NCBI GenBank assembly: GCA_043228905.1
Contig: JBHGNT010000016.1
Span: forward strand, 18,476,001 to 18,540,000
DNA: 64,000 bases
Origin: Azolla caroliniana
Lineage: Eukaryota; Plantae; Polypodiophyta
Direction of reading: 5' to 3'
Program-made: the position numbers and the translations under genes
In this document: one piece after another, positions 1 through 64,000 of the stretch
Layout of the letters: every line of letters starts with the position of its first letter
Numbering within the stretch: the stretch's first letter is position 1
The notes under the pieces: generated by a model
Told to the model about the DNA's origin: nothing
What the model saw: only the letters and a program-made list of their open reading frames with translations
Database searches by the model: none

Positions 1-1820
1 CAAAATCGACTCCCATTCCCGAAGGCGAGCTACGCAAGAAAATGCCTCCTCAACGTCATACACTCGGATGTATGGGGATTGGCTCAAACGCCGACGATCG
101 ACGGATGCCGATACTACGACACCTTCATCGACGACCACTCCCACTACACGTGGATCTTCCTGATGAAGAAGAAGAGCGAAGTGATCTCCCACTTCCAAAA
201 GCTCAAGGGCCAAGTCGAAAAAGAAACCGGTCGGCACATTCGATGCCTACAATCAGATGGAGGCAAGGAGTACTTCTCCAACGAGTTCACCTCCTACCTC
301 CAAACTGAAGGCATTCGCAGAGAATTCTCATGCCGACACACACTCCAACAAAATGGAGTCGCCGAAAAGAAAACACGGCAAATACTCGAGGTAGCACACG
401 CCATGATGTATGAGAAACACATGCCAAACTTCTATTGGGCGGAAGCGGCATCCACGTCCGTCTATCTCATGAATCGATGCACCACCAATGGAGTGCATGA
501 GCTAACTCTATACGAACTCCTTGTCGGAAGGAAGCCGATCTTGTCGCACCTCAAGGTGTTCAGAAGCGTTGCGAATGTACACATCCCGAACGAAAGCCGA
601 CAGAAGCCCGACGCAAAGTCGTAGGAACGTATCCTCATAGGACACTCATCCAAGAAGAAGGCATACAAGTGCTATAACCCTTCGACACGAGCGGTTCGGG
701 TGAGTCGAGATGTAGTCTTCGACGAATCGGCATCTTGGTATAAGCTCGATTCGGCTCCACCCGACATGATCGAGGAAGAGTTGAACGTCAACTCGTAGGA
801 TGATATTCGGCCAAGCCCTTCACCAACGGACCGTCCAAGCTCTACCGAGCTAAGTGGACGACACGAGCCTTCAAGCCTTCCAAGCATGCCGCGGCCAAGT
901 ACGGCCTTGGACAAAGGCAAAGGTAAGATGCCCGAATACGAAGTTGACCACCCCGACGACAATGATTCGGATGTGTCGACTCCCTCACTAGACAGTGAGT
1001 TTGGTGTACCCATCATGCAGACACCCGGAGTAAAGAAGGCGCTCACATTGGTGAGAGAAAAACTTCGACGCTCATCTAGAGCTAAGAACTCTGTCACTCG
1101 GCTCGGCTACAACGAGTACATGGCCCATCACTATGTCTTCACGATGAAGGTAGCGGTCGAACAAGAGCCCATGAGCTCCACTGAAGCGGCTCATAACCCA
1201 CCATGGGTGGAAGTAGTCGACCTTCGCCCACACACTACAAGCCTTCGTCACCGGCTTGAGGGGGAGGAACCGAGATTGCCACGACAAAGAAAGCCGAAGG
1301 TCGAATGGAAGCACACGAAGCCGATGAAAGCAAAATCGGATGTTGGACGCCTCACACTTTAGCTTGAGGGGGTGTGTTGAGAGATCAAGGTTCAACTTAG
1401 TTTGGTTTGTTAGTCAACCATGTAATTTTGTAGTTACCTAGATAGAATCTAGTTAGAAGTGTTGACTATAACGCCTTAAATAGGACCTTGTACTTAAGTG
1501 GGATATTCTAGATCCTCCACTCCTAAGTACATTTAATATAGGACTTATACTTTTGTACCTATATCATCCTCACACATGTGCACCCTACCCTTGCACATGA
1601 GATCTATATATACCTCATTGTAGGTATTTTTGTATTTGATGATGATGATGCTAAGTTAATATAGAGTTGATTATCCCCCATCTTGCGTTGTTCATAAGTG
1701 TTAACTTCCTCTCTCTCTTCCTCTCACACACATACACACACATATCACTTAATCTTCCGCTTAACTTAATCATATAATTAGGTACTAATTAACCCGTAGT
1801 TAATCACCTAATTCTTAACA
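1..1820 (+). mobile_element. Ty1/Copia retrotransposon, 3' part (integrase, RT/RNase H largely deleted, PPT, 3' LTR); runs off the left edge
   Basis: Copia integrase motifs (HSDVWG at about 62, FIDDHSHYTWI, LQSDGGKEYF, QQNGVAEKK) in 79-624. The CYNP..RVSRDVVFDES segment follows. After EPMSSTEAAHNPPWVEV the sequence jumps to a pol-end-like tail. PPT TTGAGGGGGTG at 1364-1374, then LTR TGTTGA...TTAACA. Confidence 0.9.
1375..1820 (+). repeat. 3' LTR of the left-edge Copia
   Basis: Starts TGTTGA directly after the PPT and ends TTAACA. Contains a TATA-like CTATATATA at about 1604. Confidence 0.8.
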
Positions 1821-2680
1821 ATAACAAAGCATGGACTTTTGTCGTCTTCTAATGAGGAAATACTGATAGGATTATATATTAATAGTTTCCATAATAAAGA
1901 TTTTCATTATGAGATCCACACTCATCAACCCAAGACTTTGGGAGAAGCGATGGAACGTGCCCGCATTCTATTTGACACAAAAGCTCGTTACCAACCAAAA
2001 GAGTCAAAAGGAGAAAGCGGTAAACATAGATACCAACCTTCTCTGATAGGTCAAAGAGACAATGCGAAAAGGCGGGTAATAATCTGCAACTTTTGTAAGA
2101 AGCCTGGGCATAAAGCCAACAACGTATGCGGAGAAATGAGAGCGGTAACTCCAACAATCCGCAAAGAAAGCCATCAACTTCCAATAATCCAAGTATGTTC
2201 TTGAATTATTTGAATTCCGCTAGTACCATTGCATTACAAAAAAATATTCTTGAACCACATGATTTACTTAAAACTTATGGGACTATCCACAATCAAAGTG
2301 TAACTATACTATTTGACTGTGGTAGCACTAATAATTTTCTTGACTCTAATATGGTGCAGATGTTACGAATAAAAAGAACCAAAAGTGACCACGACTACAA
2401 AGTCCTTACTGCGGGAGGCCATGTCCAAAGGCATTCATTAATTGCACATGGTGTACCCCTAGTAATAAATAACTACACTGAAAAGTTGACTTTTCATGTA
2501 ATGCGTTTACGAACGGCAAATGTAATTCTTGGTTACATATGATTTTATAATAGACATAGTCTTGATATCGATTGGTTGAATCATACTATTTCTTTTGACG
2601 TAAATAATAGCCAACAAGTTTTTATTCATGGGACTACGATAAAAAATTTAATGTCTGTTAATCATCTTTATACTTATGAT
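1821..2680 (+). pseudogene. Element A: Ty3/Gypsy gag-protease fragment related to element D
   Basis: Zinc knuckle CNFCKKPGHKANN and aspartic protease ILFDCGSTNNFL. EPHDLLKTYGTIHNQSVTILFD aligns by eye with D's GPNDLLCANGYINGSPVQFLFD. Frameshifted and truncated; the right boundary is approximate. Confidence 0.8.
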
Positions 2681-4781
2681 CGAAATGTTGATGCACAATT
2701 TTATGAGCTACAGTGACTAAAAGAAAAATTCGTTGCATTGGAACAAGAAAGCCAACGATTGTTAGGGGATCTTCAACAAATTGCTTTAGAAAAACAGCAA
2801 ACGCAGCAACAACATGGGGAGTTAGCGTTACAAGTACAACAACTCGAAGAAACCATCGTACCATTACAACAACAAGGATCAAGTCCCCAAGGACTTCATA
2901 AAGAGCCCAAGATTGGTCTTCCTGTGAAATTTGATCGAAAGCACTCACAATTCAGAGGATTCCTTAATCAAGTACGCTTAGTCATGCAAATGCATCCTTC
3001 CCGATACCCCCACTGATGCATCCCGAGTAGGCCTAATAGGCACGTTGCTCAGCGGCTCAGCCTTGGGATGGTTCACTCCGCTTTTGAAAAAACAATCTCC
3101 CTTGCTTAATACCTTTGAAGACTTTATTAGCGAGTTTAAAGCCTGCTTTGGAGATACCGATAGCATGAGGACAACGATCAATAAAATCCGTCGATTGCGT
3201 CAAGGCGATCGTCCAGCCTCTGCCTACGCGGTGGATTTCCATCTACTCGCCTCAGATATCCCCTGGGATGATCAAGCACTAATGGAGCAGTTCCGCTATG
3301 GCCTGCGAAACGACATCAATGATTTATTTTTAACCTTTACCGAAGAACCAAAATCTCTTACAGAGACAATCAGTCGAGCGGTCCAATGCGACAACCGCCT
3401 TTTCGAACGACGTTCGGAATGTCAATTTCAAATGCCACAGACTAGGCCACAACCCACATATGCCTCAATCGCAGCTAAACCAGTTGCACGAGATGTATCT
3501 CAGGCAAATACTCCAATGCCGATGGAGATCGACACCATGCGTCAACGTGGCCCGTTATCAGAAGAAGAAAAGCAACGACGACATGCAAATCGATTATGTC
3601 TTTATTGTGGTGGACCAGGGCATATCGCCATCGACTGTCCCCATAGGCCAAGAAGACAGGTAAATCAAATCGTAGCCTATACTAAACCCGAGACAATTCC
3701 CTTAGGTGTGTCTGATAGTATTAATAGTACTGATAGCCCAAGTATCTCAAACAAATTTCAATCCTTAGTCAATTAGAGGAAGAGTTAAAAGACTAAGTCT
3801 AGCCAAAATAGGAGCCGTTTGGTTGGACATCCCTAGATCTGTGCAACCCATTAGTGGTTCCATTCCCTCTAAGCAAGTTAGCAATGTGTTCTTAGCCCAA
3901 GTCACAATTAGTACTAAAAGTACCCCTCCAGTACATGTCTTAGCACTTTTAGATTCCGGAGCCGATTCATGTTTCATGGATCGGAATTTTGCCCAAGCGT
4001 CTCAGATATCCTTAAGAAAACTTCCTTGCCCCGCATCTGTAGTAGTCATTGATGGTCGTCCCATTGCTTTTGGGAATATTGTAGAAGAGTCAGAACCCAT
4101 TCAGGTTGTCCTAGATAGCTTTGTGTATGTGGTATCATTTAATATAATTAGTGGTCTAGAGCATCCCATTCTCCTGGGATTACCTTGGTTTGAAGTACAT
4201 AATCCAAACATAGATTGGAGAACAAGAGAAGTCCGATATCAACAACCCTGAGAATCTACTCATCGACTTTCGACCATTTCGCTCCATCAATTACGCGAAG
4301 AAGGATGCAAGGAGTCAATGTTTCTATTTGCAATATCAGTACATCCTTCTAGCACCATTAAAAAGGAATCCTTAGTTCAACTTCCCGCAAAATATCATCC
4401 TTATGCCGATGTATTTGACAAGGTCAGAGCTACTACTCTTCCTCATCATCGTCCCTATGATTGTCCCATCGATCTACAACTAGGAACAGAGCCACCATGG
4501 GGACCGATTTACAACTTGTCACCGACCGAGTTGGATGTCCTTTGAGCCTACATGGAAGAGACTTTGGCAAGCGGGTTTATTCGTCATTCGAAATCTCCGG
4601 CAAGTGCACCCATTTTCTTTGTAAAAAAGAATGATGGATCCCTTCATCTCGTCGTTGATTACCGCGGCTTGAATAAGGTCACCATTCAGAATAGGTATGC
4701 ACTTCCCCTTATATCAAGTCTATTAGAACGTGTAAATGGTGCCAAGTTTTTTACAAAAATCGACTTACGAGGAGCATATAA

Positions 4782-4886
<105 letters not shown>

Positions 4887-5203
4887 TAAATATATTATGT
4901 AAACTCGTCGTTAGGTAGAAGAGTAGGTGAGGAAATAAGTAAGACTAGAAATAGACATGTTTTAACGCTCACAATCAGCCGATGGCTTGGCTCTGTCTGA
5001 AGGGAAAAACTATATAACCCAAGTTATGCATACCTCAAGGGGGGATCAACTAGATCATTCTTAGCAAGAGTAATATCCCAGCAGCAAGTTCTGTATGAAC
5101 TGTTTTCGGCTGAGGCCGAGTATTATAATCACTGAGTTTCATCATTTAATATAAGTTTCGTTTTTATTCTTCTATCTATGTATTCTCCCCGTACTCGTAA
5201 ATC

Positions 5204-5947
5204 TGTTAGGAAACAGGTCCCTCCAGATGAGAAGTGAAAAGAATAGTGATGATGAGCAAACTCGGCCTCGGCCGAATCCGGATGTGGAGTACCCCGGCAA
5301 CGGAAGACCCGGTGAGAACCGGATGTGGAGGACCTGGCAACGGAAGACCCGGTGAGAACCAGATGTGGAGTACCCGGAAATGGAAGACTCGGTGAGAACC
5401 GGATGTGGAGTACCCGGCAACGGAAGACCCGGTGAGAACCGGATGATGTGTGCTCGACAAGCGCCGGATGATGCAGGCCCTGTGGGGAGTGCTCACCGGA
5501 TGAAGGGACATATTCGTAAATATGTTTCTGAGAGTCCATCGGGGCTATATTTGTAAATAGCTGAAAAGCCATATTAGTATAAATATGACTTAGGGCAAAC
5601 TTAGTCATAGTAGTGGTCATTTCTTGTTGGTGCAAGATTTGCGAGCGTAACTGTGTACAGAGAGAGAGAGAGAGGAAGAGGTCGTTGCCTCTGTTGTAAC
5701 CGCCGCTTGTAGCGAAGATAGAAAGCTCAAGGTTGTTGCCTCGGTGCTTTACTGTTGTACATTGTAACATAGTGATAGTTTGCAGCCTGTGGGCTGCCGT
5801 AGTTTTTTCCCTAGTTTGGGTTTTCCACGTAAACATCCTGTGTACTCTTCTCTTCACTGTGTCGTGCGTTCATTATCCATTTTCTGTGTTTGATCCTAGC
5901 CTCGGTTGTGGCCGAGCGTTGTGCTTAGGGAGCGTGTGTTCCTGTCA
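5204..5947 (+). mobile_element. Solo LTR (744 bp) inserted in the 5' LTR of C
   Basis: Termini TGTTAGGA...TCCTGTCA, perfect 5-bp TSD AAATC (5199-5203, 5948-5952). Absent from the 3' LTR of C. TATAAA at about 5578. Confidence 0.9.
5278..5446 (+). repeat. Four tandem 40-bp repeats (CCGGATGTGGAGTACCCGGCAACGGAAGACCCGGTGAGAA) in the U3 of the solo LTR
   Basis: Units start at 5278, 5319, 5359 and 5399, plus a partial unit. Confidence 0.9.
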
Positions 5948-6107
5948 AAATCAAGCTTCGTTTATGCCTGACGGGTTGTAGACGTGTACGCTCCTTGTTC
6001 TCCTTTCTTCTCCTCGTGTAGAGGAGACTTCCACGTAACATGATCCGTTGACACCGATAGCTTGTGGGTTCATCAAAGGTGTTTTCCCAGAAGCGGTTAA
6101 CACAATT

Positions 6108-6120
6108 TGGCACGCCCGGT
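6108..6120 (+). promoter_or_regulatory. PBS of element C, tRNA-Arg-like
   Basis: TGGCACGCCCGGT, 5 nt after the LTR end. Resembles the complement of plant tRNA-Arg 3' ends (recalled, not searched). Confidence 0.7.
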
Positions 6121-6419
6121 TATAGCTGTGAGATCACAACGAACTACGTTGAAGGCAACCTTCAGCCGCCATTACGGCACCCAATCGCACCAAGCGGTCT
6201 TGGCCACCTGCCCGACGCCCTGAGCCAGTTGAAGGAACTTCCGACTCGGTGGTCACGGACCAGTCTTTCCAAGAAATATCGGAGGTTCACCGGTTGCAAT
6301 CCTCGGCACCTGCTACTCGGTCGCGAGTTGATTCCACACCGACCTCTCTACCAAGCCCTCTAGAGGTCACCCACCCTGACCCTAACCCTTTTCCGGTTTT
6401 ATCGGAAGATCCAGATTTC

Positions 6420-9400
6420 GATACCATGCCGTATCCTTACCCATGATACACTGACGGCCCTGACGCCGAGTCGCACATCCGTGCCTTCGTGTCCACTTGG
6501 CAGGCCAACCACTCAATGCAGCGACTCTCGCCTGCCGAAATCAATGCCTCAAAAATCGCTGAGTTTACGCTATCCTTCGATGGACCAGTTGCGCAATGGT
6601 ATTCTCAGCTCGACGCAGGTGAGTTTATCACCTTCCAAGACGTTCGCATGAAGTTCCTAGAACTTTTCTATCGCGAGGTGCCCAAACGAGAACTGCTTCG
6701 ATAGTTCTTTTCCATGAGCCAAGAACCGCATGAGACGATCGCAGAGTTCAGGATCCAGTTCTAGGATCTATACAGACAAGTGGCTGACGATGTCTCTGCA
6801 CAACACATTCCGAACGCATTCCTTTCCAGCTTACGGGAGCCTCTACGGACAACTCTCGCACTTACTAATTTTGCTAACCAAACGATCGAGCAAGTCATAG
6901 CGCGCGTCCTCGCCCTAGATCGGACACAACAAAGCACGACTTTCTCTATGAGCTCACTGCAAAGCGCCCTTCCCCATGAGGACAATCGCTTTTGCCAAGC
7001 CCTCCAATGCATAGTTTGCTCGGGATCGGGCCATCTGGCACTCGAATGTCCTCACTGGCCACAGTGTCCGATCTGCTAGTCCCGCTCTCACACTATCGAG
7101 CAATGTGAATACAATATGCTTAACCGCACAATGACGGCCCCGGTTCGCCAAATCGAGCCCAGGGATACATACTCTCGTTAGGATGAGCGACAATCCTACC
7201 GGAACCAGGATAACCAACGACCCCAATCGCCAGATAGGCGGGGCCGTGACGACGATTACCGTCGAGACGACAACCATTACTGAAACGACAACCGACGGAG
7301 ATTGGACGACCGCCGTGATCGCTATCACGATGATCGGTACCGGGCAAACGACAATTATGATCGGTATGACGATGATCGGGATGACCGATACGATCAGAGA
7401 AATTCCCGTAATGATCGGTGCAACTCTCCCCGAGGATTGCGCAACACCAGAAGGAATAACGACAACCGTTGTCGGGACCCCCCTCAAAATGAACCGTGCA
7501 GCTCGAACGCGCCCCGAACCAACTCACCAACACACGAGGCCAGGAATCAATCGCAGCCCCCCCCACACACAGATCGGGCTGGCACCAACAACTCGGCCGC
7601 CGTTACCTGCTTCAAGTGCAACCAACCCGGTCACTACGCTACGCAATGCCCAACAACAGACCGCGGAAAGGCTCCTGCCGTGAATAGTATTATGGCCGAT
7701 GTGCAAAACGTCACAACACGCAGTAAAGCCCAGGCCACTCCATGGCAAGTACAGGATGAACTCCGACAAGTAGCGAAAGAATGGATTGATACGGCCAACA
7801 AAAACAATGTGGTGCGGATGCAAACAGAAATGCGAGACGCGACCATCGGAGCACCACAGTCCTCGGCACCATCCACATCGACAAAAGATGACCAGTTGTG
7901 GGACGCCCTTACCAGTTCTAGGATCTCGCTGCCTCTGCATAAACTCTTACCACTCAGGCCGTGCTTTCAGGATACCTTGGCTAAGCTCTCGGCTAACGAC
8001 AAATCGGTCGTACCCCCTATTAACTTGACAGAGCTAGGGACGGGCCCATCCCTCATGGATTCCCAGAATCCAGCCGTGAAAATCATGATTAAAGGACGCG
8101 ACCTTCATGGGTGCATAATCAACAGCAGCTCCGGTGTGAACGTCATCAACGAGGCCACATGTCACACCCTTGGCATAAACCAATGGGAGCCTTGCCCCTT
8201 TTGGCTTTGGATGGCTGATACACGATCGGTTCGCCCCATCAGATTAATCCGCCACCTCGACTTTACTCTAGGAGGCCATATGTTCACTATCTCGGCCGTT
8301 GTATTATGACTCGAAGCACAGGGCGCCTACCCAATGTTACTTGGCAGACCATGGTTGCGCACAACAAATATCAAACAGCATTGGCAGCACAACATGATCT
8401 CGTTTTGCCGAGGAAAGACCAAGGTCTGGATCATAACCGAAGAACGCGTAACCACGCCCCACAACACCTCGCCGTTATACGCGGAAGGGGTGCACATGCT
8501 CGACGGGTTAGCCGATGACGAGGTGGATGACTTCCTAGAAGACCATCCCACTATCATACCCCTCTTCAAAATCGACACTATATCGGCCGTCGGCACACCT
8601 CTAGACGAGGAGGTCACGGAGAATACACCTCCCTAGGACGAGCCCGATCCCACCACCATCGCAGAATTATGACACGCTCGGGACGCTTTTGAACGTGAAC
8701 TCACCATCTCCCAATGAGTGAAGGCATCAACGCTCGAAACACTGAACCTCAGTTCGGATGAGAACCCTCGCGCCCTGCAGATTGCTAATAACTTACCAGC
8801 CGGCGAACGAGCAACTCTCATACGCTTACTCACCAATTACCAGGATGTATTCGCATGGTCTTACACGGATATGAAGGGTTTGGACCCTCAATACTATCAA
8901 CACCATATCCATCTTCTCCCTGACGCTCGGCCGATTCAGCAAAGACGATACCGGATGAACCCCAATTATGCAGCTAAGGTCAAGGAAGAAATAGACAAGC
9001 TCCTCCGAGTCGGGTTCATACGACCTGTAAAACGCGCCACATGGTTAAGCCCAATCATAGTCGTCCCCAAGAAAAACGGGAAAATCCGAGTCTGCGTCGA
9101 CTACCGCAAGCTTAATGATGCAACGGTCACGGATGGATTCCCTCTCCCGTTCACGAATAGCGTTCTCGACATGGTGGCAGGTCACGAATGCTACAACTTT
9201 CTAGACGGGTTCAGTAGCTACAACCAAATTAGAATGCACCCGGATGATCAGGAGAAAAGAGCATTTGTCATGGAATGGGGTGTTTTTGTGGCAGAAGTAA
9301 TGATGTTCGGTTTGAAAATGGCGCCGACCACGTTCCAACGCATCATTACCGAAATTTTTAACGAATATATCCCGGCGTTCATGCAAGTCTTTCTTGACGA

Positions 9401-11520
9401 CTTCGCCGTGTATGGCCAGCGACTGGAACACATGACCCAATTACGTCTCTGTCTTGGTCGATGTCGCCAGGCTCAGTTAAGTTGAAACCCAGCAAAATGC
9501 GTGTTCTTGGTCACAAGCGGCAACCTACTCGGGCACATCGTCAGTCAAGAAGGTATCGCCATGGACCCGGATAAAGTACAAGCCATCCTAAACGCCCCCG
9601 CACCCTCGAACGCAAAGGCCCTCAACCGATTTCTGGGACAAATCAGATGGCACAGCCGAATGATATGCCACCTGGCCGATTTCGCGACACCACTCCACGC
9701 GGCGGTGCATCGACTTCCCTTTCAATGGACTTCCATCGAGGACGAGGCTTACCAAGCTTTGAAATTAATGCTCTCGCATGCCCCAGTTGTACAGCCCCCG
9801 ATATGGTCAGAACCTTTTTACGACTTTGTGGACGCATCAGATATCGCCATCGGGAACGCGCTCATGCAACGCACACCACCAAATTGGTACCGGCTAGTGT
9901 ATTACGCTAGCCGACGACTCTCGGCCACAGAGAAGAACTACTCAACCACTGAATGCGAGGCCCTCCGTATGGTTTAAAGCATCAACAAATTCCGGCATTA
10001 TCTCTTAGGCCGGAACTTCACATTCCACGTCGACCACTCGGCCCTCCTTTACCTGGTCAATAAACAAGCCCTGACAGGTCGACTGGCTCGATGGATGCTC
10101 CTATTACAAGAGTTTGATTTTCATATACAGCATCGACCTGGAGTCCAACATGCCGTCACTGACTACCTAAGCCGCCTCGAGTCAGGGGACCCTGCCGAGT
10201 CCACGTATGACGATTTACCCGATGCCGGCCTATTTAATCTCACAACGCTGCTAGACGACAAAGAAGATGAATGGATCACGGAGATGACCCATTTCCTTAG
10301 TACTGGCCTACCTCTCGACCACATGCCCCTCGATGCACGGAAACGACTCGCAGTACGAAGCCGAAACTTTTGTCTCGTTTTCGACATCCTCTACCACAAA
10401 GGCTCGGATGGAATATGACGCTGGGCAATTCAACAATTCGAGAAGAAGGCCATCCTCCAAGAGGCTCACCTAGGAATCGCCGGTGGACACTACGCTGGAG
10501 AGTCCACGGCAAGGAAAGTATGGCAGAGTGGGTTATGGTGGCCTACAACGAAAAAGGATGCCCACGAGTTATATTGGCAGTGCGACTTGTGCCAACGGTT
10601 GGGACAACCGATGGAACAAGCTCGAATGCCACACCAACCCATTCTCCCATTGGAACCATTTCAAAAATGGGGGTTACATTTTTGTAGGACCCTTCAAACC
10701 AGCCGTGGCCCGAACCGGTAATAAGTATATCATCGTGGCCACGGACTACTGCACAAAATGGGTCGAGGCAAAGGCTTTACGAGACAACATGGCAGCATCC
10801 ACGACCAAATTCGTGTACGAACATCTATGGTGCCGTTATGGATGCCCAATAGAGCTTACGACACACTACGTGGGCACTTTATAAACCATATAATACACGA
10901 GCTTATGACACACTACGCGGTTGTACATAAGAAAAGTACACCATACTACCCGCAGGCAAACGGATTGGCAAAATCGACTAACAAAATTCTCCAGACAATC
11001 CTGAAGAAGATCGTCAACGAGAACCACACCGATTGGGATGACAAGCTCCAGAGTGCACTATGGGCTTATCACACTACATTCAAAACGAGCATTCAATCCA
11101 CCCCCTTTCAGATGTCTTTTGGTCTCGAAGCCGTTATGCCCATCGAGTTCCAAGTTCCGAGTCTCCGAGTTCAAGTTAAAGCAAGGCTCCCCGAGGCCCA
11201 ATCCGAACAATTTAGGCTGGAACAACTCCTTGAACTTAGCGAGGACCGAGTAGCGAGCATGGCCCAACTTGAACTGCGCCAACGACAACGGAAAGCCTTT
11301 GTGGACCGACATCGGAAAGGATTGGAACAAGAACTGACCACCGGCAAACTGGTCCGCGTTTTCCAGACACGACTCGGTCCCATGCTAGGGAAGTTACGAT
11401 TTTGATGGACCAGCCCCTTTTGGATTATTGACGAGTTTAACGGCACGTTCCACTCGGCACCCTCGCCGGGGAAATTGTCCAAAGCTGGGTGACTGGATTC
11501 CGACTGCGACAGGACTAGGG
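6420..11520 (+). pseudogene. gag-pol of element C (stops and frameshifts)
   Basis: ORF pieces 6489-7079, 7302-8309 (CFKCNQPGHYATQC, degenerate protease), 8718-9485 (RT), 9501-9977 (RNase H) and 10095-11405 (integrase). Confidence 0.9.
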
Positions 11521-14500
11521 AAATACCCCAACCAACCCTTTCGCCGAGTCTCATGGCACGGACAATGCCACGAAGGAGGCCACACGTCCCCCTTGATAAG
11601 AACCCACCAACATTTCAAAGCGTATGTTACGGGCATGACCATTTAATATCCCGTGGTGAGAATTTACCGTAGTATTCTATACACGTGGATAAGTGTGAGG
11701 GTTAAACGAGAATGTAAAGAAGGGGAGGATTACTTTTAATACTCGGGATTGAGACAACCCATTAGGTCAAGTGTGAACTTGCCTGGGGGCCTTGGGTATC
11801 GCTATAAATAAGAGGCCTAACTACCTCATTTGATCATCTTTTGACTACATCGAGACTCTGCTCTTGTGGTGGGTCAACTCTTGTAGCGAGCGCGCCAGCA
11901 CCAAGTACGATTCGACGCCACGACAGTGGTATGGGACGCCGATCGAGGCTCAAGTCCATCTCGATCCCTTCGCTTGAGGGTGGTCGGGTGGATCGACACC
12001 CTTCTTTCTCTTTCTCCTTTCTATTTATCATTAGTTTATCCTTATCTTAAGCTTACTTTAGTACCTAGATCTCTAATATTTGGTATCAGAGCTATGTACT
12101 AATGTTTCTTTGTTTTTCGTTTGTCTTTTGATTGATGGTGATCGATCGATGTGCGGTCGGCCTTGATCTAGACAACGATCAACAAAGAACTTTGGTAACT
12201 CTTTCCGTATTTTTTTTTTCTCTATTCTCTCTTCTCCCATCTAATCATGTTTTTAGTTTATATGTCTTTTTTTTTCATTAAGTCAATGATGTTGTAGCGG
12301 TCTTTAATTGATTATCTAAAACGTTTACATATGTGCACGAGGTCAATACCTCGTTTGACATATAAATAATATGTGATGAGTGTCGTATGCGTACGAGGTT
12401 AATACCTCAATTACGTATTACGTTCACGAACATATGTTACGTTTGCGTATGAGTTTAATACCTTGATTTGTTGTAAAGGATATGTGTTTGGTCTCGTATG
12501 CGTAAGAGGTCAATTCCTCAATTGCGTATTACAATGATCTCTTATTTGTGGATGTTTCATGTGCATAGACGTATATACCTCGATTACGTATCTCGGTCAC
12601 ATCATTTGTGGCTATTTAATATAACGATATGTTTAATATAGGCATATGTGGTCACGTATATACGTATTTGATCGTATATATGTGATAAGTAAACATATGT
12701 GTATATTCGTTATTACGTGATTATATCGAAAGTTGTCCTTGTCGGGAAAAGGATGTTGGTGGCCGTCCTCACATTTTTGTGAGAATGGCGTTGTCACCAT
12801 CCCTTTTTAAACAATTTTTGATTGTTGACAACCCCGTTGATGACCTCGATTTCGTTACGTAAAGAAACGATTATAGCCATAATGATGTTGAGTACGTAGG
12901 GCTTGACCCACTTCAAGTGAGGTCACTCCAATGACACACGTATCCAACATCCCTCCCTCGTTACATGGATACGATGCCACCATGAGCTCGTTCTTACGAG
13001 AGGCATTCGTAATGACGTGACCATGTGATGGGCCACGTGGGCCTACTACGAAACGAGGGCTCATTTGGCTTGACCATTAGGTTGCACTTTGGCGTATGCC
13101 ATCGTAATTACGAGACTTGAGGTTAGGTAACATACCAACATAGTTTTGGTAAATGAGGGCGAAATACGGACCCTTGACATATATGTTCTTTTAAAAAAAA
13201 CATATATGATCAAATATGACCAAGACCATACAACATCCTTGATACATATGACTATAACACATGTTTAGACTTAAGGTCTAAGTGCACCTCGGGGTCCTCG
13301 TAATAGGACTTAAAGAGTCGAAACCACTTATGTGGGCACCGAAACATAGTTTATTGTTAACATTTTTTTCGTGTATAAACTATTCATGACGCGAACATAC
13401 ATGGTTGAGCCTCGGGGAGCCACCATGAAAAAATTGATATAGAGATCAGGGAAAGACATTTATTTGTCACCCCCATGGTTTTTAAAACACCTTTGTGTTA
13501 CCATAGTAACCTGATCTTGAACCTCATCTCATACGTCTAGAGGGGTATTGACGTGAGATAATGATATCGATTAATGCTCGCCCATGATATGTTTACATCA
13601 CGACATGATGTTATGACTATATCTCTGACCTTATCCTATTTCTTTTCCAGAAATAATCTTTAATGGCTCAAATTAACGACCCGATGTCATCCGCTCAAGC
13701 GGAAGGAACTCAAGGGAATCCTCCTGGACAAATGTCCATTGAGATGTATTTGGCACAAATAACCCAATACCTTAGTTTCACCGCTCAACAGATGACCGAA
13801 CTTCGGCAATCTCAGAGTGCTCTTGAGGCACGTGTCATTAGTCTACAACGTGAGACTAATAGACCTGATGAGCGACAAGGTGAACCATCATTTGTCGTTA
13901 AGCCATTTACGGGAGACAAAAAGGAAAGAACCGAAGAAGCAATCTGCACATGGCTGGGACGATGGGAGTCTCATTTTGAGCTCTATCCCACGCCAGATAG
14001 TATGAAGATTGCATATGTCGGCCGAGAACTCGAGGGTAAGGCCGCCGCCTGGTGGCGTGGGCTCCGTACTATGGGGAAATTTCTCGATACCTGATTTAGG
14101 GTTTTTAAGGGCCAATTTTTGCAACCTCCCTCTCGAACCGAGGAACCACAAGCTTTAATGAACCTCTCTAGCAGGAAATTTTCCTCCCTAGAAGACTATG
14201 TTCACCATGCTAGAACCCAAATCCAAAAATCGGGTCTAGAAGGGGACAATTGGTTGATAGCTTGTTTTGTCAATGGCATCCCCAATTCGGACTATCATTG
14301 GATAGTGCATGATAAGGATCCAAAATCCTTCGAAGAGGCCGTTGAAATAGTTATTCGCTATCAACGCACTTCGAAGAAGGACCACAACAAACCCAACGAA
14401 GCGCCCGGGACTAAGCAGTTGCAATTTGTTGGGAAACGCAAGACACCCAACGAATTCCTGGATCGCGATTGTAAGCGACAACATCCTTTTTGGGCATTCT

Positions 14501-15656
14501 GCAAAAAGAAGGGTCACACAAAAGAGCAATGTCGAAAGCTCCAACGGAAAGAGCATGACAGCAAACCTAAAGCTTCAGACCATAAAGGTCAGATTCCTAA
14601 TGTCCTTCAGGTCTATACACATCATTTAAGTAATTGTCAATGTTCTTTCCCTCACTATGTATTGGGTCCCAATGATTTACTATGTGCAAACGGGTATATC
14701 AATGGATCTCCTGTACAATTTTTATTTGATTCGGGAAGCTCACACAATTTTGTGAATGATCGTTTGGTTCAGATATGGGGAATCCAACCCACCGTAACTG
14801 ATCACACCTACACGGTGGACTTGGCTGATGGAAGATGGAAGAGTACAATACATCAACGGGGCAATTCATTCATTAGGAATTTCTATTGATACTTATATAG
14901 AGGAAGTAGACTTCCATGTAATGAATCTTTGTACCACCAATGTAATACTGGGTTATCCCTGGTTTTATAATAAAAACTCTTCTTTATTTATTGATTGGGT
15001 TCGCCATTCCATTTCTTTTGTACTGAACGATTGTACGCATTTTATTCAATGTATCAAAAAACAATCCCTCTCGATTGTTTCCTCGTGTTCATCAAAATCC
15101 GAGTTATCTTGTTCTACGTTATTTTATTGTGTACTTGATCCAGACATTCACGTTTACAATATCGATAATGTCCCGGTTCAATTAACATATTTTGAACAAC
15201 AACAACTTGATGAAATCTTAAATGATTTTCATGATGTTTTTCCAAGTGAACTACCTGATGGGTTAACTCCTAAACGTAATATAGACCATTGTATAGATAT
15301 TGTACCTGGTGTTGCACCAATAAGTATACCTCCGTATCGCTTAAGTCGATCTGAAGAAGATGAGGTATCTAAGCAACTCAAGGACTACTTATGAATGCGT
15401 TATATACGTTATAGTAAATCTCCATGGGGTGCACCAGTTCTCTTGGTAAAAAAGAAAGAGGGCACATGGCGTATGTGTATTAATTATCGACGCTTGAATA
15501 AAGTGACGATCAAGAATTTGTACCCATTGCCCCGGGCTGACGATCTAATTGACCGTCTCTAGGGAGCTCGGTATTTTACGAAACTTGATCTCCGTACTGG
15601 CTACCATCAAATACAAATAAGTGAGGACGATATTCCTAAAATGGCATTTCGTACGC

Positions 15657-18600
15657 TGTCGTGGAGAATTTCGGCAAGAGGCGGAAACCGGGAAACATTG
15701 GCTACATCGGCGGGGTGCAGCATGTGTGCTCACCCGTGTACATTTCGTGTGAATAACGAGGGCGCCTTTATGGCGCCGAAGAGTAGTCCAATCGGGACAG
15801 ACGATCCCATGTAAGTCGGGATTTATCCCACATTGTAACGCATCCCTCTCCTTGTTCTATAAAAGGAAGGGAGCGCCCTTTGTGAAAGGGGTTGCCCATT
15901 TTGTGTTAGAGGGTATACCGTTAGGTTTAGAGTTAGGTTTCATTTTCTTCTTCTTCTTCGCGGGGGAGGTCGACTGTTGAGGGTTGTTCCTGCTCGGTCT
16001 CCTGTGCAAGACCCCGCTCTGCGTGACGAGCCCGTGAGCTCCCCCGACGGCGGCTTGGCTGCAGACTGTTGTTGTAACCTACCCTAGCTTGGTCCGGCTC
16101 GAAGCCGTGAATGTATTCCTCCTTTTATATATATACATTTGCGTCTGTCTGTGTATATTGGTGTCTTTGTTGGTGTCGGGTGCTTCCCCTTTTCTTGTGT
16201 TTCCTGTACGTAAGGGCGTGAGTCGGGTCGGCCTGTGTGTGTGTGTGTGTGTGTGCGCGCGCGCGCGTGAGTCGGCGTCAAACGCGCACTCCCTCTCTTT
16301 CTCTCTCTCCCTTCGGTTGATTCCGGTGTGCTTCTGGGATGCCCCGGAAACGGTGAAGCACGACTTCCTACGCTCCGTCACTCCTTAGTCCAAGACCCCC
16401 GTGGTCCCGCCTTTCTCCACGCACGCGCGTAACAACGCGACATCTTTGGTGAACCCGACGTGAAAGGCGGCAAGGGAGGATGGAGTTGGAAGACGACGAC
16501 CTCATGGCGATGGTGGCCAAAGTGGTGTTGGAGTCGGCACCAGTGGTGATGAGGCGAGAAGCAGCGCAACAAGCGGTTGAGCGAGTGGTCGAAAGAGTCG
16601 GCCGTTTCAACGGCGACAAAGTCCCATCTTACTTGGAAGCCTACAACGCGGAAATGGAGGAGCGAGACGTGGACGAAGTGTTGAGGATGGAATTCTTCTG
16701 TTGGGATCTCGCCGTCCGTATGCACGCAGAAGAAAAGGAGCTCCGACAAGCTCATAGTTCATGGGAGGCCTTTGAAGAGGCGCTCCTGCAGGCATATGGA
16801 GGACGGCGGAAGAGCCGGGGATGACACGACTTCGACCAGTGGGTCGCATCGGCAAAGACCCACCGGGGCGCGACGAAGGCGTTCCGAGAGTTCGAGCGAT
16901 GGCTTGCTCGGCTCCCGGAGCGGGAACAAGGTTTGGTGGGGACGGACAAGGTCCTATTGTTCGTTAAGTCGATCGATCGAGCGGAACGGGAGGCCATCGG
17001 GATGGAGCTCGAAGACGATGACGGAGCGAATGGGCTTACGGAGGACTGGTCGAAGGTCGGAAGGGTGTGCCAACGGCTAGACGATGAGCGAGCCGAGAAG
17101 GCTAAGAGGAAGGCGCGCGACGGCGTGCCATCACAGCGGGAAGAGGCCGAACGGCAAAGGGAGTTGGCAAGGGTCAGCGTTGAGGCCCGGATTGCGGAGG
17201 CGTACGCAACTCTCAAGGCGATGCTCGAGGAAGAGGAAAGATCGAGGCTCCAAGCTGAGACCGAGGAGACGGTCTTGCCCCATGAGATGGCGGAAGATCG
17301 GTACCACGGTACCACAGGAGAGGGTGCGGAACAAAACACCCTCTCGACTTGCGGAGAATTGCCGACTGAGGACAAGGTCGGGAGCGGAGAAGAGCCCTCG
17401 ACGCAGATTCCGGAGACTCCGGCGATCGTGCCCGTGTGCCGACATGAGACCGGAGAGAAGGGAGGCGCCGGCGAGGAGTCCTGGCATGATGCCAACGGAG
17501 ATGGATGGGAAACGGCTTGCGAGGAGGCCGAGGACGGAAGCGGCATGAGAAGATCGGCATTCCGATTTGGATGGAGCGTAATCCGGTCGTGGATTGTTCG
17601 ACCGAGGCCGGATTCGGCATGAAGGTGCCAATACGGAAGAGGGTGCGGGATGAGCCGCCCTCTTTTACATGGGAAGAAAGACTGACCGGGCGAAGGTCGA
17701 GAATTCGAAGGAAGGTGATCAAAGGTTTAGAACAAGTCTGGCAAGGTCGGCATCGGAGCCGAAACTTCGGACATTGGAGAATCAAGCTCAGGCGGGGCTT
17801 GATTGATCACAGAGCGGATGCTATCCACCGACACCACTAAAAGGGGTGGTGGTCCGGACGAGGCGCCGAAAGACGTTGCAAAAAAAAAATCGGTTACCCC
17901 ACGTCCTATCCGGAGACTTCGGCAGTTCGGTCGACGTGGCAACGTGAGACCAAAAGAGATGGAGGATGGAGGCGAGAACGCGAGAAGGAGAGCAATGACG
18001 AGTTCGGGAGAAGTACAGGGGATGAAGAGGAGAATAAAGGCCGGTCCTACAGAGATACTTACACCGATCCGGCTATCGGCCCGAGTGCCGGCGTGGGTCC
18101 TATAGGAGAGATCGGTGGCGACAGGAGATCGGGACCTAGCAATGCAAAGACTGACGAACGGACCCGGATGAGAACCGGGCGGAGCGGACTTCCGGAAAAC
18201 CATTCCGGGAGGGAGGAAGAGAGCAGGCCTACGAAGAGGCCGGGAACACGGTACGTCGGTACCACAGGAGAGGGTGTGGAGCGAGCCACCCTCTCGACTT
18301 ACGAGAGAAGGAAGACCCAGGATGAGGGTCAAAGATATGGCAAGCCCGAGGAGGATCCTTCACACCGGTTCTACAGAAACCGTCGGTCGGCCTGAGAGCC
18401 GGCGCGAGGCCTAAAGTGATGAACGGTGGCGGCGAGGGGACGAAGGCAAAGGGCTACGGATGGGCGGTCCACGGAGATCCTCACACCGATTCGGCGTTGG
18501 CCCGAGTGCCGGCGTGAGTCCTATAGGGGAGATCGGTGGCGGCAGGAGAACGTGAGAGGATGACGGAAGCAGAGAAGGAAGGTACCAAGCCAGCGAGGCG

Positions 18601-20654
18601 GCTACGAACCGAATCGGACCTTCCGGCAAGGTTAGAGGGCGTAAGGAAGTCCGGTCCTACGGGATCCCCACACTTAACCAGAGACTCCGACAGTTCGGCC
18701 AACGTGGCAACATGAGACTGAGAGAGAAGGTTGGTGGCGGCGAGAAATGGAACCTGACTACGCGGAAGACACGAGGAGAGTCGTGAGGGACTCAAACAAA
18801 AGACACCCGGATCTCGGCAAGCGAAGAAACAAAGACAGGTCCTATGGGACCCTCACACCGATCCGGAGACTCCGACAGTTCGGCCAATGTGGCGACGTGA
18901 GACCTAGGGAGAAGGACGGTGGCGGCAGGGAACGGGACCCGACGACACGAGGTAGCGGATAGGGAGCCGGTAAGACGGGCGGACGAAGTGCGAAACCCTC
19001 ACCGGCCGGTTACGGTTTCGGAAGGAGCCGGTAGGGGCAAACACGGGGAGGTGTGTCAGGCCGGAAAGGCACACCTGGGACGGAACAAGAGTCTCGCAAG
19101 TGGCCATTGCGGGCCGGATCGAAGCATGACTGCGGGACGGTGTTCGGCGCAGGCGGAAGACGGCACAAGGGAGGTGTCGGGAACGAGGTGACGAGTGCCT
19201 AGTGGATTGCATAGGGTTGGAGTCAAGGGATGGCAAAAGAGGCTGGAGGAGGATCCTCCACACTCGCTTCGTAGATCTCGGTAGCTCCGTCGAAGTAGCG
19301 AAGACTGACACGGCAAGCCGGGGTGACAAGCTGGTGGGGGCGAGGGGACGACGGCAAGCGAAAGACTCAGGACCTGTTGCAGCAGCACGAAGACGGGAAG
19401 GGCCAAGCGGGCTACTACGGGGTGTTCCTCGGATGTGGAGGACACCAGTATGCGGGTGAGCGGCGATGCACGATCTGGCCGGGAAAGGGGCCGACAAGGC
19501 ATGCAATGAACCGGAGTACGGCAGAGGCAGTGCCAAACAACGGACGAGGGTATGTGGCACACGGAGGTGCCGGAGCGGGAAGGCGAGCGCGGAGACAGTT
19601 TGCGCGGTTCGGAGGTAGCGCGGAGGAGGCCAGAGAGGGATCCTCCACACCATTCCGGAGGCCATGGCGGTTCGAACCATCGCGGCAATGTAAGACCATG
19701 GAGAAGGAAGGTGGCGGCGAGAGGACGAGGGCAACGCGAAACAACATGGGACGACAATAAGGATGACGCGAATGATCAACGGAGGCCAAGCGGGCCGCTA
19801 CGGGCGTTCCCCAAGCGGAGGACATCGGGCATACGGCGGGGATCGGGGCGTTCATACGGCCGAACAAGGGCCAGCGGAAGTACGCGTACTACGGAGATCG
19901 CGGCAAAGGACCCATCGACGGGTCGAACGAGCCTACGGGGAGGTAAGCGCGAAGGAAGAACTGAAGCCGACGGATCAAACCGGCAGCGAGCCGGGATGCG
20001 GATTACGGAAGACCGGTTTCTCACCGGCCGAAATCTCTCACCCTTCACCAGATTTGGCACGTACCGGTGGACGTGCGGTTAGGTGGGGGCGGATGTCGTG
20101 GAGAATTTCGGCCAGAGGCGGAAACCGGGAAACATTGGCTACATCGGCGGGGTGCAGCATGTGTGCTCACCCGTGTACATTTAGTGTGAATAACGAGGGC
20201 GCCTTTATGGCGCCGAAGAGTAGTCAAGTCGGGACAGACGATCCCATGTAAGTCATTGTAACGCATCCCTCTCCTTGTTCTATAAAAGGAAGGGAGCGCC
20301 CTTTATGAAAGGGGTTGCCCATTTTGTGTTAGAGGGTATACCGTTAGGTTTAGAGTTAGGTTTCATCTTCTTCTTCTTCTTCGCGGGGGAGGTCGACCGT
20401 TGAGGGTTGTTCCCGCTCGGTCTCCTTTGCAAGACCCCGCTCTGCGTGACGAGCCCGTGAGCTCCCCGGACGGCGGCTTGGCTGCAGACTGCTGTTGTAA
20501 CCTACCCTAGCTTGGTCCGGCTCGAAGCCGTGAATGTATTCCTCCTTTTATATATATACATTTGCGTCTGTCTGTGTATATTGGTGTCTCTGTTGGTGTC
20601 GGGTGTTTCCCCTTTTCTTGTGTTTCCTGTACGTAAGGGCGTGAGTCGGGTCGG

Positions 20655-20706
<52 letters not shown>

Positions 20707-20878
20707 TGAGTCGGCGTGAGTCGGCTCCCTCTCTTTCTCTTTCTCCCTTCGGTTGATTCCGGTGTGCTTCTGGGATGCCCCGGAAACGGTGAAGCACGAC
20801 TTCCTATGCTTCGTCACTCCTTAGTCCAAGACCCCCGTGGTCCTGCCTTTCTCAACGCACGCGCGTAACAACGTGACA
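15657..20878 (+). mobile_element. Element E: non-autonomous LTR element (gag-like ORF, no recognisable pol), tRNA-Trp PBS, 4-bp TSD
   Basis: LTRs at 15657-16442 and 20094-20878 (TGTCGTG...GACA, with (TG)n and (CT)n tracts). PBS TGGTGAACCCGACGTGAA at 16447-16464, PPT AGGTGGGGGCGGA at 20081-20093. Removing the ACGC TSD restores D's RT frame. Confidence 0.92.
16480..17622 (+). pseudogene. gag-like ORF of element E (one internal stop near 16822)
   Basis: VGRFNGDKVPSYLEAYNAEM...KVLLFVKSID, directly after the PBS. A homolog lies at 32623-31995 on the minus strand in F. Confidence 0.65.
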
Positions 20879-22940
20879 ACGCGCTATGGCCATTACGAGT
20901 TTTTGGTTATGCCTTTTGGTTTGACCAATGGTCCGACTACTTTTCAACAAGAAATGAATGACATTTTCCAAGAACAACTTGGAAAATTTGTCATTATTTT
21001 CTTGGATGATATTTTAGTTTATAGCCGTACATTAAAAGAACATGCTAGACATGTCCGCTTTGTTTTACAAACATTGCGTGACAAACAGTTTTATGCGAAG
21101 ATCTCAAAATGTGAGTTCTTCAAGAAATCAATTACTTATCTAGGACATCTTATAGCCGAACGAGGAGTTGAAATTGATCCTTCTCGCATTGAGAAAATCA
21201 AGCTTTGGCCCACTCTTCGGAATATTCGAGAAGTTCGATCATTCCTTGGTTTTGTCGGGTTTTTGCGAAAGTCTCTTCGTAATTACTCCCAATTGACGAC
21301 GTCGTTTACTGATCTTTTAAAAGGTCAAACGCGTAAGTCTACAAAACCTATTGTGTGGAATTCTACACTAGACCTCGCCTTTAAGGAACTCAAGGACCTG
21401 GTTTGCAAGGCTCCTTCACTTCTTTTACCTGATCCTTCAAAACCTTTTGAGGTTGAAACCGATGCAAGCGATTATGCTATAGGTGTTGTCTTGTATCAAG
21501 ATGGTAAACCAATAGCATTCGAGAGAAAGAAATTTGATTCTGCTCAATGTCGGTATACCGTTCAAGAAAAGGAATTATTTGCAGTTATACATGCGCTCAA
21601 AACATGGCGCCATTATCTTTATGGAAATTGCTTTGTGGTAACTACGAACTAGGAGTCCTTGAAATATTTTTGTGAACAACAAGACCTGAAAGGTCGTAAG
21701 GCACGATGGGCTGATCTCATCCAAGACTTTGATTTTTCCATACGATATCGTAAAGGTTCCATGAACATTGTCGTTGATGCACTAAGTCGCACCCGTGAAG
21801 TTAACATGCTTAGCTTCACTAAAATAACATCAGATCTTTATGATCACCTTCGAGGAAAGTATCCTGATGACAATTATTTTGCAAAATACTGGGCAAGAGT
21901 TGAGTCTGGAACAGACACCACCACATCCTTGAAGGAATACTTCCACATTGCTAACGGTTTGCTCTACTGTAATGGGAAGGTTTGTGTTCCAGATTTACCC
22001 GAGGTCAAAAAGAGGATTATTTTTGAATGCCATGATGCACCCTCAGCAGGGCACCCTGGAATACATCGTACACTCGTTCTCATCTCCACTCAATTTTATT
22101 GGCCTAAGATGCGTCCTGACATACATAACTATGTGACTAAATGTCACCAGTGTCAGGTTAACAAAGCCGAGCGACTTAAAGCAGCGGACTTTTACATCCT
22201 TTGGACATTCCCAATAATAAGTGGGAAAGTATATCCATGGATTTTATTGTTAGCCTTCCTCGCACCCAAAAAGGTCATGATGCCATCTGGGTTGTCGTTG
22301 ATCGACTAACTAAAATGGCTAGATTTATTGCTACTAAAACCACGGTAACAGCTCCTGAATTGGCTTACCAATTCGTTGACGAATTATTTCGTTTTTATGG
22401 GTTACCGATCGATATCGTGAGTGATCGAGATCCAAAGTTGACTAGTGACTTCTAGACGCAAGTCTTTAAGAAGTTAGAAACTACGTTGAGCAGGAGCTCC
22501 ACGGATCATCCTCAATCCGATGGACAGACAGAACAAGTAAATCAAATTATTGAGGACATGCTTCGAGCATACGTTGGTGCAAAACCAACAAAATGGGAAC
22601 GTTATCTCCCAATTTTGGAGTTTGCTTATAACAGCTCCAAGTCGACGGGATATAGTCCTTTTATGTTGATGTATGGTTTTCAGCCACAAGCCCCGATTGA
22701 TGTTAATATACATCATGATGAGTTGCGAAGTACGCAAAACTTTCTTTGGGATATGCAAGATATGTTGCATATTGCACGAGATAATATAAAAACAGCTCAA
22801 GATAGAGCGATGTCGCGTTGTTATGCGCATGCGTGGAGAAAGGCGGGACCACGGGGGTCTTGGACGAGAGAGTGATGGAGCGTAGGGAGTCGTGCTTCAC
22901 TGTTTCTGGGGCATCCCAGAAACACACCGGAAGCAACCGA

Positions 22941-22988
<48 letters not shown>

Positions 22989-25900
22989 CTTAACACCGAC
23001 TCACGCACACACACACACACACGCACACGCAGCTCAACCTGACTCACGCCTTATGTACAGAAAACGCAGGAGAGGGTAAGCACCCGACGCCAACAACGAC
23101 GCGAATATACACAGACAAACATAAACGTATATGTATGTATATATATATGAAGAATACATTCCCGGCTTCGAGCCGGGCTGAGGTAGGTTACTGTAGTCGT
23201 CTGCTGCCAAGCCGCCGTCGGGGAGCTCTCAGCTCGTCGCGCCGAGCGGGGTCTTGCACAAGAGGCCTAACCAAAGCAAACCGTAAGCAAACACGAAGGA
23301 GAGAGAAGAAGAACCTAACTCTAAACCTAACGGTATACCCTCTAATGCAAAATGGGCAACCCTTTCACAAAGGGCGTTCCCTTCCTTTTATAGAACAAGG
23401 AAAGGGATGTGTTACAATGTGGGACAAATCCCACCTTCCATGGGATCGTTTGCCCCTACTTGACTACTCTTCGGCGCCATAAAGGCACCCTCGATATTCA
23501 CACTAAATGTACATGGGTGCGTACACACACTGCACCCCGCCGATGTAGCCAATGTTTCCCAGTTTCCGCCTCTGGACGAAATTCTTCACGACATCCGCCC
23601 CCACCTAACTGCACGTCCACCGGTATGTGCCAAATCTGGTTGAAGGGTGAGAGATTTCGGCCGGTGAGAAACTGGTTTCCCGTGATCCGCATCCCGGCTC
23701 GCTGCCGGTTTGATCCGTCGGTTGTTTGGCACCGCCTGTGCCGTACTCCGGTTCATTGCACGCCTCGTCGGCCCCTTTCCCGGCCAGATCGTGCATCGCC
23801 GCTCACCCGCATACCGGTGTCCTTTGCATCCGAGGAACACCCCGTAGTAGCCCGCTTGGCCCTTTCCATCTTTGTGCTGCCGCGATAGGTCCTGAGTCTT
23901 CCACTTCCTTCGTTCGGCCTGCCCGTGCCGAACACCGTCCCGTAGTCACGCTTCGATCCGGCTCGCGATGGTCACTTGCGAGATTCTTGTTCTGTCCAAG
24001 GTGTGCCTTTCAAGCCTGACACACCTCCCCGTGTTCACCCCTACCGGCTCCTTCCGATACCTCGTGTCGTCGGGTCCCGTTCCCTGCCGCCACCGTCCTT
24101 CTCCCTCGGTCTCACGTTGCCACGTTGGCCGAACTACCGGAGTCTCCGGATCGGTGTGAGGGTCCCATAGGACCGGACTCCATTTCTATGCTTGCCGAAA
24201 CTAGGGTGTCTTTTGTTTGAGTCCCTCTCGGACTCTCCTCGTGTCTTCCGCGTAGTCGGGTCCCGTTTCCCGCCGCCACCAACCTTCTCTCTCGGTCTCA
24301 TGTTGCCACGTTGGCCGAACTGCCGGAGTCTCTGGTTAAGTGTGGGGATCCCGTAGGACAGGACTTCCTTACGCACATTGTCTTCGTCACCTCGCCGCCA
24401 CAGTCAGTATCTTGGTCTTACGTCGGCCGCGTTGCCGACCGCCGAAGTCTCTAGAACCGGTGTGAAGGATCCTTCGTAGACCTTCGTCGCCTTCTTGACC
24501 TTGTCCCGGGTCGTCCTTTTCCACATTGCCGAGAGGGCGTTTTGTTTCGCACCCTCTCCCGTGGTACCGACGTACCGTGTCCTCGGCCTCTTCGTAGGCC
24601 GGCTCTCTTCCTCCCTCCCGGAATGGTCATCCGGGAGTCCGCTCCGCCCGGTTCTCGTCCAGGTCCGTTCGTCCTTCTCCGGATTGTTGAGTCCCGTTCT
24701 CCTGTCGCCATCGATCTCTCTTATAGGACTCACGGCGGCACTCGGGCCTGCAGCAGGATCGGTGTAAGGAATCCCATAGGACCGGCTTTCATTCTCGTTC
24801 ATAATCTCGACCTTCGCCCGGTCGGTCTTTCTCCCCATGTAAAAGAGGGGGGCTCGTCCCGCACCCCCTCTCGTATCGGCACCTTTATGCCGAGCCCGGC
24901 CTTGATCAAACGACCCACGACCGGATCACGCTCCACCCGTATCGGAATGCCGATCTCCACGTGCCGTGTCCGTCCTCGGCCTTCCCGCAGGCCGTCTCCC
25001 ATCCGTCTTCGTTGGCATCGTGCCAGGACTCCTTGGTACCGCCATCCATCTCCTCGGTCTTATATGGGCATACGGGCCCGAATGCCGAGTTCTCCGGAAT
25101 TGGGTCCGTGGGCTTTTGTCCGCTCCTTCCTTGTATCGTCTCGCCGGTGATTCTTGGCCTTTCGCCGCCGCCTTCCTCCGCTTGGGACTCACGTGGGCAC
25201 TTGGGCCCGACTGCCATCGTCTCGGGAGTAAGTGGGGGAAGACACAAAGAATCGCCCGTCCGTTTTACGCCCTTGTCCGTAGCCACCGGCTCTCCGTGGT
25301 CGGCGGTCGTCTTCTTACCGATCGCGCAAGCCCCATCTGGGCTTGCTTCTCCAATGACCGGGATCTCGGGCTGACACGCCCGAAACCGCTGGTCCCAACG
25401 TTCCGGTTCCGCGATCGGTATCTCGGCCTCGTCCTTGGCCGTTCTATCTCCGCAAGTCGAGAGGGCGTTTTGTTCCGCACCCTCTCCTGTGGTATCGTCG
25501 TACCGATCTTCCGCCATCGCGTGGGGCAAGTCCGTCTCCTTGGTCTCGGCTTCCGGCCTTGATCTTCCCTCTTCCTCGAGCATCGCTTTGAGAGCTGCGT
25601 ACGCCTCCGCAATCGTGGCCCTAACGCCGATCCTTGCCAACTCCCTTTTCCGTTCGGCCTCTTCCCGCTGTGATGGCACGCCGTCGCGTACCTTCTGTGA
25701 AAGTGTTTTTAGAATTCAAGGTATTGAAGTCTACAAAAATATAAGGTATGGAGCATTCACACCCGAAGGCCAAGAACACGAATCAAGGTTTCAAGTATAA
25801 GTCAAACTAAAAGCAAGAAAGATGGAGAAAAGTAAAAGAAGGAAAAAGCAGTCAGAAACCAACGCTCATAACTCTCTCGTTTGATACCCAAATATCACGT

Positions 25901-26473
25901 GTAAATATGGGTTAGAAAGTTTATGACGAGAGCTATCCGTAGCTTTTTAAAACTCTAAATTTGGAGCATGGATGAGGGAGATATGACGATTAGAAGGTCG
26001 ATGTGTCATAGCTAAAAATAGGGAGATAAAAAGCTTCTAAAAATAGCATGAACGTGGATAAGAAGAGGAAGGTTATAAAAGAAGAAGTGATATTGGGCTA
26101 AGAGTGAAGGCCAAAGAGTGGATGAGGAGTGTTAGGAAGAAGTGTCTTTGTGGAAGAGGAAGTGTCTTAGAAGAGGAAGGTCTTTGGTTTTAGTTCAATG
26201 TGGAGTTTGTCTCCTTTGTATTCTCTTGATGTTGGAATATCAGAACATTCTTATTTCTTGCTCGCTTTCTCTATCTTTTTTCTTAGTTTCTTGAGTTATA
26301 CTCTCTAATCATAATTACCTAGAGCTATATAATATATTATGATTTTCAACTCCATCTAATCGGTTTGGTCAAGCCCTCATATAGTGTATAACTATCTATT
26401 ATCTTATACACCCTATCATTTTGGCGCTCCAGGTCCTTTCTGTATAACGGGAGGAACGGTTGTCTACTAATTG

Positions 26474-28258
26474 ATGGTTGGATCTACCGATAAACTAATG
26501 GCACGATATGGAGTTCGCGATGCGACAGATCTACGAAGAGAACTTTTCCAATTGCGTATGGTTTCACCAATGTGCTACCTCGAGTATGAGAAGACGTTTT
26601 TGGATATATGGTCCACTTGGATTGGACTTGTTGGAGGCGTTGAAGATGTATACTTCAAGATGGAAAGATTCAAAGCAGGGCTAGATCCATATTTTCAATA
26701 TGAAGTGCATATGAAGTACCCAAGGTCTTTCCATGATTTGCTTCGAGTATGTCAAAGTTATGATCAACAATTGAAGAAGTTGTTATTCGGTGAAGCATAT
26801 GGAGTATCGGCGTCATATACCATAAATTCAAGCTATAATAATTATGGATCGGTCATGAGCCAACAACCAGCCTACTTGCAATGTCCGATTCAACAGGTTC
26901 CCTCATATCATTATTCTAATTTTTGGAGTTATAATGATGTCTATGAAGGTGATTCCAGAGACAATGAAGAAGAGGTGATGAATGTGGAGTCCCCCCATCT
27001 AGTTCATGAGGACAACCATGATATAAAGAATGATGATGTGAAAGACGAATCTAAGGAGATAGTTATGAGAAGCGATGTTATGGATGGTGATGCCAATGTA
27101 CATCATGTTGAGGACATTATTGATACAACAAGCGATATGGTGGTTGATGATGAATATGTGCGAGATGAAATGGAAGATATGACAAAAGAAGTTGTTGATG
27201 GTGAAGTGCCCACAACGAAGTTGCAAGATGAAGAAGGTAACCTAGAAGTGATAGCTGGAGATTGGCTTTTGGAGATCAATGCGTGTAAGGAAGCATTGGT
27301 AAGTGCCAAGATGCAGTGTATGAAGGTGTTTGTGCAAGATTTGTGTTTTGGATTTGCATTGAGTAGCAACAAAGTTATGTAGGCATCAACTCTTCAACAA
27401 CAATTTGACCAAGAGCCAAGAGATTTACTTGTAATGCATGATTGGAGTATCATTAACTTATCACCATCAAAGGATCCACCACAACTAATCAAATGTATAA
27501 AGGAGAAGGAATCATCTATCGACAATGGCAATCAAGAAGAGGAAAGCATAACAATTGATGAATCTTCGTGGGATAGGGAAAACAAATCATTCCACATGGT
27601 GTCTAAGGAGGAAGAAGAAGTCATTGAAGAGAAAAGCATTATCACCTTGGAGAAGATGATTTCAAGCTACATCCAAGGAGAAGAGCATCTAAGGTTTAGT
27701 TCTTTTCTTTTTGAGTTTCCAAAATTACTCATAAATGTCTATTCACATATAAAAGGACAAGGTTGCTTCAAAGACCTTATCAAATTGAAGGTACCAATTG
27801 CCCAAACTCTTCAAGAATCTAAGGTTGTGCAAAAGAAAGATCATAAAGCATTGTTACAAGAGAGTTTCATTTATCATATGGAGAATTTGAAGTTTGTCTC
27901 ACTTATTGTGGTTCTTCCAAAGGAGAAAGACGTCAACTTCCAACCCTTGAATGATTCAACCAAACGAGATTTATTTTTGCTTCCTTTTCGAGATGAAATT
28001 CTAGATGAAATGGTCATACATACAAAACAAGGTAATGTGGAGAATGTGGTGTGCCAAGAAGAAAGTCATGTTGATGAAGCAAAGATCGACGTAATTCAAA
28101 ATATGACAATTCTGACAAGTCTCGAAGCTTTGAAGGTATTTGTACAAAAGGTTCGCTCGCTCGAAAGATTTATTCATATGTTAACATGCTTACTTCTATC
28201 AAGAGTTATGTATCACATAGACCTACTTCTGTTTGGAAAGTTGATGAAGATATACTAA
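26474..28258 (+). pseudogene. First copy of the G ORF with one premature stop (TGG>TAG near 27380)
   Basis: Collinear with 29224-31008. Confidence 0.85.
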
Positions 28259-29223
28259 TTGTTGTAACCTCTTTCTTTGTGTTGACAAGGAGAAAGATGG
28301 TGATAGCAATTGTCAATGTGTATGTGTGTGTGTTTAGAAGTGTGAGGTTTTTCCTATCGACTAGCGGGGGTTTTACTCACATCATTTGTTTTTATTTATT
28401 TATTTATTATCTCCTTCTTTGTCTATAGCCATGAATAAGGCGAAGGAGAACCTTTAGTTTTATTAGTAGCTTAGGGTTCACCATAAATGGTTCACAAAAA
28501 AGCAAGGGGGAGGGCTAAATGTGAAAGTGTTTTTAGAATTCAAGGTATTGAAGTCTACAAGAATATAAGGTATGGTGCGTTCACATCCGGAGGGCAAGAT
28601 CACGAGCTAAGGTCTTGAGGATAAGTCAAACAAAAAGCAAGTCACGTGGAGAAAAGTAAAAGAAGAAAAAAGCGGGCACCAAAATGCAGTCTACAACGAA
28701 TGCTCATAACTCTCTCGTTTGACACCCAAATATCACGTGTAAATATGGGTTAGAAAGTTTATGACGAGAGCTATCCGTAGCTTTTTAAAACTCTAAATTT
28801 GGAGCATGGATGAGGGAGATATGACGATTAGAAGATCGTTGTGTCATAGCTAAGAATAGGAGATGGAAAAGCTCTAAAAAAAGCGTGGAAAAGAAAGCAA
28901 GCGAAACTTATCTACTAGAGGAGAACTTCATATAAAGCAAGAAGAGTGAGGTGGTGAGAAGGGGCTTTTTTCTTGTGGTGTTTTTCTTGCCTATTCATGT
29001 AGTGCGTTTTTCTAGTGATCAATTCATCCTTGTAGGCTTGAGTTTATGTATCTTCTTTCTCTTGTTTCTATGATCATCACTCCTTATTAATATATCTTTG
29101 TAGATTTGGGTTTCTATATCTTCCTTCTCTCTCTTTTCTATCATCATCTCTCTTTTCATTTTTGGCGCTCCAGGGAGGGCCGATCCTTTCTGTATAACGG
29201 GAGGAACGGTTGTCCACTAATTG

Positions 29224-31008
29224 ATGGTTGGATCTACCGATAAACTAATGGCACGATATGGAGTTCGCGATGCGACAGATCTACGAAGAGAACTTTTCCA
29301 ATTGCGTATGGTTTCACCAATGTGCTACCTCGAGTATGAGAAGACGTTTTTGGATATATGGTCCACTTGGATTGGACTTGTTGGAGGCGTTGAAGATGTA
29401 TACTTCAAGATGGAAAGATTCAAAGCAGGGCTAGATCCATATTTTCAATATGAAGTGCATATGAAGTACCCAAGGTCTTTCCATGATTTGCTTCGAGTAT
29501 GTCAAAGTTATGATCAACAATTGAAGAAGTTGTTATTCGGTGAAGCATATGGAGTATCGGCGTCATATACCATAAATCCAAGCTATAATAATTGTGGATC
29601 GGTCATGAGCCAACAACCAGCCTACTTGCAATGTCCAATTCAACAGGTTCCCTCATATCATTATTCTAATTTTTGGAGTTATAATGATGTCTATGAAGGT
29701 GATTCCAGAGACAATGAAGAAGAGGTGATGAATGTGGAGTCCCCCCATCTAGTTCATGAGGACAACCATGATATAAAGAATGATGATGTGAAAGACGAAT
29801 CTAAGGAGATAGTTATGAGAAGCGATGTTATGGATGGTGATGCCAATGTACATCATGTTGAGGACATTATTGATACAACAAGTGATATGGTGGTTGATGA
29901 TGAATATGTGCAAGATGAAATGGAAGATATGACAAAAGAAGTTGTTGATGGTGAAGTACCCACAACGAAGTTGCAAGATGAAGAAGGTAACCTAGAAGTG
30001 ATAACTGGAGATTGGCTTTTGGAGATCAATGCGTGTAAGGAAGCATTGGTAAGTGCCAAGTTGCAGTGTATGAAGGTGTTCGTGCATGATTTATGTTTTG
30101 GATTTGCATTGAGTAGCAACAAAGTTATGTGGGCATCAACTCTTCAACAACAATTTGATCAAGAGCGAAGAGAATTACTTGCAATGCATGATTGGAGTAT
30201 CATGAACTTATCACCATCAAAGGATCCACCACAACTAATCAAATGTATAAAGGAGAAGGAATCATCTATCGACAATGGCAATCAAGAAGAGGAAAGCATA
30301 ACAATTGATGAATCTTCGTGGGATAGGGAAAACAAATCATTCCACATGGTGTCTAAGGAGGAAGAAGAAGTCATTGAAGAGAAAAGCATTATCACCTTGG
30401 AGAAGATGATTTCAAGCTATATCCAAGGAGAAGAGCATCTAAGGTTTAGTTCTTTTCTTTTTGAGTTTCCAAAATTACTCATAAATGTCTATTCACATAT
30501 AAAAGGAGAAGATTGCTTCAAAGACCTTATCAAATTGAAGGTACCAATTGCCCAAACTCTTCAAGAATCTAAGGTTGTGCAAAAGATAGATCATAAAGCA
30601 TTGTTACAAGAGAGTTTCATTTATCATATGGAGAATTTGAAGTTTGTCTCACTTATTGTGGTTGTTCCAAAGGAGAAAGACGTCAACTTCCAATCCTTGA
30701 ATGATTCAACCAAACGAGATTTATTTTTGCTTCCTTTTCGAGATGAGATTCTAGATGAAATGGTCATACATAAAAAACAAGGTAATGTGGAGAATGTGGT
30801 GTGCCAAGAAGAAAGTCATGTTGATGAAGCAAAGATCGACATAATTCAAAATATGACAATTCTGACAAGTCTCGAAGCTTTGAAGGTATTTGTACAAAAG
30901 GTTCGCTCGCTCGAAAGATTTATTCATATGTTAACATGCTTACTTCTATCAAGAGTTATGTATCACATAGACCTACTTCTGTTTGGAAAGTTGATGAAGA
31001 TATACTAA
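29224..31008 (+). CDS. Intact ORF of about 594 aa in element G: gag-capsid-like N-terminus, acidic middle region, unknown C-terminus
   Basis: Uninterrupted ORF between PBS and PPT. The segment LFQLRM..YEKTF..KMERFKAGLDPYFQYEV..PRSFHDLL resembles retrotransposon gag. No protease, RT or integrase motifs seen. Confidence 0.7.
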   Translation: MVGSTDKLMARYGVRDATDLRRELFQLRMVSPMCYLEYEKTFLDIWSTWIGLVGGVEDVYFKMERFKAGLDPYFQYEVHMKYPRSFHDLLRVCQSYDQQLKKLLFGEAYGVSASYTINPSYNNCGSVMSQQPAYLQCPIQQVPSYHYSNFWSYNDVYEGDSRDNEEEVMNVESPHLVHEDNHDIKNDDVKDESKEIVMRSDVMDGDANVHHVEDIIDTTSDMVVDDEYVQDEMEDMTKEVVDGEVPTTKLQDEEGNLEVITGDWLLEINACKEALVSAKLQCMKVFVHDLCFGFALSSNKVMWASTLQQQFDQERRELLAMHDWSIMNLSPSKDPPQLIKCIKEKESSIDNGNQEEESITIDESSWDRENKSFHMVSKEEEEVIEEKSIITLEKMISSYIQGEEHLRFSSFLFEFPKLLINVYSHIKGEDCFKDLIKLKVPIAQTLQESKVVQKIDHKALLQESFIYHMENLKFVSLIVVVPKEKDVNFQSLNDSTKRDLFLLPFRDEILDEMVIHKKQGNVENVVCQEESHVDEAKIDIIQNMTILTSLEALKVFVQKVRSLERFIHMLTCLLLSRVMYHIDLLLFGKLMKIY

Positions 31009-32829
31009 TTGTTGTAACCTCTTTCTTTGTGTTGACAAGGAGAAAGATGGTGATGGCAATTGTCAATGTGTATGTGTGTGTGTTTAGAAGTGTGAGGTTT
31101 TTCCTATCGACTAGCGGGGGTTTTACTCACATAGTTTGTTTCTTTTCTATTTATTTTCTCCTTCTTTGTCTATAGCCATGAATAAGGCGAAGGAGAACCT
31201 TTAGTTTTATTAGTAGCTTAGGGTTCACCATAAATGGTTCACCAAAAAGCAAGGGGGAGGGCTAAATGTGAAAGTGTTTTTAGAATTCAAGGTATTGAAG
31301 TCTACAAAAATATAAGGTATGGAGCATTCACACCCGAAGGTCAAGAACACGAATCAAGGTTTCAAGTATAAGTCAAACTAAAAGCAAGAAAGATGGAGAA
31401 AAGTAAAAGAAGGAAAAAGCAGTCAGAAACCAACGCTCATAACTCTCTCGTTTGATACCCAAATATCACGTGTAAATATGGGTTAGAAAGTTTATGACGA
31501 GAGCTATCCGTAGCTTTTTAAAACTCTAAATTTGGAGCATGGATGAGGGAGATATGACGATTAGAAGGTCGATGTGTCATAGCTAAAAATAGGGAGATAA
31601 AAAGCTTCTAAAAATAGCATGAACGTGGATAAGAAGAGGAAGGTTATAAAAGAAGAAGTGATATTAGGCTAAGAGTGAAGGCAAAAGAGTGGATGAGGAG
31701 TGTTAGGAAGAAGTGTCTTTGTGGAAGAGGAAGTGTCTTAGAAGAGGAAGGTCTTTGGTTTTAGTTCAATGTGGAGTTTGTCTCCTTTGTATTCTCTTGA
31801 TGTTGGAATATCAGAACATTCTTATTTCTTGCTCGCTTTCTCTATCTTTTTTCTTAGTTTCTTGAGTTATACTCTCTAATCATAATTACCTAGAGCTATA
31901 TAATATATTATGATTTTCAACTCCATCTAATCGGTTTGGTCAAGCCCTCATATAGTGTATAACTATCTATTATCTTATACACCCTATCACCTTCCTCTTA
32001 GCCTTCTCGGCTCGCTCGTTGTCTAGCCGTTGGCACACCCTTCCGACCTTCGACCAGTCCTCCGTAAGCCCATTCGCTCCATCATCGTCTTCGAGTTCAA
32101 TCCCGATGGCTTCCCGTTCCACTCAGTCGATCAACTTGACGAACAATAGGACCTTGTCCGTCCCCACCAAACCTTGTTCCCGCTCCGGGAGCCGAGCAAG
32201 CCATCGCTCGAACTCTCGGAACGCCTTCGTTGCACCCCGGTGGGTTTTTGCCGTTGCTACCCACTGGTCGAAATCGTGTCGTCCCCGGCTCTTTCGCCGT
32301 CCTCCGTATGCCTTCAAGAGCGCCTCTTCGAAGGCCTCCCACGAACTATGAGCCTCACGGAGCTCCTTCACTTCCGCATGCATCCGGACAGCTACGACCC
32401 GACGGAAGAACTCCAGCCTCAACGCCTCGTCTACGCCACGCTCCTCCATTTCCGCGTTGTAGGCTTCTAGGTAAGATGGGACTTTGTCCCCATTGAAACG
32501 GCCGACTCTTTCGACCACTCGCTCAACCGCTTGTTGCGCTGCTTCTCGCCTCATCACCACTCGTGCCGACTCCAACACCACTTCGGCCACCATCTCCGCA
32601 AGGTCGTCGTCTTCCGACTCCATCCTCCCTTGCCGCCTTTCACGTCGGGTTCACCAAATATGTCGCGTTGTTACGCGTGTGCGTGGAGAAAGGCGGGACC
32701 ACGGGGGTCTTGGACGAGAGAGTGATGGAGCATAGGGAGTCGTGCTTCACTGTTTCTGGGGCATCCCAGAAACACACCGGAAGAAACCGAAGGGAGAGAG
32801 AGAGAGAGAGAGAGTGCTCAACACTGACT

Positions 32830-32860
<31 letters not shown>

Positions 32861-35800
32861 GCAGCTCAACCCGACTCACGCCTTATGTACAGAAAACGCA
32901 AGAGAGGGTAAGCACCCGACGCCAACAACGACGTGAATATACACAGACAAACATAAACGTATATGTATGTATATATATATGAAGAATACATTTCCGGCTT
33001 CGAGCCGGGCTGAGGTAGGTTACAGTAGTTGTCTGCTGCCAAGCAGCCGTCGGGGAGCTCTCAGCTCGTCGCGTCGAGCGGGGTCTTGCACAAGAGGCCT
33101 AACCAAAGCAACCCCTAAGCAAACACGAAGGAGAGAGAAGAAGAACCTAACTCTAAACCTAACGGTATACCCTCTAATGCAAAATGGGCAACCCTTTCAC
33201 AAAGGGCGTTCCCTTCCTTTTATAGAACAAGGAAAGGGATGTGTTACAATGTGGGACAAATCCCGCCTTCCATGGGATCGTCTGCCCGACTTGACTACTC
33301 TTCGGCGCCATAAAGACGCCCTCGATATTCACACTAAATGTACATGGGTGCGTACACACGCTGCACCCTGCCGATGTAGCCCATGTTTCCCGGTTTCCGC
33401 CTCTGGCCGAAATTCTTCACGACAGCGCGTTTTTATGCCGACCATCATAGGCAACCTCATGTATTCAACCCTGGACAGAAGGTATTTTACGTATACCTCA
33501 CAATTCTAAGACGTTGTCTATGGGTAAGTGCGCTAAGTTAGCCCCACGTTTTTATGGACCTTTTACAGTCCTCAAACGCATTGGGTCATCAGCCTATCGT
33601 CTCGCTCTTCCCGATGGTGTTGGAATTCATCCAGTCTTCCATGTGAGTCGTCTAAAAGAACTTCTAGGTTTTGGCAACAACACAGTTACAACTAAAACTC
33701 TGGTTACTTCTGAAGATTTATCTTCGAAACCACATGTACCAGAAAGAATTCTCGATGTTAAAACAAAAAAGTTAGGTACTAAAGAAATCCGAGAATTTAA
33801 AATTAAATGGATGGACAAATCTATCAAAGATGCCACATGGGAACGCGAGAATACTCTAAGAACAAACTTCCCTAACTTTCCATTGCAAGAGTGCAATGTT
33901 TTAAAGAAGGGGAGTATGTTACGGGCATGACCATTTAATATCCCGTGGTGAGAATTTACCATAGTATTCTATACACGTGGATAAGTGTGAGAGTTAAACG
34001 AGAATGTAAAGAAGGGGAGGATTACTTTTAATCCTCGGGATTGAGACAACCCATTAGGTCCAGTGTGAACTTGCCTGGGGGCCTTGGGTATCGCTATAAA
34101 TAAGAGGCCTAGCTACCCTCATTTGATCATCTTTTCACTACATCGAGACTCTGCTCTTGTGGTGGGTCAACTCTTGTAGCGAGCGCGCCAGCACCAGGTA
34201 CGACTCGACGCCACGGCGGTGGAATGGGACGCCGATCGAGGCTCGAGTCCATCTCGATCTCTTCGCTCAGGGGTGGTCGGGTGGATCGGCACCCTTCTTT
34301 CTCTTTCTCCTTTCTATCTATCATTAGTTTATACTTATGTTAAGCTTACTTTAGTACCTAGATCTCTAATAGCGTACATTAGGTAGGATTAGGCATAGTT
34401 TTAGCAATTAGTTATTTACACCTAAAACACCTACCACATCACCCAAATCACGTCATGTTTAGAGGCACACACTCGTCACTTTCACATTCACTTAAGTATT
34501 TAAGGCACATGCACAGCACCCAAGGCACAACACTAACTCCCTAGGACACATGGCCATAATATCCTATTATGGCATCCACGACCAAGAATCTCCAGGCTCC
34601 TCTTCATGCACAAAACCCTAGGCATTCAATAAAAAACAGTTACCCCAAGCACACCCCACACACAAACGCTTTCTTGCACACCCAGCCTCCATTGCTCCCA
34701 CGCTCTCAAGCCTCCTCTTGCTCTTAGCGCTTTCATCAATCCCACCACTCTTGCTCACCGTAGCCCCTCTGCCGCACCACAACCATCTCCTTCCCTCACT
34801 CTGTCTCAACCTGGTCTCATCCTCCTTCCACAATCTTTCACACAGCAGAACCCCGAGTCCGTTATGCCACTTGCAGCTTCACAGGAAACCCGCTCCTGGC
34901 TTCAGGAACAAGGATTAGGTGGTTATTTAAAGGTGATCGATGCCCCAGCACACCCTGATGCCCAAGCGGTCACACGCCGAATCCACCCAAACATAGTCAC
35001 CAACAATATGATTCGTTTTTCCTTGGACCTGAGTGAGGAAGTGATCATGAAGTAGAGATTCCCCCTTCCACGACCCTGAAGGAATACTTTGGTGCGCATT
35101 CCATATCTGGTAAGGCCTATTGCACTTACGGTGGATCCAACAAGGCATTCGGAGAAATCGCTCGCATCCTGATGGAGTACGCGTTCATGCATACCAACCC
35201 TACAAGTATGCCACAGAACAAAGCGACGATCTGTAAAAGATTATGTGCGGAAGCAATATAGGAAACCGAACAACAGAAAATGTAGGTTAAAAAACAAGAG
35301 AAGATCAATTCAAAAAACTAACACTTTGTACATACATCGTGCTCAGTGAACACCTTTTATACAAGCCCTGACAATGGGCTGACACAAGTACTGACAGTAG
35401 TTGACTGCTCATAAATGAGCCTCGACTCTTACTCCCAAAACTATTCCTTACGAGGAATATCTTTCTAACGGCCTTTCGGTCTACGCACCGATACGGACTT
35501 CCTATGCACCGGTTTGCGTACCGGTTTACACATCCGTTTTACGTACCGGTCCGGCCTAACTAATCGGTCCCAACCGATCTGGTCCTCGGCTTCTTCAGGC
35601 GATCCGGCCAATGTTGAGTTTGTCTCTCAACACTCCCCCTCAAGCTCAACTTGAGGCTCTTCCGGATCTTCCAGATCACCGTTCTGGTTCCTCCTAGCTC
35701 CACGCCTCGCTCGCGCTCCTCGGCTTGTTCAACTCCGCGCGCTTCGACCCTTCCGGTCGGCTTGTCTGCTCCCACGGCCCTCCACAGCTTCCTTGTTGTT

Positions 35801-36224
35801 GCAGTGTTGGCGCTTCTCCTGCTGCCTTCTTTTCCGCTTGGCCCTCGGTTGATTCAATGTATCCGAATCAAACATCCGGACCGACTCGGCTACCTCCGAA
35901 CGGTTTTCGCTCTCGTCCGAGTTGGTTGTCTCCAACTCGTCTTCGGTTTTCTCGCCCTTGACGGCGTCATCTCCCCCATGCTTGGTTGGCTACGGCTCTT
36001 TCTTTCGCTTGGGTGGCTCTGTCGAATACAAATGTATAATGGAAGTATTCACACTATCCTCTTAGAGAGCCCAAGTTCGGGCTATTTCTGTAAATAACAT
36101 AAAGGGCAGTTGCCCTAAGTGAGTCACTATATCAAGTGACTTTGTAACCTTTTGTAAAGGTTGGTTGCTTGTTGTTGTAACTATTGCCCTTTTATGAATA
36201 TAGATATATGCTTTGTGTGTGTGT

Positions 36225-36284
<60 letters not shown>

Positions 36285-36776
36285 TGCTGCCGCCGTCGTC
36301 TGCAGCCGCGTCGCCTGCTGTCGCCGCCGTCTGCTGCTGCCGACGACGCCGCCTGTTGTCGCTGCTGCTGCTGACGCCGCCGTCGCCTGCTGCCGTCGTC
36401 GCCGTCGTCTACCGACTGTCGCCGCCGTCTGCTGCCGCCGTCTCCGTCGTCTGTCGACAGTCGTCGTCGTCTGCTGCCGCCGTCTGCTCTGCCGTCTGCC
36501 GACTGTCGTCGTCGCCGTCACCGTTGCCATCTTCTTTCGTCTACCGTCGTTCTTGGGCGTGTTGTTTGCCGATTGTCGCTGTCCTCGATTCTTGGCCGCT
36601 TTTATCGTGTGTAGCCGTTGCCCTTCATCGTGGTACTTCACTTACCGGACGACGTCACCGGCTGAAACAAGCATACATGTGCTTCTACACTCATATCTAG
36701 CGCGAAAGACGTCGATGCTCGGCTAAGTTTTTTCTGTCCTTTTGTCTTTTTCTTTCTTTATCTTTTGAATTACAAG

Positions 36777-37568
36777 ATGACTTCTCGACGAAACCATAAG
36801 GAAACAAACGAAGAAATTATAAGTAAGGAAGATTTTTTAGATGTCCTTAACCGGTTCGTTAAAATGGAAAAATGGGTGAAAGAAATTGAAGCTGAAAAAC
36901 AAAAAGATAAGGAAGAAAGAGAATTGCTTATTGCTGAAGTAGCGAAACTTAAGGTAGATAACGTAAACCTTCAAAAACGAATTAAGGACCTTGAAACATC
37001 TAGGGAAGATGGTGAAATATCTTCTCTAGAGGATATTAAGGACGAGATAAAAAAAGTTAAAGAAGAGGTTAAAAGTGATATGGAACTAGCAAAAACTGGG
37101 TGGGTTGATGTAGTAAAACGTAATATTATAAAAGAACTAAAGGACGAAAATATTGTAAACACTACCCTCGAGGAGGAAAAAATGTGTCAAGCTCGACGCC
37201 TAAATGTACGAGTTACTGGGCTCAAGGAAGGGGCATCTCCCGACGAAGATGCACAAACCTTGGGTAAAATGTTGGGATATGAAGCCCTACCAATCACTAA
37301 AACTTGGAGGGTAGGGCGTGACACCACTAGGAAAAGAGCTTTAGTTCTTCAATTTAAGGACTCGGAATCTAGAATCGCCTTTTTTAAAAAGAGACCAATT
37401 CTTCGAGGATTGGGCGGGGAGCCCATCTACCTCGATGAAGACTTGACCAAGATGCAAATTGAGCATCGTAAAACTTGTATGCCGCGAGTCATACAAGCTC
37501 GTAAAGAGGGGCATCGTGCCTTCTACCGAGACGGACGGGTCATAATAAATGATCGCGCTGCCAATTGA
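36777..37568 (+). CDS. LINE ORF1 (coiled coil plus L1-type RRM/CTD-like region)
   Basis: Heptad-rich N-terminal half, then RRLNVRVTGLKE...LVLQF...IYLDEDLT motifs typical of LINE ORF1 proteins. Confidence 0.85.
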   Translation: MTSRRNHKETNEEIISKEDFLDVLNRFVKMEKWVKEIEAEKQKDKEERELLIAEVAKLKVDNVNLQKRIKDLETSREDGEISSLEDIKDEIKKVKEEVKSDMELAKTGWVDVVKRNIIKELKDENIVNTTLEEEKMCQARRLNVRVTGLKEGASPDEDAQTLGKMLGYEALPITKTWRVGRDTTRKRALVLQFKDSESRIAFFKKRPILRGLGGEPIYLDEDLTKMQIEHRKTCMPRVIQARKEGHRAFYRDGRVIINDRAAN

Positions 37569-37574
37569 CGGCGT

Positions 37575-40500
37575 GTGGCCCATGTGACAAATAATAGACT
37601 TAGGATGAGTTTATGGAATTGTAACGGTGCACTTTGGACACACCCTGGCCGTCTAGAGGAGATTTTGAGGGTATCTGATATACTTTTTTTGGTAGAAACA
37701 CATCAAAGTCCAAATCGAGGATTACCACGAGTTGATGGTTTTCGTTGGGAATCTGTCTTTAGACAAACCTCACGTCGACACACTACTAGAGGGTCTGGAG
37801 GGGTTGCGATATTATTTCGGAGAGAGATACATAGTAGGATAGAAATACTAAAGAAAGACCCAGAAGCCTGTTTTATGTGGGTGAAAGTACTCACTAGCAA
37901 AGATCAGGTGATATTTATTGCCATTTGTTACTTCCCCCCGAAAGGATCTCGGTATAATATGGCTGGAGTGGCGAGTATAGTTGATGAAGGAACGCCACAT
38001 GGGCCTTCTCCATACGAACCTTTATCGGATGACATAATCCGATATTCTTCTCAAGGGGAAGTCTTCCTTGTAGGAGATTTCAATGCGAGAACCCAATCCC
38101 GCCAATGCACAATATTTCAGATGGATAGAAACCTAGAAATGGTGAATGTCGACCCTTTAGCCTTAGGCATAACACGTACATCAAAAGATCAAGGTGCGGA
38201 CGCCACAAGCTTTGGCCATCATCTGCTTGAACTTGGAAGCCGACACCAGATGATCATATATAATGGCTTAGCCAAGTGGCCGGGCTCGGAAGAGCTCACA
38301 TGTTTCCCACATGGAGGAGGGGAAAGCACAGTTGATTACCTAATAGGACGCCCTGAAGCTACCCACATGGTTAGCTCCTTCCGGGTGGCCCCATGCCCCA
38401 TTGGCGCAGACCATAACTTCCTATACTTTGAGCTAAAATGTGACGCCTCCCACGCCACCAACTCTAGTAAACCAACCCATCGCACTATAATACATTTCAC
38501 GCATGAGCTCGCTGACATCTATTCTCGGCATGTTCAAGCGCATCTCTCCTCTTTTGATTCTTCCTTGCCTTTAGAGCACCTCACTACAGAACTCACACAC
38601 ATCCTCCACTCAGCAGCAACTAGTAGCTTCCCATACACGAAAGACTCCAATCATAGTAGAGTTGGGTCTATGCCACAGAACAAGTGGTATGATGAGGATT
38701 GTAGAGAGTTGTATAGACAACTTAAAGTATCGCGGCTTAGTGGTACTATTTCCTCAGTACAGGCTCGCAAAGAGATGCGCAAGATGACACGTCGTAAAAG
38801 ACGGGCTTGGGAAGCATCTCAATATTGGGAACTCTACCATATGCTCATGAGTAGGGATTGTGCCCTCGCATGGAAGAGGCTACGGGAACCGAGACCACAA
38901 ACACCCATCGAGGATCCCAATATTTGGCACACATATATTGAGAGACTCTACCATGTCCCGAACCAACCACCCATTCCAATGCCCTCCACACCTCGACCTA
39001 CCATGGGGACACTTTTCACGACCTCTAGGGTCACGAAGGTCATCAAAAAATTACAACATAGGAAATCCATGGACCACACAGGATTGTGTGCCGAGCACAT
39101 CATATATGCTCGAGAGTGCCTAGCCCCCCTTCTCGCTCTAATCTTCAACCGCGCCCTCGCCGAGGGTTTTCCACCACAATGGGCCATGAACACAGTGGCC
39201 CCTATACATAAAGGAGGGGACTCAATGGACCCAAATACATATAGGACCGTTATGATAGGTCATACGCTCGCTAAACTATATGGTGCAGTAATGGAAGCGG
39301 AGCTCAGTGATTATATGGAAACATTAAGTCTTCGAGCACCTGAGCAAGCTGGCTTTAGACGAGCCTTCTCCACTATTGACCATATCTTCACACTCAGGTG
39401 CTTAATTGACCAGACAAAGGCTCGTAAGAAGAAACTATATTGTTGCTTTGTGGACTTTCGCAAGGCCTTTGACACGGTTCCTAGGGAAAGGTTGTTTGAT
39501 AGACTTAAGAGCTTGGAGATACCAGATGACATGATCTGGGCCATTTATGCCCTATATGAGCAAGTCTCTGGGTGTGTAAGATGCCCAGGTGGCCTATCCG
39601 ATTGTTTCACTAGCACCATTGGTGTAAAACAGGGTTGCCCCCTATCACCGACTCTTTTTGGGATCTACATTGATGAGATCACTGATTTTATTGCTCGTAA
39701 GGGAGGCAAGGGAGTAGCTATTGGGGAGACGCAAGTTAGTCTCTTACTCTACGCAGACGACATTGTCTTGCTCTCAGAGTCGGAACACGACCTACAAAAG
39801 CATCTTAATGCCCTGGATGACTTTTGTACACAACGAGGACTGGTAGTGAATTTAGCGAAAACTAAAGTCCTTATCTTTCATACATCGTCCCGAGTTAGGA
39901 GTCAATGTCACCTAATCCTCTCTCATAAACCAGTTGAGGTAGTGGGATCGTATGTATACTTGGGAGTCACCTTTAGTGCTCGCTCAGGTAAATTCTTGAT
40001 GACCCAGGCAGCCAAAGATAGGCTAACGAGAGGGTATGCATCCCTCTCACTCTTAGAGAGACAATGCCATCAGGCATACTTTCAAGAGCCACGGACTAAG
40101 GGATGGCTTTTTGACTCATTAGTGACCCCGTCCCTCATGTATGCATCAGTAGTATGGGCTCCAGGTTTACCATCTTTCATGTGGACGCAATTAGAGAGAC
40201 CTTTAGTGACGATGTTATCACGTCAACTCCGAAGCAAATCGACAGTACCACATGACATTATTAGAGCTGAGTTCAGTCTACCCCCGATGTTAGTAGAAGC
40301 ACTCTTTCAAGTGGTAGTTTTTATTCATCGGATACATAGCCAACCACAAGATAGGATATCCCGTCGAGCCTTTGAGGCGTCTCGATCTTTATATGTGTCT
40401 GGCGACACTAGCTCTTGGTATAGCATCGTGGTGAGTTGGCTCCGTGCGAACGGCATAGACATTAATAACCTACCTCCCCTTAAGTACAATCATGGGACTG

Positions 40501-41318
40501 ATCAAACTTTAATCTCTCACGAAGATCGTAATAAAGTGATACGCCAAGAAATATGGCAAATTTACACTCGATACAAATGGATCACCCCACGAGAACCACT
40601 CCCATCTAAAATGGTGTACTATAAGGAAAACTTCTTGCGCTTCTCTATGCTAGGCTTTATTACACGACCAAGATATTTAGATACATTCTTATCAAATGCA
40701 CTAAGGGTGGCCATTGGACAACTTAGGATATCATCTCACCAACTTGAGATTGAGAATGGTCGGGCTAATAGAGTCCCTAGAGAGGAAAGGTTATGTAGGT
40801 TATGCCACATAGAGATAGAGGATGAGTATCACTTCACATGCAAATGCCCAACTTATGCCGAGATACGAGCGGAATACCAAGACATACTAGGACCCTCTCC
40901 CACCCTCTCCAAACTATTAGATACCCCGAATGTAAAGAGACTAGGTAGATATATCTTAGACCTAAAACAACATAGGGAGAATAAATTACAAAGTGCTAAC
41001 GATAACCCTCTTAGTATTCATCACCATGTAACTAGTGTAATTTTTCAGGAACAAGGGGAGACGATGAATGTGGATACACTTACGCCGCTCAGCCTCTCCC
41101 TTGAGGAAGCAGAAATGCAAAGAACAACGAAACGCCCTCGAATGTTGGGCTTCAAAACAAGTCAACGTGGAGTAGACAAGATTAAGAAGATAAGGGAACG
41201 TGAGCTACGTCGACTAGAAGCTATGGTTGGGGTACCTCTTACATGGGGACCACGGGCCACATCCACATCGCAACCCTTTGACCTTCCGCTTCTCTTCGAG
41301 AGACTTGGATGGAAATGA
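37575..41318 (+). CDS. LINE ORF2, intact 1247 aa: APE endonuclease, reverse transcriptase and C-terminal CCHC motif
   Basis: WNCNG, LVETH, GDFNAR, STVDY, ADH (endonuclease); QAGFR, FVDFRKAFD, GVKQGCPLSP, YADD, YLG (RT); RLCRLC..EDEYHF..CP. The start codon is uncertain. Confidence 0.95.
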   Translation: MAHVTNNRLRMSLWNCNGALWTHPGRLEEILRVSDILFLVETHQSPNRGLPRVDGFRWESVFRQTSRRHTTRGSGGVAILFRREIHSRIEILKKDPEACFMWVKVLTSKDQVIFIAICYFPPKGSRYNMAGVASIVDEGTPHGPSPYEPLSDDIIRYSSQGEVFLVGDFNARTQSRQCTIFQMDRNLEMVNVDPLALGITRTSKDQGADATSFGHHLLELGSRHQMIIYNGLAKWPGSEELTCFPHGGGESTVDYLIGRPEATHMVSSFRVAPCPIGADHNFLYFELKCDASHATNSSKPTHRTIIHFTHELADIYSRHVQAHLSSFDSSLPLEHLTTELTHILHSAATSSFPYTKDSNHSRVGSMPQNKWYDEDCRELYRQLKVSRLSGTISSVQARKEMRKMTRRKRRAWEASQYWELYHMLMSRDCALAWKRLREPRPQTPIEDPNIWHTYIERLYHVPNQPPIPMPSTPRPTMGTLFTTSRVTKVIKKLQHRKSMDHTGLCAEHIIYARECLAPLLALIFNRALAEGFPPQWAMNTVAPIHKGGDSMDPNTYRTVMIGHTLAKLYGAVMEAELSDYMETLSLRAPEQAGFRRAFSTIDHIFTLRCLIDQTKARKKKLYCCFVDFRKAFDTVPRERLFDRLKSLEIPDDMIWAIYALYEQVSGCVRCPGGLSDCFTSTIGVKQGCPLSPTLFGIYIDEITDFIARKGGKGVAIGETQVSLLLYADDIVLLSESEHDLQKHLNALDDFCTQRGLVVNLAKTKVLIFHTSSRVRSQCHLILSHKPVEVVGSYVYLGVTFSARSGKFLMTQAAKDRLTRGYASLSLLERQCHQAYFQEPRTKGWLFDSLVTPSLMYASVVWAPGLPSFMWTQLERPLVTMLSRQLRSKSTVPHDIIRAEFSLPPMLVEALFQVVVFIHRIHSQPQDRISRRAFEASRSLYVSGDTSSWYSIVVSWLRANGIDINNLPPLKYNHGTDQTLISHEDRNKVIRQEIWQIYTRYKWITPREPLPSKMVYYKENFLRFSMLGFITRPRYLDTFLSNALRVAIGQLRISSHQLEIENGRANRVPREERLCRLCHIEIEDEYHFTCKCPTYAEIRAEYQDILGPSPTLSKLLDTPNVKRLGRYILDLKQHRENKLQSANDNPLSIHHHVTSVIFQEQGETMNVDTLTPLSLSLEEAEMQRTTKRPRMLGFKTSQRGVDKIKKIRERELRRLEAMVGVPLTWGPRATSTSQPFDLPLLFERLGWK

Positions 41319-41520
41319 AAATAACAATTGTATAACACCATTTTCATTGTAGTAGAACATGTTTCTATATAAAACATGTTTGTTATTTTTTAGAACTATT
41401 TAGCTTAAACTCTATTTTTCATCTTATTTTTATTTTTACTTCGATGAATGGGTAAATATCCCATTTTTGTTGTAAACCATTTGTCTCATGGGCCAATTTT
41501 GGCCTTAGAAGACGTTAATA

Positions 41521-41553
<33 letters not shown>

Positions 41554-42378
41554 CTCTCTCTCTCTCTCTCTCCCTGTACGTATTTTGTTCTTCCCTCTCT
41601 CATACGCAGGTATACCTTCTCACAGATTCATACTGTGTGATCTCTTCCGCACTGATGGCTTTGTTCATTCCCTACATTTGGTATCAGAGCTTGGATGTCC
41701 TTCATCCCGCTGCAGGCCGCCATTCGAATCTTCGGATCACAACATCCTTTTTTTCTGTTTTGTATTTGAAGAAACAGAGAAGAGAGAAGAAGAAAAACGA
41801 GGCTTGCATCTCATCGCATTAGATCATCTTCGCTTGGAGTAAGCCAGCCGGCTGTACTCTGTTCCTCGTGATCGTAACCGCTCGAGGTGAAATCCCCTTG
41901 TGCAACATTGACACGATCGTGCTCCACTCGGTTAAACGACATCCGAACAGGTCACCGAACGCTACTCGCCGCCCGTTGTAACCACTCGGTGCAGATCGGT
42001 CTCAAGACAAAAACCCCAATTCGTGCTTTATCCGGCTGATCGACATTCGGGAGGATCAATTGGATCCGTCTCTCTCGTCGCTGCAGTCACCCGAAGCAGA
42101 ATCGGTCCAGACAATCGGTTTCAATAATCGGTATTTGGCATATATATCCGGAAGCGAACCGGGCTCACTCCGACTCGGCAACATTCGGGGAGACCAATCG
42201 ATTATGTCCCTCAAGTTACCGGATTCAATTCGAGCAAGTTCAACAATACATATATCCAAAACTGAACCGACTCGGGTTCAAATCCGACTAGAACGATATC
42301 GGGTGAGCCGACCGGCTGCACTCCAACAAAGTTCGTAGTCAACTTCGAACCGAGCTTCGTCAACCGAAACCGAATCTG

Positions 42379-45300
42379 ATGGCATCAACATCCGGCTCAT
42401 CGGAAATGAGTCTAAGGAGGTTCGACAGTTCGAACTTCAATTTTTGGAAGGAGCAAATGCAGGACTATCTTATAGTCAAGGGTCAGATCGATCCGATTGA
42501 GAATGAAACTGCTCCAGAAATGTACAAGGCAAATGAGTGGTAGAAGCTGGACAGAATCGTCCGCGCCACGATTCGGATGCACCTGTCGGAGTCAGTGTAC
42601 TTCACAGTGCAATCGTGCACGACAGCCTTCGAACTTTGGAAGAAGCTGTCGGAAACCTACGAAAAGAAGGTCGCCTCAACGAAGATGTATTTGATTCGGC
42701 GCCTCTACAACTTGCGGATGAAAGACTCCGATTTGGTTCAGGCACACCTTAACGAGTACGAAAGTTTGAGCTCCCAAATCTCGTCACAGGGGACGACAAT
42801 CGAGGATGAACTCAGAGCAATGATACTCATGAGCAGTCTCCTCTCCTCTTGGGAAACCTTCGTTACAACTGTGTGCAACGCTTCTACGACTGCCATCAAG
42901 TACTCCGAAGTCACAAGTGCAATCCTGACTGAAGCAGCTCGGAGAAAGTCTTTCACCAAAGACTCGGCAGAAGAAGCCTATGTAGTACAAGGTTCGACCG
43001 ACCGATCGAACAACCAGGGAAGAAGCTCTTCCCGACCGCCGACAAATCAGCGAAGCCGCAGCAAGTCCCGGGAAACCCGAATCTGCAACTACTGCAAGAA
43101 ACCGGGACACATCAAGGTCGACTGTCGGGTACTCAAGTCAAGGACAGACAAAGCTCAGAGAGCTTATCAAAGGAGTAACCAGCATGAGGAAGTCAACTAC
43201 GTCGGCTCTTCAGCCGAGATATTAATGACCGACCCGAATATATTGTCCATAGAGAATCCAGTCAAATCAGAAGTTCTGCTTACGACCGAGGAATCGAGCA
43301 CATGGCTTCTGGACTCGGGCGCGTCGTATCACGTGACACCTCACCGATCACAGTTTCGGCAATATTCAGACCAACACTCCGACTCAGTTCGGGTCGGAAA
43401 TTCGCAGCACTGTGCTATCATCGGAATCGGCACCGTAGAGCTCAACCTTCTGGGTGGCTCTACACTCGTACTACACAACGTCTGACACGTTCCTGAGCTC
43501 TCACGACCCTTGATCTCAGTCGGACAACTTGATGAAGCTGGCATCCGTGCTGGTTTCTCATCAGGAGGGTGGACACTCCACAGAGGGAACCTCCTACTTG
43601 CTAGAGAACCAAAGGTACACTCATTGTACCCTTTATATGTCACACTCAGAGAGGGTGACTTATTTTTGGTAGATATCCCTGTGTCATCCTTATGGCATGG
43701 ACGACTTGGACACCTCAGCAAGGCCGGCATCACGCACCTATCCAGAGTCGGATACATCCCGAAACTCTCCTTCTCGGACCATCAGTTTTGCGAGCATTGC
43801 CAGTACGGAAAACAGGTAGCTGCATCACACCCGACATCAGCACCAAGAGAGCCGAGCCCGCTCGATTTGGTCCACTCGGACGTCTGTGGCCCGATGCCAC
43901 ATTAGTCACTCGGTGGTGCCTCGTACTTCGTCAGTTTCATTGACGACTCGACTCGGAAGGTGTGGGCCTACCCCATCAGAACCAAAGATCGGGTGTTCTC
44001 GATCTTCTCAGATTGGCTCGCAATGGTTGAAAACCAGACCAGTCGGAAACTGAAGTGTCTCTGAACCGACAATGGAGGTGAGTTCAAATCTGATAAATTC
44101 GTCAAATTTTGCCGAGAACGCGGCATTAGACGTTGTCGTGAAGATTTCCGTCCATAGGCGGAAACCGGGGTGGAAGGGGCAAGTCGGTGGTGTGCAACAT
44201 GTGCACATGTATACTAGGATATGGTGTATAGAAAGAGAGGGGAAATTTTTGTCCCACATTGTAAGGTCCCTCCCTCCTTGGGCTATAAAAGGAGGGGAGG
44301 GGTCACTTATGAAGGGGTTGTCTATTTTGTGCGAGTAAGGTATACCACTTAGTCTAGGGTTCTCCCTCTTCCCATTTCGTTTTAGGGTTAGGGTTTCGGT
44401 TAGGGTTTTCTTCTTGGGTTTCCCTTTAGGGTTTTCGGATAGTCATTTTTGGTGCGGCCATGGCGGCCACCACTGTTGTAACCGTTCGTTGTTTTAACAT
44501 AACTTGTTGAACATCTTGCCTCCGCCGATCTCTCCTTCGATGTCGTGGTCTTATTCTTTCCTCTTCTCCTCTTGAGCTAAGCCTCCATATCATGTCCTAT
44601 TCTTTCTCCTCCACTCCCTAGTCCAAGACCCCCGCGGTCCCGCCCCTTCTACAAGCATGCGCATAACAACGCGACAACTTGAATATACGGCACCATATAG
44701 TCCTGAGCAAAACGGAATCACAGAACGCATGAATCGGACGATTCAAGAACGCGTTGTATCCATGCTCCAACACTCCGGACTGTCGGATGGCTTCTGGGCA
44801 GAGGCTCTACTCACGGCAGTACACATAATCAATATGTCGCCAAGTAGACCTCTAGGACTTAAGATACCTCAGGAAATATGGACCGGCAGGAAGCCGAATT
44901 ATGATAAGCTGAGGATTTTCGATTGCGAGGCATACGCCCTCATACCGAAAGACGACCGTTGAAAACTCGAACCGAGATCAAGGAAATGCATTTTCCTTGG
45001 GTATGGACCCGATGGCGAGATCGGATACCGACTCTGGGACCCCAAGCACAGGCAAATCATCCAAAGTTTGGACGTCGTGTTCAACGAGTCGACTATGCAC
45101 AAAACGGCCGAAAGGCCTATTGAAGTCCGAAGGGTAATATTTTCCAAAGTGCCAACCCTTCATGACGGCCCAGCACACAACGTGAGATCGGTTTCACGGG
45201 TAACCGACCTCTCTCGCACCGAATCCACAGATTCGGCACAGCCGAATGGCTCGGCTTCCGACCATCCGACATCGACACCCGGTGCGACCAGTCCAATCAT

Positions 45301-46951
45301 ACCTCGAAGATTCAAGAGACTGTCGCAACCTCCGGAGAGGTACTCTCCCGGAATTTTCTTCACCGACGCCGGCGAACCGACGTCCTACGAAGAAGCATCG
45401 GCAGCTGCCGATTCAGCCACTTGGAATCTGGCAATGGAGTCGGAAATGCACTCCATCCGCGCCAACAAGACTTGGGATCTGGTCGACTTACCGAAGAATC
45501 GACGTGCTCTTCCTTGCAAGTGGGTCTATAGACTAAAGGAGACGTTCGACTCGACCACCCCAAAGTACAAGGCCAGATTAGTTGCGAAGGGATTTCGAGA
45601 GGAATATGGCGTCGACTTCGACGAAATCTTTTCACCAGTGGTGAAAATGACAACCCTTCGTTTCATGCTCGGTGTTGTGGCTGCCAACAATTTGGAGCTG
45701 ATTCAGCTAGATGTGAAAACGGCATTCCTCCACGGTGATCTAAAGGAGGAAATCTACATGGAGCAGCCGAAAGGTTTTGTGGCCACCAGTCAGGAACATC
45801 TAGTCTACCGACTCAGGAAGAGCCTTTACGGCCTGAAACAGGCACCCCGACAGTGGTACAAGAAGTTCGACGATTTCATCCAGTCGATCGGCTTCTCCAA
45901 GAGCGATGAGGACCACTGCCTCTTCACCAAAACCGCTCAAGACGGTTCTCCCATCTTCCTCATCATCTACGTGGACGACATGCTACTCTCCGGTCGGCAT
46001 ACCGGAGAGCTCACCGAACTCGTTCGGAAACTGTGATTGAAGTTTGCCATGAAGGACCTCGGTCCGGCAAGACACATACTCAGAATGAAGATTAGTCGGA
46101 ATCGCGCCAAAAGACAGCTTTTTCTGTCTCAAACCGACTACATCGGACGTGTCTTGGAACGCTTCAACATGCAATCGGCCAAGTCTGCTTAGACCCCGCT
46201 TCCCATTCATCTTCGGCTTTCTCAGCGAGACTGCCCGACATCCGTTCCGGAGGGGGAAGATATGAAGTCGGTACTGTATGCATCGGCAGTAGGCTCCCTG
46301 ATGTACGCGATGGTCGCGACACGGCCTGATATTTCTCACGTCGTAGGAGTCATCAATAGATTTATGCACAATCTTGGCCGATCGCACTGGAATGCAGTCA
46401 AGCATGTGTTCAGATATTTAGCTGGCACAAAAGACCACGGCATCCTTTTCGGTCCGAACTCAACTTCAGGCGTAGTCGGTTACACCGACTCGGACTTCGT
46501 CGGCTGTGTGGATAGTCGCAAGTCAACAACCGGATATTGCTTTAAATTCGGCAATGGAGCAATCTCGTGGAAGTCGAAACTTCAAGAGTGCACAGCCACC
46601 TCAACGACCGAAGCAGAATATGTAGCTGCCTCCGACGCAGCGAAAGAAGCTTTATAGCTCGGTCGGCTGGTGCACACGTTTCGGCAAGTCGACTCCGACT
46701 CGGCTCCAGTTGTCTACAGCGACAGTCAGAGTGTCGTTGCTTTGTCGAAAAATCCGGTTCATCACAACGCCTCCAAGCATATCGAAGTTCGATATCACTT
46801 TGTTCGGGACTGCGTCATTTCCGGGAAAATCGGTTTAGAGAAGATATCCACAACCGATAATGTCGCAGATGGAATGACCAAGTGTCTTTCGGCAGACCGG
46901 TTCCGGTCTCTTCGGCAACAGATGGGTGTAACAACATATCGGTCCGGTTGA
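42379..46951 (+). pseudogene. gag-pol of Copia I (several stops, interrupted at 44134-44676)
   Basis: CNYCKKPGHIKVDC, WLLDSGASYH, HSDVCGP, QLDVKTAFLHG, YVDDML, YTDSDF, KHIEVRYHF. Confidence 0.92.
44134..44676 (+). mobile_element. Solo LTR of an E/F-related family
   Basis: Termini TGTCGTGAAG...ACAACGCGACA and the subterminal motif AGTCCAAGACCCCCG are shared with E/F LTRs. TSD ACGT/ACTT; removal restores GIRR|EY of I's integrase. Confidence 0.88.
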
Positions 46952-47470
46952 AGCCGGACACAGTGCAGGACGGTTTCGGACAACAGACATCGGTTCACTG
47001 ATGATCGGCTTCAGCTTTTCCGACCCGACCAGTTCGGTCTTCTGTCTACGGATCATGCCGATTCGAACAAAACCGACCTATCCGAGAACCTATGCCTATA
47101 CCCGTAACTTTTAGATAACCCATGTATACGCCCATTACGGGGGAGTGTCGAATACAAATGTATAATGGACGTATTCACACTATCCTCTTAGAGAGCCCAA
47201 GTTCGGGCTATTTCTGTAAATAACATAAAGGGCAGTTGCCCTAAGTGAGTCACTATATAAAGTGACTTTGTAACCTTTTGTAAAGGTTGGTTGCTTGTTG
47301 TTGTCACTGTTTCCCTTTTATGAATATAGATATATGTGTTGTGCCTCTCTCTCTCTCTCTCCCTGTACATATTTTGTTCTTGCCTCTCTCATACGCAGGT
47401 ATACCTTCTCACATATTCATACTGTGTGATCTCTTCCGCACAGATGGCTTTGTTCATTCCCTACAGGCTC

Positions 47471-50400
47471 CCCTTATGTTCTCTTTTGGACTCTTCCGCA
47501 GATCTGCCCTCGGCTTCTTCAGCCGATCCGAAATCGAATTCGTCATCCGACTCGGCGTCGTGGTCTTCTGTCCCCCCTCCGTGGTCATTCGGAACATCTC
47601 TCCCCCTCAAGTTCGGCACGTCGAGGTGACGCAACCCAAGCGCACCCGAGAATTTCCGCAACTTGTCCAAACACGTTGTGTGCACTGAAGGTGTTCCTCG
47701 GTAGGTCGCGCCATGAACTGACTTATCACCCCGACCGGATAACTGAGATCGAGTCGGGTGATTGTCAAGTAGATAAGGCTTCCGACAATTTGTCGGAACC
47801 TCGTCGGGTCGCATACCTTTCCAGAATTGGGGCGAAACTTGACGGTTTGATCCGAGGAGTCAAGACGGATTTACAGTCAGCCATCCCGAATTTGAAGAGC
47901 ATATTCAGCGCATAATGATGTTGGCTGATCAGTATGCCTTCGGGGGTGCGGATCACTTCGATCCCGAGGAAGTAATGAAGGTCTCCCAGATCCTTCATGT
48001 CGAATGATGCCACAAGCTGGAGCTTCACGCGGTTGATTTCACCTAGGTCAGTGCCGGTGATGACCAAGTCATCAACATATAGCAAAATACTGACCGGACC
48101 AAGTCGACCTTTCCGAATGAATGGGGAAGAGTCCGATTTTGACGTTGTGAAGCCCATCCGACACAGTTACTGCGTGATCTTCGTGTTCTAGGCACGCGGG
48201 GCTTGCTTTAGTCCATAAAGGTACGTCTTTAATCGGCACACCACCGAGGTGTTTGTTCCGGAGTGAAATCTGGGGGTTTGTACCATGTACACCTGTTCCT
48301 CAAGCTCACCTTGCAGGAACGCATTCTTTACATCCATCTGATGTAAGTGCCACCCCTTTGCCACAGCTACCGCGAGCAAAACACAGACGGTCGTCATCTT
48401 TGCGACCGACGCAAACATCTCATCGTAGTCGATGCCGTGTTTTTGCGCGTAGCCTTTTGCCACTAACCGGGCCTTGTATCGGTTGACCAAGCTGTCGGTG
48501 TTGTACTTGACCTTGTACACCCACCTACATTTGATCGGCTTCACCCAGGTCCCAGGTCTCGTTTTCCGCCAATGCGTGCATCTCTTCCTCCATCGCGGCG
48601 TGCCAATTCGCATCCTTAGCCGCTTCTGCGTAGCTCTCCGGCTCACGCACTTCCGCTACACGGGTCATGTATGCATAATGATGCGCCATGTACTCGTTGT
48701 ATCCGAAACGCACAACTGAGTTCTTCTGGCGGGTAGATCGGCGTAATCGGTCATTAGCCGATGTCAAGGTCTTCTCGGCCGACACGGACTTCACTCTTGA
48801 AGAGCCGTCACCACCGCCCTCAGAGTCGGACTCGCGTCGACCCAACTCGTTCCTATCTGTGTCATAATCTGACACCTTCTTCTTCCCTTTTTCTTTGCGT
48901 GTAAGCCGTCTCCACGACTTCCTACGCGGGGAATGCACAACCGAGTCTCCACTACTCGCTGGTTCTTCATCGGACTGGTCGAACCGACTCAGTCGTCCAT
49001 TCAGTCCGCTTAACCGAAACGAAATCGGACTCTCTTCGTGGGTCCCAATTTCAAGCTCATGCGGAAGCATCTCGGCCTCGCTGACCTCATCGTCAGAACT
49101 TGGATTGGAGGTGAGGTCCGGAGTTAGAGGCAAGTACCAGGACGCGGACTCGTCAAACACAACGTCGCGGCTCACGCGGACTTGTTTGGTGCGTGGGTTA
49201 TAACACTTATAACCTTTCTGCTCGTCCGAGTAACCAACCAAGATACATTTTTCGGCCTTTGCATCTAGCTTTCTCCGTTTCTCCTTCGGCACATGCACAT
49301 ATGCAATGCTACTGAAAACTCGTAAGTGTCGCAAGTTCGGCTTCGTTCCGAAATATAGCTCATGCGCCGACACTTTGTCTCTGATCCGGTTCTGGATGGA
49401 TACCGCGGTTCATACCGCCTCGGCCCAATAGAACTTGGGCATGCTCTTTTCTTCCAACATTGCCCGCGCCGCTTCCACAACCGACCGATTTTTCCTCTCA
49501 GCCACGCCGTTTTGCTCCGGCGTGTATCTACAACTGAATTCATGCCGAATTCCCATTTGTTGTAGATAACCGTTGAATTGGCCGGAAAAGTATTCTTTTC
49601 CGCCATCTGACCGCAAGCACTTGATCTTTCTTCCAGTTTCCGTTTCCACGAACCCTTTGAGGTCCCGGAAACAATCGAAGACTTCGCTCTTCCTCTCAAT
49701 GAGGTAGATCCACGTGTGCTGCGTGTAGTCATCAATGAAGGAGACGAAATATCGGCTCCCGCCAAGACTAACGTTTTGTGTCGGCCCCCACACATCGGAG
49801 TGTATCAAGTCGAGCTTGTTCCGGCTCCGGTTACGCTCATTGGGGAAGGGAAGTCGGAGTTGCTTCCCAAGCTGGCAGGCTTCACAAATTTGTGCCTTCC
49901 GGCCACTAAATTTGGGCAATCCGAACACCACTTGTTTCGATTGCAGGTCCTGAAGCCGTTGATAGTTGACGAGGCCTATCCGCTTGTGCCATAAGTCGAT
50001 GTCCGACTCGACTTTTTGTCCTTTCGCAAACATTGCGGTGCCACCGTCAGTAGAGTCGAGGATCAACATCCTCCCATCTCTGCGCCCTTGCGCAATAACA
50101 CGGCCTTCTTCCTCAATGAAGCACCCGAGGTGTGTAAACCGTTCCTCCATCCCTTGGTCGACGATTTGTCCGACCGACACCAAGTTCTTCGTGATTGTTG
50201 GAACGTGTAGCATGTTCATGAGTTTCCCTTTCTGCCCGACATGGCTTAGGGGAACTTCTCTGACATTCGCGATCGGATGCGGAGTGTCGTCTCCGGTTGC
50301 GACTACTCTCGGTTGCATCGGTTTTTCTAGGTACGAGAACCACTCCTTATGGCTCGTCATGTGATTTGACGCGCCGGAGTCGACGTACCACACCTCGTCC

Positions 50401-51397
50401 AATTTCGGGGTAGTCTACTTCATTGAGTTTGCTTCATGTTTCATAACAAAGACTGACCCTTTTACGGCTTCTCCGGATCCTTCGGCGTAGTGCGATCGTT
50501 GCTGATTTCCTTTGTCGGTCTGTCCGGAACCTATTCTGGACCCAGTTCTCTCCGAATCATCATGCTTTTTCCATCACTCGCTCTCCCTGTGGCCTTTCTT
50601 GCCACAGTACCAGCATTCGCAGATTTCCCTTGCCGGTTCTCGTCGCCTCGACTCCCCCTGTTTCCGGAGGGTCCGGAATTGCTATCAGCATCACTTCGGT
50701 GCCTTCTTCCTTGATCCCGTCGGCCGCCTCCATTGTGTGCCGACTCGCCTGGTCCACCACGACCACGAGGCCTATCTCCCTCCGTGTTCAGCATCTTGAT
50801 GTCGGCATGCGTGCTTGTCAACGCATCCACGTGGTTCTCCTCTACTAGGAGCATCGACTGTAAGTCGAAAAAGGACGGAGTATTCTCCCAGGTACACACA
50901 GCAGTTTGGAACGCCCCGAACTTCGACGCCAAACCCCCGAGACAGACCTGGACCATCTCGCTTTCCTCGATGTTCACATCGATGGAAGCTAAGGAGTCGC
51001 ATATGTCCTTAATCCTCGAGGTATAGTCAGCCACCAACAAAGCGCGTTGTCGTAGGTTGCTCAACTCCTGTCGGAGCTGAAGCTTCCTAGGTGTGGTGCT
51101 GGCGGCGAAAATCTTCTTCTGATTTTCCCACGTACCCTTCGGTGTTTTTGCATCCCGAACGTAGCTTAATAGTTGTTCACCCACACAAGACGCGAAACAG
51201 TACAGCACTCTGCTCGCCGATTGTTCCCACGCCGGGAAATCTTTGTGTGTCGAATCGGGTGCTGTGTCATTTGCTCCATCGACATAGCTCCAGTAACCAT
51301 GTCCAAGCAGGTACTGGTGCATCTTGTAAGACCAAGACACGTAGTTGTTTCTATTGAGCTTCTCTGTCGGAAGCGAGCTAGCCATTCCTCTGTCCAT
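47471..51397 (-). pseudogene. gag-pol of Copia H (frameshifted, RNase H core missing)
   Basis: Gag KLNRNNYVSW, protease WYVDSGASNHM, integrase HSDVWGP and RSDGGKEY, RT QMDVKNAFL and LYVDDLVI. After EEHLQCTQRV the sequence jumps to the terminal LDKLRKFSGALGL. Confidence 0.9.
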
Positions 51398-54300
51398 CGG
51401 TTTTCTTGTTCTTCTTCGTTGGTTTTTCCTTCAAGCAAAATCGACTGCAGAGGTTCTCAACCCTCCGCTCTGATACCATGTAAAAGATTATGTGCGGAAG
51501 CAATATAGGAAACCGAACAACAGAAAATGCAGGTTTAATGGAAAGCTTAGGTTTTCACAGTACGCACGGGAGAGGCAGAGAGTAAAAACAAGAGAGATCA
51601 ATTCAAAAAACTAACACTCTGTACATACATCGTGCTCAGTCAACACCTTTTATACAAGCCCTGACAATGGGCTGACACAAGTACTGATAGTACTTGACTG
51701 CTCATAAATGAGCCTCGACTCTTACTCCCAAAACTATTCCTTACGAGGAATATCTTTCTAACGGCCTTTCGTAGACCCGATACGGCCTTCCTACGCACCA
51801 GTTTGCGTACCGGTTTACGCATCCGTTTTACGCACTGGTCCAGCTTAACCGATCGGTCCCAACGGATCCGGTCCTCAGCTTGCTCAGCCGATCCGGCCGA
51901 TGTTGAGCTTGTCTCTCAACACGATCATTATCAATGAATACGAGGGAAACAAAATCTATTGGGGAATCATCACCGGCGAAGGAGTCCGCGCGGCGCTCGA
52001 ATCCTTCCAAACCGGTCAGCATTTGTTGCCTGTGATCAATCACTTCCTCACAGTCCTCTACCCACCTCCTTCGGTTTCCCCTCATCGCATCCTGACCTCT
52101 CCACCACCACCAAGGAAACAACGGGAGAAGATTTTGGCGATAACCCAGGAAGAATGGGAAGACCCCTCGCCTTCTCCACCTACCTCAAGCACTCGGAACC
52201 CCACTTCGCCTCGGCACCACCCCCACCAAAAACACTGAAACAACGGGCGGTCACAGCGACTGTCAAATGGGACGAGGCCAAGGAGCCCATCCCCGAGGAT
52301 GTCACCATACGCCAAAAACCACGAAGGACATCAATGACCTCTCCACAACCGAGCCCACGTCCCACAAGCCAGCAGCCCTTGGCCATCCAACAGCAAAAGA
52401 GGAAACATGCCGAGGAGCCAACACCACCGGCCCCGGACGCACAGGATCAGCCGCCAAAAAGACGTTGCATCATTCGAGAGGCAACCACAGAAACCGAGGG
52501 TGACCATCATAAGAAATAAAAAGAGGACAGCCCAACCTCCATGGCCATGGTACCAACGGAGTCATGGCTCCAAGTCGGTAGGATCGAGCATGGACAAACC
52601 ACGCAGATATCAGAGGAGGAAGTCATCGGTTACAAAGATCTCCCCACGGAGGCATACGAGTTCAGTGCACTACTTCGACTAGGCACAACATATGAGTTAA
52701 TGGATTTCCTCACGCACGCCCAAGTAGTTGTTGCCGCTTGTATGGCCGAGGAGCACGCCGAAACAAAGATGATTCAACGCGCTCTAATGGGTGAAATCGA
52801 ACCTCACGAGGATCGAGCCTTACAAAAGATACGACGGAAGAAGCAAGCACAGAATGCTTCGCTCCTCATGGAACTACCAGATCTGAACATGGCCTTAGTC
52901 AAGGCATATCGCAATCTACTCCACACTACGCGGGCAGCCAAGGACATGGCCCAACGTATCAAAACGGTGCATCAGCAAGCCAAACGGGCTACCGAGCTAT
53001 GGCAAGCCGCCGAGGAGAAACTGGCGACATTCAAGCAACAACATCCAGAACAGCCGCCCTTAAGCCTCCCTGCGCCGAGTGACATTGTCTCACCAGCCAC
53101 TCTTCTGAACCCGAGCCCGAGTGCTGAAGGTACCGACGCCCACAAAAACGACACCGCCCACCCCAAGGTAGCCACGGTCAATGATAGCACAATGACAGAC
53201 TCGGTACAGACAAGTGAGCCATCGTCACGGGCAGATATTAGCCTGCACCCCCAAACCAACCAAGCCTCCACGCAAACACCACCACCCTCGGTCGTCATGG
53301 AACGATCTACACAGACAGACAGGGAACCCTCTCCCCGAATCCAGCAAGCGGCAACCCAGACAGGGCCCCCCTTCGGGACTACCAGGAGGAACTAAAGGCA
53401 CAGATCGCTCTGGCCGAGTTGGCAGAACAGAACCAACACAACATTCTTGGCCAGCTACGGGAACAAGCCGCGAGCCGCAAAGCTGACCTCAAGTGACTGC
53501 TTGCTGAAAGGTCGGCCACACTTGAAGAACGAGAAAGAGAGGTGATGACTCTTCAGGTCTCTATCAATGAGGCCAAAGAATGTTTCATCCAAGAAGCAGA
53601 GCGGAATAGCCAACGGGAACAATAGCTATTTGCGGACAACCAGGAATTACGACGTCATCAAAAGGCCTTACAAGACATGGCCAACGAACATATGCAAAAA
53701 TGGAGGATCTCGGAAGAGCAAAGGGCAAAAATTTCCGATGTGTATCACCAGTTGCAAACCAAGCACATCGCTGTCAGAGAACAACATTGGGACGCTTGGC
53801 GACAGGACGTGGACGAAATTGTAGCTCAGCTCACTACACGCTATGAGCAGACAATCGCACTCATCACCAAAAAAGCAAAAGATAATCAAGCTACTTTAGC
53901 ACTCCTCGTCCGCAAAAGCCAAGCAGATGCTAAGACCGCAAGGGAGGCAATGGAAGTTCACCGTGCTAGCATCGGCATGGACGATACTAAAATCAAGATC
54001 CTAATCAACAAGTATCACCAGCAATTCACCACAAAGATCAAAGACACACTTGACCGTGTCTGGAAGGGGTGGTCAGCCCAAGCCGCAAACCTACACATAC
54101 TACGCGCGAACGCCGAGAACCAACGGAAGGAGGGCCGAGGGTTTTACAAGATGGATGACACTAGCATCCAGACCCTCCATGAAGACTTAACTGAGGAATA
54201 TCATACCTTAGCAGCTTCCCACACCGCGGCCATCGAGCAACTTTTAGAAGAATTCAACGACGATCTTATGATGTTTTGCTTAGAAGCCAAAGCTTACGAG

Positions 54301-54729
54301 GATGAACAACTAACCACCGGGATTAACAGAGCTCCCACAAACAACGAGCAAGGACCCGAGCCACCCACCACGGCAGCTAGACTGGAGGAACCTGCCCCGA
54401 CAAACCTCCACATCCCACCGGAGCCACAGACTATAAACCCGACCCTACCTGAACCGGTCCCAACAGAGGAGGCCGCACACATCGGCATAGCCATCCCCGA
54501 CTCGGCAACACAACCTCCATCACCAACCCCACCTTCCGAGCAGCCAGACCAACCCCACACCCCCGAGGATATCCTCGGCATATTGGAAGAGGAATAAAAC
54601 CAACCTATAAGCCCTCATAGGAACGAGCAATTTTTGTAATTTGTGTTGTTTTGCCAAATCCATGGTTACTCCTCCACATTGTGAACCGTGAGTCCGACGG
54701 ACAAAGTCCTGTCCCACAGGCGTGCCAGG

Positions 54730-55220
54730 TGTTCTCCATAGGCCAGAAATATAAATATATTATGTAAACTCGCCGTTAGGTAGAAGAGTAGGTGAGGAAA
54801 TAGGTAAGACTAGAAATAGCCATGTTTTAGCCCTCACAATCAGCCGATGGCTCGGCTCTGTCTGAAGGGAAAAACAATATAACCCAAGTTATGCATACCT
54901 CAAGGGGGGATCAGCTAGATCATTCTTAGCGAGAGTAATATCCCAGCAGTAAGTTCTGTACGAACTGTTTCCAGCTAAGGCTGAGTACTGTAATCACTGT
55001 GAGCTTCATCATTTAATATAAGTTTCATTTTTATTCTTCTATCTATGTATTCTCCCCGTACTCGTAAATCAAGCTTCGTTTATGCCTGACGGGTTGTAGC
55101 CGTGTACGCTCTTCGTTCTCCTTTCTTCTCCCCGTGTAGAAGAGACTTCCACGTAACACGATCCCTTGACACCGATAGCTTGTGGGCTCATCGAAGGTGT
55201 TTTCCTAGAAGCGGTTAACA
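54730..55220 (+). repeat. 3' LTR of element C
   Basis: TGTTCTCCATAGGCC...GCGGTTAACA, followed by TSD CCGTC. Confidence 0.92.
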
Positions 55221-56196
55221 CCGTCCAGTCTAACCAACGCGCCCCCAGTCTTCCAGCACATGGAAAATGATATATTCAGAGATCTCTTGGATATCTGTTT
55301 GATCATCTACCTGGATGATCTATTGTTTTATTCGAAGACCCAGGAAGAGCATGATTCTCATGTACTATTAGTACTAAAACGACTCTGAGAGCATGGTCTT
55401 TATGCCAAACTAAAAAAATGTTGTTTTGATTGCAAGCAAGTGGAATTTCTAGGCTACGTCATCTCCTCAAAAGGCATCTCCATGGATCCAGCTAAAGTCC
55501 AAACTGTGCTAGAGTGGCAAACTCCATGTTCGTTGCGAGATGTGCAATGTTTTCTAGGCTTTGCTAACTTCTACCGTAAGTTTATACAAGATTACTCGAA
55601 GATTATTTTACCTCTCACACAGCTTACCAAGAAGGGACAATCATTTCTTTGGTCCAATGAAGCGGACATGGCTTTTATGCATCTTAAGAAAGCCTTTACA
55701 TCAGCACCTATTCTAGCTAATGTTGATACAAAAAAAACAATTCATCATGGAGGCCAACGCATCAGATTTCGCCCTCGGTAGCATCCTTTCACAACAAGGA
55801 GATAAAGAAAAGTTATATCATGTGGCTTTCCACTCACGCAAATTTGATGCCACAGAAATTAACTACGAGATACATGACAAGGAATTATTAGCCATCGTGG
55901 ATTAATTAGTGCAATGGCGGCACTTCTTAGAGGGCTCTCCTCATCAAGTCATCGTCTTCAATGATCACAAAAATCTTGCTTACTTCCAGAATGCTCGTGT
56001 ACGAAATCGGCGGCAAGCTCGGTGAGCCTGATTCCTCACGTGTTTTGACTTCAAAATCAAATATCGGCCAAGGAAGCAGCAAGGAAAAGCAAATGCACTA
56101 TCGCGACGTTCATATCTTGCACCTCGTCCGGGTGATCCAGCATTTGATAATCAAAAGCAGGTAATCTTGGGACCAACACATTTGCACACAACACGG

Positions 56197-56762
56197 TGTC
56201 GTGAAGAATTTCGGCCAGAGGCGGAAACCGAGAAACATTGGCTACATCGGCAGGGTGCAGCGTGTGTACGCACCCATGTACATTTAGTGTGAATATCGAG
56301 GGCGCCTTTATGGCGCCGAAGAGTAGTCAAGTCGGGGCAGACGATCCCATGGAAGGCGGGATTTGTCCCACATTGTAACGCATCCCTTTCCTTGTTCTAT
56401 AAAAGGAAGGGAACGCCCTTTGTGAAAGGGTTGCCCATTTTGCATTAGAGGGTATACCGTTAGGTTTAGAGTTAGGTTCTTCTTCTCTCTCCTTCGTGTT
56501 TGCTTAGGGTTTGCTTTGGTTAGGCCTCTTGTGCAAGACCCCGTTCGGCGCGACGAACTGAGAGCTCCCCGACGGCGGCTTGGCAGCAGACGACTACTGT
56601 AACCTACCTCAGCCCGGCTCGAAGCCGGGAATGTATTCTTCATATATATATACATACATACATATACGTTTATGTTTGTCTGTGTATATTCGCGTCGTTG
56701 TTGGCGTCGGGTGCTTACCCTCTCCTGCGTTTTCTGTACATAAGGCGTGAGTCGGGTTGAGT

Positions 56763-56802
<40 letters not shown>

Positions 56803-56815
56803 AGTCGGTGTTAAG

Positions 56816-56850
<35 letters not shown>

Positions 56851-57366
56851 CCTTTGGTTGCTTCCGGTGTGTTTCTAGGATGCCCCAGAAACAATGAAGC
56901 ATGACTCCCTACGCTCCATCACTCTCTCGTCCAAGACCCCCGTGGTCCCGCCTTTCTCCACGCACGCGCGTAACAACACGATAGCGCTCTATCTTGAGCT
57001 GTTTTTATATTATCTCATGCAATATGCAACATATCTTGCATATCCCAAAGAAAGTTTTGTGTACTTCGCAACTCATCATGATGTATATTAACATCAATCG
57101 GGGCTCGTGGCTGAAAACCATACATCAACATAAAAGGACTATATCCCGTCAACTTGGAGCTGTTATAAGCAAACTCCAAAATTGGGAGATAACGTTCCCA
57201 TTTTGTTGGGTTTGCACCAACGTATGCTCGAAGCATGTCCTCAATAATTTGATTTACTTGTTCTGTCTGTCCATCGGATTGAGGATGATCCGTGGAGCTC
57301 CTGCTCAACGTAGTTTCTAACTTCTTAAAGACTTGCGTCCAGAAGTCACTAGTAAACTTTGGGTCT
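56197..57366. mobile_element. F-type LTR (56197-56983) plus a D-type integrase fragment (56984-57366); inverted paralog of 22428-23593
   Basis: The LTR is followed by GCGCTCTATCTTGAGCTG, the reverse complement of D's flank at the F junction. The left flank (ACGG) does not match the right flank (GCGC). Confidence 0.88.
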
Positions 57367-57665
57367 TTTTGCTTGCTTCCCATGCAATTCTAGGATTTCA
57401 ATATGAGGGACTTTTTTGAACCTTAAGCATGTATTCAACACCCTCTTCCTCCATGTAAACTAGGAGGAGGATGTATGGTGTTTGTTTTTAACTTGTCGAA
57501 ACTTTGTAAGAAAATGTTTTTGGACATTTTCAAGTGCTTTCCAAGAAGGTTTAGGGATGCCACCACGCCATACTTCCACCCCATAGAGAAGCATTGGTGT
57601 CACCAAAGTGTCGAAAAGGTATTTCTTTAAGACCCAACACTTAATATCTCCATGATTATGTGATT
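57367..57665 (-). pseudogene. LINE RT C-terminal fragment, same clade as J
   Basis: KYLFDTLVTPMLLYGVEVW aligns with J's GWLFDSLVTPSLMYASVVW. Confidence 0.7.
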
Positions 57666-58353
57666 GTTGTGGTTCTTCCATTGAATCCGTTTACCATGTT
57701 TTATGGATATGTCCTATTGCTAAAGCAGTTTGGAAAATATGTTGAGAATGCTTTATCCTATTTATGGTAAGCAGGTGTACACATGGGGTTTTGTGAGATG
57801 GGGAAGATTGGCTAAAGAAATTCAGAACTATGAAAATGAGTACGTTGATTTTCTTCTCCTCTCTAATGGAAGCCATGTATTGGAGGTCTCTTATACTACA
57901 ACAATCTGTTGTTTGGAAGAAGTCTGGTCTACGATATCTTCTTTAGTAGTTTGGGTATTGTGGAAGGCTAGATCTAAATGTGTATATCATAAAGTTAAAC
58001 AAAATGTGGTTGAGTTAGTCAAAGAGATATGGTTAATGCTCGTATATACTTTAAGAGGTCAATATGAAGCAATAACTGGTGAGCCTGAGGTTGTGATTTG
58101 TAAACAACAACAATTTCGAGATATTTGGAAAAAGGCAGAGGTCTTCACCTCTTTTGGAGAGAGAATAAAGTGGAGACATGCTCCACCAAGATGACTTTTT
58201 CCACCCCCTATCTTGGAACAACCCTACATGAGGGCTTTTGATACCTAACATGCTAGTTGATGTGGATATGAGGGTTGTAATATATTGTATGAATTCGTTG
58301 TAGCTTTTCAGCATCTTTCCATTAATACCAAGGTGAATCTTCATTTAAAAAAA
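57660..58353 (+). pseudogene. 5'-truncated L1-like LINE 3' end
   Basis: zf-RVT-like CCGSSIESVYHVLWICPIAKAVW and VWVLWKARSKCVY, with an A-rich end at about 58347. Confidence 0.65.
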
Positions 58354-58698
58354 CATATCTTTATGATTACATGTGTTCTCAAATGCCTATAATATGTTCT
58401 CTTTCCCACCTCTGATCTTTTCAAAACCAAGATGTAGTGCTAGTAGTATTAAAGAAGAGAGAGAGAGAGAGAGAGAGAAAGACATGGAGACTGATATTGC
58501 AATGGGTTATAAAAATAATATTTATAGCCCTTTATACCATCCCCATTGTGAAAGATGCATAGATATAATCATAGAATGAACCATTCGTATCATACGTGCA
58601 TTCGCATTCGCGAATGATTCAATAATACGTGTATGGTAAATCATCTTAACGTTGGATTGGATACATAAGAATGGTATTGATTGAATCACATGTAATAG

Positions 58699-58860
58699 GT
58701 TTCAATACTTTAGAAATTATTAAAGTACCAAACATTAGAAAGAGAGAGAAAGAGGGAGACAGAGCAAGAGAGTGGCAGGTAGTTTCAATACTTTAGAAAT
58801 GCTTAAAATACTAAACATTAGAAAGAGAGAGAAAGAGGGGGACAAAGCAAGAGAGTGGCA
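58699..58860 (+). repeat. Tandem duplication of about 80 bp
   Basis: GTTTCAATACTTTAGAAAT...CAAGAGAGTGGCA occurs twice. Confidence 0.8.
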
Positions 58861-60477
58861 AGTGTTATGAGCTAAAGCTTCAAACTTCTATGGCAGTATT
58901 CCCAAGACCATTCACTTCCTTCTCTTTGTCGTCCTCAGATTCTTCATATTCTTCATATTTTTCTGATCATCGCCATCATCGTGATGACTCTGATTCTGAT
59001 TTTGTTTTTGAGGATCACCATGGTCCATGACTATCATTCATCTGATTATGAGGATCACCATGACTATGATTCATCTTATTCTCGTCGACATGGTGGATCA
59101 AGCTTCTGTTCTTCTTGCTCATCATCACGGTGTTCTTGAGATTAATGTTGGCTCTGAGCATGTCCCTAGCTCTAAGGATCTCCTCCCTCATCCTCTCCAC
59201 GATCATGAGCCACACCTACTGCCCAGAGCTCCCCATTGCTCCCCATGAATTATACTGAGGAGGCTGAGATGTAGCAGAAACCATGGATCACTGCATCCAT
59301 GGCCTGGCGGCAGAGTCGTTGTAAAGAAGAACGCCATAGCCATACCCGAAGACACAACAGAATCGTTGGAGAAATCATGGTCACCAAGATATGGCGGATG
59401 AGTGGCGTTTTGATCATGAGTAGCAGAAGAAGATTCATGAGGAGGAGGAGAGAGAGAGAGAGAGAGAGAGAAGTAAAAAAAAAGTAAAAAAAGTAAAAAA
59501 AGTAAAAAAAGAAAAAAAAAAAGGAACACGTATTTTTCCCCTTTCCAACGTGTTCGTTTCCAAACGTATTCAAACGTTTGAATGCTATCACGAACACAAA
59601 TATTATGTTCTATGGATATAATTTAGTTAAATAATAAAAAATTATATAGGTGAAATAATAAACCTTTTACACGAATACTTCCTCATTTTAACTAAAGCTT
59701 ACGTCTCTCTCCCTCGCCCCTTAATCATCGTCCTAATTACAAGTTAAGACCTTAACCTCTCCACCCTCCCTTCCATATTGGCATGCACCTTTATCTTTAT
59801 TATATTCTCCGAACAAATGTTGCGTAGGCATGATATAAGAAAATGAAATCAAATGACAAAGAAAGAAGCCAGGAAGCTATGTGTGCAAGCTTGAGTAAGA
59901 CCAATGTTGGATAAAGTCCCAAGAACAAAATTAGAGTATTGGTTAGGTTAGGACTTTTCCCAGCCAATGTGGGGGACATTCGAAAGTGATTCCGACTAGA
60001 ACTTCCCGGATTTTGGAATCTAGTCGGTTCATATCTTTTGAACCAACTATTTATGTAGTTTTGAAAAAACAAGGTAAACATTGGAATTTTCTGGACAATT
60101 AACCACATAATACTATAGGATTAAATAAAATGTTCATATAAATATATATACATGACATTTTGGACTATATATATAATCCAACATGTCATGGTCCGCCCCG
60201 TATCACTTCCTCCTCCTCCTCGAGGCCTAGATCTAGATGTAGTTGCTTTTACCACATGATAAAGGTGAGGGTGAGTGTTGGCAGAAACAAGGCTACCACG
60301 ATGGTTAAGGTGAGGGTGTTGACATGATGATGGGCCCCACCCCAAAAATGCGCGTGTGGAAAAGATTTCTCTCTTTTTCACACTTGTATATATATATACA
60401 TATATATATACATACATATATATAAACATACATACATATATATATATATGTATAGTGTGAAAAAGAAATAAATATAC

Positions 60478-60749
60478 ATATATATGAGATTTTGGATTAG
60501 TTGCAATGAAGTTATGAACAATGTGTTTAATCTTATAGTATTATGTACATAATTCATTGTAACAAATCTGTTGCAAGCTTTGCATTTTATTTGGGTTTAG
60601 GGTTTAGGTGACACATGCACACCACAATATATATATATGAGATTTTGGATTAGTTGCAATGAAGTTATGAACAATGTGGTTAATCTTATAGTATTATGTA
60701 CATAGTTCATTGTAACAAATCTGTTGCAAGCTTTGCATTTTATTTGGGG
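60478..60749 (+). repeat. Direct duplication of about 118 bp
   Basis: ATATATATGAGATTTTGGATTAG...TTTATTTGGG at about 60478 and 60632. Confidence 0.85.
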
Positions 60750-61087
60750 ATGAAATACATACATACATAATAAGATGATGTCTTTTCGTTTGTTGGGCCC
60801 TACCTTCCAAGGTGCATAGTTTTGAAGTGTTTTTTCAATGTTTTCCATGCATCCAACGTTGACTTTGTGTAGGATCCATACACAACGAATTCAATTCACG
60901 AATGAGAACAAAAAGAATCCTTACATGATGTTTCTTTCTTTGGTTAAGATTTTTATTCAATCCATGCTAATAAAAAGAATGATAATAAAATCTGTTTGTA
61001 CAATATTTGTATATGTATGTATATATTCATGTATTTGTACATGTTCATGACACAAAGGGGACCTTGCAGTAGCCAAAGCAAGAAGAA

Positions 61088-61386
61088 ATGGGGGCACATC
61101 ATCATGATCTCAACACCCTCACCATCTTCATAGTCATGGTAGTCTTGGTTTCTGCCAACACTCAGCTTCATCTTCAGCATGTGGTAGAAGCAGCTACATC
61201 TGGAGGTGGATCTATAACTTGGAATGCTTCAGCCATGTTCGTGTTCGGCGACTCGATGGAAGACACCGGAAACGGCTTATTCTGCAGCCGTCCGAGGGCC
61301 TTCAAGCTTCCCTTCGGGATCTCGTTCCCTGGCTATGGAGATGGCCGCTTCTCCGATGGCCGAGTCCTCATCTCCGACTACCTTGG

Positions 61387-61418
<32 letters not shown>

Positions 61419-62767
61419 TATGTATGTATGTATGTATGTATGTTCATTAATCAATCTTTGAGGCTTTTTAAATTCTTAATGCTTTTTTAAAAGAGAATGT
61501 TTTGTAGCTGAGCACCTCGGCCTCCCGCCGATCAACCCATGGCTCAATGTGTTCCTGGACTTTGGCCACGGAGCGAATTATGCGATCCCTGGCGGAACCG
61601 CCCTCGATCTCCACATTATGGACTTCCCGCTCCCTCGCCAGATCTCATTCCACCTCGATCTCCTCGACCAAGTTCTCAACCGGTCTTCTTCTTCCTTTTC
61701 TTCTTCGTCCGCAGATCGAGCCATGAGAAACCATGGATTCTCGAATCGGAAACTCCTCCCGAGCATAGAGGCTATCCGAGACGGCCTCTATGTCATCCAA
61801 ATTGGTGGATTAGACTACAGAAACTACATTGTAACTTACAATTTCTCTCCTATAGATGTTGTCACCAAAGTGGTGCCCCTAGTTGTGGAACAAATCCGGA
61901 TTGCTCTAGAGGTAAGTTAGCTATACATATGCTTCCTTGCCTTGCACCTCTAAACTAAACTAAACTTAAACTTAATCACCCACATTGTGTTTCTAACATG
62001 ATTTATTTCATGATCCTATGTGCTCCATAATAGACACTTTACAACGAAAGCCAGGCTAGGAACTTCTTGGTGGTTGGCGTTGGAGCCCAAGGTTGCCAAC
62101 CCGCCTTTCTATTCCTATACCCGGACTTCCCCAAAGACTCCCACAACTGTCTTGCTCCTCAAAATGAGATCGCCCGTGTTCATGCCCAGCACTTGCTTGC
62201 GCTTGTCAATGACCTCAGTCACCTACACTCTGATGCCACATACACCTTCCTCGACTTATACGGTGCCAACATCTATGTCACCGAGCATTCGTCGGAGCTC
62301 GGTAAGTAAAGGATTTAAAACTCTTATAACAATAGTCTTAAATCCTAAACAAAATTTCACTATGATCATGTGTTTTACACATACATAGATAGATAGATTA
62401 TATTATCGTCCTTGGAGGTCAAATATGACCTATGAGACCTTTTTGATACAAATGGGGGGTGGGGGGGCTCCATTGTTTTGATACATTTGCAGGATATAGT
62501 TATCCGCTCGATGCTTGCTGCGGAGCAGGACCGAAATATCCATTCAGATACAATAATACTGCTTACTTCTGCACGAATGAAACCGCATCATTGTATGTAT
62601 GCCCAAATCCAGTGAACTTCATCTCATGGGATGGTTTGCATTACACACAGAGCTTCAATTTCCAAGTATTTAACCTAACCTTCCTGCACGGATCCTTCAT
62701 TCACACTGTTGGTGCTCGGGGGCAATTGATCGACCTTAATGTATCAAAGTCGGAAGCGTGGGCATGA
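61088..62767 (+). CDS. GDSL esterase/lipase (SGNH hydrolase), 4 exons: 61088-61385, 61508-61911, 62034-62301, 62493-62767 (about 414 aa)
   Basis: Signal-peptide-like N-terminus, FVFGDSMEDTGN, GRFSDGR, GANYA, IGGLDY, GAQGCQP, ACCG and SWDGLHYT. The GT-AG introns join in frame (1245 nt in total). Confidence 0.93.
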
Positions 62768-62868
62768 TCACTATGATGGTGTTTGTTTGCTACCTTGAAG
62801 AGTGCACATTAACTACCTAACCAAAATTTTCCCTTTTCTCATCCTCTTGAGAATAATTTTGTGGAGAT

Positions 62869-63622
62869 TGTTTCTCAACATTTTTGCTAGTTGCAATTTG
62901 CAATAGAGTTGAATCTGTACCGCCATTTACGTAGAATGATAGCCAAAACAATAAAAAGTAGTACTAATACTACTACTACTACTAAACACACCAAAATAAT
63001 AAAAAGAGAAAGAAAGATATATTAACGTCTTCTAAGACCAATATACCCAATCATCGTAAATAAAACTTAGATAATAGAATTCTAGTATTGTACAAAAAAT
63101 GTTTCTCAACATTTCTACTAGTTGCAATTTGTAATAAAGAGTTGAATCTGTACCGCCATTGTACGTAGAATGATAGCCAAAACAATAAAAAGTAGTACTA
63201 ATACTACTACTACTACTAAACACACCAAAATAATAAAAAGAGAAAGAAAGATATATTAACGTCTTCTAAGACCAATATACCCAATCATCGTAAATAAAAC
63301 TTAGATAATAGAATTCTAGTATTGTACAAAAAATGTTTCTCAACATTTCTACTAGTTGCAATTTGTAATAAAGAGTTGAATCTGTACCGCCATTGTACGT
63401 AGAATGATAGCCAAAACAATAAAAAGTAGTACTAATACTACTACTACTAAACACACCAAAATAATAAAAAGAGAAAGAAAGATATATTAACATCTTCTAA
63501 GACCAATATACCCAATCATCGTAAATAAAACTTAGATAAGAGAAAGAAAGATATATTAACATCTTCTAAGACCAATATACCCAATCATCGTAAATAAAAC
63601 TTAGATAATAGAATTCTAGTAT
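62869..63622 (+). repeat. Tandem array with a 234-bp unit, about 3 copies plus an 82-bp partial re-duplication
   Basis: Identical spurious ORFs offset by 234 nt (63032 versus 63266). The unit contains (CTA)n. Confidence 0.92.
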
Positions 63623-63669
63623 TTCCTTGATATAATATGTTACGGTGTAACATATTATATCAAGGAAAT
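63621..63669. repeat. Perfect 23-bp inverted repeat with a 3-nt loop
   Basis: ATTTCCTTGATATAATATGTTAC-GGT-GTAACATATTATATCAAGGAAAT. Confidence 0.95.
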
Positions 63670-64000
63670 GACTATGTGCGAGGCCTAGTTTCATTTCATC
63701 CAAGTGTCTCGAAAAGGAGAAAATGTCATATAAGTTTGAGGTGACTCATAAGGAGCAAATGACAAGAATGGCACATGGTTTATGTTATTTGACAAAGATG
63801 ACCAAAAAGAAATGGTTTGAGAAAGAACAATATTTGGCTTTATTGAGAAAGGACAATGTTTAGCTTTATTTCGATATATTAAGGTAAATGGTTCTTAATA
63901 TAAATAGTGTCACTCCGACTCACGCCTCGCTCATTTGAGAAAGAACAATATTTTACCTTTATTTTGATATGTTAAAGTAAATGGTTCTTAAAGAAAATAG

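Follow-up and report, generated by a model that had tools for sequence, protein, structure and literature searches.

Predicted readthrough of a conserved in-frame stop between the two ORFs of a LINE clade, with a candidate stimulator at the RNA 3' end

The LINE described here lies in a 64,000-nt stretch of DNA, which we call the window, and its two open reading frames share one frame across a single TGA CGG. We propose that they are probably joined into an ORF1-ORF2 fusion by programmed readthrough of this UGA-CGG, stimulated by a helix that the RNA following the stop is predicted to form with the tail of the same molecule. The feature is real and conserved, and is predicted to be readthrough of a viral type with a long-distance 3' stimulator, in a LINE. 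Two open issues are addressed thereby, the translation of LINE ORF2 and the preference of the encoded enzyme for its own RNA; such answers as have been tested all involve reinitiation. Readthrough governed by a signal linked to the 3' end would be a second route to ORF2; it predicts a Gag-Pol-like LINE fusion and would supply a specific mechanism for cis-preference.

The element and its in-frame stop

The window contains an intact LINE of ~5.2 kb at ~36282-41573, laid out as follows.

36214..36281, no strand: (TG)n(TC)n microsatellite in the 5' flank, by its sequence a likely insertion target
36282..36776, + strand: probable 5' UTR with a GC-rich (GCC/GTC)n stretch, judged from sequence; 5' end approximate
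36777..37565, + strand: ORF1, 263 aa, with a coiled-coil N-half (weak coiled-coil Pfam matches below cut-off)
37566..37568, + strand: in-frame TGA, the predicted readthrough codon
37569..37576, + strand: 8-nt spacer starting CGG, which with G at +9 fits the Virgaviridae pattern stop-CGx-xxx-xxG
37577..37590, + strand: 5' arm (+9 to +22), predicted partner 41481-41494
37569..41318, + strand: ORF2, 1249 codons from stop to stop, with APE endonuclease, reverse transcriptase and a C-terminal CCHC motif
37605..37607, + strand: first in-frame ATG of ORF2, codon 13, within predicted endonuclease strand 1 (residues 10-17)
37996..38005, + strand: second partner of the 5' arm, 10 bp and perfect, in a variable endonuclease loop
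41319..41523, + strand: 3' UTR, its first 130 nt variable, its last 45 nt strongly conserved
41481..41494, + strand: distal partner of the 5' arm, within the 3' UTR
41483..41513, + strand: stem-loop predicted at the 3' terminus, which cannot form together with the long-range helix
41524..41573, + strand: (CTTT)n tail leading into a (TC)n flank

The element is an APE-type non-LTR retrotransposon on the evidence of its coding capacity and its copies. PF03372 and PF00078 both match ORF2 above the Pfam cut-off, with the endonuclease N-terminal to the reverse transcriptase; a predicted model of the N-terminal 294 residues of ORF2 matches the human L1 endonuclease 1VYB (E 6.5e-12), while a sequence search of the PDB gave no match; and the copies carry simple-repeat 3' tails, as in other retrotransposons of this type. 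The element may belong to the RTE-X (RTEX) clade, which it resembles in combining ORF1, APE, reverse transcriptase and a C-terminal CCHC motif with a short tandem-repeat tail and a length of ~5.2 kb. The C-half of ORF1 is presumably similar to L1-type RRM/CTD motifs. The family is dispersed and of high copy number, with 1658 candidate copies at first look. Truncation at the 5' end is frequent enough to have removed the junction from 12 of 20 copies of family G, and TC repeats also precede the start of many 5'-truncated copies. Named homologues occur in the ferns Pteridium and Adiantum, ORF1 homologues being present among Adiantum gene models, which makes a fern the probable host. A search for longer ORF1 homologues returned two rearranged Adiantum gene models and no ORF1-ORF2 fusion, which is weak evidence; none of the viral contigs searched contained a relative, and families like P0006, L149, L130 and L113, when sought in this genome, yielded none beyond those already known.

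How well does the junction withstand comparison? The preliminary description of this DNA had put both ORFs in one frame, with the TGA at 37566-37568 as the sole stop between 36777 and 41318 and a potential fusion of ~1513 aa, and each of these points is correct: the ORF1 ATG is at 36777, the next stop at 41316-41318, and the fusion would have 263+1+1249 = 1513 aa. It had also considered that other copies might carry a sense codon here, in which case the TGA would be a copy-specific nonsense mutation. Subfamilies A-D, taken with older copies, occupy 88 distinct places, and their ORF2 is 84-95% identical to that of the window; the junction is covered in 86 of these copies and reads TGA in 82, of which 77 have TGA CGG, GGA in two, TAA in one and a deletion in one; in family E (47% identity) TGA is found in 33 of 35 covered copies, followed by CGA in 27 of the 33, and in family G (31% identity) TAG G in all 30, all of these counts leaning towards well-preserved copies because only the best-scoring matches were used. 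No amplified subfamily has a sense codon, and the two GGA copies are single and damaged, one being without most of ORF1 and the other decayed. We have thus rejected a copy-specific mutation as the source of the TGA.

The six metagenome contigs L113, L130, L121, L122, L123 and L149 are likewise in frame across TGA CG(G/A), and L183, L292 and L295, at 25-27% identity, are in frame across TAG G; in the distant relatives L163 and L172 the ORFs overlap in another frame. Of the recognised readthrough contexts, UGA-CGG is type II and UAG-G type III (PMC3159437). CGA follows the TGA in families E and L122, and the context of family G is of type III; stop, frame and the UGA-CG(G/A) context are otherwise conserved. 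Among land-plant-type junctions other than that of family G, TGA CG(G/A) is present in 11 of 11, although CGG and CGA together make up only 17-44% of the Arg codons in the ORFs concerned. G occupies position +9 in 11 of the 12 land-plant-type junctions, yet codon 3 encodes any of five residues (V, A, M, P or E); the viral readthrough motif has an A at -1 that is not conserved here. Synonymous-site conservation over ~1,400 windows ranks the junction among several similar regions (p ~0.005-0.007 before correction) and is not decisive by itself. The endonuclease tree, which covers the relatives collected for this analysis, is poorly resolved at depth, and we therefore make no claim about the ancestral stop context. 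The single in-frame stop and its context are retained in families with as little as 31% identity in ORF2, and on these alignments are more than a chance arrangement.

The same cannot be said of the first ORF2 ATG. In the window's element it stands at 37605, as previously noted; this is codon 13, three codons upstream of the Trp in WNCNG, and predicted endonuclease strand 1 begins three residues before this Met13. It shows no conservation across families: an ATG before the endonuclease Trp is absent from seven of the 15 in-frame junctions (B, L123, L149, G, L183, L292 and L295), and the distance from stop to Trp is 13, 14, 16 or 17 codons. Families B and G are young and multi-copy, yet lack an early ORF2 ATG; subfamily B has ATC at codon 13 in 22 copies and its first Met at codon 103, and the first ORF2 Met of family G is at codon 161. 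If ORF2 is reached by readthrough, the ORF2 starts of this LINE clade are probably misannotated.

A predicted helix from the junction to the tail

Local structure after the stop was the stimulator envisaged in the preliminary description. The two stems that it proposed can indeed pair (14 of 14) and form the minimum free energy structure of 37560-37670 (-30 kcal/mol), but their positions were off: GTGTG..CCA had been placed at 37575-37584 and actually lies at 37573-37582, so that its stem begins 4 nt after the stop, not 7, and the GACGGC helix takes in the stop itself. Nor does the hairpin exceed chance, since 14 of 200 shuffles fold equally well (z -1.47), and it shows no covariation, with no compensatory change and one to three of its 14 pairs lost in four of seven related families. 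It also overlaps the stop together with the 8 nt that follow, and was discarded as the stimulator. None of the 14 TGA junctions folds locally into anything remarkable downstream of the stop (z -1.7 to +1.7), and no local stem-loop there proved significant or covarying. Virus-like programmed readthrough, as first suggested, is supported by each comparative test put forward with it other than hairpin covariation; the local hairpin is an unlikely stimulator.

A partner for the sequence downstream of the stop is found at the other end of the element. After the 8-nt spacer, 37577-37590 is complementary to 41481-41494, 3.9 kb away, in 13 of 14 pairs. In a reverse test, the 3' element of each LINE was set against its own 4,141-4,660 windows and the best pairing sought; the best partner begins exactly at +9 in nine of the ten elements having both ends, although these ten represent only about five independent lineages, since A-D and L112 share one invariant arm. 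The helix has 13 of 14 pairs in A, B, C, D and L112 and also in E, and 14 of 14 in L123 and G. L120 is marginal (11 of 14 pairs, -15.7 against -15.5), and L121 misses, with 10 of 14 pairs and its best window elsewhere, although its tail can form 14 of 14 pairs with the arm of L122, a sister element. The count leaves aside L111, L113, L122, L124, L130, L149, L183 and L295 as well as L115, L116, L134 and L137, in which the 3' end or the junction is missing, and, as repeats, the decayed family E copies L119 and L131 along with additional copies of A-E and G.

The changes between lineages fit a paired RNA. Two-sided changes are seen at pair 2 (G-C/A-U), pair 5 (C-G/U-A) and pair 13 (A-U/C-G/U-G), and most one-sided changes yield G-U, as would be predicted for the plus-strand RNA, while the distance from arm to partner ranges from 3.4 to 3.9 kb. 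Family G provided an out-of-sample case: the tail alone served to predict the arm, ahead of any sight of the junction, and 11 of 12 positions matched, the twelfth giving G-U. The junction pattern predicted for this family had no match, because it assumed TGA-CGR where the actual context is TAG GGA. In L292 (27% identity), a contig probably of animal origin, +7 to +18 finds its best partner in its own 3' UTR (-20.4; next -15.0). Global minimum free energy folds from stop to tail, run with the stop and +1 to +8 kept unpaired, contain the whole helix in the three elements folded, A, E and G. When local structure is allowed to compete, the arm window is not the best binder in nine of the ten elements; the control windows as good number 0-7 of 80-92 in eight elements, and 38 of 91 and 73 of 90 in the remaining two, L120 and L121. 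Swapping arms and tails shows the pairing to be only partly specific: the tails of A and H suit the E arm as well as its own does, and for the F arm the H tail is a better partner than its own.

Six close families have 84 conserved helices in the coding region, and the best of these joins the arm to 37996-38005. Forcing this partner in the global fold costs 20 kcal/mol relative to the tail helix, and it is kept only in the closer families; a position-homologous partner in the endonuclease loop was sought in families E, F and H and not found. A partner at the TCFPH motif was also tried and set aside, its pairing being weak. Taken together, covariation and modelling make the long-range helix better supported than the local hairpin.

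The distal partner is at the same time the 5' side of a stem-loop, predicted directly before the (CTTT)n tail in all nine elements folded and in family G, and this stem-loop region is the most conserved part of the 3' UTR. Recognition of a 3' stem-loop by a LINE reverse transcriptase is known from fish L2 elements. By analogy with the PRTE-DRTE pairing of tombusviruses and on the predicted folds, a tail alternating between helix and hairpin is a possible switch.

Proposed mechanism and competing explanations

In the mechanism that we propose, most ribosomes would terminate at the UGA and release abundant ORF1p. With the helix placed at the mRNA entry channel, a minority would insert an amino acid and continue, giving the rare 1513-aa fusion. 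The elongating ribosome would then melt the helix, and the freed tail could refold as the terminal stem-loop, the form to which the new enzyme may bind for target-primed reverse transcription. Such a cycle would set the ratio of ORF1p to enzyme, favour intact 3' ends and give the enzyme its own RNA in cis. The part concerning RNA quality control is weakened by the partner at 37996-38005, which could replace the tail in closer families. As a broader and tentative proposition, which we rate a little short of even, an ancient LINE clade reaching from ferns to animals may use fusion readthrough switched by the 3' end, one RNA switch coupling enzyme translation, cis-preference and full-length RNA.

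Could ribosomes instead terminate at the UGA and restart nearby, at codon 3 (GUG or AUG), at codon 13 or without an AUG, while the helix holds them in place and a separate ORF2p is made? GTG stands at codon 3 in A-D as well as in G, and ATG in both E and L112; protein databases annotate starts there, and reinitiation six bases past the stop would in these families also keep the frame. Translation of L1 ORF2 is reportedly AUG-independent. In L113, L130, L121-123 and L149, four lineages, codon 3 is the non-start GCG, CCG, GAG or CGC, however, and U at +8 and G at +9 are accounted for by the pairing with the tail. Reinitiation needs neither the leakiest stop contexts nor a switch between exactly type II and type III, and a helix covering the third base of the start codon would seem ill placed to help initiation. 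Reinitiation has precedents in L1 and in SART1, the latter requiring a structure further downstream (PMC5972666), but for the present clade we consider it unlikely.

Readthrough might also be driven by the codon context alone, the helix serving circularisation, RNP assembly, masking of the 3' hairpin or RNA stability. The partner does belong to a conserved 3'-terminal hairpin with a likely role of its own, and L121 and L120 retain the stop context despite a poor helix. Against such a division of labour, which appears quite improbable, the start of the helix is fixed at +9 though ORF1 ends and stop-to-Trp distances (13-17 codons) vary, and +9 is the spacing reported for readthrough stimulators (PMC3159437). 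That the stop is removed or bypassed in the RNA, whether by splicing, by editing or by transcribing ORF2 separately, or marks a mutated copy, is hardly to be expected: splicing is seen at 40942-41047, in another part of the element, and GGA stands at the junction of two copies, but these are the single and damaged ones described above, and the ~5 polyA reads per run that cross the stop in two runs have, among the matches listed, no joint and no other letter at 37566-37568. These RNA data comprise three raw polyA runs of low depth, covering both strands and including reads from diverged copies. Programmed readthrough with the tail helix as stimulator is the most likely reading, and the one that we carry into the comparison below.

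Comparison with known systems

In the available literature, which lacked most subscription papers and Repbase, neither a tested case of LINE readthrough nor a retrotransposon pairing of junction and tail was found; the same holds for the available parts of PMC5009743, PMC11203168 and PMC10294476, and the RTEX literature searched turned up no readthrough or long-range pairing. The nearest LINE precedent in frame arrangement is Group 3 of the non-LTR elements of Paramecium tetraurelia, also APE-RT LINEs whose two ORFs share a frame; from consensus sequences, the authors suggested that the ORF1 stop of these elements is read through. They differ in belonging to a ciliate clade, and the available passages describe no stimulatory RNA structure (PMC5405496). 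SART1 and mammalian L1 share with our element a bicistronic LINE RNA and, in SART1, the requirement for structure downstream of the junction. Both are described as making a separate ORF2p by termination-reinitiation, through a UAAUG overlap and across a 63-nt spacer, respectively, in contrast to the fusion predicted here (PMC5972666).

Closer parallels are found among viruses. In Virgaviridae, stop-CGx-xxx-xxG is conserved and an 8-nt spacer precedes the stimulatory stem (PMC3159437). The LINE junction resembles those of the type II Virgaviridae (tobra-, peclu-, furo- and pomovirus) and of alphaviruses in its UGA-CGG, in the stop-CGx-xxx-xxG pattern and in the 8-nt spacer, and shares with the type II viruses a stem of at least 10 pairs with compensatory changes, here predicted to begin at +9, inside the 7-12 nt typical of such sites. 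Viral type II stems close within ~100-200 nt (PMC3159437), whereas the predicted helix of the LINE closes 3.9 kb away.

Such a distance is matched in the tombusvirus CIRV, whose RdRp readthrough needs PRTE-DRTE pairing over ~3.5 kb, which has a mutually exclusive 3' structure as its alternative, and for which roles in quality control, cis-preference and the separation of translation from copying have been proposed (PMC3234231). As in CIRV, a polymerase ORF lies in frame behind the stop, a stop-proximal element pairs, by our prediction, with the 3' end of the RNA, and the distal element is part of a mutually exclusive local structure, which is predicted in the LINE and linked to replication in CIRV. 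The LINE differs from CIRV in being a non-LTR retrotransposon, in having UGA-CGR as the context in most families, and in a predicted helix of 13-14 bp that stands directly at +9, with no supported large stem-loop to carry it; its pairing is drawn from prediction and covariation. If our reading is true, long-distance control of readthrough would extend from plant RNA viruses to mobile elements transcribed in the nucleus.

Additional pairing and start-stop elements at the arm

What else can be discerned around the arm, the segment beginning nine nucleotides after the ORF1 stop that is predicted to pair with a tail element in the 3' UTR? Two further features of the window involve it:

37996-38005: second arm partner, perfect, 10 bp, inside a variable endonuclease loop
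37581-37586: ATG TGA start-stop pair, out of frame, within the arm

The second partner is conserved in 7/7 close families, although the adjoining residues vary, and its pairing could represent an alternative or decoy state of the arm. The ATG of the start-stop pair is retained in subfamilies A-D and in families E and G (as xAT G), a retention most simply accounted for by the arm pairing itself. Several truncated copies (L073, L102, L125) have their 5' ends at the ORF1/ORF2 junction or within about 60 nt of it, in searches biased towards copies starting near the junction; a possible reading is that reverse transcription pauses at the helix.

Family G, genomic surroundings and transcripts

Family G (L333 and L342, being G000 C2 and C14) is young and very abundant, with 2709 first-look candidates in a search with its 3' end. 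Its ORF2 identity is 31%, its stop context is TAG GGA, its first Met does not come before codon 161, and its arm and tail are almost identical to those of the distant family of L123, a relative with an in-frame TGA.

The position of elements within or beside (TC)n microsatellites at both ends, as seen in the window (36214-36281, 41524-41573) and at many loci, suggests a target preference. The DNA directly 3' of the window LINE, from 41650-41690 onward, contains TGGTATCAGAGC; as this resembles an LTR-retrotransposon primer-binding site, an LTR element may have been the site of the LINE insertion or its immediate neighbour. Towards the 3' end of ORF2 (window 40942-41047), 11 polyA reads from three runs show a GT..AG splice joint; they probably derive from element copies within host transcripts. 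LINE contigs of eukaryotic type found in bacterial genome bins (L291-L304) are probably host contamination.

Possible routes to ORF2 in distant relatives

Relatives at 25-27% identity have an in-frame TAG G stop without an early Met, and two others have overlapping ORFs:

L292:1459-1461: in-frame TAG G stop
L295:2074-2076: in-frame TAG G stop
L183:1375-1377: in-frame TAG G stop
L163:771-837: ORF1/ORF2 overlap, ORF2 in the -1 frame
L172:2377-2446: ORF1/ORF2 overlap, ORF2 in the -1 frame

In L292 the arm matches its own tail (L292:5271-5283), and in L183 the local fold 3' of the stop is significant (z -4.0). The -1 frame overlap of L163 and L172, with a Met immediately upstream of the ORF2 endonuclease motif, is another route to ORF2 within the same wider group. 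ORF1 of L295 carries, close to its N-terminus (residues about 55-62), a DIEANPGP motif that resembles a 2A/StopGo peptide.

Follow-up and report, generated by a model that had tools for sequence, protein, structure and literature searches.

Most LTR retrotransposons are described as carrying a polypurine tract (PPT) before the 3' LTR (PMC6317226), and in the accounts of Ty3 and HIV-1 this PPT is encoded by the element, resists RNase H, and primes the plus strand next to U3 (PMC5371799, PMC13332604). HIV PPT mutants are reported to rely on the central PPT and on 1-LTR circles, and not on a tRNA (PMC13332604). Among plant elements, Brassicaceae ATHILA is described as having a conserved junction between PPT and 3' LTR (97%; 10.64898/2026.03.20.713144). 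In the bipartite primer-binding sites (PBSs) reported for Ty1 and Ty3, it is the element RNA that is complementary to the tRNA, and the strand primed there is the minus strand (PMC5371799). Plus-strand priming from a PPT is regarded as common to retroviruses and LTR retrotransposons, and the exceptions to standard priming that we found concern the minus strand. In the literature searched, which covered few subscription papers, no LTR element is described as priming its plus strand with a tRNA.

Here, we describe element C, a Ty3/gypsy retrotransposon in the window (the whole stretch of 64,000 nucleotides that was analysed), in which a near-copy of a host tRNA stands where the PPT is expected. 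Judged from the sequences, the 3' site is real, conserved, and clade-wide, and it likely reflects Ty3/gypsy replication with dual tRNA priming.

Element C and the site before its 3' LTR

Element C spans 4865-55220, a length swollen by nested elements; its repeats, priming sites, and reading frames are all on the forward strand. It lies within the RT gene of another Gypsy element, between a left target site duplication (TSD), CCGTT (4860..4864), and a right TSD, CCGTC (55221..55225), which differ by one mismatch. These flanks, together with the host RT frame that resumes beyond the break, show that 4865-55220 is one insertion. The 5' LTR (4865..6102) is split by a nested solo LTR at 5204-5947; with the latter set aside, it is 93.5% identical to the 3' LTR (54730..55220), and the LTRs have TG...CA ends. 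After the 5' LTR follow a 5-nt spacer, CAATT (6103..6107), and a 13-nt minus-strand PBS complementary to the 3' end of tRNA-Arg(UCU) (6108..6120, TGGCACGCCCGGT), which agrees with the normal PBS that an earlier, sequence-only reading of this DNA had placed at 6108. A gag-PR-RT-RH-INT region with stops and frameshifts occupies approximately 6400..11600, in the domain order that is likewise found in two related families, F71 and F77. Fragments of an extra sense ORF lie 3' of pol (51938..54597) and have no Pfam family above the cut-off.

The intervening part (11622..51922) is filled by nested insertions, namely two copia elements with further nested elements and a LINE, amid which a short piece of element C is left at about 34372-35231. 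The LINE (36666-41318) has two open frames of 300 and 1249 aa, of endonuclease-RT type by eye. Another LTR element, at 25696-31989, has 723-nt LTRs that are 99.6% identical, a PPT, and a tandemly duplicated interior (26419-28887 / 29160-31621), in which no pol was seen.

The usual gypsy PPT is absent before the 3' LTR of element C. Instead, two bases 5' of this LTR, we found a 40-nt site built from a split near-copy of tRNA-Arg(UCU). It consists of a block matching tRNA positions 49-58 (54688..54697), a 13-nt hairpin insert made of C, a 4-bp stem with a 3-nt loop, and T (54698..54710), and a sense copy of positions 59-76 that ends in CCA and is one C short (54711..54727, GTCCCACAGGCGTGCCA). 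The insert separates the tRNA copy exactly at A58|G59, and a 2-nt spacer, GG (54728..54729), leads from CCA to the TG of the LTR. The sequence-only reading had located a tRNA-like site correctly but drawn it too short, as the site starts already at 54688. It had also described the sequence before the 3' LTR as not purine-rich, and the count bears this out, with nine purines in the last 15 nt compared with 13, 13, and 12 in the three other window elements measured. A 9-mer match at one of four spacer positions would arise by chance with a probability of about 1e-5. Further matches to GGCGTGCCA/TGGCACGCC in the window are at 17122, 25674, and 48597, the first two of them within another element, at an insertion point. 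ARAGORN reported no tRNA in the window, and a tRNA gene or a SINE as the source of the 3' site was rejected on this basis.

Conservation and anatomy of the site

A DNA search of the element's own genome (523 Mb) returned 587 candidates, of which 40 were scored and 30, the window copy included, were fetched. The motif is kept in 30/30 of these best-scoring family C loci, and in 28 of them it has at most two mismatches to the tRNA 17-mer minus one C. The spacer is GG in 27/30, and most loci read GGG where the window copy reads AGG. The CAATT spacer and the PBS are likewise present at each of the 30 best 5' junctions. A rearrangement peculiar to the window copy, which the earlier reading had named as a way in which its observation might fail, was rejected because the motif is in 30/30 loci. 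The same reading had pointed to host tRNA-Arg, and both sites of element C do match the host tRNA-Arg(TCT) genes, which end in GAGTCCCACCGGGCGTG: the PBS over 13 nt and the 3' site over positions 59-76 minus one C. CCA is encoded by 0/5 full host tRNA-Arg(TCT) genes. No ungapped match to the motif was found among the host tRNA-Arg(TCT) genes by a pattern search, which returned the two-C form only.

Three further families with unrelated LTRs have the site before every 3' LTR seen, and none of these LTRs is preceded by a PPT. They are F77 (about 9 kb; 15 3' LTRs; spacer AG), F74 (2.4-2.7 kb, without pol; 15 3' LTRs; spacer TATG), and F71 (about 9.4 kb; 17 3' LTRs; spacer TG). Across families, the distance from the site to the TG of the LTR is 2-5 nt, and the insertions have ordinary 5-bp TSDs at TG. 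Within F77 there are two subfamilies (L082, L099, L102), each with one tRNA mismatch in the 3' site; the mismatched position differs between the two, though the positions are neighbours. The LTRs of F74 type (L074:1990-2020, L319:1400-1460) have telomere-like CCCTAA repeats at their end and a G/C-rich inverted repeat inside. In L217, L143, and L082, a purine-rich stretch, possibly an old PPT, is found just 5' of the tRNA-like block, and it varies across clusters.

The PBS of F71 and F74, TGGCGACCAC, is a match to tRNA-Arg(TCG) without complementarity to the 3' site. These families therefore combine an Arg(UCG) PBS with an Arg(UCU) 3' site, so the 3' site is independent of the tRNA used at the PBS. 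This bears directly on the proposal, made in the sequence-only reading, that the tRNA-like 3' sequence may pair with the PBS after the 5' LTR and so circularise the RNA or let it prime itself; self-priming of the minus strand after cleavage would resemble that of Tf1. In favour of such pairing, the motif has 11 nt of complementarity to the PBS in most copies of family C, and there are mis-transfer products that join PBS-side DNA to the motif (L318, L319, and L326). As a general explanation, however, it is contradicted by F71 and F74, and the tRNA match extends 29 nt beyond the PBS-complementary part. Priming of the minus strand by tRNA is shown by the places at which a full tRNA copy stands on the PBS side (98 for Arg-UCG and 13 for Arg-UCU, described below), and the plus strand would be left without a primer. 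We consider this explanation extremely improbable, and self-priming of the Tf1 type was rejected on the grounds of the PBS-side copies and the non-complementary PBS of F71 and F74.

The site is also present in metagenome sequence. A metagenome scan gave at least 123 pattern matches, 118 of them with enough flank, and the upstream T-arm block, which was outside the search pattern, is present in 96 of these 118 matches listed. Most of the metagenome loci share 70-85% identity with their closest counterpart compared in the own genome, but the RT of one database protein is identical to that of F77, so that the matches may come from few taxa. Viral contigs gave two pattern matches. In runs labelled as three other organisms, possibly close relatives, contigs cover the motif region at 80% likeness, without long flanks. 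A PPT-bearing sister lineage was sought in the own genome; the search gave 150 matches at 66-67% identity, and those recognisable by their place were copies of F71 type.

The anatomy of the site was compared across 39 clusters; these are related to one another, and one of them probably matches by chance. In 70/96 of the metagenome matches listed with the upstream block, the insert has a length of 13 nt. Its 4-bp stem is Watson-Crick in 137/156 cells of the 39 clusters, with changes on both sides, compared with a mean of 96 and a maximum of 109 in shuffles (n=2000). At positions 51-57, 19 of the 28 substitutions are G>A or T>C, so that a wobble pair of the tRNA with minus-strand DNA would be kept, and position 58 varies in 9/39 clusters; the wobble and covariation counts overstate independence, since the clusters are related and transitions are common anyway. 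F77, whose copies are near-identical, has a non-wobble mismatch inside the last 11 nt of the site. When folded alone, as RNA or DNA, the motif does no better than shuffles (z -0.75 to 0.34); a short hairpin is present in the centroid DNA fold of 4/4 minus-strand sites. The point at which the insert splits the tRNA copy is next to position 58, and m1A58 is a modification established for HIV-1 as a stop for RT after 18 nt (PMC8599865). Host tRNA-Arg(UCU) presumably carries m1A58 as well.

It could also be proposed that the motif persists as a relic of a tRNA, or acts as a signal for packaging or for opening the tRNA, and that a purine tract at some other place primes the plus strand. Candidates for such a tract are the 10-nt purine run at 54585 in element C and the purine-rich stretch just upstream of the motif in some families. 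Yet the 15 nt upstream of the motif range from 3 to 12 purines across the 39 clusters, the junctions put the end of the cDNA at the CCA spacer, and ordinary 5-bp TSDs at TG need a precise primer adjoining U3. We therefore regard this explanation as very unlikely.

tRNA copies before U3 and at the PBS

If a tRNA is placed at the site, failed primer removal may leave tRNA sequence in the genome. We searched for exact copies of the tRNA-type 17-mer, in which the missing C is restored, together with CCA, and assigned each place to a side by comparison with libraries of ordinary junctions. There are 35 exact Arg(UCU) places: seven are before U3, 13 belong to the PBS side, and 15 remained unplaced. 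L193 is among the unplaced; the others mostly show AT-rich spacers that are long, as on PBS sides. The seven U3-side places represent four events. A near-match search (at most two mismatches) gave 43 places, and the 21 matches classified in 20 further loci add four events (L131, L348, L352, and L361), which brings the total to eight. L366 was judged U3-side by eye and excluded from the count, L346, L362, and L370 are unplaced, and copies of the element's own type that have an additional base (L344, L350, L367, L372, and L373) are kept outside the count of tRNA copies. The Arg(UCG) 17-mers served as a control: of 100 exact places, 98 fall on the PBS side (U5), none at U3, and two are unplaced. 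The comparison of Arg(UCU) with Arg(UCG) at U3 gives p=1.5e-6 by place and 3e-4 by event (Fisher).

In these rare events, the retained sequence is mature tRNA-Arg(UCU) with CCA, 18 to about 60 nt long, directly before the spacer and U3, and five of the eight are at LTRs with a PBS downstream. For example, the F77 event is one insertion with three tandem LTRs and the 5-bp TSD AATAG, in which both junctions run from U5 through a spacer, a T, precisely tRNA 59-76, and AG into U3, with three differences from F77's own motif. About 52 nt of tRNA, carrying A58>T, stand 5' of the 5' LTR in the F74 event, and the event in a concatemer of F71 LTRs has 54 nt of tRNA in three copies. Two events are complex (L319 and L361), that of L319 belonging to a complex F74-like element. 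At two end-to-end junctions (L134 and L182), an A precedes the spacer and U3. Copies of this kind are what a tRNA primer of the plus strand would predict. The aberrant copies show that, in some events, a tRNA was bound to the site by pairing; this tRNA may also be the routine primer.

Several other loci preserve products of aberrant transfer. In L193 (G000:C21:4842457-4842487), an F71 5' LTR and spacer lead into an Arg(UCU) 18-mer and then into the interior of gag, with a 2-nt overlap; as this join is inside gag, tRNA capture is possible away from the 3' site. In L190 (G000:C11:7905500-7906100), a lone LTR is bordered on the left by a primer-like remnant of 10 nt and on the right by 18 nt copied from the PBS; the arrangement resembles integrated plus strong-stop DNA, and the 10-nt remnant fits either primer. 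L319 (G000:C3:8087100-8094700) has F74-like LTRs that are 99% identical, a 5-bp TSD, and an interior of 6.4 kb of antisense F71, with tRNA-type sequence at both inner junctions. The tRNA-Arg(UCG) copies kept on the PBS side with at least 17 nt (L374-L469, L171, and L173; 100 places) are often at deletion or fold-back junctions and form an extensive natural archive of second-strand transfers that went astray. In L353, L365, L369, L173, and L414, head-to-head U5-U5 junctions are bridged by a tRNA copy, and since some of these are between different families, they suggest co-packaging.

The U3-side copies have to be weighed against a primer made from the element's own RNA. Here, the RNA motif itself would survive RNase H as a tRNA-like, non-purine equivalent of the PPT, be cut after CCA, and prime the plus strand, and the tRNA copies would be by-products of homology-driven template switching, in which the nascent minus strand could jump from element RNA to tRNA. 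The 2-nt geometry would then be the same as that of a PPT, and a T-arm-like RNA stem is possible in 2/4 folds of the motif; however, G53>A and T55>C disrupt this RNA mimic yet preserve pairing with the tRNA. The ectopic capture in L193 is compatible with template switching, whereas a tRNA annealed for such a switch already has its 3' OH toward U3. The retained A at L134 and L182 fits both primers, as do the 10 nt of the strong-stop-like insertion L190, but the placed U3-side remnants longer than 10 nt are all of tRNA type and none is a short remnant of element type. Short remnants of the element's own motif number 0 among 61 distinct ordinary junctions, a small sample drawn for a purpose other than rare retention, and 0 among 5 U5-junction matches. 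Moreover, five events are at PBS-followed LTRs, where the sole template 5' of U3 would be the plus-strand primer, and the identity with one isoacceptor persists though the PBS uses another. On balance, we judge an own-RNA primer to be unlikely.

Proposed priming and comparison with known systems

It is highly probable that host tRNA-Arg(UCU) anneals to minus-strand DNA at the 3' site and primes the plus strand. The site is identical in sense to the tRNA and so can pair with it only as minus-strand DNA. Plus-strand tRNA priming is supported, at the level of the genome, by the conservation across the family, the match to host tRNA-Arg(TCT), and the presence of true tRNA sequence before U3, and the suggestion of the sequence-only reading that a second tRNA-Arg on minus-strand cDNA may prime the plus strand thus gains backing from conservation, host match, and aberrant copies alike. 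Priming of the minus strand by tRNA-Arg(UCU) or tRNA-Arg(UCG) at the PBS is supported by the PBS-side copies. We also think it probable that the whole clade lacks a PPT and uses two host tRNA primers. One, Arg-UCU or Arg-UCG, would start the minus strand; the other, tRNA-Arg(UCU), would be reserved for the plus strand and bind minus-strand DNA through a three-way junction tuned to m1A58. The genome would then preserve failed intermediates still carrying the primer.

According to this proposal, RNase H would clear the RNA, and tRNA positions 59-76 would pair with the minus-strand site, leaving one C bulged, while positions 49-57 would pair past a small DNA hairpin looped out opposite the non-pairing m1A58. 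RT would then extend the tRNA from A76 through the spacer into the LTR. The tRNA would normally be removed by RNase H, sometimes leaving its last A behind; where removal fails, the minus strand would copy the tRNA, mostly to A58 (18 nt) and sometimes to the D arm. Trimming of the 2-5 nt spacer at integration would give the TG ends and 5-bp TSDs. It can be speculated that the bulge and hairpin shield the tRNA from RNase H or reduce mis-transfer of plus strong-stop DNA to the site.

If true, the use of host tRNA for both strands would be a new copying mode for LTR elements. The PPT would be dispensable for precise, integrase-ready ends, in a clade that is high-copy and has near-identical recent copies, and the site would offer a natural test of what lets an RNA primer resist RNase H. 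There would also be a second point of control, through tRNA supply, m1A58, and 3' tRNA fragments. Annotation seeded on the PPT would overlook these elements.

Element C is a member of a plant clade of Ty3/gypsy retrotransposons outside the chromoviruses. An RT tree of 131 rows (matches kept at ≥80% query coverage for proteins and 60% for loci) unites C, F71, and F77 in one clade (100/99), which is placed among Riccia, Adiantum, and Marchantia homologs and is separate from the clade of angiosperms; the clade labels were derived from domains and organism names. In F71 and F77, the polyproteins comprise gag, RT, a single RNase H region, and integrase, and neither a chromodomain nor an aRH family was found in them. 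An assignment to the chromoviruses was rejected because of the missing chromodomain and the placement in the RT tree, and Tat (TatI-III, Ogre, Retand) was rejected because F71 and F77 have one RNase H region only and no additional aRH. Phygy and Selgy are described by a 4-bp TSD, a Trp or Ala PBS, and no extra ORF (PMC6317226), and were rejected because of the 5-bp TSD, Arg PBS, and extra ORF found here.

By REXdb criteria, the clade is Athila-like, except in PBS type and PPT junction. As described for Athila (PMC6317226), these elements have no aRH and no chromodomain, a 5-bp TSD, an AT-rich spacer before the PBS, an extra ORF, a long 3' region, and a length of 9-10 kb. However, the PBS reported as dominant in Athila is Asp/Asn/Ala (PMC6317226), whereas here it is Arg(UCU) or Arg(UCG), the PPT junction reported for Brassicaceae ATHILA is absent in the clade of element C, and the RTs of C, F71, and F77 group with homologs from non-seed plants, outside the angiosperm clade.

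With the canonical replication of Ty3 and HIV-1, the clade shares a tRNA-primed minus strand, a primer site adjoining U3, the gag-PR-RT-RH-INT order, and integrase-type ends; the difference is the element-encoded PPT there and, here, no PPT and probably a host tRNA primer. The split pairing with acceptor stem and T arm of a tRNA recalls the bipartite PBS reported for Ty1 and Ty3, one part of which is described near the 3' end in Ty3, but the site of element C has the sense of the tRNA. Self-priming and half-tRNA priming (Tf1/Tcn1, TAR, and copia/Osser/Bianca) also depart from standard priming, but as described in PMC6317226 all act on the minus strand and none replaces the PPT. Finally, defective HIV-1 proviruses are reported to contain inserts of 7-54 nt copied from tRNA-Lys3 on the PBS side (PMC12657518), and in both systems integrated defective copies record a primer tRNA copied by RT. 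The inserts described for HIV-1 are antisense and on the PBS side, whereas the elements described here have a second class of copies, in sense orientation and before U3.
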